NCBI GenBank assembly: GCA_028826165.1
Contig: JAPDFW010000067.1
Location: forward strand, 186,001 to 250,000
Source of the DNA: Anaeramoeba ignava BMAN
Taxonomy: Eukaryota > Protista > Anaeramoebae
Direction: 5' to 3'
Length of the DNA stretch: 64,000 nucleotides
Under the pieces are notes generated by a model, which worked only from the letters and a program-made list of their open reading frames with translations, did not search any database and was not told the DNA's origin. Shown here one piece after another: positions 1 through 64,000 of the stretch. Positions within the stretch are counted from its first letter, which is position 1. The number at the start of each line of letters is the position of its first letter. Made by a program: the position numbers and the translations under genes.

Positions 1-1490
1 AAAATTAAATTAATTTCAAAATTAAATTCATTTCAATTCAAAATTAAATTCAATTCATTTCAATTCAAAATTAAATTAAATTCAATTCATTTCAAAATTA
101 AATTAATTTCAAAATTAAATTAAATTCAATTAAATTCAAAATTAAATTAAATTCATTTCAAAATTCAATTCATTTCAAAATTAAATTAAATTAATTTCAA
201 AATTAAATTAAATTAAATTAAATTCAATTCAAAATTAAATTCAAAATTAAATTAAATTCAATTAAATTCAATATTAAATTAAATTCATTTCAAAATTAAA
301 TTAAATTAAATTCATTTCAAAATTAAATTAAATTCAAAATTAAATTAAATTCATTTCAAAATTAAATTCAAAATTAAATTAAATTAAATTCATTTCAAAA
401 TTAAATTCAAAATTAAATTAAATTAAATTCAATTCAAAATTCATTTCAATTCAAAATTCAATTAAATTCAATTCATTTCAATTCAAAATTAAATTAAATT
501 CAATTCATTTCAATTCAAAATTAAATTAAATTAATTTCAAAATTAAATTAAATTAAATTAAATTAAATTCAAAATTAAATTAAATTCAATTAAATTCAAT
601 ATTAAATTAAATTCATTTCAAAATTCATTTCAATTCAAAATTAAATTAAATTTATTTCAAAATTAAATTCATTTCAAAATTAAATTCATTTCAAAATTCA
701 TTTCAAAATTAAATTAAATTAAATTCAAAATTCAATTCAAAATTAAATTAAATTCATTTCAAAATTCAATTAAATTAAATTAAATTAAATTAAATTAAAT
801 TAAATTCATTTCAAAATTAAATTAAATTCAATTCAAAATTAAATTAAATTAAATTAAATTAAATTAAATTAAATTCAAAATTAAATTCAAAATTAAATTA
901 AATTCAAAATTCAATATTAAATTCATTTCAAAATTAAATTAAATTAAATTCAATTAAATTCAATTCAAAATTAAATTAAATTCAAAATTCAATATTAAAT
1001 TCAAAATTAAATTCAAAATTAAATTAAATTCATTTCAAAATTAAATTCATTTCAAAATTAAATTAAATTAAATTAAATTCAAAATTAAATTAAATTAAAT
1101 TCATTTCAAAATTAAATTAAATTAAATTCATTTCAAAATTCAATTCAAAATTAAATTAAATTCATTTCAAAATTAAATTAAATTAAATTCATTTCAAAAT
1201 TAAATTAAATTAAATTCATTTCAAAATTAAATTAAATTAAATTCATTTCAAAATTCATTTCAATTCAAAATCAAATTAAATTCATTTCAAAATTAAATTC
1301 AAAATTAAATTAAATTCAATTAAATTCAATATTAAATTAAATTCATTTCAAAATTAAATTCAAAATTAAATTAAATTCAAAATTAAATTAAATTCATTTC
1401 AAAATTAAATTAAATTCAAAATTAAATTCATTTCAAAATTAAATTAAATTAAATTAAATTCAATTCAAAATTAAATTTTTATAAATTTAG
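1..1490 (+). repeat. 3' part of a large intron of the NRPS-like gene, filled with mixed pentamer repeats (AAATT/CAATT/CATTT/CAAAATT)
   Basis: Repeat tract with essentially no G ends in ATAAATTTAG (AG at 1489-1490). An open frame follows immediately and is continuous with ORF 1705..8490. The donor lies upstream of the window. Confidence 0.75.
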
Positions 1491-4400
1491 CCTTCAAATA
1501 ACATCCTATTGGAAAAAACAATCACAAAACATAACACCAACTAACTTTTTCGGTAACGAAAAAAAAGATTTCAGTAAAAACACTTCAAGAAAAAGACAAA
1601 TCTATTCCACTTTCCCATTCCGGTCAGATTTCATTGAAAACAAAGCAAAGGAATTTAGCGATCAAGCAACAATCGATTTCACACTTGCATCAATAGCACT
1701 TTGCGTGACACAATTCACACAATCACGAAACATATCACTAGCAGTTTGTTGTTACAACTCGTTCATCTACACAGATCAAGACTTCCATCTTTTGGAATTC
1801 AATCCGTATCTCCTGAATATACAAACAACAGAATCGCGCACTTTCAACGATTTGGTCACGAATATCGCACAGAAAAGAAAAGAAATCCAACCGTTCCAAG
1901 AATTCCCGTTTTCGGAATTTTTTTCAAGTGAAGAAATGCTTCAATCCAAATCAAAAGATGAAAAAAAAACGTTTCCTTGCAAAATTTTAGTTGTTTTTGA
2001 CCACGGATTTGTAACGGAAAAGATGAAGAACTTCGAGCTTATTCTGCGACATCACGATCCAAAACTTCAGTTAAAAACAAATACTCAATTCAATTTATCG
2101 TTGAATATTGACAGTAAATCAGAAACAAGCGCCCAAAAAAGAAAAACAAATCCGTTTTATTCCAAGCAGTATTTTGTGCAGGATTACTTCGACTTTGTCG
2201 TTAGTTTTGGATTTGAAGAGGAGACTAACAAGAAGATTGTCCCGAATTGGTTGTTTTTTGACCGAATTTTTTACAATAGCGAAAAAATCAATCAATTATT
2301 TGTGTGCAATTTCTACGAGCATTTCGCAAGAATCGCAAAGACGAGCAACAAGCAAACAGCGGTGGGAAGTGTGCCTGAAATAACGGGGAAAGAAGAGGCT
2401 GTTGTAGTGAATGAATGGAACAATATATCGGGGAAAAATTTCACAAAAACGAAAAAACTAGCATCACTGGGAATTCCGATGATTTTCCGCAAAATCACGA
2501 AAAAAAGACAAGGAGCAATAGCAATCCGCTCGAAAAACGCGAAGGTGACATACGAACAGCTTGAATACCGCTCGGATCTGTTTGCAGTTTATTTGCAAAA
2601 GGAGCTGAAAATACGATCAAACACAGTGATCGGGGTTTCGATGAAAAATTCAGTCGAAACAATAGTGGCGCTACTTGGGATAATCAAGGCAGGGTGCAGC
2701 TATATCGCGCTGAGACCGGAGTTCTCGGCAAACCTTTTGGCACGGATCATCCGGAAACTGGATGTGAAACATGTGCTGAGCGGTGCGGCATCAGCTGGTG
2801 TTTTTGAGAAACTAAAAAAAGAATCAAAAACGGAAATAAATACACATTTAATCACTGTGAATGAGTTGGAGTCTATTCTCAAACAGGTGCAGAGATCGGA
2901 AGTTCGCAAGACAAAATTCAAAGTAAAGGGCAATCAAGTGGCGATTGTTTTCCCTCGGTTTTCTGACGACGGCAAGCTCCAGTTCTTCACATTAACTCAC
3001 GCAAACATCATCACAAAATTCATCACAATTCAATCCTCAATTAATTTATGCAACGTAGTCGGGTTCTGCTCACCGATATATCACGAACAGTCACTGATCG
3101 AGTTGTGGGGCACGCTGATCAACGGAGGTAGAATTGTTGTCTTCTACATGAAAAACTTGCTCAGTTCCAAGTTTGAGGCGTTTATCCGACAATCAGGCAC
3201 AAAAGTGCTTACTCTCTCAACTAGTGTTTTCCAACAAATTGTTTCTCGAGACTCAACATTTATTCGCCAGCAACAACAGCCATCTATTGAGCACACAGAC
3301 CCGCAAACACAGAAAAGCACGTGGCCGTTCCATTTGTTTGATCTCCTGATGATCTACGGTGAACCCATTGCATACCGCAAATTTTTCGAGTTTGTGAAAA
3401 CGGAGAAGATGAGCCTTCCGAAGAAACTCGTCTATTGCTTCGGTACTCCGCAAACAGCATCCATTTTCGCACTTCTCCCCGTATGGGACGAGTTCCAATG
3501 GACAGGCAGGAAGGAGGTTGTTTCTGAAAACGAAGACGATGTCAAAGACGAAAAACAACTCCCGGTTTTCATCCCGAATATCCACTACTGGATCCACAAA
3601 TACAAAAGCAGCACAGGGTTTCTCCCAATAGGCACGCCGTGTAGCGACTGCGAGGTCTACGTTCTCAACAGCAAAACCCTCAAACCAGTGCCTTTTGGCG
3701 TCAGTGGCGAAGTTTATGTGTCTTGTCTTTCAATCGGCACTTTGTTGGATTACAACGGAAATGAAGACGAAAAAACCGACAAATTTCGCGCTCAATTTGA
3801 CAGAATTTTTGTCCCTAATCCATTCGAGAAATCCGATTCTGAGAACAAACTGCTTTTCAACACAGGAATTCACGGATGCATTCTTTCTAGCGGGAAACTG
3901 GAATTTTACGAGTATCAACAACCTCAGGAAATCCGTCAGGTGTTTGTCAACAGCGAGTTTGTGAATGTGAAGGCAATTGAAGAGGTTATCAAAAAACACA
4001 GTAAAGTCAAACAGGCAGTGGTTCTCGTTCGCGATGCAGAAAACTCGGAACGAAAACGCATTGTCGCATATCTGGTTTGCGAAGAGACAATCCCTCCTTC
4101 GTTCCAGGAGCTTTCGCAGTTCATCCAGAACAGACTGCCACAAAGTCACGTTCCTGTTTCTTATGTTTTTGTTGAAAAAACCCAATTTGGTTCTGATAAG
4201 ACAGAAATTTCGCGCGCAATGCTTCTTGCCAAATACGCACATGCGCAAGAAAAAACAAGCTCTACAACAGACACAACCGTCACAAGAAACGCAAATCAAT
4301 CTGCGCAGTTCAAACCCCCGAGTAATCCTACTGAGGAGTTTCTTTGCAAAACGTTTGCGTCTGTTCTTAATTACGAACAAGTCGGTGCGTCGGATAATTT

Positions 4401-7400
4401 TTTCGCACTCGGAGGCGATTCCATATCCGCAACAAGAATCGTCGCAAAGGCTCTTCATGCGGGATTGCGGTTCTCAACAGAAGATCTTTTCCTCAATCCA
4501 GTTGTGTCTGATCTAGCAGTCTTTATCGAAAAACAAAAGGAAAAGTTCCAGCAAAACATAGATTTCTCTGCTCATCACAGAAGATTCTTTGAGCAGCAGC
4601 TCCCAGAGCCGAGCCAATCAGAGCGTCTTGTTTTCATCAATCTCGACCACTCAGTGAATCTGAAGTATCTTAAAAAGGCTTTTTTGATGATCCTTGCCCA
4701 GCACGAAAATCTCCGATTGGTTTTCCCAGAAAATCATCCTCATTTACAATCTTTGGAGGATCTCACTCATAAAAAGAGCAAAAGACATCATAAAGACTCC
4801 TCTGTGTTTTCGGTGCTGAAACTGCCAACGAGCGAGATGGAGCCCAAACAGATTGGCAAACAATGCGCGAAGATCCAACAATCTCTCAGAATAGCAAAAG
4901 GTCCGTTGATAAAATTTGTTGTTTTTGTCGAGGACCAAACGCAGGACACAGAAGCAGAGAAGCTCAACAACGAGGATGCGTTCTCGATTTTCCATGTTGA
5001 GCAGAAACAATCCCAACAGGAAAAGACCGAGAAAGACTTTTCCAAAGACCATTTCTTGGCAATGATTTTGATCCACAATTTACTTGTCGACACCGAGTCA
5101 ATCAAAAAGCTCGTCTCCCAATTGCAAACAAACTACGAAACAGTCAGAAGCTCCTTTGAGAATTTTGTCGAGATCCCAGCACCATCTCCAGTGACTGAGT
5201 ACTACCACTATCTCAACTCCCAAAAAAAGCTAGAAATCACAAAAAAATCATACACTTTCTGGCAGACAATTTCAAACAGAAAGAAAAACTACGTCAAACC
5301 AGTCCCAAAAAACATATCCGAGGCAGGAACAAATTTTTACGAGGATCTGACCAACATCCGCGTCAGTTTCGACGACAAAACCTCGCATCTCATTTACTCA
5401 GAAATCGCTCGGAAAGACGAATACCAGATGGCCGACATCCTCGTGACTGGGATCGGTCTCGCTTTGACTGATTGGACATCCAGCATATACAACTTCATCC
5501 ATCTCATCGAGCCTCCCAATCCCCATTCGCAGAAAACACACGGCTTTATCGCACCGGTAGAAAACACGATCCCAGTTTTGATCGCCTTTACACAACCAAA
5601 TGTCGTAAAAGACAATATAAAGTCATTTGAACTGGTCAAAAAGCAATTGAGAGAATTCCGTTTGCATGTCCAACAGCTCAACAAGATCCTGTATTACAAC
5701 GATGCGCAGAACGCAAACGAAAGCGAGGATCTCGACTATAAAATGGAGTTTGAAAAACAAACTCAAAATGAAAAGCAAATTCAATCACCCTCGCAACAAC
5801 GCAAATCGTCCCAATCCGAGAAGCAAAAGGAGATTCTGACTTCGGGACTTGGCGCCGAGATACCAGACGCTAATCTCAATCTGTTCAAATCAGACGAAGA
5901 CGATGATGACGAGCAAACGGGAATGAGACAAGATGCTCCAGATTCTTCCGAGGACGAAGACATTTCCTTCTTGAAAGTCCCACAATCCAAACAGGAAGAA
6001 CTCAAAATCCTCTCGCAAGCAGAAATCGCAATACGCTTTATCGGAAACGTTGATTTCAACTCCTTCTCTCTCGGAAAAGTTTCCATTGATCCACTAACAG
6101 AACCCAAAAAATCACGAAAACTCAACTCCCCAAAAGCGCAAAACCCGTATTTGATTGAAATTATCAGCTTTGTTCAGCAGGGCTGCGTCTCTTTCAAGCT
6201 CATTTACAACAAGAAGCTTTTCAAAGCGGAAACCATCAAATCGCTTGCGAGAAACATGATGAAAATCTTGATCAAACTCTCGAAGGATATCCGCAAAGAA
6301 AACCAACACAAAAGCAAAAGCAAAAGCAAAAAAACAGAAAACGAGACGCAGGAAGAAAACGATATCTTTGCAAACTTCCCACTCGCAAAAAGTCTTACCG
6401 TAAGCGTCATCCGGGAGCTTTTTGAAGAGGACTCTCTTATCGAAGAAATTCTTACCCCATCTCAATTCCATCAGGAAACAATCCGTTTTTTCTTAAGAAA
6501 AGATCAGCTGTCAAAAAGTCACATTGCAAGTCAACTTCTTCTTCGGTTCACAGCATCCGAATTTGACGAGAACAAACTGCGCCAAGCATGCCAAATCTTT
6601 GTCGACCAGCATCCTGCGATGCGATCCTATTTTGTGCGCAACCAATCCAAGCAATCCAATATTCTTCATATAATCCGCAAAAAGGCAGAGATACCCTTTA
6701 GGTTTATGAAGTTTGAACAAATGGACGATACCTTCAAACAGGAAATTGCGCAGGAACGGCAGCACCCGTTCAAATTTTCCCATGCGCCGTTGATCCGCTT
6801 CTCTCTCTTCTCAATTGAAAAAGATTCCCTTTATTTACTTTCAATCGCATTTGAATCGTTTCTTCTTGATTTCTGGTCAATTCCTTTAATGATACAGGAA
6901 ATATTCTCCAAATACTGCGAACTCGCCTCAAATTCCACCGACGACAAAAAGGATCTTCTTCCCACTCTTCCCCATCCACAACAGATATCTCTCCACCAAA
7001 ATCTCCACAAAGAATACATTTCTTATGAACACAATCTTTCTTTGTCGAAATCAAGAAGATTCTACAGATCGTTTATGAAGGATTTCGACATCAACACCCC
7101 GATAATCCCGACCAAGGAAGGCGTCTCCAATTTCCAGCAATTACTCCTCAATCAAGAAAACATTGGCGAATTGAAAAGCCGCTCAAAAAGCCCGAACCTG
7201 TCTAACATGCAGCACAGTCGAAGTAATGAAAATGTCCCCATTTCACCCAAATTGGATCGTTCTCAAATTCCTGCCAAAAAAATAACACCGTCCGATATTG
7301 ATATCAAGGGACAGTTCTTTGTCAACACTGCAGAATTCAAGGAAATCAACGCGCATGTTGGAGCGGATTCTCTCACAAAAATCATCTCTTCTTTGCGAAC

Positions 7401-8490
7401 AAACAACCTTACTTTGAATTCATTTATACACTTTATTTGGGCGCTTACTCTCAACTTTGTGAATCCTAAAACCCCAACCTATTTCGGTACAACAATCTCA
7501 GGAAGACCAGCAGAGCTTGGCGAAGTTGCAGACAAAATTGTCGCCATGATGAGTAGAGTCCTCCCTATCAAATTCGAGCTCTACAAGGACAAGACTATCT
7601 TGGCTCATATTGCGCAAATTCAATCCCTTCTTCTCAAATCATCTCTCAACCCTCATGTTACAGACTCACGAATCCGCAAATGGTGCAAATTCCCCAAAAA
7701 AACTTATCTCTACAACGGCGGTGTTGTTGTTTTTGAGGGATATCCCAAAGACAGAATATTCCCCCTGCGTGATCTTGGTGATGAAAATTACGAGGTTGTT
7801 CTTGATCTTTCCAAATTGAATCCCTCCTTAGACATCATGTTCTCCAATCTCTCGGTCATGGAATCCTTAAGACATCCTCTTTCTCTTATCGTCTTCCCGT
7901 CGGGACAAGACTTGCTTGTGCGCATTGTGTACAACCAGGCACTTTTTGAAGAAAGAACAATTAATCGCTTGATTGATTTATTCACTCAATTTTTCAAATT
8001 GATTTCTTCATCATTCACAAACTTAGATAAGCCTATTAAGGATCTTCTCAGTAAATCAGAATCTTCCGATTTCATCCAGAAATCCCAAGACAAATCCCTC
8101 AAAAAAGATAAATCATCTCCCCAAATCGATCAATCCCCATCTCCATTGTCAAAAGAATCAGACAATTTGGATCAAGACCACATTTTCAAACAGGGATATT
8201 TAACAAAAAAAGGTGGTCATGGTTTCACTGCAAACTGGAGAAAGCGTTGGTTCATTCTTAAAAACGACCAGTGCTTTTACTACTATAAGTCCCAAGGCAC
8301 TGCACAACCTTCTGGTTTGATTCCAATGAAAGGTGCTTCCATTGAACCTCTTCCAAATCACAAAAAGAAAAATTGTTTCCAAATCAAAACAGAATACAGA
8401 AGTTATCCAATTTATGCTGAATCAAAACAAATTATGGATTCTTGGATTGATGAGATTACTAAATATTTAGCAAGAATTAACAAGAATTAA
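1491..8490 (+). CDS. NRPS-derived multidomain protein, last exon (5'-partial): C (second half) - A (degenerate) - T/PCP - E (degenerate) - C (DCL-like, degenerate) - PH
   Basis: Frame is open from 1492 (LQITSYWKKQ...TLASIALCVTQFTQSRNISLAV...TFNDLVTNIAQKRKEIQPFQEFPFSEF, C-domain-like). A-domain motifs: VTYEQL, IIKAGCSYIAL, LPIGTP...VYVLN...PVPFGVSGEVYV. T domain DNFFALGGDSI with Ser at 4420. E-like QHENLRLVF, HNLLVDT, DILVTGIGLALTDW, NFPLA. C-like QHPAMRSYF, APLIRFSL, LLDFWS, YFGTTISGRP. PH domain KQGYLTKKGG..NWRKRWFIL..AESKQIMDSWI at ~8180-8475. Confidence 0.9.
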
Positions 8491-8624
8491 CAAAAACTAA
8501 CAAAAACTAACAAAAACTAAAAAAAAAATTTAATTTTTTGTTTTTCCTTCTTTTCTTTCCTTTTTTTTTTTTAATCAAATTTCTCGAGATTAATAATAAA
8601 AAAAAATTTTTTCCCTTTTTTCTC

Positions 8625-10973
8625 TTAATTTTGATTTTGTGGAAGAATTTCAAGTTGTTTTGTTTTTCTTGAATATTTTGAACTAAATTTTTTTAAACTA
8701 TTTGTTAAAATTTTTCCAAAATATTTTTTTTGGGAATTCTTTTGATTTTGGAATTGATCAAATGGTGAATCTTCTTGATTTTTTGAATTGGAAATCATTT
8801 TGTTTTTGCTTTTAAAAATTTGATTATTTTCTTGATTTTTCTTTTTTGATTTTTGTAAAAAATGCTTAATTTTTTTGATTGAAAATATAAGTATGAAAAG
8901 AACCAAAATTGCTAAACATAATAAAAAGAATTTTTGCAATTTTCCCTCATAAATTCGGCAATATATCTTTGTTAATGAAGAATGCTTCAATTTGAATTCA
9001 TTTTCGTTTTCATTCTTTTTGTAAATTTCAATTTTGTTGTTATTGTTCAAATTCTTTTCAATCAACCTCTTTGTGTTAATAAAAGAAAGATTATAAGAAT
9101 TTGTCAAATTGGAAAGACCAGAATAAATTTCATCAATTGAAATGATGTTATTTGTGACAAAATCGCAATTTAACCACGAAGTTTTATTCTTAATTATATT
9201 ATCAATTGCGCTTGAAACTTGAGGCATTAATTGATGTGATTCCGATAAATCAACACACGCTCCATTTTCGAATATGAATCCTTCATCACAAACAACTTTT
9301 CCATTCTTACAAATCGCATTGTCAATGCATTTCACACAACTATCCAATTTTTCTTGGTTGTTGATATCTGAATCGCAATATGGTAATTGCTTGAAAAAAA
9401 ATATGTTCATGAGAAAATATCCCAAAAACGCTGTAATTGAAATTAAAAAGAAACAATAAACCCAAAACAAAATTTCTATCATAATCTTTTTTCTTTCTTG
9501 TGTTGCTGTTTCTTTTTCAAGATTTCTTTCTGTTTTTTGTTTTGGTGATGTAGGAAATAATGTTCTTATTGGTGTTTTTTCTGTTTGATTAATAATTGTT
9601 TCTTGGTTTTCCACATATTTATCGATTAAATTGAATGAATTTTGATTTTGATTCTCATTTCCTATTAAATTGAATGAATTTTGATTTTGATTTTCATTTC
9701 CTATTAAATTGAATGAATTTTGATTTTGATTTTGATTTCCTATTAAATTGAATGAATTTTGATTTTGATTTTCATTTTCATTTCTAATTAAATTGAATGA
9801 ATTTTGATTTTGATTTTCATTTCCATTTTTTAGTGAATCTAATTGGGGTATTTGTGGGTAAATTGACCTGAAATAATTCCTTGGTTTTTCTGATTTCTTT
9901 AATTCATGTGAATTTTGAAGAAATTTATCAAAAGTTGAGGAATCATTTGGCTTTTTTTTCTCTTCAGAATAAATTTTCTGATGAGTTTCTTGTTTTTTTG
10001 GTTTGAAAAGAAAATCTAAATTATCTTTTGAGGGTGTTAATTTTGTTTTTGAAGGTGATTTTTTCTTTTTGTTTGATTTATGTTTTTTTTGATCTTCATT
10101 AATAGGATGTTCCAATGGAATTCGTTTTTTATCTCTTGCATTTTTTGAAATGGAATTATCATTAGATCGATTTGGTTCTTTTCTAGTATATGAAGAAGTA
10201 GTTTCTATTAAATTATTATTTTCATTTTCATTTTCAATTTGATTTTCATTTTCAATTTGATTTTCATTTTCAATTTGATTTTGATTTTGATTTTGATTTT
10301 GATTTTCAATTTGATTTTCATTTTCAATTTCATTTTGATTTTCAATTTGATTTTCATTTTCAATTTGATTTTCATTTTCAATTTGATTTTCAATTTGATT
10401 TTCAATTTGATTTTCATTTTCAATTTCAATTTGATTTTCATTTTCATTTTGATTTTCATTTTCATTTTGATTTTCATTTTGATTTTCATTTTCAATTTCA
10501 ATTTGATTTTCAATTTCTTCTTGTTTTTTTGGTTTTTTTTTTGCTGATGAAAGCTGATAAATAAGTTTTGAAGAACTATTTTGGAATACATTCTTTAAAG
10601 ATAACCGTTTGTTATCCTTTTCTTTTGTCAAAAGATTTTTATTTAATTTTTTTTTTGATTTTAATTTTTTTACATTTTCTTTTTCTTTTTCATTTTCATT
10701 TTCTTTTTTTGAAATATTTTCTTCATATTTTGTTGGACTTTCATAACTAATTTGTGTTGGACTTTGATAAAAATCATTTTTTATTTTTGAATCATTTATT
10801 ATTTTGGGATTTTTTGCTTTTTGTTCTTTATCTATTTCTTCAAATTTTGTTGGACTTTCATAAGTTGATTCATTTTGTTCTTGAAAAGATTCTTTAATAT
10901 CTTCTTGGTTTTCTTTGGTTTTGTTTTTTCTTTTGCCTCTTTTCTTGTGATGTTTTTTTATTGTTGTAACTGA

Positions 10974-11005
<32 letters not shown>

Positions 11006-11138
11006 TTTCTTTTTTTTTGAGACGTTGATAAATTCTTACATAATCTTGTTTTTTTTTTCTTCCTGTTGATATTTTTCCACCCATTTTTTCAATTTTGGAA
11101 ATTAATTGAGGAATAGTAAATCTGCTTGGATCACTCAT
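8625..11138 (-). CDS. Src1/Heh1/MAN1-like inner nuclear membrane protein (N-terminal HeH/LEM-like helices, long disordered linker, two TM segments around a Cys-rich luminal region)
   Basis: N-terminus DPSRFTIPQLISKIEKMG..RKKKQDYVRIY resembles HeH. TM1 at ~9390-9480. Luminal YCDS..CVKCIDNAICKNGKVVCDEGF..GAC matches the Man1-Src1 pattern. TM2 at ~8880-8935. Confidence 0.7.
9625..9830 (-). repeat. Coding 39-bp tandem repeat, ~5 copies (NENQNQNSFNLIG)
   Basis: Repeated TTCCTATTAAATTGAATGAATTTTGATTTTGATTTTCAT-like units on the + strand. Confidence 0.85.
10215..10515 (-). repeat. Coding hexamer repeat (ENENQIENQ)n
   Basis: TTTTCA/TTTTGA/TTTCAA hexamers. They also generate the spurious MKIK/IFIF ORFs in other frames. 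Confidence 0.85.
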
Positions 11139-11179
11139 TTTAAAATAAAAAAAATGAAAATAAAAAAATGAAATTTATT

Positions 11180-13790
11180 TTTATTTTAAATTTAATTTAA
11201 TAATTTAAATTAATAAATAAAAATGTAAATAAATTATTTAAATAAATAAAATATTTGTTTAGAATAATATTATTTATATTTATTTTAATTTTAAATTTAA
11301 TTAAATAATTTTTATTCCACTTTTTTTTGATTTATTGATTTATTTAATTTAAAAATAATTTTAATTTAAATTAATAAATAAAAATGTAAATAAATTATTT
11401 AAATAAATAAAATATTTGCTTAAAATATTATTATTTATAATTATTTTAATTTTAAATTTAATTTAATAATTTTTATTCCACTTTTTGATTTTTAGTTTAT
11501 TTAATTTAAAAATAATTTTAATTTAAATTAATAAATAAAAATGAAAATAAATTATTTAAATAAATTAAAATATTTGTTTAGAATAATATTATTTATAATT
11601 ATTTTAATTTTAAATTTAATTTAATAATTTTTATTCCACTTTTTGATTTATTGATTTATTTAATTTATAAATAATTTTAGATTTAAATTAATAAATAAAA
11701 ATGTAAATAAATTATTTAAATAAATTAAATATTTGTTTAAAATAATATTATTTATAATTATTTTAATTTTAAATTTAATTAAATAATTTTTATTCCACTT
11801 TTTGATTTATTGATTTATTTAATTTTATAAATAATTTTTATTAATTAAATAAATAAAATGTAAATAAATTATTTAAATAAATAAAATATTTGCTTTAAAA
11901 TAATATAATTTATATTTATTTTTAATTTTAAATTTAATTAAATAATTTTTATTCCACTTTTTCATTTTTAATTTATTTTTATTTTAAATAATTTTAATTT
12001 AAATTAATTAATAAAAATGTAAATAAATTATTTAAATAAATAAAATATTTGTTTAAAATAATATTATTTATAATTATTTTTAATTTTAAATTTAATTTAA
12101 ATAATTTTTATTCCACTTTTTCATTTATTGATTTATTTTTATTTTTAAATAATTTTAATTTAAATTAATAAATAAAATGTAAAAATAAATTATTTAAATA
12201 AATTAATTATTTGTTTTAAAATAATATTATTTATATTTATTTTTAATTTTAAATTTAATTAAATAATTTTTATTCCACTTTTTGATTTATTGATTTATTT
12301 AATTTATAAATAATTTTAATTTAAATTAATAAATAAAAATGAAAATAAATTATTTTAAATAAATAAAATATTTGTTTAAAAATAATATTATTTATAATTA
12401 TTTTAATTTTAAAATTTAATTAAATAATTTTTATTCCACTTTTTGATTTATTGATTTATTTAATTTATAAGTAATTTTAATTTAAATTAATAAATAAAAA
12501 TGTAAATAAATTATTTAAATAAATAAAATATTTGTTTAAAATAATATAATTTATAATTATTTTAATTTTTAAATTTAATTAAATAATTTTTATTCCACTT
12601 TTTCATTTTTAATTTATTTAATTTATAAATAATTTTAATTTAAATTAATAAATAAAAATGTAAATAAATTATTTTAAATAAATTAATTATTTGTTTAGAA
12701 TAATATTATTTATAATTATTTTAATTTTAAATTTAATTAAATAATTTTTATTCCACTTTTTAATTTATTGGTTTATTTTTATTTTAAATAATTTTAATTT
12801 AAATTAATAAATAAAAATGTAAATAAATTATTTAAATAAATTAAATATTTGTTTAAAAAATAATATAATTTATATTTATTTTAATTTTAAATTTAATTAA
12901 ATAATTTTTATTCCACTTTTTCATTTTTAGTTTATTTTAATTTATAAATAATTTTAATTTAAATTAATTAATAAAAATGTAAATAAATTATTTAAATAAA
13001 TAAAATATTTGTTTTAAAATATTATTATTTATAATTATTTTAATTTTAAATTTAATTAAATAATTTTTATTCCACTTTTTGATTTATTGATTTATTTAAT
13101 TTAAAAATAATTTTAATTTTAAATTAATAAATAAAAATGAAAAATAAATTATTTAAATAAATTAAATATTTGTTTAAAATAATATTATTTATAATTATTT
13201 TAATTTTTAAATTTAATTAAATAATTTTTATTCCACTTTTTAATTTTTGATTTATTTAATTTATAAATAATTTTAATTTAAATTAATAAATAAAAAATGT
13301 AAATAAATTATTTAAATAAATTAATTATTTGTTTAAAATAATATTATTTATAATTATTTTAATTTTTAAATTTAATTAAATAATTTTTATTCCACTTTTT
13401 CGATTTATTGATTTAATTTATAAATAATTTTAATTTAAATTAATAAATAAAAATGTAAATAAATTATTTAAATAAATTAATTATTTGTTTAAAATAATAT
13501 AATTTATAATTATTTTAATTTTAAATTTAATTAAATAATTTTTATTCCACTTTTTTTTGATTTTTTTATTTAATTTATAAATAATTTTAATTTAAATTAA
13601 TTAATAAAAATGAAAATAAATTATTTAAATAAATAAAATATTTGCTTAAAATAATATTATTTATATTTATTTTAATTTTAAATTTAATTAAATAATTTTT
13701 ATTCCACTTTTTTTTGATTTTTTAATTTATTTAATTTATAAATAATTTTAGATTTAATTTAATAATTTTGTTCCACTTTTTAATTAGTTT
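11180..13790. repeat. Tandem satellite, unit ~155-162 bp, 16 full copies plus a partial copy, extremely AT-rich
   Basis: Landmark TTATTCCACTTTT recurs with CCAC at 11317, 11478, 11636, 11795, 11954, 12113, 12275, 12436, 12595, 12753, 12913, 13072, 13233, 13392, 13547 and 13704, with a partial unit at 13773. Confidence 0.95.
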
Positions 13791-13936
13791 TAATTTATTT
13801 TTTAGAAAAAGAGAAAAGAGAAAAGAGAAGAAAAAAATTTTTTTTTCATTTTTTCTTTTTCATTTTTTTTTTTTCATTATTTTTCTTTGATTTGTTTTTT
13901 TCTTAATTGTTATTTTTATTTTTTTTATTTTTCTTT

Positions 13937-16900
13937 ATGGCTTTCTTTAAAGGAATTTTTAAAAAAACAAAACAAACAAAAACAACAAAAACAACAAAAA
14001 ATTTTGATGTTTTTTCAAATGATTTTCCAATTGAAAGTAGTGGATTTTTAAATCATTCTCCATCAGGAGAAATAATAGAAGATTTATGGCAAACAAGAAA
14101 ACAAATAACAGACAATGTAATTTTTCAAAAAAGAAAAATTTCTCTTTAATAAATTTTAATTATTATTTTTTTTTGAAAAATTTTTAAAATTGGTTAATTT
14201 ATTTGTTTTTAAAGGATGCTTTAACTGAATGGTACATGAAACTTGGTACAACTTTTATTGAATTATATAATAATTGGGAACCTAATTATCAAGAAGATGA
14301 ATTTATAAAGCAAATTACACAAAAAACAAAAGAAGAAATGCAGAAGGAAGATCTTCAAAAAAATGAAAATAAACCAAAAAAAGGAAAAAGATTTAAATGG
14401 AAAAGAAAAGGAAAAAAAGATCAAAATAAACAAAATGAAGACGAAATAGATCCTGAAGTCTTAGAAAAAATTGTTATTCAAGAAGCAATCAATAAAGATT
14501 ATGCTCAACCTACAGAATTTATAATTCGATTTCTTCGTGTTTTAATTACTTTTAAAACTGATTTAATGAAAGGTAATTTTTAATTTTTTCAATTTATAAT
14601 TTTTCCAATTTAAAATTTTTTCAATTTAAAATTTTTTCATTAAGAAATTGAAAAAAGAATTTCAAATCAACAAGCAGAACTTAATATTTTAACAGCTGTT
14701 TCACTTGAAGTTATATCTATTTTATCTCGTTCAAAATTTAATAGAAATCGTTTAATCAATTATGGTTTATTTCAAGAAGTTGTTGAAATTGCAACTTTAA
14801 CAAATACTTTATTTTCTTTTTTTCTAAATAAGGTTTTAATCAATTTTTAATCAACAAAAATTTTTTGTGTTCATTTCCTTGTTTTTTCTTTCTTCAGGAT
14901 TTACAATCAAAACAAAAAGAAAAAGAAAAAGAAGATAAAATTATCACTTTAAATCTCTTTCAAACACAAAATTTATTATTGATTGAATTTCTAATTACAA
15001 AGATTTTAGATATAATTTCACATTTTTCAATGATTAAACCAACATATTTAAATGAATCATTTTTCTCAAATTTTTCCCAATCAGATAAATCTGATCTTGA
15101 ATGGATAATTAAATCAGGATTAATTGATTCACTTGTTAGTAAGTATTTAATTTTATTATTTTAAAAATTTTTTTTAAATATTTAATATATTTTTTTTAAG
15201 GCTGCCTTGAAAAAATGAGGAAATTAAATGAATTCGTTCTTTTTAATCAAATTCAATACAATATCCAAATCAATTTAATCAACACAATGCTTGTAATATC
15301 AAGTTCAGGTCTTCTTTCCAATGAAACATTTTACAGAATCACAGATATATTAATCGGAATGTTATTACGTCCAAATTTATCACTTCCAGGATTAAAAATT
15401 CATTCATTCGAAGAATCACAAACAAATAACCAAAATAACTCACAAGAAAAATCAGATAAACCAATAATAACAACTGATGTTCTTTACTATTTTTGGATCC
15501 CAAATTATCACCAAGAACACAATCCAGATTTATCTGGAAACGATCTTTTATCAACAGAACAAACTCAAAATATAGAATTTCAAATCAGAATAGTTATTCT
15601 TCAATTATTTAGGGAATTAATTGCTGATAATGCAAATGCAGAAGTTCAAGTCGGAAAAAATGTTAAGTTTTCTCATTTATGTGATTTTATTCTTTGGGTT
15701 GCTCAAAATTTTCCTTCTGATATTGTTGCCAGTTTTATTCAAGAGAATAATAATTTAATTGAAACAAAACTAACAGAAATTTCAAAAAAGAAAAAAGAGC
15801 AATTATTGGACCAAATCAAAAGACAATCAAAAGAAACTACTCCTATTCAATTTAATTTTAGTTCAAATATTGATTTCCGTTTGAATGAAAAAAATATTTA
15901 TGATCCTGAAGGTAAAACAAATAAATTTTTCATCCAAAAAATAAATCCCATTTTAAAATATCTTCTTTTTAAAAAGAATTCAAAAATAATTTACCAAGAG
16001 AAGTTCTTATAACCAAAAATTTTGACATTTCTCAATGCAATCGAATTACAAAACCTGTTCGTAAAGTTCAAAATGTTGACAATCCTTATATTCATAGATT
16101 ATTCCAAATTTTAGGAGATATTTGTCTTGAAAGTACAAATAATTCACAAGCAATTCGCCAATTAAAATCAAACCAAGAAAATATTTCAAATACAAATACA
16201 AATACAAATAAAAGCAAAAACAAAAACAAAAATAAAAATAAAAATAAAAATGAAAATGAAAATGAGGAAAAGGATGAAGTTTCACAATCATGGAAAAATA
16301 TTCAAACTTGGACTTCTACATCTGAAATTAATATGAGAATTAAAGATAGGATTTTATTTGTTTGCTTGGATTTATTTCATTATAATTTTCATAAATCATT
16401 CACAAATACAAACGCAAGAAATTTTGTACTTTCAATTTCTCCTCAACTTCAAGTAAATAACAAAAGCAAAAATGAAAAGATTAAAAAAAATAATTTTTGT
16501 TTTTAAATAATTTTGTTTTTTTTAGTATGAAGTTCTAATGCTATTCGCAAATAGTTTGGATCAGGAAAGTTTAGATCTTTTAGGATCAAGAAATTTATGG
16601 AAAATATTCTTTTCAAATTTTTTCTATTATGAATTAAATAATGATTTTATTGGACCTCCAAAATCAGAAGAATTACTTTTCCAAATATCTGATTATTTAT
16701 TCAAATTCATTACATATGTTGGTTCAAATGAAAAAATAACAAATATTGAGGAATGCAAAGCTTTAGTTAATTTAATCAAAGAAAATTGGTTTAATTTGAA
16801 TGTTATCACGCAAGCATTAGATTCATTGATAGTCATTTTAAAAAATGTTCCCAAAATGACAATATCTTCACTTTATCAAATTAAAGCAATCAAAATATTC

Positions 16901-19900
16901 ACCGATTTATCAAAGGATTTATTTGAATTTCAAACATTCCAAAATTGTTTAAATGAAGAACAAAAGAAGAAATATATTAATGAATGTGCTACTACTAAAG
17001 AATGGATATTTGAATCAGAAACCAAAAAATATTCGCTTGATTTGGTTTATGAGATTCGGCTCAAATTATTTGAGGTTATTGATATATTCTTCATTGATTT
17101 TGAAATGAGATCAAAATTTATTGAAGAAAATGACCAGAATTTAGCTTTAATTAAGCTATTATTGTGCCTACTTCTTGAGCCTCAAATCCAAAAATACTCA
17201 TTGTATCAATTGGCTAGATTTATGCTTGCTGCACCTGAAGAAACACCATCCTTAATTTGGTTTGAATTGTTCACATCATTTGTAGAATTTTTAATGTCTA
17301 TTCATCAAAAACAAGAAAGAATAATGTCTCAAAAATCACAAAGTCATAAATTCATTTTATTGATAAAATCCATTCTTTTTGCAACTTCTTCTTGTATTTT
17401 TCAACATCAAAACCCTTTGCAACAACTTTTTGTATCTGCGGGTTCTTTTAAAATGCTTGTCACATTTTTGAGTAGTTCTCTGTTTGGGAATAATTTAATT
17501 GTGGATGTTTTGAAAATGTTTATTGAATTGTTTCGAGGAAATAGAGAAAACATGCTTGAATTCAAATATGATGTTGGATACAAAAACTTGGAAAATTTGA
17601 TATATAATGCTGAGCTCCAAAAACCATCAATTTCAACTTATAATTTATTATTGAATATGGTTGTTAACAATAATTATTCTCCACCCATTTTTGAAAATGA
17701 AAATGATTTGGATAACGCGAATCAAAACGAGTATTATCATGATGATTATTTTAACGGGATGTTCCCATATATTGATTATAATTATTTTGATAAGGAAAAG
17801 AATTTTTTGATCCAAAATCCAGAAGTTATAATGATAATGTTTGAAATGTTTTCAAAAGGAAAAAGAAAAGAAGATTTGCAGATATTTTATAATTTGTTGG
17901 AAACATTTTCTGAAATTTGTGAAATGTCAATTCATAATGCATCTTGTTGTTGTGAAGTTGGACTTGTTTCTTTTCTTGCAAATTTGATACCGAATCTTCA
18001 ATCATATGAAGAATATTTCGAAAAAGAAAAAGAAGATGAAGATGAAGAGAAAAAAAAATTATTGCAAATAGTTCTTGAACAAACAATAAGATTACTTGGT
18101 GTTATTGGATCACATAGTATGACTGTCAAAGAATTGAAAACTTTGTTTATTTTGCTGAAAAGTTTGAAAGGAGACTTTCGTCCGCCTTATTCTCATTTAT
18201 TATTAGAAGCAATGCAAAAAATGCTTGGTTCAAAAAGTATTGACAAGAAAATACAACCAAAAGTATTTTTTGATTTCAATGGAAGATCATCATGTCTTGA
18301 AATACCACAACTTGATAAATGGCCATCATCAAAAGGATACTCGTTTTCAACATGGTTGAGAGTGGAAAACTTTGAAGATCCTTTAAGCAAACCAAATTAT
18401 GAACCAAGAATATTGAGTTTTTTAAATGAAAGTGGTCATGGTATTGAAATATACTTCAAATACAGGAAACAAGCAAATAATTCAGATCCAAAATCCAAAT
18501 CAAGCACAAATACAAACATCGAAAACGAAATTATACCAAATGTAAATCAGACAAAAACAAAATCCAGGAAAAAATATAAAACAATAAGCCTCAATAACTT
18601 GAAGTTGGATTTACAAGAGATGAATGAAAATAGTGAAGATCAAAATTTGGATTTGTCTCGGTATTCTGAACCCATTGCAGATTTAGTTTTGAAAGTTGTT
18701 TTGCCAAATAAAGTTGATTATTGCACTTTTCCCTTTTATATATCATTAAGAAAATGGTGTTTTTTCGCAATTACCCATTCATCACCAAGATGGACTTCAT
18801 CAGGAGAAGTTAAATTTTATATTGATGGTTTTTTTGTTGGCAAATATCCATTAGAATATCCAAATATTGACTTTCCATTGACAAAAAACAGGATTGGATC
18901 AAATTTCATCGTAAAGCAAAAAGATAATTCAAATACTCAAGGAAACCATTTTTTTGGGCAAATGGGAACAATTTATTTCTTTACAGATGCTCTTCATCAA
19001 ACACAAATTACAGGAATATATCAATTAGGACCTGATTATATGTCTTCTTTTGAAGATGCATCATTCAATTTAGCTTCAAACACACCAAATAGCCCAAGAA
19101 TAATAAGAAAAACGATGAGTTATTCAGGAAGTCCTCTTACATCTCCATATACTATCAACGCATTAGATGGATCTTTAGCAGAAAAAATATTTTTCAATTT
19201 CAATAGTAAAGCTTGCGATCTTCATTATTGTATTGACCAAAGTCCTGTTTCTGTAATTCAAAAGGCAAAAATTGTTGGAATGTTTAAGTATGTTTCAAGA
19301 GATTTGGAAGATATTATTCATTGTTTAGGAGGAATCAAAATATTATTCCCGCTTTTAGCTCAACTTGATCAACCAGCTGCTTCTCCTCAAAATTTAAAAT
19401 TTTTAAATATGGATAATTTTCCAAAAGAAAAAGAAAATGAAAATGAACAAAATCAAACAAATTTAATGGATTTTAATTCTTTAAAGCAAATGATTGATTA
19501 TTCAATCGATCCAAATATGTCAGGACAAATATTACAGTTAATCTTCCAAATGTTAGTTCAAAATCTATCTAATCAAGAAGATATGAAACGTTCTTATGGA
19601 TTTCAAATAATAAGCCATCTTCTACAAACATTTTCACCAAAACATATCACAATAAATGTTGTTAAATCACTGAAAACATTTATTATGTCAATTCAAAACC
19701 AAGATTTATTAACAGATTTAATTAACAATTTTGTCTTGGATTTCGATAATTGGATATATAGTAGTTTTGAAGTTCAAATCAAATTGATTAAACAAGTATT
19801 TTCGAAGTTATTAGTCCCAAATCCTTTAAATAATTTCCATGGTAAAATCTCAACTCAAGATATTATGAATATTCTTCGTTTATACTATTGGATTACAGCA

Positions 19901-22900
19901 GAAACTTATTCAAAAGGAATTGAGAATAGATTCCATTCAGTAACAAAAGAACTGATTGGAAAAAGACCTTCTCTTGAAGAATCAAAACAAATCCGCAAAT
20001 TGTTAGTTCAATGTATCACTAATTTGATTTTGCATTCACAAAATTCACAAGAAATTTCATCAGTCATTATGTATTCGTTTGCAATGATTGATATTAACCA
20101 TAGTGATGAGATTAAAGATATTCTTTTGGTTATTCATGATTTAATTCATACAGATGCTAAATGTAAGGAATGGTCAAATAATTATAATAAAGATTCTGAG
20201 AATCAAAATCAAAACCAAAAAAAGCAAATTGAAAAAGAAACAGAAGCTCAGAAATTGAAACTTCTTGATTCTCTCAATTCTTTCAAGTTTATGGATACTT
20301 TTATTATATTTCTCAATTCTGATGATGATGATCTTCGTGCATTATCATTGCATATTTTATATGATTTAGGGAATTACTCAGATTTATATCCGAAGAAGAA
20401 ATGGAAAAGTAGATTAATCTCAAAAAAAGGATATGAAACAATACATAACATTTTGATAAGTCATTCGTTTACAAAAAAAATATGTAATGTTTTGTTCTCA
20501 ATATTAGTTTCATCGCAAGTTGAAATTACTGATCAAGAAAAAAAGCATTACTATCTTATAAAAAGATCAAGTGTTTTAGAAACAATTTTTTATTTAATCC
20601 AGAATAACGATCCAAAAGAATTGACAGTCCATGCAACCAATACAATTATTAATATATTAAAAGGAAATGATACAAACAAAGAAATTATGATCAAGCAATT
20701 TGGATGGCAGCAATGGTTGATTGATATATATCTTTCCAAAATGAATAAACAGCAAACTGCTGAAGACGAACAAAATATTGAAGATGCGCAAAAATTTCAG
20801 TTGTTCAAAAAGCAAATTATTGAAGGGATTTTCACAATATTTCGTATCATCCATATTTATAGTATTTTTAGTGATAAAAACGGCACTCAATGCTTTGAGC
20901 AAACTACACATTTTGTTCAAAATACTTCGTGGGAAACGGAAAATATGGAAATTAATTTTTTGCGTAGACTTTATTCAGATATCATTTCTGAGATTAAACA
21001 ATTGATAAGCGAAAAGAAAGGAATTAAAAATGTTGTAACAAATTCAGCAATTTTTGCTGATAATTTCATTAGTTTGTCAGATTTGTTTTCCAAGTTTGTT
21101 AGCTTTACATTTAAAGAGATTCCAAAAACAACATCTGAAAATGCACCGATACCAACCACAGTATCATCAATCAAAGATGGAGAGAAAAAACTTTTACGAA
21201 AAGAATCAATAGCTCTGAACCAGAAATTCAAAAACAAAAAAACAATTAGAAGAACATTAGGGCCAGATTATTTCCGTATTTTAAATGAGTCTCGAAAATC
21301 ATCGAATCAAGAAAAAAAACCAAATGAAATGCAAGAGATTGACGAATTATTAACGATTCATAAGAATTATGGTGATTTTATTCTAACAAGTCAATTCAGG
21401 ATGAAGGGAATGGATTGGGAAGATTTGGATATTATTAAAGATTTTATCAATTTGTTTTCTGAAATTGGATTGGTTTACTTAACAAAAAGCAAGTCTGTGA
21501 TTTCTGAAAAGGAAAAATTGAAGTTTATTATCCAAAATATCATTTCTATAATTTTAAACGGTATCAAAAATTTTGAGATTGAGCAAAGTGATTGGTTTTT
21601 TGAAAAATTATACGATATCTTCGGCACAATCCAAAAAATATCATCTCTTAAACCTATTAGAAATGGGATTGCATCGATCATACTTTCATACTTATTTTCA
21701 GCACTTGAAGACTCAAAAAATCAAACAAAAAAACAAGGGATTAAAAGAAAAGACTCAATGAGTCAAATTCCATTACAAAATTTTGGAGGAAATGAACTTG
21801 AGATTTCTACTTTAGAACTTTTTGATTTTTCGCAAAAATCACCTTTATCGAGTGTATCAGAAAAAAAGCCATTTGAACAAATATTATTAGAACATATCCA
21901 AAAAATATTCAAGAAATCATATTCGTTTCTTGCAAGCACTGTTCGAGATAAATCAGGCATTCTTCTTCTTCCAAATAACAAATCAAACTCATATATTTTC
22001 CATCAAACAAAAGAGCAACTTATCGCAAGATTTAGCAGTCCTGATTGGAAATTTGCGATTGAAGATTTTTTCCACAAGGAAGTTGATAAATTTCGGATTG
22101 AAAAAGAAATTGAATGCAAAATTTATTCACAAGAAATTATAACTTCAGTTCAAGAATTGCAAATAAATATCAACAAGGAATTAACAGACAAAATGCAATC
22201 TATGAAAAAAACAACCAACGAATTGTTGAATAAATGGTTTCCATCAAAAGTGCGAGAGGAAAACCAGAGAATTGCGAAATTGGTTGAATTAAAAACAAAG
22301 AAGAAGGCAATATCCGCAAGAAAATGGACTTGGGCACTTAGAAGTGTAAGTAATGAAAGAGGACCTTGGGGATCTCGAGATTCCTCAATTCCGATTCATT
22401 GGAAACTTGACAGAACAGAAGATGATCATCATCGACGCAAAAAACTGAAACAGAACTATCATTTCGATAACCACTTTGATGCCTCAATAAGAAGAGATGA
22501 AAGTTCACGAGAAGCAGCAGATAAAATCATTATCGAAACATACGACAAAATGCAGCTTGAGAAAATGACAAATCAAGCGAAGAAATCACTTTCTGGAATT
22601 AAAATGATTGCAAATATTGATGGAGAAGATAATGCAGAAGATGAATTTGATGACAGCACAGTGAATTACAACAAAGATGAAATATCAACAATGGAATCCA
22701 ATGAAAACACACCCACAAATATAAATGTTAAGAAAGTTATATATCGAACAGAATGCTCTTTAGTTGCTCCGCTCACAATCATACCCGGAATTCTTGAAAT
22801 ATCAACAAAATCACTTGATTTTTATCCAAATAAAGAGGCTGCAATTGAAGCCAATAAGGATTCTACACTTGATAAATACAATATTCTTAATAGAAGTGCT

Positions 22901-25900
22901 GATACTATTTTTAAAGACCGTTCTTGGCAATTGAAAGAAATTCGAAAAGTTTATAAAAGATCATACAGACTAAGACAATCCGGATTGGAAATATTTTTAA
23001 CCAACAAGAAAAATTTCTTCCTTCATTTTCCAAAACAGAATAGAAATGTTGTTTTCCGAAAAATTATCAATTTGAAATTGCCTAATATTTTCAAAATTGA
23101 TTCAGGAAGACCTTCAGAATGGCTTCGAAAAACACATCTTACTAAAAAATGGCAGAAGAGACAAATATCCAATTTTGATTATTTAATGGAATTGAATGTT
23201 ATTGCTGGAAGAACATATAATGATGTTTCTCAGTATCCTGTATTTCCTTGGATAATCTCAGATTATGATTCAGAAGATTTGGATTTGAATGATGATAAAA
23301 CATTTAGAGATCTTTCAAAGCCTATTGGAGCGTTAAATGAAAAGAGGCTTCAAGAATTTATTGATAGATATGAAAGTTTCGAAGATCCAGATAATGTTAT
23401 TCCACCATTTTATTATGGTTCACATTATTCAAGCACTGGTAAATATTTTAATTTAATTTTAATTTCAAATTTAATTTTCAAAATGAATTTTAATTTCAAA
23501 ATGAATTTTAATTTCAAATTTAATTATAATTTCAAAATGAATTTTAATTTCAAAATGAATTTTAAATTTAAATTATAAAAGCAATTATTTTGTACTATTT
23601 AATCAGAATGGAACCATTTACAACTTTGTCAATTAAATTACAAGGAGGAAAATTCGATCATGCAGACCGTTTATTTAGTTCGATTGGACAAACATGGAAA
23701 AATTGTTTAACAAATTCTTCAGATGTTAAAGAATTGATTCCTGAATTTTATTATTTCCCAGAATTCCTTCAAAATTTTAATCAATTTGATTTGGGAAAAA
23801 CACAAAATGAATCAATAATAGGAGATATAATTCTTCCCAAATGGGCAAAAAATAGTGAAGATTTTATAAGAATAAACAGAAGAGCTTTAGAAAGTGAATA
23901 TGTTTCACAACATTTACACGAATGGATTGATTTGATTTTTGGATACAAACAAAAGGGAGAAGAAGCAAAAAAGGCATATAATATTTTCTATTATTTAACT
24001 TATGAAAATTCAGTTAATATTGATTTAATTACTGATGAAAGAGAAAGAAAAGCTATTGAAGAGCAAACTGAGTTTTTTGGACAAACACCAAGTCAAATAT
24101 TCACAAAACCACATCCAAAAAGATATTCACTTGCAGAATCAAATGCAATTCCTTTATATTGGGATTTTTCGAAATATGCAAAGATTTATACAAATTTTTT
24201 GGATTTAACAGATTCAGGAATTTTATTTGTTCATTTTGACAATCGTTTAACAATATTTGATAAGAAAAGATATCTTTCTGCATTCAAATTAATAGCAACA
24301 TCAACATCAACATCATCACCAAACAAATCAAATTCTTTATCTGGACAAACAGGAAATGAGAGTTTTGAAATTGGGAAGGAAGAAAGCAAACATCAACAAC
24401 ATCAACGTTCTGTCAAAAGCCGGAAATCATTTTACAAAATCAAGTCACGTTTATCTGTTAAATATAAAGCAAAACCTATTATATTTGATCAAGAAATTAA
24501 TAAAGATTTTCAAGATTTTAGTAAAATTTCAAATATTGATAAAAATCAAAATGAAAATCAAATTGAAAATAAAAATCAAAATCAAAATCAAAATCAAATT
24601 GAAAATCAAATTAAAAATCAAATTAAAAATGAAAATCAAAATCAAAATCAAAATCAAAATCAAAATCAAAATCAAAATGAAAATGAAAATGAAAATCAAA
24701 ATCAAAATCAAATTAAAAATCAAATTGAAATTGAAAATCAAAATCAAAATAAAAATCAAATTGAAAATCAAAATCAAATTGAAAATCAAAATGAAAATGA
24801 AAATCAAATTGAAAATGAAAATGAAAATCAAAATCAAAATCAAAATAAATTTGAAAATAAAAATCAAAATGAAAATGAAAATCAAAATCAAAATAAAAAT
24901 CAAAATAAAAATAAAAATAAATTTGAAAATGAAAATGAAAATAAAAATGAAATTAAAAATCAAAATCAAATTGAAATTCAAAATCAAAATCAAAATCAAA
25001 ATCAAAATCAAAATGAAAATCAAATTCAAAATCAAATTCAAAATCAAAATCAAAATCAAATTCAAAATCAAATTCAAAATCAAAATCAAAATCAAAATCA
25101 AAATCAAAATCAAATTGAAAATCAAAATGAAAATCAAAATCAAAATCAAAATCAAAATGAAAATGAAAATCAAAATCAAAATCAAAATCAAAATAAAAAT
25201 AAAAATAAAAATGAAAATGAAAATCAAAATCAAAATAAAAATCAAAATAAAAATCAAAATAAAAATCAAAATAATGAAAATGAAAATAAAAATGAAAATA
25301 AAAATGAAAATGAAAATGAAAATGAAAATGAAAATGAAAATGAAAATGAAAATGATACAGATACAGAAAATTTAAGTGAATCAGGAATCGAAAAAAATAA
25401 GCCAAAAGAAATGCAAAAAAGTCAAATTCAACCACAAGAAACAATAACAGAAATGACAAAACAAATAGAAAATGGAGAAGGACTTGTTTTTGAGGTTGAA
25501 TCATTGATGAAAGGAATCAAAAAAACAGTTGGAGTATCATTTGCATTTGGAATATCGAAGATGAGCAATTGTTTTGCAGTTTTAGAAAATGAAAAAATAT
25601 TTTTCAGTTGTGGATTTTGGGACAACAGCTTCAAATTAACAAATTTAGACAACTCCAAATTAATACAATCAATAACACAACATAAAGATATTGTAACATG
25701 TTTAGCAATTGATCATGAAATATTAGTAACAGGCTCAAGAGATACAACAGTAATGATTTGGAAAATTGATTTGAGAGAAGGAAAAGTAAAAGAAAAACCA
25801 AAGAATATTTTATATGGACATGATGATGAAGTAACAAGTGTGGATTTGAATCAAGAACTTGATATTGTTGTAAGTGGAGCCAAAGACGGAACTTGTATTA

Positions 25901-26328
25901 TTCATTCTTTAAGAAATGCTCAATATGTTCGATCAATTTTCATCAATGAGAATAATGAAAATAATAAAAATGACAGCAATACTCAATCAATAATATCAAT
26001 GCTTAAAATTTCAAATGAAGGAAATATTCTTGTTTATTCTGATAATGATTTATCTATTCGATTGTTTAGTATTAATGGAAAACTTCTTAAAATTATTGAT
26101 ACTTCTCAACATATTAATTCTTGGGATTTAACAAGAAATGACCAATATTTAATCACAGGAAGTGAACAAGGAGTTATACAAGTTCGTCAATTATGGGATT
26201 TGAAAAATATTTATAATTTTGAGTTTAATCATCCTATTTTATTTGTTTGTTTTACTTCTGATGAAAAACATATTCTTGCTGGTTTTGATAATGGAACCTT
26301 AATGATTGGTTCTTTATCTTTTAATTGA
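13937..26328 (+). CDS. BEACH-domain protein, neurobeachin/LRBA/NBEAL type (helical repeats, ConA-like domain, PH-BEACH, BEACH, WD40); 8 exons
   Basis: Phase-consistent exons: 13937-14116, 14215-14572, 14645-14832, 14898-15138, 15201-15911, 15977-16452, 16526-23438, 23582-26328. Motifs: [68 protein letters not shown]|[36 protein letters not shown], and WD repeats ([22 protein letters not shown]). Confidence 0.95.
24541..25352 (+). repeat. In-frame hexamer microsatellite encoding ~270 aa of (NQ/NE/NK)n within the BEACH protein
   Basis: AATCAA/AATGAA/AATAAA units. The frame stays open into the WD40 region. Confidence 0.9.
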
Positions 26329-27071
26329 TTTTTATCTTTTTATATTTTTATCTTTTTAATTTAATAAAAAAACAAAACTTTTTTATTAAACAAAACAAAA
26401 CCTTTTTTTTTATTATTATTTTTATTTTTTCAATTATCCAATCCAATCCAAAAAAAAAAAAATTTTTTTTCTTTTCTTCTTAATTTCTAAATAAATAATT
26501 TTTCTTCGTGTAAAAAATAAATAATAAATAAAAGAAAAAAAAGTACAGATTTAAACATAAAAAAGATTAGATAAGCTTTTCTATATTTTCAAAATTCAAA
26601 AATTAAAATCAAAAAGCAAAGGGGATGCAAAAATTAATAAAAAAAACCTTTAAGAAAATTAAAAAAGAGGATTTTAATTTAATTTTTTTTCTTTTAAAAT
26701 TGACTTTTTTCGTTTTTGTTACTTTAGTTTTTTTTATTAATAAATTTTTCACAAAACAATAATAAAAAGGAAATTAATTAACAAAAAAATTTTTTTCTTT
26801 TCTTAAAATTAAAATAATTAAATCAAAAAACAAAAAATCGAAAAAAAATTTTCATAAAGATATAAAGACAAAATTAACTATTTTCTTTATTTATTTTTAA
26901 TATTTTAATTTTATTTTTTTTTTCACAATTCCAAACTTGATCTTTTTTTAATTAATTAATAAAAAAAAATTTTTTTTTTTTTCCATTTTTTTTTTTTCAC
27001 TTATTTTTTTTTTCTTTTTGTTTTTTTTTATTTTTCTTTTTGAAAATTATTTTTTTTTTATTAATAATAAA

Positions 27072-30000
27072 ATGGGAAACTCAGATGTTACAGTAAAACA
27101 TAATTATTCAACAGATAAAATTCGAAGATATCAAAGAAGACTCCGTAAATGTTCAGATCCAATAGCAGTTTGTAATTTTCAAGCTCAATTTACTGAAGTA
27201 AATAATGCAGCTTTGAATTTATTTCAAATGAACCGTAAAGAATTTCTACAAAAAACTCCTGGTGATGTTGCTCCTGAGTATCAAGAACACTTCAATTTAA
27301 AAAGTCAAGAAGTTGCTGGAATGGCTATTTCAAAAGCTTTTCAGTAAATTTCCTTCTTTTTTTTTTGTTTTTTTCATTTTGATTGATTTTTCTTTCTTTC
27401 TTTATTTTAAACTAATTTAGAAGTGAAAAAGGAAATTTTGATTTTAATTATCAATTTAAAGATTCTCAAGGGAAATCTTTTTGGGCGAGAGTTTATGTAA
27501 CTTAAAATTTTCAATTTGAATGATCATTTATTTTATTTTATTTAAATTTTAACAACTCCAAATTTGTTCCAAAATATTTAATTTTAAAATATTTTTTTAA
27601 TCCAAAATAATATTATTAAAGAAAATTTTCAATTAATCCCCTTATTAAAATATTTAATATTATTTTAATTTTAAAAATCTATTTATTCCCAAATAATTTT
27701 ATTTAAAATAATCTTATTAAAACAGATCAAATATTTTAATTTTAAAAATATAATTAAAATTCCAATTAAACCCCTTAATCAAACTATTTAATATTATTTT
27801 AAAATATTTTTTTAATCCAAAATAATTTTATTAAAGAAAATTCCATTTAATCCCCCAATTAAACAATTTAATATTATTTTGATATAAAAAATCTATTTAT
27901 TCCCAAATAATTTTATTTAAAATATTCATCTAAAAAAAGAACTGATCATTTTGATCCAACTCATTTTTTTACATAAAGATCAAATCAAATCAAATCAAAT
28001 CAAATCAAATCAAATCATTTCCAAATCATTTCTAAATTAAATTAAGTCAAATTAAATCAAATTAAATCAAATTATTTCCAAATCATTTCTAAATTAAATC
28101 ATTTCTAAATCAAATCAAATTAAATTAAATTAAATTAAATTAAATTAAATTAAATTAAATCATTTCCAAATTAAATTAAATCAAATTAAATTAAATCAAA
28201 TTAAATTAAATCGAATTAAATCAAATTAAATCAAATCATTTCTAAATTAAATCATTTCTAAATTAAATTAAATTAAATTAAATCATTTCTAAATCAAATT
28301 AAATTAAATCAAATTATTTCTAAATTAAATCAAATCAAATCAAATCAAACTAAATCAAATTAAATCAAATCAAATCATTTCTAAATTAAATCATTTCTAA
28401 ATCAAATCAAATCAAATTAAATTAAATTAAATCATTTCTAAATTAAATTAAATTAAATCAAATCAAATTAAATCAAATTAAATTAAATCAAATTAAATTA
28501 AATTAAATTAAATCAAATCAAATCAAATCAAATCAAATCATTTCTAAATTAAATCAAATTAAATTAAATCAAATCAAATTAAATCAAATTAAATTAAATC
28601 AAATTAAATCAAATCATTTCTAAATTAAATCAAATCAAATTATTTCCAAATTAAATCAAATTAAATTAAATCAAATTAAATCAAATTAAATCAAATTAAA
28701 TCAAATCAAATCAAATTATTTCTAAATTAAATTAAATCATTTCTAAATTAAATTAAATCAAATCAAATTAAATTAAATCAAATTAAATCAAATTATTTCC
28801 AAATCATTTCTAAATCAAATCATTTCTAAATTAAATCAAATCAAACTAAATCAAATCAAATCAAATTAAATTAAATCAAATCAAATCATTTCTAAATTAA
28901 ATCAAATCAAATTAAATTAAATTAAATTAAATCAAATCAAATCAAATCAAATCAAATCATTTCTAAATTAAATCAAATTAAATCAAATTAAATCAAATCA
29001 AATCAAATTAAATTAAATCAAATTAAATTAAATTAAATTAAATTAAATTAAATTAAATCAAATTAAATCAAATTATTTCTAAATTAAATCAAATCAAATT
29101 AAATTAAATCATTTCCAAATCATTTCTAAACTAAATCAAATCATTTCTAAATTAAATCAAATTAAATTAAATTAAATCAAATCAAATTAAATCATTTCTA
29201 AATTAAATCAAATTAAATCAAATCATTTCTAAATTAAATCATTTCTAAATTAAATCAAATCAAATTAAATCCTTTTTTCTTAAAATCAAATAAGGTTACA
29301 CCTCTGAAATTTGGAGAAATTCTTTGGGTTCAAGGATTAATTAAACCAATTCCACGTCCTTTAAATGAACAAAAAGATCTTGATTTGTTAATGCCAGATA
29401 GAAAATTTGTTGATTTTGAATTAGATGATTTTGATGATAGCACTGATACACAATCTACAACAGATTTTTCAATTGCTTTCACCCCAAGAAAAAAGGAATC
29501 ACCAATCAATTCACTTCCAAATTCACCTCCAATTTCAAATTCACCCTCAATTACATTTTCGAATTCAAATTCAAATTCCAATCTACATTCAAATTTAAAT
29601 TCAAATTCAAATCAAAAATCAAAATCAAAATCAAAATCAAAATCAAAATCAAAATCAAATTCAAATTCAAAATCAAATTCAAATCCAAATCCAAATCCAA
29701 CTTTCAATAAATTTCAAACACCTACTTTGGATCAATCTCAATTACTTACTTTAAATAAATCCTCTTCACCAAATTTGAACCAATCTCAAAATCTTTCTTT
29801 GAATCAAATCTATTCACCTTCTTTTAATCAGGTCTATTTACTTGAAACATCACAAGAAGATGAAATTATTGATCAAAATATCCATAAAATTAAATCAATT
29901 GTTAGATCTCTTGATAAACCCAAAATTGAAAAGAAAGTTGTTAATTATTTAAATTTAATCCAAACAAATATTCAATCCTCAACAACTAAATTATCCCAAA

Positions 30001-30206
30001 AAATTAGCTCTTTACAAGAAAGAATTGTTTCTGAAATCACTAGATCAAAAGAAAAATACCAAGAATTAGAACAATATCATCAAAAAAAATTGAATGATTA
30101 TAAAAAAGAAAAAGAAAAAAATCAACAATTAACTCAAATTATCCAACAAATGTCCCAATTTATTTCAAGTGAAGAAGTTCAAAAATTAATCAATCAAGAA
30201 AAGTAA
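27072..30206 (+). CDS. PAS-domain protein, paralogue 1 (MGN start, PAS, low-complexity linker, coiled coil); 3 exons
   Basis: Exons 27072-27343, 27421-27496, 29295-30206 (phases 2 and 0). Spliced product has DPIAVCNFQAQFTEVNNAALNLFQMNRKEFLQKTPGDVAP...FNYQFKDSQGKSFWARVY|VTPL..WVQGLIKPI, a PAS/PAC pattern. Confidence 0.85.
27975..29270 (+). repeat. Intronic pentamer microsatellite (AAATC/AAATT with CATTTCT interruptions) in intron 2 of PAS paralogue 1
   Basis: Directly visible. The intron spans 27497-29294. Confidence 0.9.
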
Positions 30207-30935
30207 TTTTCTTTTTTTTCTTTTTTTTTTCATCAATGTTTTCATAATTTTCTTACTTTATCCAAAAAATTAAAACAAAACAAAACAAACAAAAATAACA
30301 AATTTCCTTTTTCTTTTTTTTAATTGATAAATAATTAAAAAAAAAAAAACAGTTTTAATCCCTTTTTTGTTTTCTTTTGTTTTGTTTTTTTTAATTAAAA
30401 TTTTAAATTAAATTTGGTTTTTAATTTTTTATTTTGGATTTTTTGGATCTTTTTTTTAATTATTATTTGCTTCACAAAAATAATTTGATTTTTAAAAACT
30501 TTAATTTAGAAAGTTTAAGAAAAAAGAAAAAAAAAAGATTTCACCAATTAAAAAGTTATTAAATTTTATTCCAGCAAACAAAAAAAGGGGATTCAAAAAT
30601 TAACAAAAAAAAATTTAAATAAAAAAAAAAAATTTTTTTTCTTTTTGATTTAATAACAAAAAAAAAAGCAAATCTATCCAAATTTATTTAAAAAAAACAA
30701 CCCAAAACTTTTTTTTTTTCAATTTTAAAAAAGAATTATAATATATTTGCATTATTTTCATTATTCAAATTAAGATCTTTTTTATTTTTAATTTTCAAAA
30801 AAAAAAAAATAATTTTTTTTTTCTTCATTTTTTTTCTTACAAATTTTCCAATCCAAATTAAATCCAAATTAAATTTTAAATTTTAAATTAAAATTCAATT
30901 TAAATTTTTTTTTATTTTTCTTATTTTTTTTTTCA

Positions 30936-32786
30936 ATGGGAAACGTTGATACAGTAAAACATAATTATTCAGCCGAACAAATTAAGAAATATAAAAAATT
31001 TATTCATAAAAGTTCAGATCCAATAACTGTTTGCGATATTAAAGGTGAATTTACTGAAGTAAATAATTCAGCTTTGAAAATATTTAAAATGAGTCGCAGA
31101 GATTTCCTAAAAAAAACTCCTGGTGATGTTGCTCCATTAGTTCAAGAACATTTCAATTTAAAAAGTCAAGAAGTTGCTGAAATGGCTATTTCAAAAACAT
31201 TTGAGTAAATATGGATTTTTTTCTTTCCTTATTTTCTTTTATAATTTGCTCTTTTTTTTTGGAATTTTTTTTTTTTCAATTAATTTAGAAGCCAAAATGG
31301 AAGTTTTGATTTAAATTATCAATTTAAAGATTCTTCAGGAAAAGTGTTTTGGACAAGAGTTTATGTAATTCAAATTTACAATTTTAATTTGAAATTTTAA
31401 TTTGAATTTCAAAATGATCATTTTATTTATTTAAAAAATGAAAATTTACAATTAATTTGATCAATAGTAAAAAAACAATCAAAAAGATCAAAATCAATTT
31501 TCCATTTTAAATAAATAAATAAAATTAATAATGATCGAAAGAATAAAATTATTTTTCATCATTTCCAAATCACTATTAAATTATTTTCCATATTTTAATT
31601 TAATCAATATTTAATCAATATTTTATCAATTTTTAATCAAAATTTAATTAATATTTAATTAATATTTAATCAATATTTAATTAATATTTAATCAATATTT
31701 AATCAATATTTAATCAATATTTAATTAATATTTAATCAATATTTAATTAAAATTTAATCAATATTTAATTAATATTTAATTAATATTTAATCAATATTTA
31801 ATCAATATTTAATCAATTTTTAATTAATATTTAATCAATATTTAATTAATATTTAATCAATATTTAATTAATATTTAATCAATATTTAATCAAAATTTAA
31901 TCAATATTTAATCAATATTTAATCAATATTTAATTAATTTTTAATCAAAATTTAGGTTACACCTTTAAATTTTGGAGGAACTGTTTGGGTTCAAGGAATA
32001 ATTAAACCAATTCCACGTCCTTTAAATGAACAAAAAGATCTTGATTTATTAATGCCAGATAGAAAAATGTTTGATTTGGAATTAGATGATTTTGATGATA
32101 GCACTGATACACAATCTCCAACAGATTTTTCGTTCATTCCAAATTCACGACAGAAAGAATCACAATTAGATTCACTTCCAAATTCACTTCCAAATTCACT
32201 TCCAAATTCACTTCCAAATTCACTTCCAAATTCACTTCCAAATTCACTTCCAAATTCACTTCCAAATTCACTTCCAAATTCACTTCCAAATTCACTTCCA
32301 AATTCATCTTCAAAATCGCAATTAGATTCTCTTCCAAATTCACTTCCAAATTCATTTCTGAATTCAAATCGTTCTCAGGTATCTCCTATAAATAGATTTG
32401 AATTGCCCTCTTTAAATCAAATAAATTTACTTGAAACATTTAAAGAAGATGATATCATCGATCAAAATATTTATGAAATTAAATCAATTGTTAGATCTCT
32501 TGATCAACCAAAAGTTGAACAAAGAGTTGTTGAATCTTTGAATATAATTCAAGCAAATATTCAATTAACAAAAACTAAATTATCTCAACAAAATACTTCT
32601 TTACAAGAAAGGATTGTTTCTGAAATTTCTAAATCAAAAGAGAAATACCGAGAATTAGAACAACATCATCAGAAAAATTTAATTGCTTATAAAAAAGAAA
32701 AAGAAAAAAATCAAAAATTAGTTCGAATTCTTCAACAAATGACAAAATTAATTTCAACTGAAGAAGTACAAGAATTAATCAACTAA
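30936..32786 (+). CDS. PAS-domain protein, paralogue 2; 3 exons
   Basis: Exons 30936-31204, 31289-31364, 31956-32786. Intron positions match paralogue 1. Linker carries (PNSL)n. Confidence 0.85.
31598..31950 (+). repeat. Intronic 11-bp minisatellite (TTAATCAATAT/TTAATTAATAT)n
   Basis: Directly visible in intron 31365-31955. Confidence 0.85.
32170..32355 (+). repeat. Coding 12-bp repeat CCAAATTCACTT encoding (PNSL)n
   Basis: About a dozen near-perfect copies in exon 3 of paralogue 2. Confidence 0.9.
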
Positions 32787-33147
32787 GAACAAAAATAATT
32801 TTTATTCCTTTATTCCTTTCTTTTCTAATAATCCTTTCTTGTATGTTTCCTTTGCCATTCTTTCTTTTTACTTTTTGCTTTTTAATTTTTTCTTTTTCAA
32901 AAATAAAAAAAAACAAAAAAAATTTTTTCGTTTCGAAAAAAGCTTTCAAAAAAACAATTTAAGCTCTGGAAAATTAATTTCATTTAAGATAAAAACGTTA
33001 TTGGCTTACTTTATTATTTTTTAAATTTAAATTTAAATTTAAATTGAGAGTTTGAACTTAGATCTTGTTTATTTAAAAAAAAATTTTTTAATTTATTTTT
33101 TTGGGTTATTTTTTTCTTTCTTCTTTCTTCATTTTTCTTTCTTTAAA

Positions 33148-34818
33148 ATGGGAAATGTTGATGCGGTAAAAAAAAAATATTCAGCAGAACAAATCAAAAA
33201 GTATAAAAAATTTATTCGAAAAAGTCCTGAAGCAATCACAGTTGGGGATGCAAAAGGAAATTTTACTGAAGTAAACAAACCAGCTTTGAAACTATTTAAA
33301 ATGACTAGAAAAGAATTCTTAAAACTTGGTCCAGGAAAAGTTGCACCAGAATATCAAGAACACTTCAATTTAAAAAGTCAAGAAGTTGCCGGCATGGTTA
33401 TTTCAAAAGCATTTGAGTAAATCAAAAAATTTTTTTTTTCTTCTTTTTTTCCATTATTTAAAAAATTATTCACCTTTTGTTTTTTTTAAATTAATTAATT
33501 AATTTAGGAGTGAAAATGGAAGTTTTAATTTAAATTATCAAATTCAAGATTCAACAGGAAAAGTTATGTGGTCAAGAGTTTATGTAAGTTTATTTAAATA
33601 TTAATATTAATTTAAATATTTTATTTCCAATTATTTATATTTATTTAAATATTTTATTTCCAAATATTTATATTTATTTAAATATTTTATTTCCAAATAT
33701 TAATATTTATTTAAATATTTTATTTCCAAATATTTATATTTATTTAAATATTTTATTTCCAAATATTTATATTAATTTAAATATTTTATTTCCAAATATT
33801 TATATTTATTTAAATATTTTATTTCCAATTATATTTATTTAAATATTTTATTTCTAATTATTAATATTTATTTAAATATTTTATTTCCAAATATTAATAT
33901 TTATTTAAATATTTTATTTCTAAATATTTATATTAATTTAAATATTTTATTTCTAAATATTAATATTTATTTAAATATTTTATTTCTAAATATTAATATT
34001 TATTTAAATATTTTATTTCCAAATATTAATATTAATTTAAATATTTTATTTCTAATTATTTATATTTATTTAAATATTTTATTTCCAAATATTAATATTA
34101 ATTTAAATATTTTATTTCTAATTATTTATATTTGTTTAAATTAAATTTGAAATAAAAATCAAATAAGGTTACACCTTTAAATTTTGGAGGAACTCTTTGG
34201 GTTCAAGGATTAATTAAACTAATTCCACATCCTTTAAATGAAAAAGAAGATCTTGATTTATTAATGCCAGATAGAAAATTTGTTGATGTTGTATTGGATG
34301 ATTATGATGATAGTACTGATACACAATCCCCAACAGATCTCTCAACAACTCAAAAATCAAATCAAAAATCAAATCAAAAATCAAATTCGAATTCAAATCC
34401 AAATCAAAAAACAACATCTCAGTCACCTTCTTTGGATCAAATATATTTACTTGCAACATCTGAAGAAGATGAAATTATTGATCAAAACATTCATGATATT
34501 AAATCAATTGTTAGATCTCTTGATGATCCTAAAATTGAAAAGAAAGTTGTTGAATCTTTGAATACAATTCAAACAAATATCCAAAAAGCTACAACTAAAT
34601 TAGCTCAACAAATCAAATCCTTACAAGAAAGAATTAAATCGGAAACAAATAGATTAAAAGAAAAATGTCGAAATTTAGAAGAATATGAACAGAAAAATTT
34701 AATTTCTTATACAAAAGAAAAAGAAAAAACTGAAAAATTAATTCAATTTATTCAAGGAATAACAAAATTCGTTTCAAATCAAGAAATTCAAGAATTAGTT
34801 AATCAAGAAAAGAAATAA
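33148..34818 (+). CDS. PAS-domain protein, paralogue 3; 3 exons
   Basis: Exons 33148-33416, 33508-33583, 34168-34818. Confidence 0.85.
33590..34140 (+). repeat. Intronic 33-bp minisatellite (TATTTATTTAAATATTTTATTTCCAAATATTAA)n
   Basis: Directly visible in intron 33584-34167. Confidence 0.9.
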
Positions 34819-35209
34819 TTTCCTTTTTAATTCTTTTTTCAATTCAATTCTTTTTTCTTTTCAATCCTTTTTTCAATTCAATTCTTTTTTTAATTCAATT
34901 CTTTTGCTTTCTTTTTTTAATTTAATTCTTTCATTCAATAAACAAAAAAACAACAAAACATCACAAAACAATCAAAGAAATTTTTGTTTTTCGAACTTTT
35001 TTAAAAAATTGATCAAAAAATTTTAACTCTAAAACAATACAATTAAATATATTTTTAAATACAAAGTTTTCGTTCGCTTTCTTTTTTGATTTTATTTTAT
35101 TTGCCAGCTATTCTTGAGATCATACTTAAAAATTAATTATTTTTTTTCAATTATTTTTCTTCTCTTTTTTTTTCTTTCGTTCTTACTTCATTTTTCTTTC
35201 TTTTTTAAA

Positions 35210-37269
35210 ATGGGAAATGTTGATGCGGTAAAAAAAAAATATTCAGCAGAACAAATCAAAAATTATAAAAGACACATTCGAAAAAGTCCTGATGCAATTA
35301 CAGTTTGTAATACCAAAGGTGATTATATTGCAGTAAACAAACCAGCTTTGAAACTATTCCAAATGACTAGAAAAGAATTCTTACAACTCAATCCAGGAAA
35401 AGTTGCACCAGAATATCAAGAACACTTCAAATTAAAAAGTCAAGAAGTTGCCGGCATGGTTATTTCAAAAGCATTTGAGTAAATCAAAAAAAAATTTTTT
35501 TTTCTTCTTTTTTTCCATCTTTTAAAAAATTATTCACCTTTTGTTTTGATTAAATTAATTAATTAATTTAGGAGTGAAAGTGGAAGTTTTGATTTGAATT
35601 ATCAACTTCAAGATTCAACAGGAAAAGTTTTTTGGTCAAGAGTTTATGTAAGTTAATTTAAATATTTTATTTCCAAATATTTATATTTATTTAAATATTT
35701 TATTTCCAAATATTAATATTTATTTAAATATTTTATTTCCAAATATTAATATTTATTTAAATATTTTATTTCCAAATATTAATATTTATTTAAATATTTT
35801 ATTTCCAAATATTTATATTAATTTAAATATTTTATTTCCAAATATTAATATTAATTTAAATATTTTATTTCTAATTATTTATATTAATTTAAATATTTTA
35901 TTTCCAAATATTAATATTTATTTAAATATTTTATTTCCAAATATTAATATTTATTTAAATATTTTATTTCCAAATATTAATATTTATTTAAATATTTTAT
36001 TTCCAAATATTAATATTTATTTAAATATTTTATTTCCAAATATTAATATTTATTTAAATATTTTATTTCCAAATATTTATATTTATTTAAATATTTTATT
36101 TCCAAATATTTATATTTATTTAAATATTTTATTTCCAAATATTTATATTTATTTAAATATTTTATTTCCAATTATTTATATTTATTTAAATATTTTATTT
36201 CTAATTATTTATATTAATTTAAATATTTTATTTCCAAATATTTATATTTATTTAAATATTTTATTTCCAATTATATTTATTTAAATATTTTATTTCTAAT
36301 TATTAATATTTATTTAAATATTTTATTTCCAAATATTAATATTTATTTAAATATTTTATTTCTAAATATTTATATTAATTTAAATATTTTATTTCTAAAT
36401 ATTAATATTTATTTAAATATTTTATTTCTAAATATTAATATTTATTTAAATATTTTATTTCCAAATATTAATATTAATTTAAATATTTTATTTCTAATTA
36501 TTTATATTTATTTAAATATTTTATTTCCAAATATTAATATTAATTTAAATATTTTATTTCCAATTATTTATATTTATTTAAATCAAATTTGAAATAAAAA
36601 TCAAATAAGGTTACACCTTTAAATTTTGGAGGAACTGTTTGGGTTCAAGGATTAATTAAACCAATTTCACATCCTTTAAATGAAAAAGATGATCTTGATT
36701 TATTAATGCCAGATAGAAAATTTGTTGATGTTGTCCTAGGTGATCATGATGATGATAGTACTGATTCACAATCTACAACAGATCGCTCAACAACTCAAAA
36801 ATCAAATCAAAAATCAAATTCAAATTCAAATCCAAATTCGAATTCAAATCCAAATCAAAAAACAACATCTCAATTACCTTCTTTGGATCAAATATATTTA
36901 CTTGCAACATCTGAAGAAGATGAAATTATTGATCAAAACATTCATGATATTAAATCAATTGTTAGATCTCTTGATGATCCTAAAATTGAAAAGAAAGTTG
37001 TTGAATCTTTGAATACAATTCAAACAAATATCCAAAAAGCTACAACTAAATTAACTCAACAAATCAAATCCTTACAAGAAAGAATTAAATCGGAAACAAA
37101 TAGATTAAAAGAAAAATGTCGAAATTTAGAAGAATATGAACAGAAAAATTTAATTTCTTTTAAAAAAGAAAAAGAAAAAACTGAAAAATTAATTCAATTT
37201 ATTCAAGGAATAACAAAATTCGTTTCAAATCAAGAAATTCAAGAATTAGTTAATCAAGAAAAGAAATAA
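35210..37269 (+). CDS. PAS-domain protein, paralogue 4 (recent duplicate of paralogue 3); 3 exons
   Basis: Exons 35210-35478, 35572-35647, 36610-37269. C-terminal half nearly identical to paralogue 3. Confidence 0.85.
35654..36582 (+). repeat. Intronic 33-bp minisatellite, same unit as in paralogue 3 but a longer array
   Basis: TTCC landmarks at 35671, 35704 and 35737 give the 33-bp period. The intron spans 35648-36609. Confidence 0.9.
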
Positions 37270-37393
37270 TTTCCTTTTTTAATTCAATTTTCTTTTCAAT
37301 TCTTTTTTCAATTCTTTTTTCAATTCAATTCTTTTTTTAATTCAATTCAAAAAAATAATTTTTTTCATTTTTCATTTTTCATTTTTTTTTGAA

Positions 37394-39393
37394 ATGGATT
37401 GGAATTCACAAACAGAACAAAATGATTGGGATTTAGCAAAAGAAAATAACAACAACAATAATAATGAAAATAATAATAATAATAACAACAACAATAATAA
37501 TGAAAACAATAATAATGAAAACAATTTTAATAATGAAAATAATGAAAACAACTTTAATAATGAAAACAACTTTAATAATGAAAATAATTTTAATAATGAA
37601 AACAATTTTAATAATGAAAACAATTTTAATAATGAAAATAATGAAAACAACTTTAATAATGAAAACAACTTTAATAATGAAAACAATTTTAATAATGAAA
37701 ACAACTTTAATAACGAAAACAACTTTAATAATGAAAATAATGAAAATAACTTTAATAATGAAAATAATAATGAAAAAAAAAAAGATACCGATTTTTATGT
37801 TCTTCCATCACGAAAAAATCCAAAGTTTTACAAAAAATTTAAAAGTACAAATCCTGAGAATAATCTTACATCAGCCAATTTAGTATCAAAAGGATCAGGT
37901 TTACATTTAAATCTTTCAGAAAAATTCACTACAAAAGTTCGACAAGAAAGAATAGAAAAACAAATGAATCAAGATTCTTCTCAAAGATATTATGATTTTA
38001 CAAGTAATCCAAAAAGAATGGAAGAAGCAATTAATGCTCAAAGAGAATTAGAAGAAAAACAGAAAGAAGCTGAAGAAAAATTTAGAAGGCAACAAGAACA
38101 ACAAAAACAACAACAACAGCAACTCAGGGAATTAGATAATAGCAAAAATGCCAAAACTAAAAAAACTTCAAAAGGAGAATCTGGTAATTTTTTTACAGAA
38201 AATTTAAATTTAATTTATATATTAATTTATAAATGAATTTTAATTCTAATTTTATAAATGAATATTAATAATAATTTTAATTTATAAATGAATTTTAATT
38301 CTAATTCTAATTTTATAAATGAATTTTAATTTTAATATTAATTTTAATTCTAATTCTAATTCTAATTCTAATTTTAATTTTAATTTTAATTTTAATTTTA
38401 TAAATGAATTTTAATTTTAATTCTAATTTTATAAATGAATTTTAATTTAAATTTAATTCTATAAATGAATTTTGATTTTAATTTTAATTTTAATTTTAAT
38501 TTTAATTTTAATTTTAATTTTAATTTTATAAATGAATTTTAATAATAATTTTAATTTTAATTTTAATTCTAATTTTAATTCTAATTCTAATTCTAATTTT
38601 AATTTTAATTTTAATTTTAATTTTAATTTTAATTTTAATTTTAATTTTAATTTAAAAATGAATTTTATAAATATTTTGAAAATTTTTAGAAACAAAAAGA
38701 TCAACAAGAAGTAAATCACAAAAAGATATGCTTAATCTTAAATTTACAGGAGGAGATGATGAAGATGAAAATTCCAAAAATAGCGATGAAGCAGACGAAA
38801 TAATAGAATCAACAGACACTGAATATGAAGAAAGTGACGACAGAGAATATTCAGATGAAGATGGAGATGATTATGAAGATATTGATGACGATGATGAAGA
38901 TGAATATGAAGACGATGATGAATACGATGAAGATGAATATGATGATGATGATGAATATGATGAAGAAGATGATGATTCTGACGATTACATGACAGAATCT
39001 GATTTCGATGATGAAGATGATGAAGATGAATATCGTCCTCAAAATTCTAAATCCAAAAATAAATCTCGTGCTTTGGGCTTTAATGATAGACTTTCTAATG
39101 CTATTAAAAATGAAATCCAAAATCAATCCAAAAATTCAAAAGAATCTTCAAAATATTTTAATTCTTTTGGAAAGAAAATTCTTCAATCTTTAAATCAAGA
39201 TTTGAAGTCTAAATCTAAATCTAAATCTAAAGTTAATAGAATTACTCAAGATATTAAAAAAAAAATTGAAAAATTAGTAAAAAAAAATTTACCAAAATCT
39301 AATTCAAAATCAAAAGAGAAAAAAAGAAAAAATTCAAATATAAAAAAATCTAAAAATTCTAAAAGAACAAGAAAAACTAGAAGTAAAAAATAA
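37394..39393 (+). CDS. Hypothetical low-complexity protein (Asn-rich ENNFNN repeats, coiled coil, long acidic tract, basic tail); 2 exons
   Basis: Exons 37394-38183 and 38690-39393 join in phase 1. The intron is filled with (TTTAAT/TCTAAT)n. No family recognised. Confidence 0.7.
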
Positions 39394-39954
39394 TTTAAAA
39401 AAAAAAATAATAATAATAATAATCAAAAAGAAAAAAAATTGCGAAAAAAAAACTTTAATTTTCTTTTTTTTTTTCTTTTTTTTTTAAATGATCAATTAAA
39501 TAAATTTAATAAAAAAAAAAAAATTTAAAAAGCAAAAAATAGTAATTAAGATAAGAAATAGATTGAAATTAAATTTAGCAAATAAGTTTTAAAAAAAAAA
39601 TTTCAAAAGAATTAAAAAAGGGAAATTAAAATTCTTAACAAAAAACAACATAAATTGTTTTACTTTTCTTTATTTTCTTTATTTTCTTTATTTTCTTTAT
39701 TTTCTTTTTTTTTTATTTAGTTTATTGCCCCCTAAAATAAAAAATAAAAAAAAATAAAAATAAAATTTTAAATTAATTTTTTAATTTATTTTTTTTTTAA
39801 AATTTAAAATTTCCATTTTTTCTTTTGCTTTTAAAATTTCTAAATTTTATATTTTTTTAATTCTTTTCTTTTTTAATTCTTTTCTGACTAAAAACAAAAA
39901 CAATAACAAAAACAAAAACAAAAACAAAAACAAACGATAATTTAAATTTATTAA

Positions 39955-42491
39955 ATGTCAAGTCAAGATCGATATGTAGAAAATTTTTTAGATGAATATG
40001 GAGCAGAATTACAAAATCAAAATGTTGAACAAATTCGTTCTTTTTCTTTTCCTCCAAATCAACGAGAATCTCAAAAAGAAGAAATGAATATAAATGATAC
40101 CCAAAATACAAATTCAACTATTCAATTCAATCAAAAAAAAATGAAATCCTTATCTGTTTCTAAAAAAGGAAATTTAATTAAAAATTCAAAGCATTTTTCA
40201 AATAAGATCAAAACAAAAAAAATAAATGGACCCCCAAATCAAATTATGACAGAGAGTTTCAATGAAAAGATCAGTAAATTGTTATTCCTTTTTTTTATTA
40301 TTTTTTTTATTAATATTTTTTGATAAGATCAAGATCAATCAAAATGAGTTGATCTTCAATACAAAATATCACCCCCAAATAATGATACAATTACAATTAC
40401 AATTTAAATCCAATTATAAATATAAATATAAATCTAAATTCAATTATAAATATAAATATAAATATAATTATAAATATAAATATAAATATAAATATAAATA
40501 TAAATATAAATATAAATATAAATATAAATATAAATATAAATATAAATATAAAAATAAATATAAATATAAATATAAATATAAATATAAATATAAATACAAA
40601 TATATAAAAATAAATATAAATATAAATATAAATATAAATATAAATATAAATATAAATATAAATATAAATATAATTATAAATATAAATATAAATATAAATA
40701 TAAATATAAATATAAATATAAATATAAATATAAATATAAATATAAATATAAATCCAAATATAAATATAAATATAAATATAAATATAAAATATAAATATAA
40801 ATATATAAATATAAAATATAAATATAAATATAAATATAAATATAAATATAAATATAAATATAAATATAAATATAAAATATATAAATATAAAATATATAAA
40901 TAAAATAAAATATAAAATAAACAAATATATAAATATAAATATAAAATATAAATATAAATATAAATATAAATATAAATATAAATAAATATAAATATAAATA
41001 TAAATATAAATATAAATATAAATATAAAATATAAATAAAATTATAAATATAAATAAAAAATATATAAATATAAATATAAATATAAATATAAATATAAATA
41101 TAAATATAAATATAAAATATAAATATAAATATAAATAAAAATAAAATATGATTAAAAATAAAAAATAAAAGATAAATATAAAATAAAAATATAAATATAA
41201 ATAAAAACATATAAATATAAATATAAATATAAATATAAATATAAAATATAAAATAAAATAAATATAAAATATAAATATTCAATAAAAATAAATATAAATA
41301 TAAAATATAAATATAAATATAAATATAAATATAAAATATAAATATAAATATAAATATAAATATAAATATAAATATAAATATAAATATAAATATAAATATA
41401 AAATATAAATATAAATATAAAATATAAATATAAATATAAAATATAAATATAAAATAAAAATATAAAATATAAAATAAATATAAATATAAATACATAAATA
41501 TAAATATAAATATAAATATAAATATAAATATAAATATAAATATAAATATAAATATAAAATATAAATAAAAAAGAATATAAATATAAATATAAATATAAAT
41601 ATAAATATAAATATAAATATAAATATAAATATAAATATAAATATAAATATAAAAATATAAATATAAATATAAATATAAATATAAATATAAATATAAATAT
41701 AAATATAAATATATAAATATAAATATAAATATAAATATAAATATAAATATAAATATAAATATAAATATAAATATAAATATAAATATAAATATAAATATAA
41801 ATATAAATATAAATATAAATATAAATATAAATATAAATATAAATATAAATATAAATATAAATATAAATATAAATATAAATATAATTAAAATTCATTTATA
41901 AAAATCAAAATTAAATTTAAAATTATAGATTCTTATTCAGATTCAGATTCAGATTCAAATTCAAATTCAGATTCGGAATTAGATTCAGAATCAGATTTGG
42001 AATCAGAACTAAAATCTGAACTAGAACAAATAGAAAAAGAATCATCACAACAACAAAACTTAATTGAACAAACAGATTCAATGGATATCGATCAAACAGA
42101 ATCAAAATCACAAATTTCATCAGATGAATTACAACAATTTTTAAGTCAAAAACCAGCTCCAAAAATCGGATTTCGGTTAGACAAAATTGCAGCATATAAT
42201 CCATCAATAATTCAAGGATGGTCACCTAACTCTTATCATTTGTATATAAAGAAAAGAATAGTTCCTGAATATGTAGAATTAAGAGATGATGTTATAGAAC
42301 TTCTTGTTTCTTTAACTGGAAAACAAACAAGAACTCAAAGTGCTAAATTATCCCATAAAAATAAACAAGTTAAAACTGATGATTGGAGAAATACAAGAAG
42401 AGGTTTAACTGCTTTTTTTACTAATACTTTAGGTTTAACTAATCAAACAAACAGACAACAAGGAAGAATGATTTTTCGCAGACAAATATAA
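39955..42491 (+). CDS. Hypothetical protein with a compact basic C-terminal domain (possible winged-helix DNA-binding domain); 2 exons
   Basis: Donor GT at 40274 (phase 1) fits acceptor AG at 41927-41928, giving an open frame into ORF 41997..42491. The domain call is tentative. Confidence 0.6.
40415..41885 (+). repeat. Intronic (TAAATA)n microsatellite, ~1.5 kb
   Basis: Directly visible. It is the source of the spurious YKYK/IYIY ORFs. Confidence 0.95.
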
Positions 42492-42878
42492 ATCAAATTA
42501 AATTAAATTAAATTAAATTCAATTCAATTCTTTTTTTTTTCAATAATGTAATCTTTCTTATTTTCTTTTTGTTCTTTTTGTTCTTTTTGTTATTTTTCTT
42601 TTCTTGTTCTTTTTCTTTTTTCAAACAATTTTTCCTTTCTTTCTTGTTTCTGAATTTTTCTTTTTAAAAATAAAATCAAAAATCAAAATCAAAAATCAAA
42701 AATTAAAATTAAAAAAGTTTTTGTGTTTGTTTGAGTGTTTTTTTCTTTTGGATTTTATTCTTGAGAAGAAGAAAAGATTTCCGAGATGTGAACAATTCTT
42801 TTTATAAAAAAAAAAATAGTCACATTTCAATTCAAGAAATTATGATTCTTTCCCTCTTTTTATTTAGGAATTGATTGT

Positions 42879-43321
42879 TTAATCAAAAAGACCTAATCCA
42901 ATACCACCTCCATCACTTGAAAATGCACTGCTTGATTTCTTTGGTGGTTCATCATCTTGAACTTCTGGTTTTTCATCTTCTTTGACTTCAGTTTCTTGTT
43001 GGGTTTCTTGTTGACCAACTGGACCTGAAACAACTAATTTAGAAAAAAAAAAGATTATAAATTTAGTTTAAATTGAAAATTAAGTTTAATTTGATTTAAA
43101 TTGTTTTTACCTGTTGGAGCTCCTGATAATAAAGCTGAAATATCATTTTCTTCTGCATAATTAGTGAATAATTTAAACCAATAAGGTTCAACTGAAACAT
43201 CTGCTGCATCTAAAACTTTCTTTAATTTATCTGGTGTGATTTTGATTTGTTCTTGTTGTAATAACAAGACTGCAAAAGTAATTGCCATTTCTTCTTTTTG
43301 ATCTCTTGAAAGTGTGTCCAT
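42879..43321 (-). CDS. RPLP1: 60S acidic ribosomal protein P1; 2 exons
   Basis: EMAITFAVLLL..ITPDKLKKVLDAADVSVEPYWFKLF is P1-type. Exons 43321-43111 and 43033-42879 join in phase 1. The protein ends ...SSDGGGIGLGLFD*. Confidence 0.9.
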
Positions 43322-43616
43322 TCTATTTTTTATTTTAAATTATTTTATTTTTATTTTTAATTTAAATTTTTTTATTTATTTTTTATAATATATTTTTACT
43401 GAATAAAAAAGAAAAAAAATGAAATAAAAAATTAAAAAAAAAATTTTTTTTTCTTTTTTTTTTTTATTATGTAATTATTACTAATTATTTTTATTTTTTT
43501 ACTAATCTTGTTTTTGTTTTTTTGTTAATTTCATTTTAATTAAAATTTTAATTAAAATTTTTATTTTTATTTATTTTTTTAATTTATTTTTTTTCATTTT
43601 TTTTCTTTTTTTTAAA

Positions 43617-46600
43617 ATGAATTCTTTTCAAAATAAAAATCAAAATACAAATGAAAATATAAATGAAAATACAAATCAAAATACAAATCAAAATACAAAT
43701 CAAAATATAAATCAAAATATAAATGAAAATACAAATGAAAATAAGAAAAAAGAATTTACTTCTTTTGGTAATTTATTCCAATTCTAATTCTAATTCCAAT
43801 TCCAATTCTAATTCCAATTCCAATTCAAATTCCAATTCTAATTCTAATTATAATTATAATTCTAATTCCAATTCAAATTCAAATTCCAATTCCAATTCTA
43901 ATTATAATTCCAATTCTAATTATAATTATAATTCTAATTCCAATTCTAATTCCAATTCTAATTCCAATTCTAATTCTAATTCTAATTCAAATTCAAATAC
44001 CAATTTCAATACCAATTCTAATTCTAATTCTAATTCCAATTCTAATTCCAATTCAAATACTAATTCCAATTCCAATTCAAATTCCAATTCCAATTCCAAT
44101 TCCAATTCAAATTAAAATAAAATTCAAAATTTCAATTTCTAATTTCAATTTCCAATTCTGATTACAATTTCTAATTTCCAATTTCAAATTTATTCTGATT
44201 CAATTTCCAATTTCTAATTCTAATTTTCTATTTCTAATTTACAATTTCTAATTTAATTCTACAATTTCTATTCAATTCCCAATTCTGAATTCTAATTCTA
44301 ATTCTAATTCTAATTCTAATTCTAAATTTTCAATTTAATTTCTAATTCTAATTTATTCAATTCAAATTCTAATTTTAAATTCCAATTTCTAATTCTAAAT
44401 TCAATTCCAATTCTAATTTACAATTTCTAATTTTCAATTTCCAAATTCTAACTTTCAAATTCTAATTTCTAATTCAATTCAAAATTCTAATTTACAATTC
44501 TAATTCCAATTAAATTTAAGAACCCAATTCTAATTCCAAAAATTCCAAATTAATTTTCTAATTCAAATTTCAATTCTAATTCAAATTCCAATTTCTAATT
44601 TAATTATATTATAATTCCAATTCTAATTCCAATTTCTCAATTTTCAAATTCTAAATTCTACAATTTCTAATTCAAATTTAATTTCTAAATTCAAATTCAA
44701 AATTCTAATTTCGATTATAATTCTAATTTCTAATTCAAATTCTAATTCCAATTATAATTCTAATTCTAATTCCAATTCTAATTCCAATTCCAATTCTAAT
44801 TCCAATTCTAATTCCAATTCTAATTCCAATTCCAATTCCAATACCAATTCCAATTCAAATTCAAATTCAAATTAAAATTAAAATTAAATCGAAAATTAAA
44901 ATTAAATCGAAAATTAAAATTAAATCGAAAATTAAATCGAAAATTAAAATAGTCCAAGAAGTAGACGAAATGAATAAAATCCTTCAATATATTTCACAAA
45001 TTAAAAAAGAAGATGATAAAATACTTGATTCACAAACAACTAATCGATTCATTCAAATTATTGAAAAATATCAAGAACAACCCAGATTATTAGACCCACA
45101 TCTCAAATCAATTATAACACAACTTTGTCAAACAATTTTTACAAATCAAGAAAATCCAAAAGTTTATAATCCTTTGTTCGAAATAATTTATTCAATAACA
45201 AAAATTCGTGGATATAAAATTGTGATTAAATACTTAGATCACGATGTTTCACGATTCAATACAGTTTATAATCTTCTATTCAAACAAGATATCCAAAATT
45301 TTGCTACTTGGAAAACAAGATATTCTTTATTACTTTGGCTTTCAATTCTCATTTTAAATCCCTTTAGCCTCAAAAATTTTGAAACTTCAGAACATCAAAA
45401 CATTATTGAATCTCTTGTAGAACTTTGCAAAAAATATTTTTATGAATCTGGTGTGGCTTCAGATGGCGCTGCTATTCTTTTAAGCAGGATTTTCATTCGC
45501 CCAGACACATCATTAACTCAACGAAAAGAATTTTATGATTGGGTTGATAATGTTTTATTCAAACAAGAAAACGAAGATCCTTATTTTGTAAATTTCAAAA
45601 TTAAAAATTTCAAAATTAAAAAAAATTAAAAAAAAATTTCTTTTAGAAAATTGCTATATTTTCAGTTTTAGCTCATGTTTTTAAACATGGTCATCGAGAA
45701 GAACTCAAACAAGATTTAAAAATTGTTCTTGATTTAACACAAAAAAGTAATATCTCAAAATCTCCTGTTGCTCAAATTAGAAAATTGGGAATAAAATTAA
45801 TACAAAGAATCGGGTTATTTTTATTACCTTCTTATATTCCAAAATGGAAATATCAAATATGCACCAAATCATTAATTCAAAATCTCAAAAAAGATACACC
45901 ACAAACACCCACAATAAATGAAAATGAAAATGAAAATGAAAATGAAAATGAAAATGAAATTAATGAGGATGATGACGAAGAGCAATATGATGCTCCTATT
46001 GAGATTGAATCAATCATCCAATTAATTCTTAATGGTATTTCAGATTCAGATACAAATGTAAGATGGAATTCAGCAAAAGGAATTGCACGAATCACGAATC
46101 AATTACCAAAATCATTTGCAGATGAAATTGTCGAATCAATTATTGAACGAGCTTCTAAAAATAATGGTTTGTCTAAAAGAAAAATTTAATATTTTAATTT
46201 CATTTTCATTTTAATTTCATTTTCATTTTCATTTATTTAGATGATGATGCAGTTCTTCATGGATGTTGTTTTTCATTTGCAGAACTTGCCCGAAGAGGTT
46301 TATTATTGCCAAAAAGACTTCCACAAATAATTCCTATTGTAATTCATTCGCTTTTTTATGACGAGCTTAGAGGAACTTATAGTATTGGATCACACGTTCG
46401 AGATGCATCTTGTTATGTATGCTGGGCATTTGCAAGAGTGTACAACAAAGACATCATGAAAGAATTTGTGTCTAAAATAGCAACAAGTCTAGTTATTGAA
46501 TCACTTTTTGATCGCGAAGTTCATTGTAGAAGAGCAGCAGCTGCAGCTTTCCAAGAAAATGTTGGAAGACAAGGCTATTTTCCTCATGGAATTGATATTG

Positions 46601-49024
46601 TGACAACTGCAGATTATTTTTCTGTTGGAAACAGAAACAACTCCTTTCTTCTTGTTGCTCCTAAAATTGGACAGTATGAAGAATATAGAAAACCACTTAT
46701 TGATCATCTTGTGAACTCAAAAGTCATTTATTGGGACCAGCAAATCCGTGTTCTTTCTTCCCGATCCTTGGCAAAATTCGCATCTTTTGATCCAAATTAT
46801 TTTATCCAAGAAATTCTTCCTAAATTTATTCTTCAGGCAACATCCCGTGATCTTAAAATCAGACATGGAAGTATTTTGGCAATTTCGGAAATTATTCTTT
46901 CACTTTCTCAAATTGTAGATATTAACAAAGATTTAATAACATCAGTCAAATTTCCTGAATCAAAACCAAAATCAAATCAAAAAACAAAAACACAACCAAA
47001 ACAAAGATCAAAAATGAATATAAAAATAGCAAAGAAAGTTGTTTCCAAAACTAAATCAAATGTCCCGAAAAAAAAGCCAATTAACACCAAAAAAACAACA
47101 CAAATTGAAACAAAGGGAAAAAAAGAAACAAAAGAAACAAATGAAAAAACTCCAAATACATATAATTCCCATATTTTATCTATTCCAGAAAAAATTGAAA
47201 ACGCAAGATTTTTGAAAGGAAAAACGGGAGAAATTCTTCGTGTTGCATTAAATAGATTGATTGAATCCATTTCGGTATCAAAGATGGAAATCTCGAAAGA
47301 GAATCTTGAGCTGTTTTTAAAAATGCTTGAACAAAATTTAATAGCTTCCAAAGAAGAGATACAGGAATCCGCTGTATCAGCTTTCCAGCAGTTCTCACAT
47401 AATTATTTTAGTGATAAAAATTTAGCTGATCATGCTTTTATCAAAAAAGCACACCAATCGTTTACTGATTCACTTACTCAAGATATAAATCGGTTTGCGA
47501 GAAGAGGGCACGCTTTAGGATATGGAGTTGCCAACAAAGAGTTTCTTCAAAACAATTTGAAGCAAATTTGTATTCTTTTAATTGCAAATATTATATCGAT
47601 CCAAAAAAAATCAATTAATGGGAAAGAAAATGAAAAATTAAACGAAAAGATGAAAAATTGGTTGCGTTTACAAAATGTTAAACAATTCAAACCGATTGAT
47701 GATCCTGAAATTCGGCGAGATTGTATTATTGGTTTAGTTGGAGTTTGCGAAAAAATCGATGTTACAAAACTTGTGGAAAATGATTTGGTCAATCCAATTT
47801 TTGATTCTTTGATCAATTCTTTAGGAGATTATACAGCAGACAACAGAGGAGATGTTGGCTCGTGGGTTCGAGAAGCAGCAATGATTGGATTGGATAAGTT
47901 TATAAATTTATTACTAGAAAATATAAGTAAGTCAAAAAGATTTACAAATTTATATTTTAACACAAAATTTTATTTAAAAATTTTATTTAAAAATTTTACT
48001 TCAAATTTTGTTAAATATTTAAAATTTTCAAGTTCTTTCTTCAAATATGGCAGTTCAAGTTTTGTTTGAAATTTTGAAACAATCAGTTGAAAAAATTGAT
48101 AAAATGAGAGGAGTTGCTGGAAATATTTTTTATAAATTAATCCAAAACGAAAAATTCCAAAAATTGATTCCATTTCATTCTGAAATTATTAAATTTTTCC
48201 CATTGAATTTAGAAATTAATTGGAGTTCATCAGTTGAAACATTTCCGGTATTCGTTCAACTTTTATATTGCAAAAATTGCCAGCAATCATTATTGAATGG
48301 ACTAATTCTTTCAGTTGGAGGATTGGGCGAATCACTTATAAAAACAACAACAAAAATTCTTTTGGATTTTTTTGAAGAATTATCAAATAACGGAAAAAAA
48401 GAAATTATTGAAGATGTTTCAATGTGTTTCGTAAATTTAATTGAAAATTATTCAAATAACACAAAAGTAATCACTTCAGCATTCAACACTTTGGATATTT
48501 TACTTTCAAATGATTGTTTTCAATTATTAAGAGAAAAAGAAAACAAAGTGGGTCAATTATTTTCAGAAAAAATATTGAGTCTCACAAGAAATGAGCTCAA
48601 AAACTCAAAAGACACAAAGAAACTTTCTTCAGGAATTAACGTTATTTGCGGTCTTTTATCTTTTCCAAATGTTTTTAACGCCTGCATTTCAATTCTTGCA
48701 ATTTACTTGTTGCATCCTTATCCTTTGATTAGAAAACATTGTTCTGAACAATTATATGTTAAAATTTTAGGAACTTCTTTTATTATTAATGAAAAAGATG
48801 AGGATCAAAATCAAGAAATTTTGGATCAAATTATGGAAATTCTTTCCTCTATTGATTGGAGTATTTCAACTGTTGAACAATTAAAACCAAAAAGAGATTT
48901 GTTGTGCAATTTGTTTTGTGTTCCTGTTCCTGTTTTAATCAAACAAAATCCAAATGTAATGAATCAATCAACAAATCAAAAGGAATCTGGTTATTCTGAT
49001 TTAGTGAAAGATGTTGGTTATTAA
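43617..49024 (+). CDS. TBCD: Tubulin-specific chaperone D; 5 exons
   Basis: Exons 43617-43767, 44953-45587, 45647-46166, 46241-47926, 48033-49024. Motifs: YQEQPRLLDPHL, KIRGYK, VRWNSAKGIARI, AELARRGLLLP, VRDASCYVCWAFAR, FDREVHCRRAAAAAFQENVGRQG, DNRGDVGSWVREAA, and C-terminal YSDLVKDVGY. Confidence 0.97.
43775..44875 (+). repeat. Intronic (TCTAAT/TCCAAT/TCAAAT)n microsatellite in TBCD intron 1
   Basis: Intron spans 43768-44952. The central part (~44115-44750) is scrambled by small indels. Confidence 0.9.
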
Positions 49025-49135
49025 GAATAGATTTTTTTTTTTGGAAAATAAAAAATAAGAAAACGTTTTTTTTCATTTCATTTTTTTCATTTTTTTCATT
49101 TTATTCATTTTTATTATTTTTTTCATTTAAATATT

Positions 49136-49927
49136 ATGTTAGATTTAAATGATGATTTTTCTTATGAAATGGTGCAAAAATACCCCAAAAAAATGCCAAG
49201 AAAAATAATTAACGGAATTTTATATGAACTTCGATGTGCAAATGGGTTTATCAAAATATACACAGAAAAAGGGATTAATTACTGGGCAACCCAAACAGAA
49301 AATAGCTGTTTACTTCCTGATTTCAAACTACATTTTTCAATCAAACAAGAAGATTTTGCAAAAGCATGGAATATTTTAGTATTTTTATTTCTCGAGGAAG
49401 GACATGATCTTGCGATGAAAGTAAAACAAGGAAGATGGCCAGATTATATGAAAGGAAGAGAAATAACGGTTTATATGTATCAACACCATTCAAAATATGA
49501 AATGAATAAAGATAATCATTTGACAGCTAAGGATCAAAAAAAAAATTCAGTTTGGATCCGTTTTATTAAAAAAGCAGAAAAAAGACTTAAAAAAGCAAAT
49601 GTGAGATCTAACGGAATTTTTGAAGGTGATCATCCTCTTGGTTTGTTTACCAGTATTCGCAATGAGGCTTTTGTTAAAGTTCCTAAAAATTGGAAACCTC
49701 CTACTTCTTCTTGGTCTGGTTATGATTTAAGTGGTCTTGCTAAGTTTCATCTTGTTTACCCTCCTAATGATATGGGTTTTAATGCTGCTAATCATTCTTC
49801 TCCTTTTTTGAAAATTCGTCCACTTTCTTCCCAAATAAATTGGTCTTTTTTATGTTCTTATTTTTTCTTTTTTTTTATTTTTATATTGGTTTTGTATTTA
49901 GTGCGAACAGGATTAAATTCTGATTAA
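49136..49927 (+). CDS. OspF/SpvC/HopAI1-like phosphothreonine lyase homologue with a C-terminal transmembrane anchor; intronless
   Basis: Ordered motifs NGFIKI, DFKLHFSI (K64, H66), AMKVK (K95), GREITVY (Y113), FIKKAEKRLKKANV, GDHP (D165), FTSIRNE (R175, E177) and SPF parallel the SpvC motifs as I recall them: VFIH, DKFHISV, WKVT, GAQFTLY, FIECLESRLSENGV, SDVHP, YLSYRNE, EPF. Hydrophobic tail at residues ~236-256. Confidence 0.75.
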   Translation: MLDLNDDFSYEMVQKYPKKMPRKIINGILYELRCANGFIKIYTEKGINYWATQTENSCLLPDFKLHFSIKQEDFAKAWNILVFLFLEEGHDLAMKVKQGRWPDYMKGREITVYMYQHHSKYEMNKDNHLTAKDQKKNSVWIRFIKKAEKRLKKANVRSNGIFEGDHPLGLFTSIRNEAFVKVPKNWKPPTSSWSGYDLSGLAKFHLVYPPNDMGFNAANHSSPFLKIRPLSSQINWSFLCSYFFFFFIFILVLYLVRTGLNSD

Positions 49928-50180
49928 AATATTAAATAAATTATTAAATAAATTTTTATCCGATTTTGAAATAAAATATTAAATAAATTAATAAATAAAT
50001 TAATAAATAAATTATTAAATAAATTTTATCCGATTTTGAAATAAAATATTTAAGTTTTTGAATGAAATTCTCAATTTATTTTTTTGTGAATAAAGAGAAC
50101 AGAAAAAAAAAAACGAAAAAGAGAACACAATTAATCAAAAAAAAGAAAAAAGAAAAAAAAAAAAAACTTTTTTCTTTTAA

Positions 50181-50562
50181 ATTGGTTTGATTTGATTTGA
50201 TTTGATTTGATTTAAATTGAATTGAATTGAATTGATTTGAATTGATTTGATTTGAATTAAATTGAATTTGAATTGATTTGAATTGAATTGATTTGATTTG
50301 ATTTGATTTGATTTGATTTGATTTAAATTGATTTGATTTAAATTGATTTGAATTGATTTAAATTGAATTGATTTGAATTGAATTGATTTGATTTAAATTG
50401 ATTTGATTTGAATTGATTTGATTTAAATTGATTTAAATTGAATTGATTTGATTTGAATTGATTTAAATTGAATTGAATTGAGTTGAATTGAATTGAATTG
50501 AATTGAATTGAATTGATTTGATTTAAATTGATTTGAATTGATTTGATTTGATTTGATTTGAT
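50181..50562. repeat. (ATTTG/AATTG)n microsatellite directly 3' of the supervillin-like stop codon
   Basis: Directly visible. It reads (CAAAT/CAATT)n on the minus strand, the sense strand of that gene. Confidence 0.9.
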
Positions 50563-50568
50563 TTCTTT

Positions 50569-53500
50569 TTAAAATAAACCAACTTTCTTTTTAGCAATTT
50601 GTTGTTTCCAAGAAGGAACTCTTTTAAATTCTTGTCTTGAAACTTTGAAAACTAACTGAAAGTCATCATCTGACAAATAATTCTCCAAAGATTTGGGATC
50701 CAAACCCGGAGGTTTTTGAGGAGCAGTAAGTTCCTGAATTGTATATGTACGTTTTTGCTTTTGAAGAATAGTTTCAGCGAATGAGAATTTATTAGAAGAA
50801 GAAGGAATTCTTCGACGAATTTTGACTCTTGGATGATAAAACTTAATTGCATCATCCCAACCGACAAAATAAGCAGTGAATTGAGGAGGTTCTTTTCCAG
50901 CAAGTATTTGGAAAACTGGAGATTTTTCATCGGGTTTTTTTTGAGTTCGTTCATCTTTGATTTCTTTCCAATATTTGACAGCTGTTTTTAATGTTTGAAG
51001 TCTTATATCTTGAGATGTCACTAATCCAATCCATGCAAAAACACACCAATAAGCGTCCAGTATCATCCCGCTCATATAATCAAGATTATCTTCTAATACC
51101 TTCACTTGTTCAATTGAGAAAACTCCTTTTCGAATCCCGCAGAAAAACAATTTTGGCTCGAAATTTTTTGGCACTTTTTTTTCTATTAATCTTAATGAAG
51201 GTTGCAATTTAAATTCCTTCTTTAATGCAGCGTGATTTTTATCGGTTCTTTCGTATATATCTTGTAGAAATTCTTCGGTTTCTTCTCCTTGTTTAATTAT
51301 TATTAAACTCTCTGGGTTCTTTATCATTCTGGGAACTATATCTTTTTTTGCTATTTCGAAATCTTTTATCAAAACTAATTTTCCTTTCCACAAATAATTC
51401 TTTGATTTTGTTGAGAAAAGAAAGCATGAAAATGGATGGAATCTTTCCGTTGAAAATTCTACTTCAATTCCTACTGTTTGTTTGATTTCTGTTTTGAATT
51501 TTGGGTCTTCTAGATATGAAATATCAAGTTCTTTTCGAAGTCTGCAATTGATATTACGTCTTGTATTGATTTCATAGAGAATTTTTTCTTTTTCTTTAAC
51601 TTCATCTTTAACTTCATCTTTAACTTCATCTTTAATTTCATTTTTAATTTCATTATCTTTAACTTCATTATCTTTAACTTCATTATCTTTAATTTCATTA
51701 TCTTTAATTTCATTATCTTTAATTTCATCTTTAACTTCATTATCTTTAATTTCATTATCTTTAACTTCATTATCTTTAATTTCATTATCTTTAACTTCAT
51801 TATCTTTAATTTCATTATCTTTAATTTCATTATCTTTAATTTCATCTTTAACTTCATTATCTTTTGTTTCATCTTTAACTTTATCTTTAACTTCATTATC
51901 TTTAATTTCATCTTTAACTTCATTATCTTTAATTTCATTATCTTTAACTTCATTATCTTTAACTTCATTATCTTTAACTTCATTATCTTTAATTTCATCT
52001 TTAACTTCATTATCTTTAACTTCATTATCTTTTGCTTCATTATCTTTAACTTCATTATCTTTAAGTTCATTATCTTTAACTTCATTATCTTTAACTTCAT
52101 CTTTAACTTCATCTTTAACTTCATTATCTTTAACTTCATTATCTTTATTATCTTTTCATCTTTTAGTTTTCATTATCTTTAATTTCATCTTTAACTTCAT
52201 TATCTTTAATTTCATTATCTTTAACTTCATTATCTTTAACTTCATCTTTAACTTCATTATCTTTAACTTCATCTTTAACTTCATTATCTTTAACTTCATC
52301 TTTAACTTCATCTTTAACTTCATCTTTAATTTCATCTTTAATTTCATCTTTAACTTCATCTTTAACTTCATTATCTTTAACTTCATTATCTTTAACTTCA
52401 TTATCTTTTGTTTCATCTTTAATTTCATTATCTTTTACTTCATTATCTTTTGTTTCAGTTTCATCAATAATTCTATTTGGATCTTCACCTTTATGAATTA
52501 TTAAATTATTCCCAAACATTAAATAAAAATGTTGTGATTCTTTTCCTTGTACAACACGAATATGCTTTGCTTCACCCTTCAATTCCTTATTATCAATATC
52601 AGCAGTTAACAAAGCAGAAGTTCCTTTTTCAAGAATAGTAGAATCTCTTCCTTGCCAAAAAAATAACATTTTATATTCCTTCTTCAATTCAGAAACATAT
52701 TTATAATAGATTATATAACTTTCTCCAGAATAAAACTCTCCATAATGATCTTTGCTAATCTCTGTCTTATGATTTTCATCGATTCTCCAAATTATTTTTG
52801 TGCCACTTCCATCATCATGAACAACTTCTTCCTCATAAATACCCATTTTATTCTTTGAGTCCAAAGCTTTGAAAACAGGTTCAAGATCAGGTTCATAATC
52901 AGCATCCTGTTTTTCAACAACAGCAATATTGCGGATCAATTCAGGTTTTGTTACAGAAATGGGGAGTTGATCAGGCCAATTTGAAAATTGTTCTTTAAAA
53001 AGCGAATTTTCTCCCGCTTCAATATTCCTTGTTGCAATCATCCATTCAGGATATTTTTCGCTATTGAGCTGCTTTGCAGTTTTCATGGAACCCTTTCGAT
53101 CTTCGATTGAACAGTGTTTGCCAGTCCAGACAAAAACACCTGAAGGTGAAAGAATAATAAACGAATATTTTGTGTTTAAAAGATTAACAGAAGGCAATTT
53201 TCCTTTTAGAACCGGTTCCAACTTAGAATTTTCATAACGATATACTTCAATGGATTTGATGTATTCCTTCTCGAAATTTTGAGGAGATTGAGCAAGTGGT
53301 TCTTTTACTTGATCAAGTGATCCTGAAATCAGTTTCCAAAATTCACTTGTTGTATCATCAGTCGCAACTGTAATAATAGTGGGTCTTCCGCTGTGCTGTT
53401 TTGTTTTTAAATTCTGCGCATAATATAGTGCCTTTCCTTTGGATACTCTGTTTGATTTTTTTCCATGCCAAAGATAAATTTTGTTGTAATTATTATCAAG

Positions 53501-56500
53501 CACAAAAGATGCTCCATGTTCAACGCTACTAATATCGCATGGCACAAGTTTGACTCGCGGATTTCGCAAGCCCTTTACATAGAATAAGTTTGCTTTGGAC
53601 TTTCCTGATCCTAATTTTTGACTTGTGAGATATTCATCTTCGAATTGTTCTTGTTTTTGAATTTCCGATTGTCGATTTTTCTCTTTGAGCTTGAGTTTTT
53701 GTGTAAGTTCTTGAGTGATTTTGTCTTGTTGAGTTACCGCTTCTTGTTTTTTTTCTTTCTTTGCTTCTTCTTTAAGATCCACAATCTCGATTTGATTTGT
53801 GGGAATTTTGCTTTGTCTTCTCACTCCTTTTCTTCTTGCGACACTTTTTTTAATGTGCGTTAATTTTCTTTTTTCAACTGGTTTTTCTTTTTGTTTTTCT
53901 CTTTCTTTTCGATGTTCCAATACTTCTTTTTCGAATTGTTTTTGAAATAATAATGCTCTTTCTTTTAGTGTTCCTCTTGGTTTTTTAGTTGTTTCTTGTG
54001 TTTCTTGTGTTTCTTGTTTTGTTTCTTGTGTTTCTTGTGTTTCTTGTTTTGTTTCCTTAGTTTGATCTGCTTTATCTTCTTTAATATCTTTTGAATGATG
54101 ATATCTGCTTTTAGAATGTGTACTGTCCTTTGAATGATGATTTCTATCTTTAGAATGTGTATTTTCAGTGGAATGGTGATGTCTATCTTTAGAATGTGGA
54201 CTTTCTTTTGAATGATGATGTCTATGTGTTGAATGTGGACTTTCTTTGGAATGCTCATGATTGTGTGTTGAATGTTTTCTATCTCTTGAATGATGATCCT
54301 TTAATTCTTTTTTTTCTTCTTCTTTTTTATCTTCTTCTTTTATTTCTTTTTTATCTTCTTCTTCTATTATTTTATCTTCTTCTTCTTCTTTTATTTCTTT
54401 TTTATCTTTTTCTATTATTTCTTTTTTATCTTCTTCTTTTTTATCTTTTTCTATTGTTTCTTTTTTATCTTCTTCTATTATTTCTTTTTTATCTTCTTCT
54501 TTTATTTCTTTTTTATCTTTTTCTTTTATTTCTTTTTTATCTTCTTCTATTATTTCTTTTTTATCTTTTTCTTCTATTTCTTGAAATGGGTTAGATGGTT
54601 GTTTGTTTTTTCTTTTATTTCCTCTTTTTGATTTATGTTGTCTTTTTGATCTTCTTTTTGATTTTGTTCTTTTTAATTTTTGACTTCTTTTAGATTTTGA
54701 TCTTGATAATTTATTGAATCTGTTTTTGGACATTTTTCTTAATAATGGTTTTGGTTTTGTTTTTGATATTACTCTTGTTAAAGGCTTCATTTCAATTTCA
54801 ATCTCTTCTATCTCTTCTTTTACTTCATCTTTTGTTTCGTCTTCTACTTCAGTATCTGTTTCCATTTCACTATCTTCATCTTTTGTTTCATCTTTAATTT
54901 CATTTTTTATTTCATCTTTTGTTTCATTTTTTGTTTCATCTTTTGTTTCATCTTTTATTTCATCTTTTATTTCATCTTTTATTTCATCTTTTATTTCATC
55001 TTTTATTTCATCTTTTATTTCATCTTTTGTTTCATCTTTTGTTTCATCTTTTATTTCATCTTTTGTTTCATCTTTTATTTCATCTTTTGTTTCATCTTTT
55101 GTTTCATCTTTTATTTCATCTTTTATTTCATCTTTTATTTCATTTTTATTTCATCTTTTATTTCATCTTTTATTTCATCTTTTGTTTCATCTTTTGTTTC
55201 ATCTTTTATTTCATCTTTTATTTCATCTTTTGTTTCATCTTTTATTTCATCTTTTGTTTCATCTTTTTGTTTCAAATCTTTTTCATTTTCTTTTTGTTTC
55301 ATCTTTTGTTTCATCTTTTTTTCATCTTTTTATCTTTTATTTTTTCTTTTTTTCATCTTTTTATTTCATCTTTTATTTTTCATTTTTTTTTTTCATCTTT
55401 TGTTTCATCTTTTTATTTCATCTTTTGTTTTCATCTTTTTGTTTTTCATCTTTTATTTCATCTTTTTGTTTCATCTTTTGTTTTCATCTTTTATTTCATC
55501 TTTTGTTTCATTTTTTGTTTCATCTTTTATTTCATCTTTTGTTTCATTTTTTATTTCATCTTTTGTTTCATCTTTTGTTTCATCTTTTGTTTCATCTTTT
55601 GTTTCATCTTTTGTTTCATCTTTTGTTTCATCTTTTATTTCATCTTTTATTTCATCTTTTGTTTCATCTTTTATTTCATCTTTTATTTCATCTTTTTATT
55701 TCATCTTTTTTTTATTTCATCTTTTGTTTCATCTTTTATTTATCTTTTTTTTCTTTTTGTTTCATTTTTTTATTTCATCTTTTCTTTTGTTTCATTTTTG
55801 TTTCATCTTTGTTTCATTGTTTTTTTCATCTTTTTGTTTCATCTTTTGTTTTCATCTTTTTGTTTCATCTTTTGTTTCATCTTTTGATTTCATCTTTTTA
55901 TTTCATCTTTTATTTCATCTTTTGTTTCATCTTTTGTTTCATCTTTTTGTTTCATCTTTTTTGTTTCATCTTTTATTTCATTTTTATTTCATTTTTATTT
56001 CATCTTTTTATTTCATTTTTTTTCATCTTTTTGTTTCATCTTTTTATTTTCATCATTTTTATTTCATCTTTTATTTCATCTTTTGTTTTATTTTTTCATC
56101 TTTTGTTTCATCTTTTATTTCATCTTTTATTTCATATTTTTTATTTCATCTTTTATTTCATCTTTTATTTCATCTTTTGTTTCATCTTTTATTTTCATCT
56201 TTTTGTTTTTTTCATCTTTTATTTTCGTCTTTTATTTCATTTTTATTTCATCTTTTTATTTCATTTTTGTTTCATCTTTATTTCATTTTTGATTTTTATT
56301 TCATCTTTTATTTCATCTTTTATTTCATCTTTTATTTCATCTTTTTTTATTTTATTTCATTTTTATTTCATTATTTGTTTTTTCTGGTTTTTATTTCATT
56401 TTTGTTTCATCTTTTATTTCATCTTTTGTTTCATCTTTTGTTTCATCTTTTATTTCATTTTTGTTTCATCTTTTATTTCATTTTTTGTTTCATTTTTTGT

Positions 56501-56991
56501 TTCATTTTTTGTTTCATCTTTTATTTCATTTTTTGTTTCATTTTTTGTTTCATTTTTTGTTTCATATTCTTGATTTTTTTTGGATTCATCTTCAATTTCA
56601 TATTCTTGTATTAATTGTTTATTACTCTTTCTTTTATTTCCTCTTTTTGATTTATGTTGTCTTTTTGATCTTCTTTTTGATTTTGTTCTTTTTAATTTTT
56701 GACTTCTTTTAGATTTTGATCTTGATAAAGGATGTGGTTTAGTTTTTGATTTTGCTCTTGTTAAAGGATTTAAATCTTTTTTTGGAGTTTCTTGTTGTTT
56801 TGAATTTAAAAAATTTTTTAATAAGAATTTTTTAATAAGAATTTTTTAATTGAAATTTAATTTTAAATCCTTGTCATCTAATAAAAGAAAATAATAAGAG
56901 AAATTTACTTTCATTTTTCATTTTCATTTTCATTTTTTTTATCAATAAGTTTTTCTTGTTGATTCGTTAATTCAACGTTTTTTGTTTCCAT
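50569..56991 (-). CDS. Very large supervillin/villin-like actin-binding protein (charged repeats, five gelsolin repeats G2-G6, villin headpiece); apparent frameshifts inside repeat tracts; 5' end uncertain
   Basis: Gelsolin repeats: LFYVKG..SFVLD..IYLWHGKKSN; VFVWTGKHCS; DDGSG..IWRI..GEFYSGESYII..FWQGRDS; NYLWKG; MILDAYWCVFAWIG..GKEPPQFTAYF. Headpiece: PPGLDPKSLENYLSDDDFQLVF..WKQQIAKKKVGLF. ORF 50569..51393 extends open upstream to ~52140. Frame breaks at ~52145-52165 and 55140-56460. Candidate ATG at 56991 (METKNVELTNQQEK). Confidence 0.8.
51595..52455 (-). repeat. Coding 15/12-bp repeats (DNEVK/DNEIK/DEVK)n between gelsolin repeats G4 and G5
   Basis: TTCATTATCTTTAAC/TTCATCTTTAAC units on the + strand. 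Confidence 0.9.
54875..56565 (-). repeat. 12-bp repeat (GATGAAACAAAA/GATGAAATAAAA) encoding (DETK/DEIK)n, degraded by indels in the centre
   Basis: TTTTGTTTCATC/TTTTATTTCATC units on the + strand. The ends are clean and the middle is noisy. Confidence 0.85.
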
Positions 56992-57170
56992 TTTGTGAAT
57001 TTAAATATAAATTTAAATTTAAATATAGATTTAAATGTAAATATAGATAGAAATGTCAATATATCCCTTTTTTTTATTATTATTATTAAAGAAATAACTT
57101 GAATTTAAAAGAAAAGTTGTTAAAAAAAAGAAAATTAAAAAAAAATAAGAAAAAAAAAATGAGAAAAAAA

Positions 57171-57210
57171 AAATTAAAAAAAAAATTTTTTTCATTTTTT
57201 CATTTTTTAA
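57171..57210 (+). promoter_or_regulatory. Putative core promoter: An-Tn tract followed by repeated TCATTTT (Inr-like); one example of a motif that precedes most genes here
   Basis: AAAAAAAAAATTTTTTTCATTTTTTCATTTTTT lies ~50-85 bp upstream of the ATG. Similar arrangements occur at ~13830-13880, 26960-27000, 37350-37390, 49070-49130, 58505-58570 and 63610-63630. Confidence 0.45.
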
Positions 57211-57260
57211 TTTTTTAAATTGTTATTATTATTATTAATTTGTTGTTAAATTTATTTTCA

Positions 57261-58424
57261 ATGGATGTTTATAAAATTCTTTTTATTGGTTCAGATTCAT
57301 CACAAAAAACACGATTTCTAACAGTTTATCAAACAGGAAATATTAACCCAGAATACATTCCACCATTTTTCGAAAATTTTATACAAACATTAGAATTTAA
57401 CGGCAAAAAACAAGTTTTTTCTTATTGGGATTCTAACGGACAAGAAGACGAAGACGAGAGCAAAATTCGCCTTCTTTCTTATCCTGGAACAAACCTTTTT
57501 GCTTTTTGTTATTTTATTGGTGATCCTTCTTCATTTAAATTAATTGAAACCTCTTTTTATCCTGAAGCTCATAAAGCAAATCCTTCTGCTTTTTCTATTC
57601 TTATTGGACTTGGCAAAGAAGAAAGATCCAAAAATCACTATAAAAAATTGGTTTCTCCTAAAGAAGCTCTTGAAGCGGTTGTCAGAATGAATTTTGCCCG
57701 CTATTTTGAATGTGACTTGAAAGATTATAAGTCAATCAAAAATGTTATTCTCGATCTGTCAAATTTTATTTGTTCTCAACAAAAAGTCAATCCAAGTCGT
57801 GATCTTGAAAAAAAACATGAAATCAAAATTGACATAAAAACAAACGAAAAGAAAAAAAACCAAAAAACAAAATCAAAATCAAAATCAAAATCAAAAACAA
57901 AAACAAAAACAAAAACAACTGACAACAAAAAAAATCTTTCTTATAAAATTGTTTTTGTTGGTGACGTTGAATCTCAAAAAACAAAAATTTTGTATTCGAT
58001 CAAAACATGGAAAAAAACTAATGATTACATTCCATCCTCAGTTGGTAATTTTAACAAAGAATTGAATATTGAAGGTGATAAAGTCATTTGTCTTTTTTGG
58101 GATACAAGTGGACAAGAAAATTTGGAAAATTTGCGAATTCTTTCTTATTCACAATCAGATTTAATTGTGTTTTGTTATTCTCGAAAAAATTTGGAAACTC
58201 TCAAAAATATTCAAAACAAATGGTTTCCTGAATCACAAAAATTTTGTCCAAAAGCAAAATCAATTATTTTTGGAATTGAAGGCAAAAAAAAAACGGAAAA
58301 TTTTCCAAATCAAAAAGTTGAAGAAGTTTCAAAATCAATTTCTGCAATTAATTCTTTTGTGATCAATAAATTTGATTTTGAAAATGCATTTAAAGCTATT
58401 GAAAAAACAATAAAATTAATTTAA
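57261..58424 (+). CDS. Protein with two tandem Rho/Rac-like domains, both with degenerate nucleotide-binding motifs; no CAAX
   Basis: Domain 1: YKILFIGSDSSQKT..EYIPPFFENF..WDSNGQED..IRLLSYPGTNLF..YFEC. K/S/T-rich linker. Domain 2: YKIVFVGDVESQKT..DYIPSSVGNF..WDTSGQE..LRILSYSQSDL..NIQNKWFPE. ATG at 57261. Confidence 0.85.
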   Translation: MDVYKILFIGSDSSQKTRFLTVYQTGNINPEYIPPFFENFIQTLEFNGKKQVFSYWDSNGQEDEDESKIRLLSYPGTNLFAFCYFIGDPSSFKLIETSFYPEAHKANPSAFSILIGLGKEERSKNHYKKLVSPKEALEAVVRMNFARYFECDLKDYKSIKNVILDLSNFICSQQKVNPSRDLEKKHEIKIDIKTNEKKKNQKTKSKSKSKSKTKTKTKTTDNKKNLSYKIVFVGDVESQKTKILYSIKTWKKTNDYIPSSVGNFNKELNIEGDKVICLFWDTSGQENLENLRILSYSQSDLIVFCYSRKNLETLKNIQNKWFPESQKFCPKAKSIIFGIEGKKKTENFPNQKVEEVSKSISAINSFVINKFDFENAFKAIEKTIKLI

Positions 58425-58573
58425 ATAAAAAAATAAAGAAAAAAAGATCAAAATCATTTTTAAAAGATATGAGTCATTTTTATTAATTTTTTTTTTATTT
58501 AAAAGAAAAAAAATTTTTTTTTTAATTTTTTTTTTTTCATTTTTTTTTTACCTTTCCATTTTATCATTTTATA

Positions 58574-60163
58574 ATGTCAGGATTTTGGGGACTTGAAGCA
58601 AAACCAAACAAATTATATAAAACAGTTCCAGAACAAGATTCAAGATTAACAATGGCAACAATAGGACTTGAAGCTCAAGAAGGACAATCATCATCACTTT
58701 ATGTAATTATTGAAGAAGAAGAACATCTTTTATGCACATTGACACGCGGAAAACAAGATAATGTTAATTTAGATCTTTTATTTGCTTCAGGTAAAAACAA
58801 AAACAAAAAAAACAAAAAAAACAAAAACAAAAACAATAACAAAAACAAAAACAAAAACAAGACAAGATCAAATGAATTTTGAATTTAGAAATTAGAAATT
58901 AGAAATTAGAAATTAGAAATTAGAAATTAGAAATTAGAAATTAGAAATTAGAAATTAGAAATTAGAAATAGATAAATATTTATATTTATTTATATTTATA
59001 TTTATATTTATATTTATATTTATATTTATATTTATATTTATATTTATATTTATATTTATATTTATAATTATATTTATATTGATATTTATATTTATATTTA
59101 TATTTATATTTATATTTATATTTATATTTATATTTTTATTTATATTTATGTTTATTTTATATTTATATTTATATTTATATTTTATATTTATATTTATATT
59201 CATTTTATATTTATATTTATTTTTATATTTATATTTATTTTAAGGTTTTTTATTAATATTTATTTATTTATTTATATTTTATATTCATTTTTATATTTAT
59301 TTTATATTTATATTATTTATATTTTATATTTATATTTATATTTATATTTATATTTATATTTATATTTATATTTATATTTATTTTTATTTTTATATTTATA
59401 TTTATATATATATATTTATAATTATTTATAAATTTATATTTATATTTATATATTTATATTTATATTTATTATATTAATATTAATATTTATATTTATATTT
59501 ATATTTATATTTATATTTAAATTTATATTTATATTTATATATTTATATTTATATTTATTTAAATATTTATATTTATTTTATATTTATATTTATATTTATA
59601 TTTATTTTAAATATTTTTATTTTATTAAATAAAAAGGTGAAGCACTTGCTTTTAAAGTAACAGGTGATATTCCTATTCATTTATCTGGTTATTACGAACC
59701 ATCTTTTACAGATGAATTTGGAGACTTTGAAGATGATGAAGATGATGAAGATTTAGATGAATTATTAGAAAAAGAAGAAAAAGAAGAAGCAGCAAAAGAA
59801 CAAGCAAAAGAAGCACCAGTTCTTATTGAAGATGAAGATGATGAAGATGAAGATGAAGATGAAGATGAAGATGACGAAGATGAAGATGTAGTTGATTTTG
59901 TTCCTCCTCCTAAAGTCGAGCAACCAAAACAACCTCAACAACAATCACCAAATCAACAACAGAATAAAAACAGAAAAAAGAGAAAACAACCCCAAAGTCA
60001 ATCACCTCCAAAAGGAAATCAAAAACAATCCCCTCCAAAAGGACCCCAAAATCAATCTCCAAAAGGACCTCAAAAACCTCAACAAAGAAATCAAAAACAA
60101 TTCCAAAAACCTCAACAAAATCAAGGTCCAAAAAGAATGAAAAAAAGAGGTGGTAAAAAATGA
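58574..60163 (+). CDS. Nucleoplasmin-like (NPL, FKBP39/HD2-type) histone chaperone without an FKBP domain; 2 exons
   Basis: [30 protein letters not shown]|[20 protein letters not shown], then acidic tracts and a Q/P/K-rich tail. Exons 58574-58790 and 59637-60163 join in phase 1. Confidence 0.85.
58793..59625 (+). repeat. Compound intronic microsatellites (AAAAAC)n, (AGAAATT)n, (TATATT)n
   Basis: Three successive repeat blocks within intron 58791-59636. Confidence 0.85.
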
Positions 60164-60514
60164 ATTAATCCAAAAATCTTTCAAAAATATTAAAAAAAAA
60201 AACTTTTTTTTTTGACTTTTTCTTTACTTTTCTTTTTCAAATCTTTTTTTGAATTTGATTTGATTTGATTTCTCAAAATTTTTTTTTACCTAAATTCATT
60301 CCAATAAAAGCCAATTTAGATTCATTTTTTTTTTAAAACAAAAATTAATTTTATTTTATTATTTTTTATTTTTTATTTTTTATTTTTTGAAAGAAAGAAA
60401 GAGAGAAAGAAAGAAAACAATTATAATTCAAATGAAATTCAATGAAATTAAAAGAAATTAAAAGAAATTAAAAGAAATTAAAAGAAATTGAAAGGAATTT
60501 AAAGAATTTTTTGC

Positions 60515-60877
60515 TCATTTCTTTTTTGGTTTTTGATTATCAAAAAAAGCAAAAGTTGCTTTTAAAGCTTGATTTTGTTTTGGGTTTTTTGATTTTGGTT
60601 TTTGTTGTTTTGATTTTGGTTTCGTTTGTTTTGGTTTTTCTTTTTCTTTTTCTTTTTCTTTTTCTTGTTCTTGTTCTTGTTCTTTTTCTTGTTCTTTTTC
60701 TTGTCCTTTTTCTTGTTCTTTTTTAGCAAGTGATTCTTGTTGTTTTTTTCTCATTATTTCTGCTTGTTTTTCTCTTTGATTTGATAAGGAAACTCCATTA
60801 TCGTTTGTTTTTTTTTTCTTTGAATTACGTTTAAGATTTCTTTGCCTATCAATATTACGTTGATTTCCTCTTGTCAT
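60515..60877 (-). CDS. SERF: SERF/4F5 family small protein with an extended charged tail
   Basis: MTRGNQRNIDRQRNLKR...QREKQAEIMRKKQ is the SERF signature. Confidence 0.85.
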   Translation of the reverse strand: MTRGNQRNIDRQRNLKRNSKKKKTNDNGVSLSNQREKQAEIMRKKQQESLAKKEQEKGQEKEQEKEQEQEQEKEKEKEKEKPKQTKPKSKQQKPKSKNPKQNQALKATFAFFDNQKPKKK

Positions 60878-61219
60878 TTAAAAAAGTAAAAGTAAAATAC
60901 AGAACAAAAAAAAAATAATAAAGTAAGAAAAATGAAAAGAAAAAAATGAAAAAAATGAAAAAATTTATTTTTGTTTTTGTTTTAATTTTAATTTTTATTT
61001 TTGTTTTAATTGTTGTTTTAATTTTTGTTTTAATTTTTGTTGTTGTTTTTGTTTTTGTTGTTGTTTTTGTTTTAATTTTTGTTTTTGTTGTTGTTTTTTG
61101 GAATGACTCATCTTGTTTTTTAATTTCATTTTTTTTTTCATTTTTTTCCTTTTCATTTTTTTCTTTTTCTTTTTATTTCATTTTTTTTGGATTATTTTTT
61201 TTGATTGTTTAAAAAAAAA

Positions 61220-62368
61220 ATGGGTGAATTTGGAGAAACAAAAAGTAACAAATGCAGTGAATTCTTAAAGAACCCACACAACAAAGTGCGATTAGGATAT
61301 GCAACAATTTTCACAATCAGCGTAGTAATAGCATTACTGATGCGAGCAATAGCACAAAAAGTATTTGATCGATTATATTCATTTGAGTGCACAACGGAAG
61401 ATTGTTATGGAAAAGTATTTATATTTCGAGTGAGCTTTGCACTTTTTGTATTTTTTTTTCTGCATTTATTAATAACGATTGGATATAACGGAACAGATGA
61501 AGAAGATTTCCGAACAAAAGTACAAAACAGATTATGGGGGATCAAAATAATATTAATTATTGGGTTAATTATTGCGAGTATTTTTATTCCAGATAATTTT
61601 TTCACGGGCTGGGCACGAGCTTGCCAGTATTTATCAGCGATTTTCCTTATCATGCAACTGGTTTATCTTATCGGTTGGGCGTATGATCTCAATTCCACTC
61701 TTGTTGATAAAGAAATGCTTAAAACCTTAATTGGATTAACCATCACTTTAACGCTTGTTGCAATTGGAATTATTGTCATCAGTTATGTTTTCTTCTCCCG
61801 TTCAGGATGCACAAGAAATACCGTTTTTATCACGCTCACATTGATTTTTGCCATTGTTCATTATATTCTCGCAATTCGCGTTGAAAACGGCTCTTTATTT
61901 GTTTCTTCAATCGTTTTTGTCTATTCTGGTTATCTTGTTTTTTCCGCCATTATGAGTCAACCTGAGAACGATTGCAACCCCTTCTCACACACTCAGGGCG
62001 GCGTTATTCAATTGATTCCTGGCATTGTTATCGCTATTGTTGCCATTTCATATTGCAGTTTTAATCTCTCTTCACAATCTTCCACTTTCAAGATCTCAAA
62101 AGATGACTCAAAAGATCTTGGTTATCAAGGCGATCTTGAACAAGCTCCTTATTCTTACTGGTTCTTCCACTTTGTTTATGCTTCTGCTTCCCTTTATATG
62201 GCAATGCTTCTTACCGGTTGGGATATTTCTGATACAAGCTCTTCTTTTAGTGTCGATGTCAGTTGGACTTCAATGTGGGTCAAAATGGGTTGCCAATGGC
62301 TCGTTATTATTCTTTATACTTGGAGTTTGGTCGCTCCTTTGGTTCTTAAAGACAGAGATTTTGATTAA
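61220..62368 (+). CDS. SERINC: Serine incorporator (SERINC/TMS1) family multi-pass membrane protein
   Basis: VRLGYA, CYGKVFIFRVSFAL, RTKVQNRLWGIK, FLIMQLVYLIGWAY, YSYWFFHFVYASASLYMAMLLTGW, SMWVK, LYTWSLVAPLVLKDRDFD. ATG at 61220. Confidence 0.93.
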   Translation: MGEFGETKSNKCSEFLKNPHNKVRLGYATIFTISVVIALLMRAIAQKVFDRLYSFECTTEDCYGKVFIFRVSFALFVFFFLHLLITIGYNGTDEEDFRTKVQNRLWGIKIILIIGLIIASIFIPDNFFTGWARACQYLSAIFLIMQLVYLIGWAYDLNSTLVDKEMLKTLIGLTITLTLVAIGIIVISYVFFSRSGCTRNTVFITLTLIFAIVHYILAIRVENGSLFVSSIVFVYSGYLVFSAIMSQPENDCNPFSHTQGGVIQLIPGIVIAIVAISYCSFNLSSQSSTFKISKDDSKDLGYQGDLEQAPYSYWFFHFVYASASLYMAMLLTGWDISDTSSSFSVDVSWTSMWVKMGCQWLVIILYTWSLVAPLVLKDRDFD

Positions 62369-62482
62369 GATTATTTTCTTTTTTTCCTTTTCTTTTTTTC
62401 CTTTTCTTTTTTCCTTTTCTTTTTTAATGAAAGAACAAAAATATTTGAAAATTTCCTTTTTTAATTTTTTAATTTTTTATTT

Positions 62483-63365
62483 TTAAAAATCAAATAATAT
62501 TCGAAGAGTTTTAACTCCAATAAATAATGAAACTACACATCCAAATATTGAAATTATTCTGCATATTGCATCTAATTTTTTACAGTTATTCTATAAATTA
62601 ATTAATAAATAAAAAAAGGAAAAATTTCAATTTAATTTTTTGGATTTTGATTTTGATTTAACAAAAAAAAAGTGGAATAAGATTAAATTACTTCCGCATT
62701 AAAATTTGTTGACCAAAGTAATCCAATAATTGCCCAAATCAATATAAAAATTGTAATAAATACTATTGTAATCTTTAATGAATTATTTGCCATTGTTTCA
62801 GGAAATTCATGATGAATATAAAAAGAAAAACAAGCTAAAAAGCAAAGAATAACCCAAAAAATATTGAAAACACAAATCCAAACCCAAAGTGGTTTTAAAC
62901 AATTAATATCTTTATCTTTTGATCCAATTAAAAAAGTTGGAATCAAAACAGCACAACTCAAAATAATACTTCCAAATAAAGTGAAAAAGAATTTTTTATC
63001 TGAAAAGAATCCTTCATAATCTTCAAATGTTTCATAACAACAACATTTACTTAAATGAAAGAATTTTAATTTCAAAAAAAAAAGTAGAATAAAAAATTTT
63101 GCTTTTTCTTTTTCTTTTTCTTTTTTACTTTGAATATTTTTCATTTAAATCATCTTCATTTGATATTGAATCTTCAAGGTCTTTGTTTTAATATAAGTTT
63201 TAATGGAAATTTTGATATAAATTTTGATATAAATTTTGATGTAAATTTTGATGTAAATTTTGATATAAATTTTGATATAAATTTTGATATAAATTTATTA
63301 TTTGAAATTATTAAATTACCCTTTTTTTCAATTAAAGGTATATTTAAATCATTTTTAGAAGACAT
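62483..63365 (-). CDS. Small 4-TM membrane protein (TMEM272-like pattern); 4 exons
   Basis: Phase-consistent exons 63365-63320, 63180-63129, 63049-62692, 62590-62483. Pattern IG..D.NCLKPLWVW...WAIIGLLW...NCKKL. N-terminal NDLNIPLI resembles a dileucine sorting signal. Confidence 0.6.
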
Positions 63366-63672
63366 TTTTTTTGATTAAATCCACAAAAAAAAAATTCAAA
63401 TGATGAAAAATTGAAAGGAAAAAAGGAAAAATAAAAAATAAAAAAATGATTTTTTTATTATTAATAAATTCCACATTTTGGTTTTTTTCAACAACTCAAA
63501 AAAAAAATTTAAAAAAAAATAATCTAAATTTAACAAAAAAAAACAAAATAAAATTAAATTACTTAATAAATAAAGATTTCTTTTTTTTTTTTGATTTGAT
63601 TAATTTTTTTTAAAAAATTTCATTTTTTTATTTTTATTTTTTTAATTGAAAAATTTTTTTTTTCAATAATTA

Positions 63673-63907
63673 ATGAAAAAAGAAACAGATAATCCAAAAG
63701 ATAGAGGAGGTTGGAGTTATTTTGTGTTTATTTGTCTAGGACTTGCACATTTATTACCTTTTAATTGCTTTATTACAGCTTATGAATATTTTTCGTCAGC
63801 TTTTCCAACAAATAAAAATTTTGAGTTTGCTTTTAATAGTATTTTTAATTCAGCTTCTGTTTTAGGTCTTATTTCTGACATAGTTTATCAAAATAGAAAA
63901 AAGAAAA
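63673..63907 (+). CDS. Equilibrative nucleoside transporter (SLC29/ENT), first exon (3'-partial)
   Basis: PKDRGGWSYFVFICLGLAHLLPFNCFITAYEYF matches the ENT TM1 signature. Donor GT at 63908, followed by a repeat-filled intron. Confidence 0.85.
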
Positions 63908-64000
63908 GTAATATTTAAAAATGATATAATTAAATTTATAATTATATTTAAATTTATAATTAAATTTATAATTAAATTTATCTTTAAATTTATAATTATA

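What the first reader, a model, noticed from the sequence alone, without database searches (positions are those of the whole stretch)
1491..8490. NRPS assembly line fused to a eukaryotic phosphoinositide-type PH domain
Seen: one uninterrupted exon encodes C-A-T-E-C and then a well-formed PH domain (YLTKKGGHGFTANWRKRWFIL), with no thioesterase or reductase at the end. Established: T(GGDSI)-E-DCL is the typical bacterial order for D-amino-acid modules, NRPSs normally end in TE, R or a terminal C domain, and the Kxn(K/R)xR motif marks lipid-binding PH domains. Inference: a laterally acquired NRPS has been domesticated and wired to membrane signalling in a protist. I know of no described NRPS-PH architecture, but I cannot search.
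Basis: partly seen in the sequence, partly recalled or inferred. Interest (0 to 1): 0.9.

Follow-up and report, generated by a model that had tools for sequence, protein, structure and literature searches.

The report
Dead peptide-synthetase module with PH domain
An anaerobic amoeba (Anaeramoeba ignava) expresses a large protein in which a bacterial-type peptide-building enzyme module has lost almost all its catalytic residues and gained a eukaryotic membrane-lipid-binding domain; it is one of six such genes and looks like a repurposed non-enzyme rather than the natural-product synthetase it was catalogued as.

Summary
The fusion is real. Window 1492-8487 is one open frame with A, T, two C-type domains and a PH domain. 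A transcriptome ORF equals two added residues (MD) plus this frame, with no difference. Five paralogs on other contigs have the same layout. The organism is Anaeramoeba ignava. The first C is only a C-lobe half. The A domain lacks the P-loop, A5, A7 and A8 motifs, and a family-invariant Tyr replaces a small pocket residue. The E and DCL domains lack the catalytic His. Only the carrier Ser survives, in 4 of 6 paralogs. Fold and purifying selection are kept. No homolog was found outside this species. Best reading (0.65): a non-catalytic, PH-tethered scaffold or ligand-binding protein; lipid binding and partners are untested. The genome paper lists this locus only as an antiSMASH 'NRPS' region; 5 of its 7 such regions are this family. 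This scan found the same family before on paralogous DNA.

The parts
1..1490 (+). 3' part of intron 1, an AT-rich simple repeat ending in the 3' splice site AG at 1489-1490. Exon 1 (ATG GA) is not in the assembly upstream of the window; it probably belongs about 170 bases before the window start.
   Evidence: only two G, and no GT, in the 1.8 kb before the exon; transcript starts MD then the window frame; three paralogs have ATG GA|GT 0.1-1.4 kb upstream. The placement is inference.
1492..2424 (+). C-terminal lobe only of an LCL-type condensation domain, with no HHxxxDG-bearing N-lobe (residues 3-313)
   Evidence: hhalign P=96.9, E 1e-10, starts at the YWK motif; no Pfam hit
2473..4215 (+). 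Degenerate adenylation domain. P-loop replaced (2953-2985); Asp235-equivalent is Glu; invariant Tyr624 (3355-3357) at a small-residue pocket position; A5 Glu is Gln (motif 3439-3453); A7 Asp is Ile (3859-3870); A8 Arg is Tyr (3904-3924); A10 NGK unrecognisable.
   Evidence: fold retained in the model
4315..4536 (+). Thiolation (PCP) domain with the phosphopantetheine Ser979 intact (GGDS, Ser codon 4420-4422)
   Evidence: Ser kept in 4 of 6 paralogs; Glu in C115, His in C8.
4564..6285 (+). Epimerization-type domain. Catalytic His replaced by Asn (HNxxxD, 5074-5091); EGHGRE motif eroded (5500-5523); acidic insertion near 5700-5980.
   Evidence: (TIGR01720, below its cut-off)
6376..8010 (+). DCL-type condensation domain. 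HHxxxDG replaced by ESxxxD (6853-6870); SGR motif kept (7495-7515).
8011..8166 (+). Variable linker, predicted disordered
   Evidence: pLDDT below 50 for model residues 579-620; poorly conserved among paralogs
8167..8487 (+). Eukaryotic PH domain with beta1-beta2 basic motif K-X8-R-K-R, a family-invariant KKK patch (8362-8370) and net charge about +10
   Evidence: (SKAP55 and cytohesin PH as best solved matches)

Best explanation
A domesticated pseudo-NRPS. An ancestor of A. ignava acquired a fragment of a bacterial multimodular NRPS (half C, A, T, E, DCL), fused it once to a host PH domain, lost adenylation, epimerization and condensation chemistry, and duplicated it to six genes. The 2334-residue protein most likely works without catalysis: the basic PH domain on a flexible linker docks it on anionic or phosphoinositide-rich membrane, and the folded module acts as a binding platform for proteins or small ligands. 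Shown by sequence or computation: architecture, transcription, splicing, motif loss, paralogy, constraint. Inferred: loss of activity (strong inference), lipid binding (moderate), scaffold role, location and partners (weak).
For: Motif control: P-loop in 198/207, A5 in 178/207, A8 in 196/207 bacterial A domains and in the organism's own intact NRPS, against 0/6 paralogs. Of 106 columns at least 90% conserved in 70 bacterial A-T didomains, the window protein keeps 51 and three paralogs 51-56, against a bacterial minimum of 94. Tyr624 is invariant in 6/6 where 69 of 70 bacteria have G, A or S. Catalytic His lost in 5/6 E and 6/6 DCL domains while the structural Asp is kept in all. Carrier Ser dispensable in two paralogs. 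dN/dS 0.06-0.20 in every domain between C114 and C101. AlphaFold A-T model pLDDT 83.6 matches NRPS A-T structures. The six PH domains are each other's best matches in the genome, and the A-T parts form one group with support 100. Transcript ORFs exist for three paralogs.
Against: No biochemical test. The carrier Ser is kept here and in three paralogs, T has the lowest dN/dS (0.06), and the genome has an AASDHPPT/Sfp-type PPTase. Some C domains work without the second His (PMC11546977). The A10 lysine and A5 glutamate survive in several paralogs. dN/dS was measured on one paralog pair that excludes this gene, with near-saturated, AT-biased synonymous sites. The model was built on a mostly bacterial alignment, so it leans to that fold. 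'Scaffold' names no partner.
Confidence: 0.65

Rival explanations
1. Membrane-tethered carrier or acyl-relay. The T domain is phosphopantetheinylated, loaded in trans by the intact NRPS, the CAR-like enzyme or an acyl-CoA ligase, and the His-less C-type domains position the substrate for a non-canonical transfer to a membrane acceptor.
For: Ser979 kept in 4/6 paralogs, strongest constraint on T. PPTase and active adenylating enzymes are present in the genome. C domains with altered motifs can be active, and the ExxxxD pattern recalls the Cy DxxxxD motif (PMC11546977).
Against: Two paralogs under the same architecture lack the Ser, including the closest one (C115, 37% identical, transcribed). 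The His replacement differs among paralogs (N, H, R, K in E; S or P in DCL), which is unlike a conserved new active site. The DCL profile and McyB fit far better than a Cy domain.
Confidence: 0.17
2. Regulatory pseudo-enzyme partner of the host's intact C-A-T-C-A-T-R synthetase: it binds the active enzyme or its product and brings it to a membrane such as the symbiosome.
For: An intact NRPS exists in two copies in the same genome. The glycopeptide X domain is a precedent for a C/E-fold domain with an altered motif that recruits other enzymes (PMC11546977).
Against: No linkage or interaction data. The family is not shown to be sister to the intact NRPS (unresolved). Six divergent paralogs for one enzyme is hard to explain.
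Confidence: 0.1
3. Active NRPS module making a D-amino-acid-containing product at a membrane.
For: Canonical domain order, intact carrier Ser, retained fold.
Against: Simultaneous loss of P-loop, A5, A7, A8, both catalytic His residues and the N-lobe of the first C. TIGR01733 scores 102 bits against a cut-off of 317.
Confidence: 0.04
4. Assembly chimera or decaying pseudogene.
For: The start micro-exon is absent from this assembly. The C59 and C101 copies have frame breaks as assembled.
Against: Full-length identical transcript ORF; 7 kb open frame; five other loci with the same junction; purifying selection.
Confidence: 0.02

Closest known systems
Bacterial NRPS A-T-E / DCL modules (GrsA and TycA PCP-E, McyA-McyB junction)
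   Same: Domain order, E-type and DCL-type signatures, GGDS carrier motif, overall fold.
   Different: Catalytic motifs lost, first C halved, no release domain, long insertions, C-terminal PH domain, spliceosomal introns, about 25% identity.
Glycopeptide NRPS X domain (PMC11546977)
   Same: C/E-fold domain whose active-site motif is altered (HRxxxDD there; HN, HR or HKxxxD here) and that serves as a docking platform.
   Different: The X domain is one domain inside an active bacterial line with a known partner (P450s). Here the whole module is dead, eukaryotic and PH-tagged, and it derives from E and DCL.
DIP2 of fungi and animals (PMC9342972, PMC12055004)
   Same: Bacterial-type adenylating domains tied to PKS/NRPS systems, recruited into eukaryotic lipid signalling.
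   Different: DIP2 has tandem FAAL-like domains, needs its catalytic residues, has no T, E, C or PH domain, and is widespread. This family looks non-catalytic and was found in one species.
Cytohesin / SKAP / DAPP1-type phosphoinositide-binding PH domains
   Same: Beta1-beta2 K-Xn-(K/R)-X-R motif and beta3 Tyr align with Grp1/ARNO.
   Different: The beta4 arginine of Grp1 aligns with Ser, the cytohesin beta6-beta7 insertion is absent, and two paralogs lack the beta1 Lys. High-affinity PIP3 binding is not implied.
antiSMASH Region 27.1 of A. ignava BMAN (PMC11550330, Supplementary Data 7)
   Same: Same locus: region 167,936-214,490 is the annotated gene plus 20 kb on each side.
   Different: Listed only as type 'NRPS'. 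The main text mentions no PH domain or NRPS degeneracy and suggests the products may gate symbiont colonisation.

Membership tests
Functional NRPS module | A, T and C-superfamily domains in modular order | tested here: met
Functional NRPS module | A-domain ATP-binding and catalytic motifs (A3 P-loop, A5 Glu, A7 Asp, A8 Arg, A10 Lys) | tested here: not met
   A3, A5, A7 and A8 absent in the window protein; A10 not alignable with confidence
Functional NRPS module | Carrier serine for phosphopantetheine | tested here: met
   Ser979 in GGDS; lost in 2 of 6 paralogs
Functional NRPS module | HHxxxDG active site in E and C domains | tested here: not met
   HNxxxD in E, ESxxxD in DCL, motif-bearing lobe missing in the first C
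Functional NRPS module | Release domain (TE, R or active terminal C) | tested here: not met
   terminal C lacks both His residues
Functional NRPS module | Adenylation and peptide formation in vitro | not testable with these tools
   Needs an assay
PH domain (PF00169) | Profile score over the curated cut-off and PH fold | tested here: met
   76 bits alone against 25; seven strands and a C-terminal helix in the model
Phosphoinositide-binding PH domain | K-Xn-(K/R)-X-R motif in beta1-beta2 | tested here: met
   met in 4 of 6 paralogs
Phosphoinositide-binding PH domain | Measured lipid binding and specificity | not testable with these tools
   Needs a liposome or overlay assay
Heterocyclization (Cy) domain | DxxxxD motif and Cy-like sequence | tested here: not met
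   ExxxxD only; McyB C1 E 7e-44 against bacillamide Cy E 2e-14
Laterally transferred bacterial gene | Nested placement within a bacterial clade | tested here: inconclusive
   All named non-Anaeramoeba hits are bacterial, but the family sits on a long unresolved branch and no fungal NRPS rows were in the tree

The most novel reading that the evidence does not exclude
A eukaryote has turned a whole NRPS module into a new class of membrane-recruited effector in which the phosphopantetheinylated carrier and the dead E and C clefts bind or relay an acyl or peptidyl ligand, possibly from the host's own intact NRPS or from its bacterial symbionts, at the symbiosome membrane.
Probability: 0.12. Interest if true: 0.88.

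Novelty: new variant of a known kind. Interest (0 to 1): 0.62.

Why it matters
It is a clear case of a multi-domain biosynthetic machine kept for its shape after its chemistry was lost, then joined to a host targeting domain and amplified. I found no described NRPS-PH protein or whole-module pseudo-NRPS in the searchable literature. It also changes the reading of a published genome: five of the seven 'NRPS' regions offered as possible sources of symbiont-selecting metabolites in A. ignava are this family, which leaves one intact synthetase in two copies. The public protein record for this gene is 150 residues short at the N-terminus. The limits are that the family was found in one species, has no known phenotype, and sits in a host that is hard to manipulate.

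Tried and rejected
Chimeric assembly: rejected by the transcript ORF and paralogs. Further upstream modules: none; the upstream 30 kb holds unrelated genes and the transcript adds only two residues. Cy or active terminal-C identity for the last domain: weaker than DCL. Homologs outside A. ignava: three word-indexed searches and one full profile search gave none. Held-out paralogs score 364-644 bits while the list ended at 284 bits, so a comparable ortholog should have shown. However, the C8 and C59 paralogs were themselves absent from that list, so coverage is incomplete and A. flamelloides is not excluded. No PH domain was found in any of about 365 fetched non-Anaeramoeba proteins. Donor lineage: the IQ-TREE run timed out and FastTree was unresolved. 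Literature searches for NRPS with PH, and for Anaeramoeba or Metamonada with NRPS, gave nothing relevant beyond the genome paper. Spliced or frame-broken paralog models were never sent to a search tool as joined sequences; they were joined with X at each break only for local alignments and trees.

Full report
Observation. The window carries one open frame from 1492 to 8487 (+), after an AT-rich repeat that ends in AG at 1489-1490. Pfam finds AMP-binding, PP-binding, Condensation and a C-terminal PH domain (E 5e-19), and no thioesterase or reductase. The organism is Anaeramoeba ignava: the protein's cluster holds an EukProt transcriptome ORF of 2334 residues that equals Met-Asp plus the 2332 residues of the window frame with no difference. 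So the message runs unbroken into the PH domain, and the upstream part of the gene is only a 5-nt coding micro-exon. Three paralogs show that exon (ATG GA then GT) 0.1-1.4 kb upstream. At this locus it is absent from the assembly, and the public protein starts at an internal Met, 150 residues short. The flank about 170 bases before the window resembles the paralogs' start context with four bases missing; an assembly error there is my inference, not a result. Raw reads could not be examined.

Family. Five more loci on other contigs match to the PH end, at 25-37% identity to this protein and 72% between the closest pair. Their PH domains are each other's best matches in the genome and their A-T parts form one well-supported group, so one fusion preceded the duplications. 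Three members have transcriptome ORFs. The C59 and C101 copies have frame breaks as assembled. A profile of the DCL-PH part against 1.84 billion representatives returned only A. ignava proteins over its full length. Leave-one-out scores of 364-644 bits lie above the 284-bit end of the list, but two paralogs were missing from that list, so absence from A. flamelloides is not shown.

Anatomy. Residues 3-313 are only the C-terminal lobe of an LCL-type domain. A predicted disordered linker of about 40-50 residues precedes the PH domain. The PH domain aligns with SKAP55 and cytohesin PH domains, has the K-X8-R-K-R motif and a net charge of about +10, but lacks the beta4 Arg of Grp1 (role of that residue from my own knowledge). 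Two paralogs lack the beta1 Lys, while a KKK patch is invariant in all six.

The chemistry is gone. The P-loop, A5 and A8 motifs occur in 198, 178 and 196 of 207 bacterial A domains, and in the host's own intact NRPS, but in none of the six paralogs. Aligned directly, the window protein keeps 51 of 106 near-invariant A-T columns (bacterial minimum 94). The losses concentrate in the P-loop, the A7 Asp, the A8 Arg and the hinge, while structural Gly, Pro and Leu are kept. A Tyr is invariant in all six at a position where 69 of 70 bacterial domains have Gly, Ala or Ser; by my knowledge this is the PheA 301 pocket position, so the pocket may be plugged (inference). The E domain has Asn for the catalytic His (His kept only in C114), and the DCL has Glu-Ser for His-His. 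The carrier Ser is intact here and in three paralogs but is Glu or His in two. Yet the genes are constrained: dN/dS is 0.06-0.20 in every domain between C114 and C101 (rough, one pair), and the A-T model folds like NRPS A-T didomains (biased by its alignment).

How it most likely works. Shown: architecture, transcription, motif loss, paralogy, constraint. Inferred: no adenylation, epimerization or condensation; PH-mediated docking on anionic or phosphoinositide membrane; a binding role for the folded module. I give this non-catalytic scaffold or ligand-binder reading 0.65. The main rival (0.17) is a membrane-tethered carrier loaded in trans: the genome has an AASDHPPT-type PPTase and active adenylating enzymes, T is the most constrained domain, and some C domains work without the second His (PMC11546977). 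Loss of the Ser in the closest paralog counts against it. A partner role for the intact NRPS gets 0.10, an active synthetase 0.04 and an artefact 0.02.

Comparison with what is known. It derives from bacterial A-T-E/DCL modules but fails the membership tests for a working NRPS. It works, at best, like the X domain of glycopeptide synthetases, a C/E-fold docking domain with an altered motif (PMC11546977). DIP2 is a precedent for bacterial adenylating domains drawn into eukaryotic lipid signalling, but it is catalytic and unrelated in layout. Bacterial origin is likely because all named hits are bacterial and the host is rich in transfers (PMC11550330); the donor is unresolved. The genome paper lists this locus as antiSMASH Region 27.1, whose limits equal the annotated gene plus 20 kb each side. 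By the same arithmetic, regions 7.1, 57.1, 69.1 and 105.1 are four paralogs, 55.1 and 140.1 are the two copies of the intact C-A-T-C-A-T-R enzyme, and 53.1 is a ZZ-finger CAR-like gene. The paper suggests that NRPS products may select symbionts and does not mention the PH domain or the dead sites.

Earlier notes of this scan. My pseudo-NRPS reading was stated before the first look-up. A later look-up showed that the scan reached the same conclusion on paralogous loci and on this stretch. These notes are unchecked and are not counted as support.

Verdict. Real, expressed, undescribed in the literature I could search, but not an assembly line: a family of dead NRPS modules with PH domains, so far from one species, with function untested. 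Novelty: new variant of a known kind. Interest 0.62. Joined models of spliced or frame-broken paralogs were not searched; they were used only in local alignments, with X at each break.

Noticed in passing
L042:1533-5057 (-), G000:C97:215033-218557: Carboxylic-acid-reductase-like A-T-R protein with intact-looking motifs and an N-terminal ZZ zinc finger (Pfam E 1.5e-7): a second NRPS-like enzyme in this genome with a eukaryote-type interaction domain attached. It is antiSMASH Region 53.1.
   Followed up: partly
L025:2352-8330 and L026:1376-3391 (C99); twin on C47: Intact two-module C-A-T-C-A-T-R NRPS with one intron and canonical motifs; the C47 copy appears frame-broken as assembled.
   Followed up: partly
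window 1492-8487: GC3 of this gene is 0.46 (0.45 in paralog C115), against 0.13-0.31 in neighbouring genes and 0.15 in the intact NRPS; it is lower at both gene ends. Unexplained; a signal peptide peptidase-like gene nearby shows a similar level.
   Followed up: partly
L011:7821-7840 (about 170 bases before the window): Probable site of the missing start micro-exon; the context matches the paralogs' start with four bases absent, suggesting a local assembly error that truncated the public gene model.
   Followed up: partly
L021:3250-3750 (C59) and L023 near 8300 (C101): Frame breaks in two paralogs as assembled; the C59 copy is missing from the paper's antiSMASH list. Error or pseudogene not decided.
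   Followed up: no
L015:7989-9999 (C115): ORFs directly after the C115 paralog look like a non-LTR retroelement (gag-like, then endonuclease-like), by eye only.
   Followed up: no
window 15215-26328: Neurobeachin-like BEACH-WD40 gene in several exons, with a long Asn/Gln-rich insertion.
   Followed up: partly
window 29385-37269: Four tandem paralogs of a small coiled-coil-like protein that share the start MPDRK; no Pfam hit for the first copy.
   Followed up: no
window 57240-58424: Protein with two tandem Ras/Rho-family GTPase domains.
   Followed up: no
window 8625-11138 (-): Convergent neighbour of 837 residues with two hydrophobic stretches and a Cys-rich loop, by eye like a Man1/Src1-type inner nuclear membrane protein; no Pfam hit.
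   Followed up: no
window 44970-62368: Ordinary host genes: tubulin-folding cofactor D, a villin/gelsolin-type protein and a Serinc protein.
   Followed up: no

Follow-up and report, generated by a model that had tools for sequence, protein, structure and literature searches.

The bacterial NRPS modules that carry an epimerisation (E) domain, represented by GrsA/TycA (A-T-E), McyA/McyB and LgrA, are the systems closest to the protein described here, and modules of these types provide its best matches in both sequence and structure. They share with it the folds and the order condensation (C), adenylation (A), carrier (T), E and next C. In ferrichrome-type NRPSs, the adenylation fold persists without its core motifs within the frame of an NRPS; a single domain is dead in these enzymes, the product is still made and orphan T domains are loaded by other A domains. 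Degenerate A domains occur in active fungal siderophore synthetases of this type (Bushley et al., 2008, PMC2644324). An intact, bacterial-type NRPS of the order C-A-T-C-A-... is present in the genome under study itself (contigs C47 and C99), and the phosphoinositide-binding pleckstrin homology (PH) domains of cytohesin/GRP1 and SKAP55 offer a further point of comparison.

The gene described here lies on contig C68 of Anaeramoeba ignava BMAN, at positions 1491-8490 (+ strand) of the window, i.e. the whole 64,000-nt stretch of DNA that was analysed. Its product of 2334 aa consists of a C-domain remnant followed by A, T, E, C and PH domains, and the catalytic motifs of A, E and the second C domain are gone. 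Unlike the bacterial modules, this C68 protein keeps the T core alone among the catalytic core motifs, has its first C domain cut to the C-terminal lobe, possesses no release domain, contains acidic, disordered inserts as well as a PH domain of eukaryotic type and is encoded by a spliced nuclear gene. The adenylation fold has outlasted its core motifs here as in ferrichrome-type NRPSs, whereas in the C68 protein every catalytic domain appears to be dead. The C47/C99 NRPS, listed by antiSMASH like the C68 locus, differs in that its motifs are all intact, its codon usage is native (GC3 0.147) and a PH domain is absent, and its A domain falls among bacterial sequences in an A-T tree, apart from the PH family. 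Since catalytic residues have been lost, expression and selection have been kept and a eukaryotic lipid-binding PH domain is carried, the C68 protein, although catalogued as a natural-product synthetase, has most likely been repurposed for a non-enzymatic role.

Transcript and domain layout of the C68 gene

The features of the gene are as follows, in window coordinates:

1..1490, +: intron 1, an AT-only satellite of AAATT/CATTTC-type units, with the acceptor AG at 1489-1490
1491..8490, +: one large coding exon, running from the third base of codon 2 of P0270 to its codon 2334 and stop
1492..2385, +: remnant of the first condensation domain, C-terminal lobe only, with weak Pfam Condensation stretches
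2488..4230, +: adenylation fold (Pfam PF00501 and PF13193), with A3, A4, A5, A7, A8 and A10 lost
2938..3000, +: A3 (P-loop) equivalent, VAIVFPRFSDDGKLQFFTLTH, against canonical YTSGSTGxPKG
3433..3462, +: A5 equivalent, YCFGTPQTAS, with FGTPQ where YGPTE is expected
3856..3870, +: A7 equivalent, FNTGI for YRTGD, with Ile in place of the ribose-binding Asp
3907-3984, +: A8 equivalent, eroded
4189..4215, +: A10 equivalent, GSDKTEISR, with Glu in the catalytic Lys column
4333..4521, +: T carrier domain (Pfam PF00550, 38.9 bits), with a near-consensus core
4393-4428, +: T core, DNFFALGGDSIS, with the Ser979 codon at 4420-4422
4573..6360, +: epimerisation-type domain (NCBIfam TIGR01720), with the GrsA and TycA E domains as best solved matches
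5074-5094, +: E2 equivalent, HNLLVDT, replacing HHxxxDG
5497-5523, +: EGHGRE position of the E domain, lost, reading IHLIEPPNP
6463..7860, +: condensation domain (Pfam PF00668), aligned to the McyB C domain
6853-6873, +: motif of this C domain, ESFLLDF, replacing HHxxxDG
8185..8463, +: PH domain (Pfam PF00169, at 69.2 bits where the cut-off is 25.1)

The C68 gene is transcribed and spliced, and its complete 2334-aa ORF begins inside the first C domain. The transcriptome protein P0270 (2334 aa) consists of Met-Asp, spliced onto position 1491, and the window translation, its residues 3-2334 being identical to the translation of 1492-8487. Contigs of sequencing run X1 span 1491-7399 and further, and ...AACATGGA is joined in them to position 1491, directly after the AG, so that they depart from the genome exactly at this nucleotide; X1 is the only run with this stretch, was kept as contigs and has no run kind on record. 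An in-frame TAA lies 21 nt upstream of the ORF start in the mRNA. For the 5' exon, 30-, 25-, 14-, 13- and 11-mers of the transcript 5' end were sought and had no match on contig C68, the closest approximate match being in the upstream stretch (L012:7769-7793), modestly over background. The satellite of intron 1 extends ~170 nt past the start of the window. The open frame extends from 1453 to 8490, in agreement with the reading of more than 7 kb in the initial annotation; the two remaining forward frames are interrupted by 97 and 98 stops over this stretch, and the longest open frame in shuffles of the CDS is 220 codons, against 2332 in the gene. Third-position GC is 0.456, compared with 0.135-0.216 in the neighbouring genes. 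Contamination is ruled out by the 470-kb contig, on which the gene is surrounded by ordinary eukaryotic genes, together with splicing and the PH domain.

The initial annotation had placed the active site of the first C domain, and any upstream modules, outside the window and allowed that they might be active. This proved wrong, as the ORF of the mRNA starts with Met-Asp joined to 1491, after the HHxxxDG position. Alignment of the C68 protein to the intact C99 NRPS likewise shows that the remnant starts past this position, with SYW placed ~70 residues after HHIIIDG, and the same start point is found in the paralogs C101 (MDTIFW...) and C59 (MNSSVNFW...). Because the ORF begins inside the first C domain, past its active site, there are no upstream modules; the 16 kb read upstream contained only a kinase gene, another gene on the minus strand and a satellite of 1.7 kb.

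Catalytic motifs of the A, T, E and C domains

At the level of sequence, the residues for adenylation, epimerisation and condensation are absent from the C68 protein. Alignment to NRPSs of solved structure (LgrA; the GrsA and TycA E domains; the McyB C domain) places the deviating strings on the canonical motifs, and the divergent A3, A5, A7, A8 and A10 first read from the sequence were borne out, together with their coordinates, A3 at 2938-3000 as VFPRFSDDGKLQF. None of A3, A5, A7 and the A10 Lys that mark a functional NRPS is present: A3 carries T491R, S492F, G493S and K499Q, and A4 Asp, A5 Glu, A7 Asp and A10 Lys are all substituted. In an A-T alignment of 50 sequences, conservation among the 46 intact domains reaches 85% or more in 94 columns; the C68 protein retains 42 of these columns and, of the A3 P-loop residues, one Gly alone. 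The adenylation fold itself is predicted by an AlphaFold model of A-T (pLDDT 83, pTM 0.80), as modelling had been suggested at the outset, and NRPS A-PCP structures rank first among the Foldseek matches of this model. The domain folds and the order C-A-T-E-C expected of a functional NRPS are thus found by Pfam and NCBIfam and, for A-T, by AlphaFold/Foldseek.

The E domain contains an acidic, Ser-rich insert. HNLLVDT in E and ESFLLDF in the last C domain, both noted in the initial annotation, hold, and the second His is absent from both motifs. HHxxxDG is accordingly missing from C and E and EGHGRE from E, and the first C domain is without the region in question. The T domain is the exception to this loss. 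Its near-consensus core, DNFFALGGDSI with the Ser at 4420, reads as first described, and the serine of the GG(H/D)S(L/I) signature is present, as GGDSI with Ser979.

The paralog family and its selection

The NRPS-PH family of A. ignava comprises six genes (C68, C115, C114, C101, C59 and C8), all of which encode the architecture of C remnant, degenerate A, T, degenerate E and C, and PH. By regular expression and alignment, canonical A3, A5, A7, A10 and HHxxxDG motifs are matched in none of the six. C114 and C101 retain the A10 form NGK(M/I)DR as well as FRTGE, and C114 retains the HH of the E motif; the loss is therefore graded across the family, some members of which may, judging from these motifs, have residual or unorthodox activity. 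In the A-T tree, from which C59 and C8 were left out, the four members included form one clade (SH-aLRT 100), whose stem branch of 1.13 (full stem ~1.25, given that the midpoint root falls on it) is the longest internal branch; the end branches of the four are of ordinary length. Many non-canonical replacements are common to all four, for example Ser to Phe in A3 and Arg to Tyr in A8. Among the paralogs, mean pairwise identity is 46% for T, 49% for PH and 24-31% for the other domains.

The C68 gene is under purifying selection. X1 departs from the assembly eight times in this gene, and every one of these changes is synonymous (neutral probability ~4e-6 to 7e-5). The youngest paralog pair, C114 and C101, has a dN/dS of ~0.15, an approximate value since its dS of 1.3 is near saturation; by domain, the ratio is 0.20 for A, 0.04 for T, 0.07 for E, 0.13 for C and 0.27 for PH. 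The comparison of C68 with C115 is saturated (pS 0.76) and its dN/dS is for this reason unusable. C115 shares 99% identity with P0002, an A. ignava transcript in EukProt, so this paralog is also expressed, and NCBI entry KAJ5070019.1 (A. ignava) corresponds to C101. The combination of lost catalytic residues with continued expression and purifying selection is that of a pseudoenzyme. Lack of expression and a dN/dS near 1, named in the initial annotation as marks of simple decay, are not observed: a transcript exists and the ratio of the C114/C101 pair is as given above. Taken together, these data make it very probable that the C68 protein is expressed, selected and catalytically dead.

Word searches with the whole protein and with its PH part found this architecture only in A. 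ignava proteins. An exhaustive profile search returned three representatives, all from A. ignava; the blank outside this species is weak because the library is incomplete even for A. ignava, the profile members C8 and C59 having been missed as well. A metagenome scan yielded 49 PH-only loci, none with an adjoining degenerate A, E or C domain. In the literature, no report was found that combines NRPS with pleckstrin homology, or pseudoenzyme with adenylation domain.

The PH domain and possible functions

The C-terminal PH domain, left out of the initial annotation, is the strongest clue to the present role of the protein. It scores above the Pfam cut-off and has the basic K-Xn-(K/R)-X-R motif in beta1-beta2 that characterises phosphoinositide-binding PH domains, in the form K...W-R-K-R-W-F; LTKKGG...WRKRWF aligns to the cytohesin motif, and W-x-K-R-W-F is invariant across the six paralogs. 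The PH domains of SKAP55 and cytohesin/GRP1, both phosphoinositide-binding, are its best solved matches and share the basic motif, whereas in these proteins PH is attached to an adaptor module or Sec7 and not to an NRPS-derived body. The Arg of GRP1 that contacts the inositol phosphate after beta3 is Ser in the C68 PH domain.

A somewhat better than even case can be made for the overall explanation favoured here, a selected, dead NRPS-derived protein that acts as a PH-recruited, non-catalytic scaffold or adaptor. In an ancestor, one bacterial-type NRPS stretch (C-A-T-E and next C) would have been stripped of its catalytic residues; it would also have gained the C-terminal PH domain and subsequently been duplicated into six genes. 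Peptide synthesis would have ended in the C68 protein, and its PH domain would direct it to phosphoinositide-containing membranes, where the large and still folded A-T-E-C body would serve as scaffold or adaptor; recruitment to a membrane in this capacity, taken by itself, is plausible at slightly under even odds. The T domain would be mainly a conserved docking element, and a phosphopantetheine arm may persist in the C68 paralog.

Alternatively, though this is unlikely, the function could depend on the carrier, with the C68 T domain phosphopantetheinylated by a single PPTase and either loaded in trans or holding a thiol-bound ligand; the dead E and C tunnels would then be binding chambers and the arm the point of the protein. 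The retained Ser and the full core around it are consistent with such a role, as are the high family conservation of T, its dN/dS, the lowest of all domains, and the Ser kept in four of the six paralogs. The searches for PPTases and intact A domains suggested in the initial annotation identified one PF01648 PPTase gene in the genome (C113:7462-7737), which the intact NRPS on C47/C99 needs and which would also serve a C68 arm. However, C115, which is the closest paralog and is expressed, has Glu at the Ser position and C8 has His, and the T domains of both are conserved regardless; the C68 locus has ordinary eukaryotic genes as neighbours and no linked A domain that could be a partner. The phosphopantetheine arm is hence not the common function of the family, because the carrier Ser is gone in two of the six paralogs. 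The earlier view that selection keeps the folds and the carrier arm thus stands for selection and folds, but not for the arm as a family-wide function.

A ligand sensor is a still weaker candidate: the non-enzymatic A pocket would bind an amino acid or small molecule and switch the A-sub/T conformation, with PH placing the sensor on a membrane. The confidently predicted A fold is compatible with this, and the Asp235 position (A4) is acidic (Glu) in five of the six paralogs, within a strongly conserved S-L-I-E-L-W-G-T segment. Conservation of this segment may, however, be structural alone, and the dN/dS of A is the second-highest of the domains after PH. In a broader and similarly doubtful reading, a whole NRPS module would have been domesticated by a eukaryote as a non-enzymatic machine and the six-member family would be a ligand- or lipid-gated switch on phosphoinositide membranes, reusing the large A-sub/T movements between docking sites on the dead A, E and C domains; the membrane in question could be that of the phagosome or of the symbiosome housing the sulfate-reducing bacteria of the amoeba.

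NRPS genes in protists are usually taken as a sign of secondary metabolism. In the A. ignava genome paper, region 27.1 (167,936-214,490), which is the C68 gene +/-20 kb, is listed only as an antiSMASH "NRPS" in Supplementary Data 7, and the text suggests that NRPS-type products shape symbiont colonisation (PMC11550330). This listing and speculation, along with the canonical domain order and the T Ser, favour a still-active, highly divergent NRPS whose peptide acts on symbionts, but such an enzyme is very improbable and largely refuted already, because none of the P-loop, A10 Lys, A7 Asp, A4 Asp and A5 Glu is kept, the E and C motifs lack their second His, the ORF starts mid C domain and a release domain is missing. 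Least credible is a decaying relic of lateral transfer, open by chance, for which the eroded motifs, the foreign-looking GC3 and the lack of a start codon beside the exon in the assembled sequence might speak, since this pseudogene reading is refuted by the long open frame, the synonymous polymorphisms, the full-length transcript and the same architecture in six diverged paralogs with an omega of ~0.15 in the young pair.

For the favoured scaffold or adaptor, the rarity lies in a whole multidomain assembly-line module, beyond a single domain, being kept as a pseudoenzyme together with a eukaryotic targeting domain, and the C68 family constitutes a natural test of NRPS folds and carrier-domain docking apart from chemistry. 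Dead modules with a PH tail account for six of the eight Condensation-bearing NRPS loci of the A. ignava genome, and the inference on symbiont colonisation drawn in the genome paper therefore needs revising; the C47/C99 pair alone looks, from its motifs, able to make a peptide.

Domain order and motif loss

Most 2-kb bins of the window are very AT-rich (6-30% GC), and the 2-8 kb stretch stands out at ~42% GC. An ORF scan of the window gives an open frame at 1453-8490 on the plus strand, and the encoded protein matches the Pfam domains Condensation, AMP-binding, AMP-binding_C, PP-binding, a second Condensation and a C-terminal PH, together with NCBIfam TIGR01720, the signature of the epimerisation-domain region. 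The domain order is C remnant-A-T-E-C-PH; the initial annotation had read A, T, E and C correctly and had left out the PH domain. Its description of a gene that has lost the A, E and C catalytic motifs and kept the phosphopantetheine serine holds, since every string it quoted is found at its coordinates and structure alignments place these strings on the canonical motifs.

Motif equivalents in the gene on contig JAPDFW010000067.1 (C68), window coordinates
Within 2938-3000, plus strand, A3 equivalent
3433-3462, plus strand, A5 equivalent
3856-3870, plus strand, A7 equivalent FNTGI
3907-3984, plus strand, A8 equivalent
4189-4215, plus strand, A10 equivalent
4393-4428, plus strand, T core, with Ser at 4420-4422
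5074-5094, plus strand, E motif HNLLVDT
6853-6873, plus strand, last C-domain motif ESFLLDF

HMMER alignments to solved structures pair FNTGI with YRTGD in LgrA. They match IHNLLVDTES and IHLIEPPNP with IHHLVVDGIS and IHLEGHGRE in the E domains of GrsA and TycA, and AFESFLLDFWS with HHHIILDGWS in the C domain of McyB. The A-T region was aligned with a reference set of 46 sequences (45 bacterial A-T regions and the intact one of A. ignava), in which 94 columns are conserved in at least 85% of sequences; the C68 protein retains 42 of them. The P-loop is lost (T491R, S492F, G493S, T495D, P498L, K499Q, G500F), A4 Phe-Asp has become His-Glu, the A5 Asn, Tyr, Thr and Glu are all gone, A7 Asp is Ile, A8 has almost wholly disappeared and A10 Lys is Glu, while the T core F-F-x-x-G-G-x-S is intact. 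The predicted A*-T fold (asterisks mark domains whose catalytic motif is lost; pLDDT 83, pTM 0.80) best matches NRPS A-PCP structures, which lends the fold weak support because the underlying alignment holds mostly intact domains.

Transcript and translation start

No ATG occurs between the opening of the frame and window position 1936, the first in-exon ATG, at which the NCBI model P0001 (2184 aa) begins. The only public sequencing run with this stretch, X1, is stored as contigs, which span 1491-1958 as well as 1961-7399 and further. The X1 contig parts from the genome at precisely 1491, directly behind an AG; upstream of that point it reads ...TTTAACATGGA. The junction reads ATG GA|C, so that the protein starts Met-Asp-Leu-Gln, and the X1 contig carries an in-frame TAA 21 nt before this ATG. 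Independently of X1, P0270, the product of a complete ORF in the EukProt transcriptome (2334 aa), consists of Met-Asp and the exact translation of 1492-8487. The X1 junction and P0270 thus establish that the gene is transcribed and spliced; P0001 is 150 residues too short, and the missing residues are conserved with the paralogs. The protein begins within the first C domain, past its HHxxxDG position, and paralogs share this start point (MDTIFW in C101, MNSSVNFW in C59). An active first C-domain site or further modules outside the window, which had been thought possible, are therefore discarded, there being no upstream module; the gene is preceded by a 1.7-kb AT satellite, beyond which lies a gene on the minus strand.

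Exon 1 of the transcript (...TTTAAC ATG GA) was not found on contig C68 as assembled. Its best approximate match, at L012:7769-7793 in the upstream DNA (C68:185,769-185,793), falls in the expected place, with the divergent gene on one side and the satellite on the other. It ends ...TTTTAACAT, and from there the genome continues TAAATTAAC. Two causes fit the mismatch: misassembly of low-complexity DNA, or alleles that differ at the splice donor and the start codon. Intron 1 is the ~1.7-kb satellite of AAATT/CATTTC-type units, nearly without G (window 1-1490 and L012:7830-9490, C68:185,830-187,490). At the C115 locus, at least 650 bp of (TAAAACAATT)n stand directly upstream of the large exon (L016:1-660), and the 5' UTR in the C68 transcript is a 10-bp repeat, (TTAACTTTCT)n.

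Converging on the gene's 3' end, an 837-codon ORF (8625-11138, minus strand) has no Pfam match. At 16538-26328 (plus strand), a neurobeachin/LRBA-like BEACH-domain gene is divided between two open stretches (16538-23578 and 23590-26328) that are separated by 11 nt and read in different frames, so that the Pfam BEACH domain is split at profile position ~100. The break is due to a very short intron, a frameshift or faulty assembly.

A six-member family under selection

Condensation matches occur on eight contigs of the genome: six (C68, C115, C114, C101, C59, C8) end in a PH domain, an architecture common to all of them, while on the other two (C47, C99) the NRPS is intact and complete in its motifs. 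The latter copies (G000:C47:4314-9821 and C99:2280-8330) are near-identical, with intact motifs and a native low GC of 24.5%. Among the NRPSs of the genome, only this one looks competent for catalysis. None of the six PH-tailed paralogs has a canonical A3, A5, A7 or full HHxxxDG. Their motif erosion, as read from the alignments, is graded: C114 and C101 retain A10 NGK(M/I)DR and FRTGE, and C114 retains HH in the E motif. Many replacements are identical in all four aligned members (A3 Ser to Phe, Pro to Ser and Arg to Leu in the A2 region, A8 Arg to Tyr). In the A-T tree, rooted at the midpoint, which falls on the four-member stem branch, a single clade with SH-aLRT support of 100 unites the four members tested; its stem of 1.13 is the longest internal branch (full stem ~1.25), and the end branches of these members are ordinary (0.58 for C68 vs a tree median of 0.58). 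The motifs were therefore lost once, before the duplications, and normal constrained evolution followed. The intact A. ignava A domain is placed among bacterial ones. The best non-self match of the C68 protein is an A. ignava EukProt transcript 99% identical to C115, the closest paralog, which is therefore expressed.

GC3 reaches 0.456 in the C68 CDS (1491-8490) and 0.448 in C115, followed by C101 (0.35), C114 (0.33), C59 (0.32) and C8 (0.23), compared with 0.135-0.216 in neighbouring genes and 0.147 in the intact NRPS on C99. Recent transfer is argued against by the deep divergence of the paralogs; expression-linked codon bias is a possible source of the high value in C68.

Over 5.4 kb, the assembly and X1 differ at eight positions, all third-position and all synonymous. 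Since only 21% of random changes, or 34% of transitions, would be synonymous, the chance of this outcome is ~4e-6 to 7e-5. Nei-Gojobori estimates for C114/C101, a young pair with 71% identity, are dN 0.19, dS 1.31 and omega ~0.15 (A* 0.20, T 0.04, E* 0.07, C* 0.13, PH 0.27), values that are rough because dS is near saturation. Across the six paralogs, identity is highest in T (46%) and PH (49%) and is 24-31% in the former catalytic domains.

Carrier serine, PH domain and putative function

The C68 protein is expressed, selected and devoid of catalytic residues, which bears out the earlier view that selection maintains the folds rather than peptide synthesis. The carrier arm, included in that view, does not share this constancy: C68, C114, C101 and C59 keep the serine, but C115 has Glu (GGNEI) and C8 has His (GGNHL) in its place, so the arm cannot be the family-wide function. 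The central reading of the initial annotation stands, with three points corrected. What the family conserves is the T domain as a fold, in keeping with a docking role. The proposed genome search for phosphopantetheinyl transferases and intact A domains returned, besides the NRPS on C47/C99, a single PF01648 match (G000:C113:7462-7737, locus L020) in a 266-codon open frame, which makes T-domain modification possible.

The best solved relatives of the PH domain are those of SKAP55 and cytohesin-2/3 (GRP1), which bind 3-phosphoinositides or PI(4,5)P2 via a basic beta1-beta2 motif. This motif is present in C68 as LTKKGG...WRKRWF, and W-x-K-R-W-F is invariant in all six paralogs, whereas the GRP1 contact Arg after beta3 is Ser in C68. 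Lipid binding by this domain is putative. Lacking the P-loop, A10 Lys and A7 Asp, the protein very probably performs no adenylation and so would not load itself; epimerisation or condensation by the canonical mechanism is just as strongly disfavoured. The C68 paralog may have a holo-T-dependent role, and its A* pocket might sense a ligand. In the proposed scaffold or adaptor role, the PH domain would recruit the 260-kDa body to phosphoinositide membranes, where the body would act.

Sequence searches detected this architecture only in A. ignava, in libraries that are incomplete even for this species and with the sister species outside their scope, and in the literature searched neither a fusion of an NRPS with a PH domain nor a comparable pseudo-NRPS came to light. 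The gene joins known kinds (pseudoenzymes, degenerate NRPS domains) but is undescribed in that literature. In NCBI, the C101 paralog goes by the name 'nonribosomal peptide synthetase [Anaeramoeba ignava]'. The genome paper goes no further than to mention 'several non-ribosomal peptide synthases' in the genomes, with products that might affect how the symbiosome is colonised, and its Supplementary Data 7 lists antiSMASH region 27.1, 'NRPS', at 167,936-214,490 (PMC11550330). This region is the annotated span of the C68 gene (C68:187,936-194,490, window 1936-8490) extended by 20 kb on each side.

Follow-up and report, generated by a model that had tools for sequence, protein, structure and literature searches.

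A family of phospho-Ser/Thr lyase-like proteins in single-celled eukaryotes with a predicted tail-anchored member in Anaeramoeba ignava

The locus and its genes

The DNA analyzed here, called the window, is a stretch of 64,000 nucleotides from Anaeramoeba ignava BMAN (contig JAPDFW010000067.1, positions 186,001 to 250,000 of the forward strand). All coordinates count from its first letter. The features are listed in Table 1. The gene under study is a single-copy frame within the 64-kb window, and its translation of 263 amino acids is free of internal stops. The start codon is the first ATG past an in-frame stop; its distance from the stop codon of TBCD upstream is 111 bp, where a preliminary description made from the sequence alone had given about 110 bp. 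The flanks are eukaryotic as judged by Pfam, i.e. TBCD upstream and villin downstream on the opposite strand, and GT-AG introns are visible in the neighboring TBCD sequence. With a GC of 0.30 and a GC3 of 0.19 the frame is within the ranges of the adjacent TBCD and villin genes (GC 0.27-0.33, GC3 0.15-0.22). Translation and composition thus bore out the earlier view of a real, intronless, host-like gene. It is an intact protist gene and not a one-off, and contamination is very unlikely.

Four further features of the window are included in Table 1. The NRPS-like frame has a GC of 0.41 and a GC3 of 0.46, compared to about 0.28 and 0.2 in the host. This deviation suggests that the frame may have been acquired recently and joined to a eukaryotic domain.

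Table 1. Coordinates of the lyase-like gene, its predicted elements and other genes in the window.
Feature	Position	Strand	Remarks
Intact intronless ORF, 263 aa (P0001)	49136..49927	+	Belongs to the protist family of phospho-Ser/Thr lyase-like proteins
Domain with lyase fold, residues 1-232, predicted on the cytosolic side	49136..49831	+	Model pLDDT 91.8; superposition
G37-F38-x-K40 ... Y49 ... Q53	49244..49294	+	Family-specific N-terminal motif
D62-F63-K64-L65-H66	49319..49333	+	K64 = SpvC K104/VenL K51; H66 = SpvC H106/VenL H53, predicted acid
K95	49418..49420	+	SpvC K136/VenL K80, predicted catalytic base; roles as described in PMC4159009, PMC8341899
G107-R108-E109-I-T111-V-Y113	49454..49474	+	R108 at VenL K103/ThurKC K117; Y113 = SpvC Y158
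G164-D165	49625..49630	+	D165 = SpvC D201/VenL D137
S173-I-R175-N176-E177-A-F179	49652..49672	+	R175 = SpvC R213; E177 = SpvC E215
Y208-P-P-N-x-x-G-F-N216-A-A-x-H-x-x-P223	49757..49804	+	Family-specific C-terminal motif, candidate substrate-binding element
Predicted single C-terminal transmembrane helix, tail-anchor type, residues 236-257	49841..49906	+	Short tail after
NRPS-like ORF, 2184 aa, intronless	1936-8490	+	Adenylation, carrier and condensation domains, terminal PH domain
Neurobeachin/BEACH gene	16538-26328	+	Two long frames, low-complexity insertion
Two similar ORFs, about 185 aa	34264-34818, 36706-37269	+	Both with the same weak Pfam matches below threshold; probably paralogues
387-aa ORF	57261-58424	+	Two tandem Ras-family GTPase stretches

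The protein has the fold of bacterial phosphothreonine lyases

The preliminary description had read the protein as a tail-anchored lyase of the OspF/SpvC type and had named structure prediction with Foldseek, a homologue search and a phylogeny as checks. By itself, the protein matched neither Pfam VRP3 nor NCBIfam NF052433 nor SpvC among the PDB sequences, and a tblastn search of plasmids gave no match. Because single-sequence searches miss SpvC, the link to the lyases needs a profile or a model. A profile of 148 family sequences was run against 177,635 PDB sequences and retrieved VirA (E 6.4e-8), OspF (4.6e-6) and SpvC (2.2e-5). Nothing further was below E 0.01; ThurKC came next at E 0.67. 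A profile of 10 family sequences agreed on VirA, OspF and SpvC and on the aligned residues. As a control, the window protein scored 267 bits on a family profile built without it, on which the best of 500 shuffles reached 4.8 bits and the reversed sequence 4.2 bits.

Individual members approached the described families to different extents. At E≤0.1, 37 of the 148 matched Pfam VRP3 and 36 matched RamC_N; two matched HopA1 at E about 0.06. Relative P0129 passed the Pfam VRP3 cut-off of 25 with 32.2 (30 scanned), and the best of 18 relatives scanned reached 24.9 bits against the NCBIfam cut-off of 250 bits. The top score in the ESM Atlas was 0.87, below the bar of 0.9, and the VRP3 and RamC_N clusters at 0.81-0.83 were taken as a lead only. 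DPP9, which appeared in a phmmer search of the PDB (E 0.007), was rejected; it comprised two weak pieces and the model does not support it.

The AlphaFold model of the window protein had a pTM of 0.84 (pLDDT in Table 1). Foldseek returned ten matches at E≤0.001, all of them VirA, SpvC or OspF, and LanKC/LanL chains came next; for this predicted model the E values of the SpvC-type lyases were 3.7e-6 to 4.4e-5. VIA-align against 48,161 representative chains resulted in a tie between SpvC (Z 13.4, rmsd 3.5, 173 aligned) and ThurKC (Z 13.0, rmsd 4.1, 163 aligned). Behind them were CuvL (Z 12.5), SalKC (11.9), HopA1 (10.5) and LxmY (9.9), and at Z about 7-8.2 eIF4E (eIF4E5), a non-enzyme with the common fold. 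The model superposes on residues 54-241 of SpvC and 29-213 of ThurKC. A second family member, modeled separately, had identical top structural matches. A viral structure library contained no match at E≤0.001. Superposition on SpvC and the family profile thus support the lyase fold that had been claimed. Within the phospho-Ser/Thr lyase superfamily the family represents a new branch from eukaryotes, predicted to work in the manner of the OspF/SpvC and LanKC lyases but belonging to neither group.

Active-site residues and family motifs

Conservation was examined in an alignment of 242 sequences, of which 187 span 80% or more of the core; 55 fragments were left out. Residues K64, H66, K95, Y113, D165, R175 and E177 align with SpvC K104, H106, K136, Y158, D201, R213 and E215. 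Their codons are at 49325, 49331, 49418, 49472, 49628, 49658 and 49664, so all seven had been located correctly in the preliminary description, and their SpvC-like order is upheld by the profile alignment. Together with R108 they are all kept in 181 of the 187 full-length members, the closest of which shares 49% identity with the window protein. Individually, H66 and D165 are conserved in 186, Y113 in 185 and K95 in 184. From the fold superposition and the profile alignment we infer that the catalytic side chains share one pocket.

An equivalent of SpvC R148 had been considered not obvious. A counterpart does exist. Position 108 is Arg in 186 of the 187 members and Lys in one. R108 (codon 49457), in G-R-E-I-T-x-Y, aligns with the Lys of G-K-x-x-T-x-Y in the three LanKC/LanL-type proteins used for this comparison (L081, L082, L083), and the SpvC-type protein has Ala in this column. 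The Lys of this motif is required for activity in VenL (K103; PMC8341899), and in ThurKC K117 is described as the counterpart of R148 (PMC10604976). As judged by alignment, R108 is the putative holder of the R148 role, exerted from the position used in lanthipeptide synthetases. According to the mutational data given in PMC8341899, exchange of VenL W50, K51, H53, K80, K103, D137 or R149 lowers or abolishes activity; each of the seven has a counterpart in the protist family. The Trp in front of the first catalytic Lys (VenL W50) is present in 144 of 148 relatives; the window protein has F63. The predicted wiring of the active site is a hybrid with the W-K-x-H and G-R of the lanthipeptide type and the RNE of the SpvC type.

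For SpvC R220 the earlier doubt was justified. In the family alignment no column after R175 exceeds 30% K/R, i.e. a linear equivalent is lacking. Position 40 is K or R in 136 of 148 members, and K40 may be a candidate stand-in. In the experiments cited, OspF R218A is inactive (PMC13273362), ThurKC R191A stalls (PMC10604976) and VenL R156 is dispensable (PMC8341899). The missing R220 is the main objection to reading the protein as an active lyase.

In SpvC the phosphotyrosine pocket is described as formed by K134, K160 and F100 (PMC4159009). The respective family columns contain G/A in 166, Y/F in 169 and T/L/S in 144 of 187 members. A D-motif-like pattern is absent from residues 1-35 of the window protein; it was detected in 10 of 148 members compared to 5.2 expected from shuffles. 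With the pocket, the docking motif and R220 all missing, there is no support for a MAPK pT-X-pY target or for the MAPK-directed OspF/SpvC reading of the preliminary description. Y49, Q53, D62, E109, Y208, P209 and N216 are family-specific and near-invariant among the 187 members. They suggest a conserved substrate which differs from MAPK loops.

The C-terminal membrane helix

The hydrophobic end of the window protein has a 19-residue Kyte-Doolittle mean of 2.70 at residues 238-256, compared to a maximum of 0.79 in residues 1-225, and is followed by a tail of 6-7 residues. In the model, residues 236-260 form a helix. With a lone hydrophobic helix in roughly the last 30 residues and none earlier, the protein has the predicted arrangement of a tail-anchored protein. 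Thus, the earlier proposal of a tail anchor stands as a prediction for the window protein and does not extend to the family as a whole. With a 19-residue mean of at least 1.7 in the last 50 residues as a rule, 59 of 187 full-length members have a C-terminal hydrophobic helix; 6 have CaaX-like ends and 4 have MGC starts. The other 118 carry no membrane signal under these simple rules. Since three signal types occur in separate branches, being close to a membrane seems to be important to some members, though it is not universal.

A family spread across protists

A single-sequence search of 147 candidates yielded 9 relatives at 34-45% identity; for 4 of the 9 a PF03536 match had been precomputed. 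A profile of those relatives matched 154 of 2644 candidates. The homologue search, carried out as a profile search, returned 519 cluster representatives at E≤0.001, and 135 of these were still matched at E≤1e-30. The matches listed comprised the best 150 of the 519 representatives and 120 of the 154 candidates. Among the matches listed were the metamonads Anaeramoeba flamelloides and Paratrimastix pyriformis, the opisthokonts Didymoeca costata and Lithocolla globosa, and Platysulcus tardus (Stramenopiles). Also listed were the amoebozoans Pelomyxa schiedti, Protostelium nocturnum and Nematostelium gracile; the dinoflagellates Symbiodinium pilosum, Ansanella granifera, Polykrikos kofoidii and Amphidinium massartii; and the rhizarians Lotharella globosa, Chlorarachnion reptans and Paulinella micropora. 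No animal, fungus or plant was among the named matches listed, and this type of search cannot prove absence. The named members are all annotated as hypothetical or unnamed, and most remaining matches are nameless. Since many named members stem from transcriptome assemblies the family is expressed.

At several of 46 metagenome loci the neighboring genes are eukaryotic (RabGAP-TBC, EF-hand, SKIP/SNW, BTB), and among nine loci examined one relative (L045) has a GT-AG intron within the first motif. In six of seven loci tested (L041, L050, L051, L062, L067 and L070) in-frame TAA/TAG codons are mostly at Glu columns; in the seventh, L029, the pattern is not clear-cut. The positions read as Glu include the invariant E109 and E177. 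Reading TAA/TAG as Glu fits the code of peritrich ciliates. The family lacks annotation and occurs in many lineages of single-celled eukaryotes. The claim that the protein is eukaryote-encoded holds; what had been missed is that the gene is no isolated case, its family being common among protists and apparently old.

A recurring partner gene was not found among 40 neighboring ORFs from 14 loci, and therefore the neighborhood does not point to a substrate. Single neighbors were an APH/EcKL-type kinase (L042) and a dual-specificity-phosphatase-like gene (L064). Longer fused forms of 633-2000 amino acids were absent from 2661 candidates, which is weak evidence. Two arrangements were seen in predicted proteins which are either real fusions or gene-calling errors, lyase plus membrane helix plus Arf GTPase (P0176) and lyase plus DUF1810 (P0108, P0155).

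Phylogeny, bacterial and viral copies

A tree was calculated with IQ-TREE (LG+G4, 216 columns) from 51 rows taken from 104. The A. flamelloides protein is the sister of the window protein (99/89), and the pair joins Paratrimastix (99/95). Grouping with two other metamonad proteins points to vertical inheritance. Dinoflagellates (96/95), protosteloids (100/98) and chlorarachniophytes (100/100) are each grouped as well, and the family is split from six bacterial outgroup rows at 100/100. A clean vertical history is contradicted at other points. Rhizarians and amoebozoans are not single clades; Paulinella is apart, two Pelomyxa copies are apart from the protosteloids, and the opisthokonts have 74/95. 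Five loci were translated with ciliate table 6 and have Q for E at some sites, hence branch support may be inflated there. The backbone is weak with 16 of 48 inner branches open; consequently, the age of the family and the direction of transfers can only be inferred.

Bacterial and giant-virus copies are few and are placed inside the family. A gammaproteobacterial MAG has two near-identical copies beside LRR and RCC1 genes, a further bacterial MAG has one with a CaaX-like end, and so does a giant-virus bin. In the first of these MAGs (G001) the lyase gene is duplicated together with the next gene of 744 amino acids; the copies lie on a single contig at a distance of about 50 kb, one of them near an IS-type transposase-like ORF. 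Among the sampled Gammaproteobacteria 12 of 401 match at E≤0.001, and around the second MAG (G002) 2 of 41; in both samples full strength was reached only by the seed genome. A single group comprising the copies of both MAGs and their nearest rows was rejected (AU p 0.00013; the group was picked after seeing the tree). Four unnamed, probably bacterial proteins (P0084, P0092, P0094, P0145) form a further clade. Most simply, the family is old in eukaryotes and left them by several transfers; several ancient transfers into eukaryotes are a less simple possibility. With less support, we suppose vertical inheritance in metamonads and probably more than one passage into bacteria associated with protists and into a giant virus.

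Small-genome Gammaproteobacteria also contain divergent, mostly stand-alone lyase-like proteins with the motifs GWKxH ... G[K/R]xxTxY ... RND/RYD (L006, L007, L012, L016-L020, L024, L026, L085). They are below the Pfam cut-offs; we regard them as candidate lyases, and no outgroup is nearer to the protist family. Bacterial-type members carry one and the same extra domain, with the motif FHFFYEP, on either side of the lyase domain: N-terminally in P0031, P0135 and P0137, C-terminally in P0092 and P0145, and at 2962-3948 in L003. It was modeled as ferredoxin-like plus helices. For a suspected identity with the NisB elimination domain (Lant_dehydr_C) there was no clear sign: Pfam and the PDB profile returned nothing, the Atlas score was 0.78, and NisB reached Z 6.9 against the domain model among many equal background matches.

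Mechanism and alternative explanations

We consider it probable that the protein is an active endogenous protein phospho-Ser/Thr lyase whose target is likely other than a MAPK. It would be a stand-alone enzyme, tail-anchored on a membrane, that strips phosphate irreversibly from a protein target. With the SpvC mechanism (PMC4159009) as a model, and by analogy to SpvC, VenL and ThurKC, K95 would remove the alpha-proton of pThr or pSer, while K64 and Y113 would polarize the carbonyl and stabilize the enolate. H66, itself held by D165, would protonate the leaving phosphate, which may be bound by K64, R108, R175 and perhaps K40. The product would be dehydrobutyrine or dehydroalanine, which cannot be rephosphorylated. 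The substrate might be an endogenous, conserved, membrane-proximal phosphoprotein, read, with less support, via Y49/Q53/D62, E109 and Y208-N216.

Four other explanations were weighed. That the enzyme is an endogenous equivalent of OspF, i.e. an irreversible off-switch of MAP kinases acting at the pT-X-pY loop, is unlikely. VirA, SpvC and OspF are the best matches in sequence and fold, R175-N176-E177 is identical to the RNE of SpvC, and the uniformity of the family suggests a conserved substrate, as MAPKs are; however, the columns of SpvC K134, K160 and F100 are replaced in most of the 187 members, the first 35 residues contain no D motif, and R220 is missing. Quite unlikely, too, is a beta-elimination on another leaving group, be it a phosphodiester adduct on Ser/Thr (nucleotidyl, phosphocholine) or a membrane-located phosphate ester that is not part of a protein, in repair or defense. 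Intracellular bacteria install nucleotidyl or phosphocholine marks, and the named hosts are mostly phagotrophs or hosts of symbionts. Copies are present in effector-like bacterial contexts and in a giant-virus bin. The loss of one of three phosphate-binding arginines would suit a singly charged group, and the extra invariant residues Y49, Q53, D62, E109 and N216 could shape a second pocket. Yet we know of no characterized member of the lyase fold that eliminates other leaving groups, the basic residue at position 40 may restore the charge, and VenL is reported to handle monoesters without its R220 counterpart (PMC8341899).

A non-catalytic scaffold with a lyase/eIF4E-like fold that binds phosphopeptides or nucleotides is very improbable. 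The fold is common to eIF4E (Z 8.2), HopAI1 is described as little active on peptide libraries (PMC13273362), and F63 replaces a needed Trp; against this stand the near-complete conservation of K95, H66, D165 and Y113 and the report that eIF4E has no counterparts of K136 and H106 (PMC4159009). There is hardly any probability left that a bacterial effector gene was acquired recently or that the sequence is a contaminant. The gene is intronless, close family members are present in two bacterial MAGs, and the window also contains the NRPS-like gene, which by its GC3 looks recently acquired. But GC3 of the lyase gene is host-like, its product groups with the A. flamelloides and Paratrimastix proteins, full-strength bacterial matches are as rare as 1/401 and 1/41, each the seed itself, and the bacterial copies are not monophyletic. 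A recent import is thus largely refuted for the window gene; early eukaryotes may have received it by an ancient transfer.

The preferred reading of an active endogenous lyase may be extended, tentatively and with somewhat more doubt than confidence. Eliminylation would be a native and ancient modification in eukaryotic signaling with this family as its endogenous lyase, present early, kept in many protists, lost or unseen in model organisms, and taken up by protist-infecting bacteria and giant viruses; it would provide the LanC-like proteins of eukaryotes with the dehydroamino acids on which they act.

Significance

In the full-text literature searched, to which most subscription journals and supplements do not belong, no description of the protist family was found. 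The preliminary description had known of no characterized endogenous eukaryotic member, and none was found in print. In PMC4159009, SpvC- and VenL-type lyases are reported from bacteria only and BLES03 is proposed by fold as a eukaryotic lyase; it is the only eukaryotic candidate that we found in print. Where the subject is touched in PMC11775630, no human eliminylating enzyme is said to be known; in the relevant statements of PMC13273362 the chemistry is treated as not known in host cells; and the corresponding passages of PMC13151050, PMC8341704 and PMC9934072 name bacterial lyases only. Eukaryotes likely have their own version of this irreversible phosphate-stripping chemistry, acting at the membrane. 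The family offers small candidates from many eukaryotic lineages, predicted to be soluble after truncation and with a nearly complete active site, and existing phosphopeptide-library assays are suited for direct tests. If active, these proteins would add an irreversible eraser to eukaryotic phosphosignaling and constitute a new source of dehydroamino-acid-forming enzymes.

Comparison with known systems

With OspF, SpvC, VirA and HopAI1 (PF03536 VRP3; NF052433; PDB 2q8y, 3bo6, 3i0u) the protist protein has the fold in common (Z 13.3-14.1), the stand-alone single domain and the counterparts of K104, H106, K136, Y158, D201, R213, N214 and E215. It differs by an identity of only 17-20%, by the absence of the phosphotyrosine pocket, the D motif and R220, and by extra motifs; the role of R148 has moved to a beta-strand position (R108) in the protist family. 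Further, the protist protein is nuclear-encoded with a predicted tail anchor, whereas the bacterial proteins use type III secretion. The lyase domains of LanKC/LanL have the same fold (Z 11.9-13.2) and the signature W-K-x-H (as family consensus) plus G-[K/R]-x-x-T-x-Y. In contrast to these, the protist frame stands alone without a fused kinase or cyclase; neither fusion was present in 30 long family members scanned, and a recurring precursor peptide or kinase gene was not seen among the neighbors scanned. The protist family has R at the position of VenL K103, RNE in place of RYG, and no counterpart of ThurKC R191.

HopA1/LanY of the class V lanthipeptides (PF17914; 4rsw, LxmY 9dk1) are similar as stand-alone lyase folds (Z 9.9-10.9), yet the match is weaker and the protist family has no LanK partner. 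BLES03/C11orf68 (PDB 1ztp) is broadly similar in fold, yet with Z 5.5, rmsd 4.3 and 137 aligned residues it is at background level, and the family profile did not match it among PDB sequences at E≤10. As described in PMC4159009, BLES03 lacks the catalytic His and is linked to the lyases by fold alone, whereas the protist family has a profile link and the full acid/base set.
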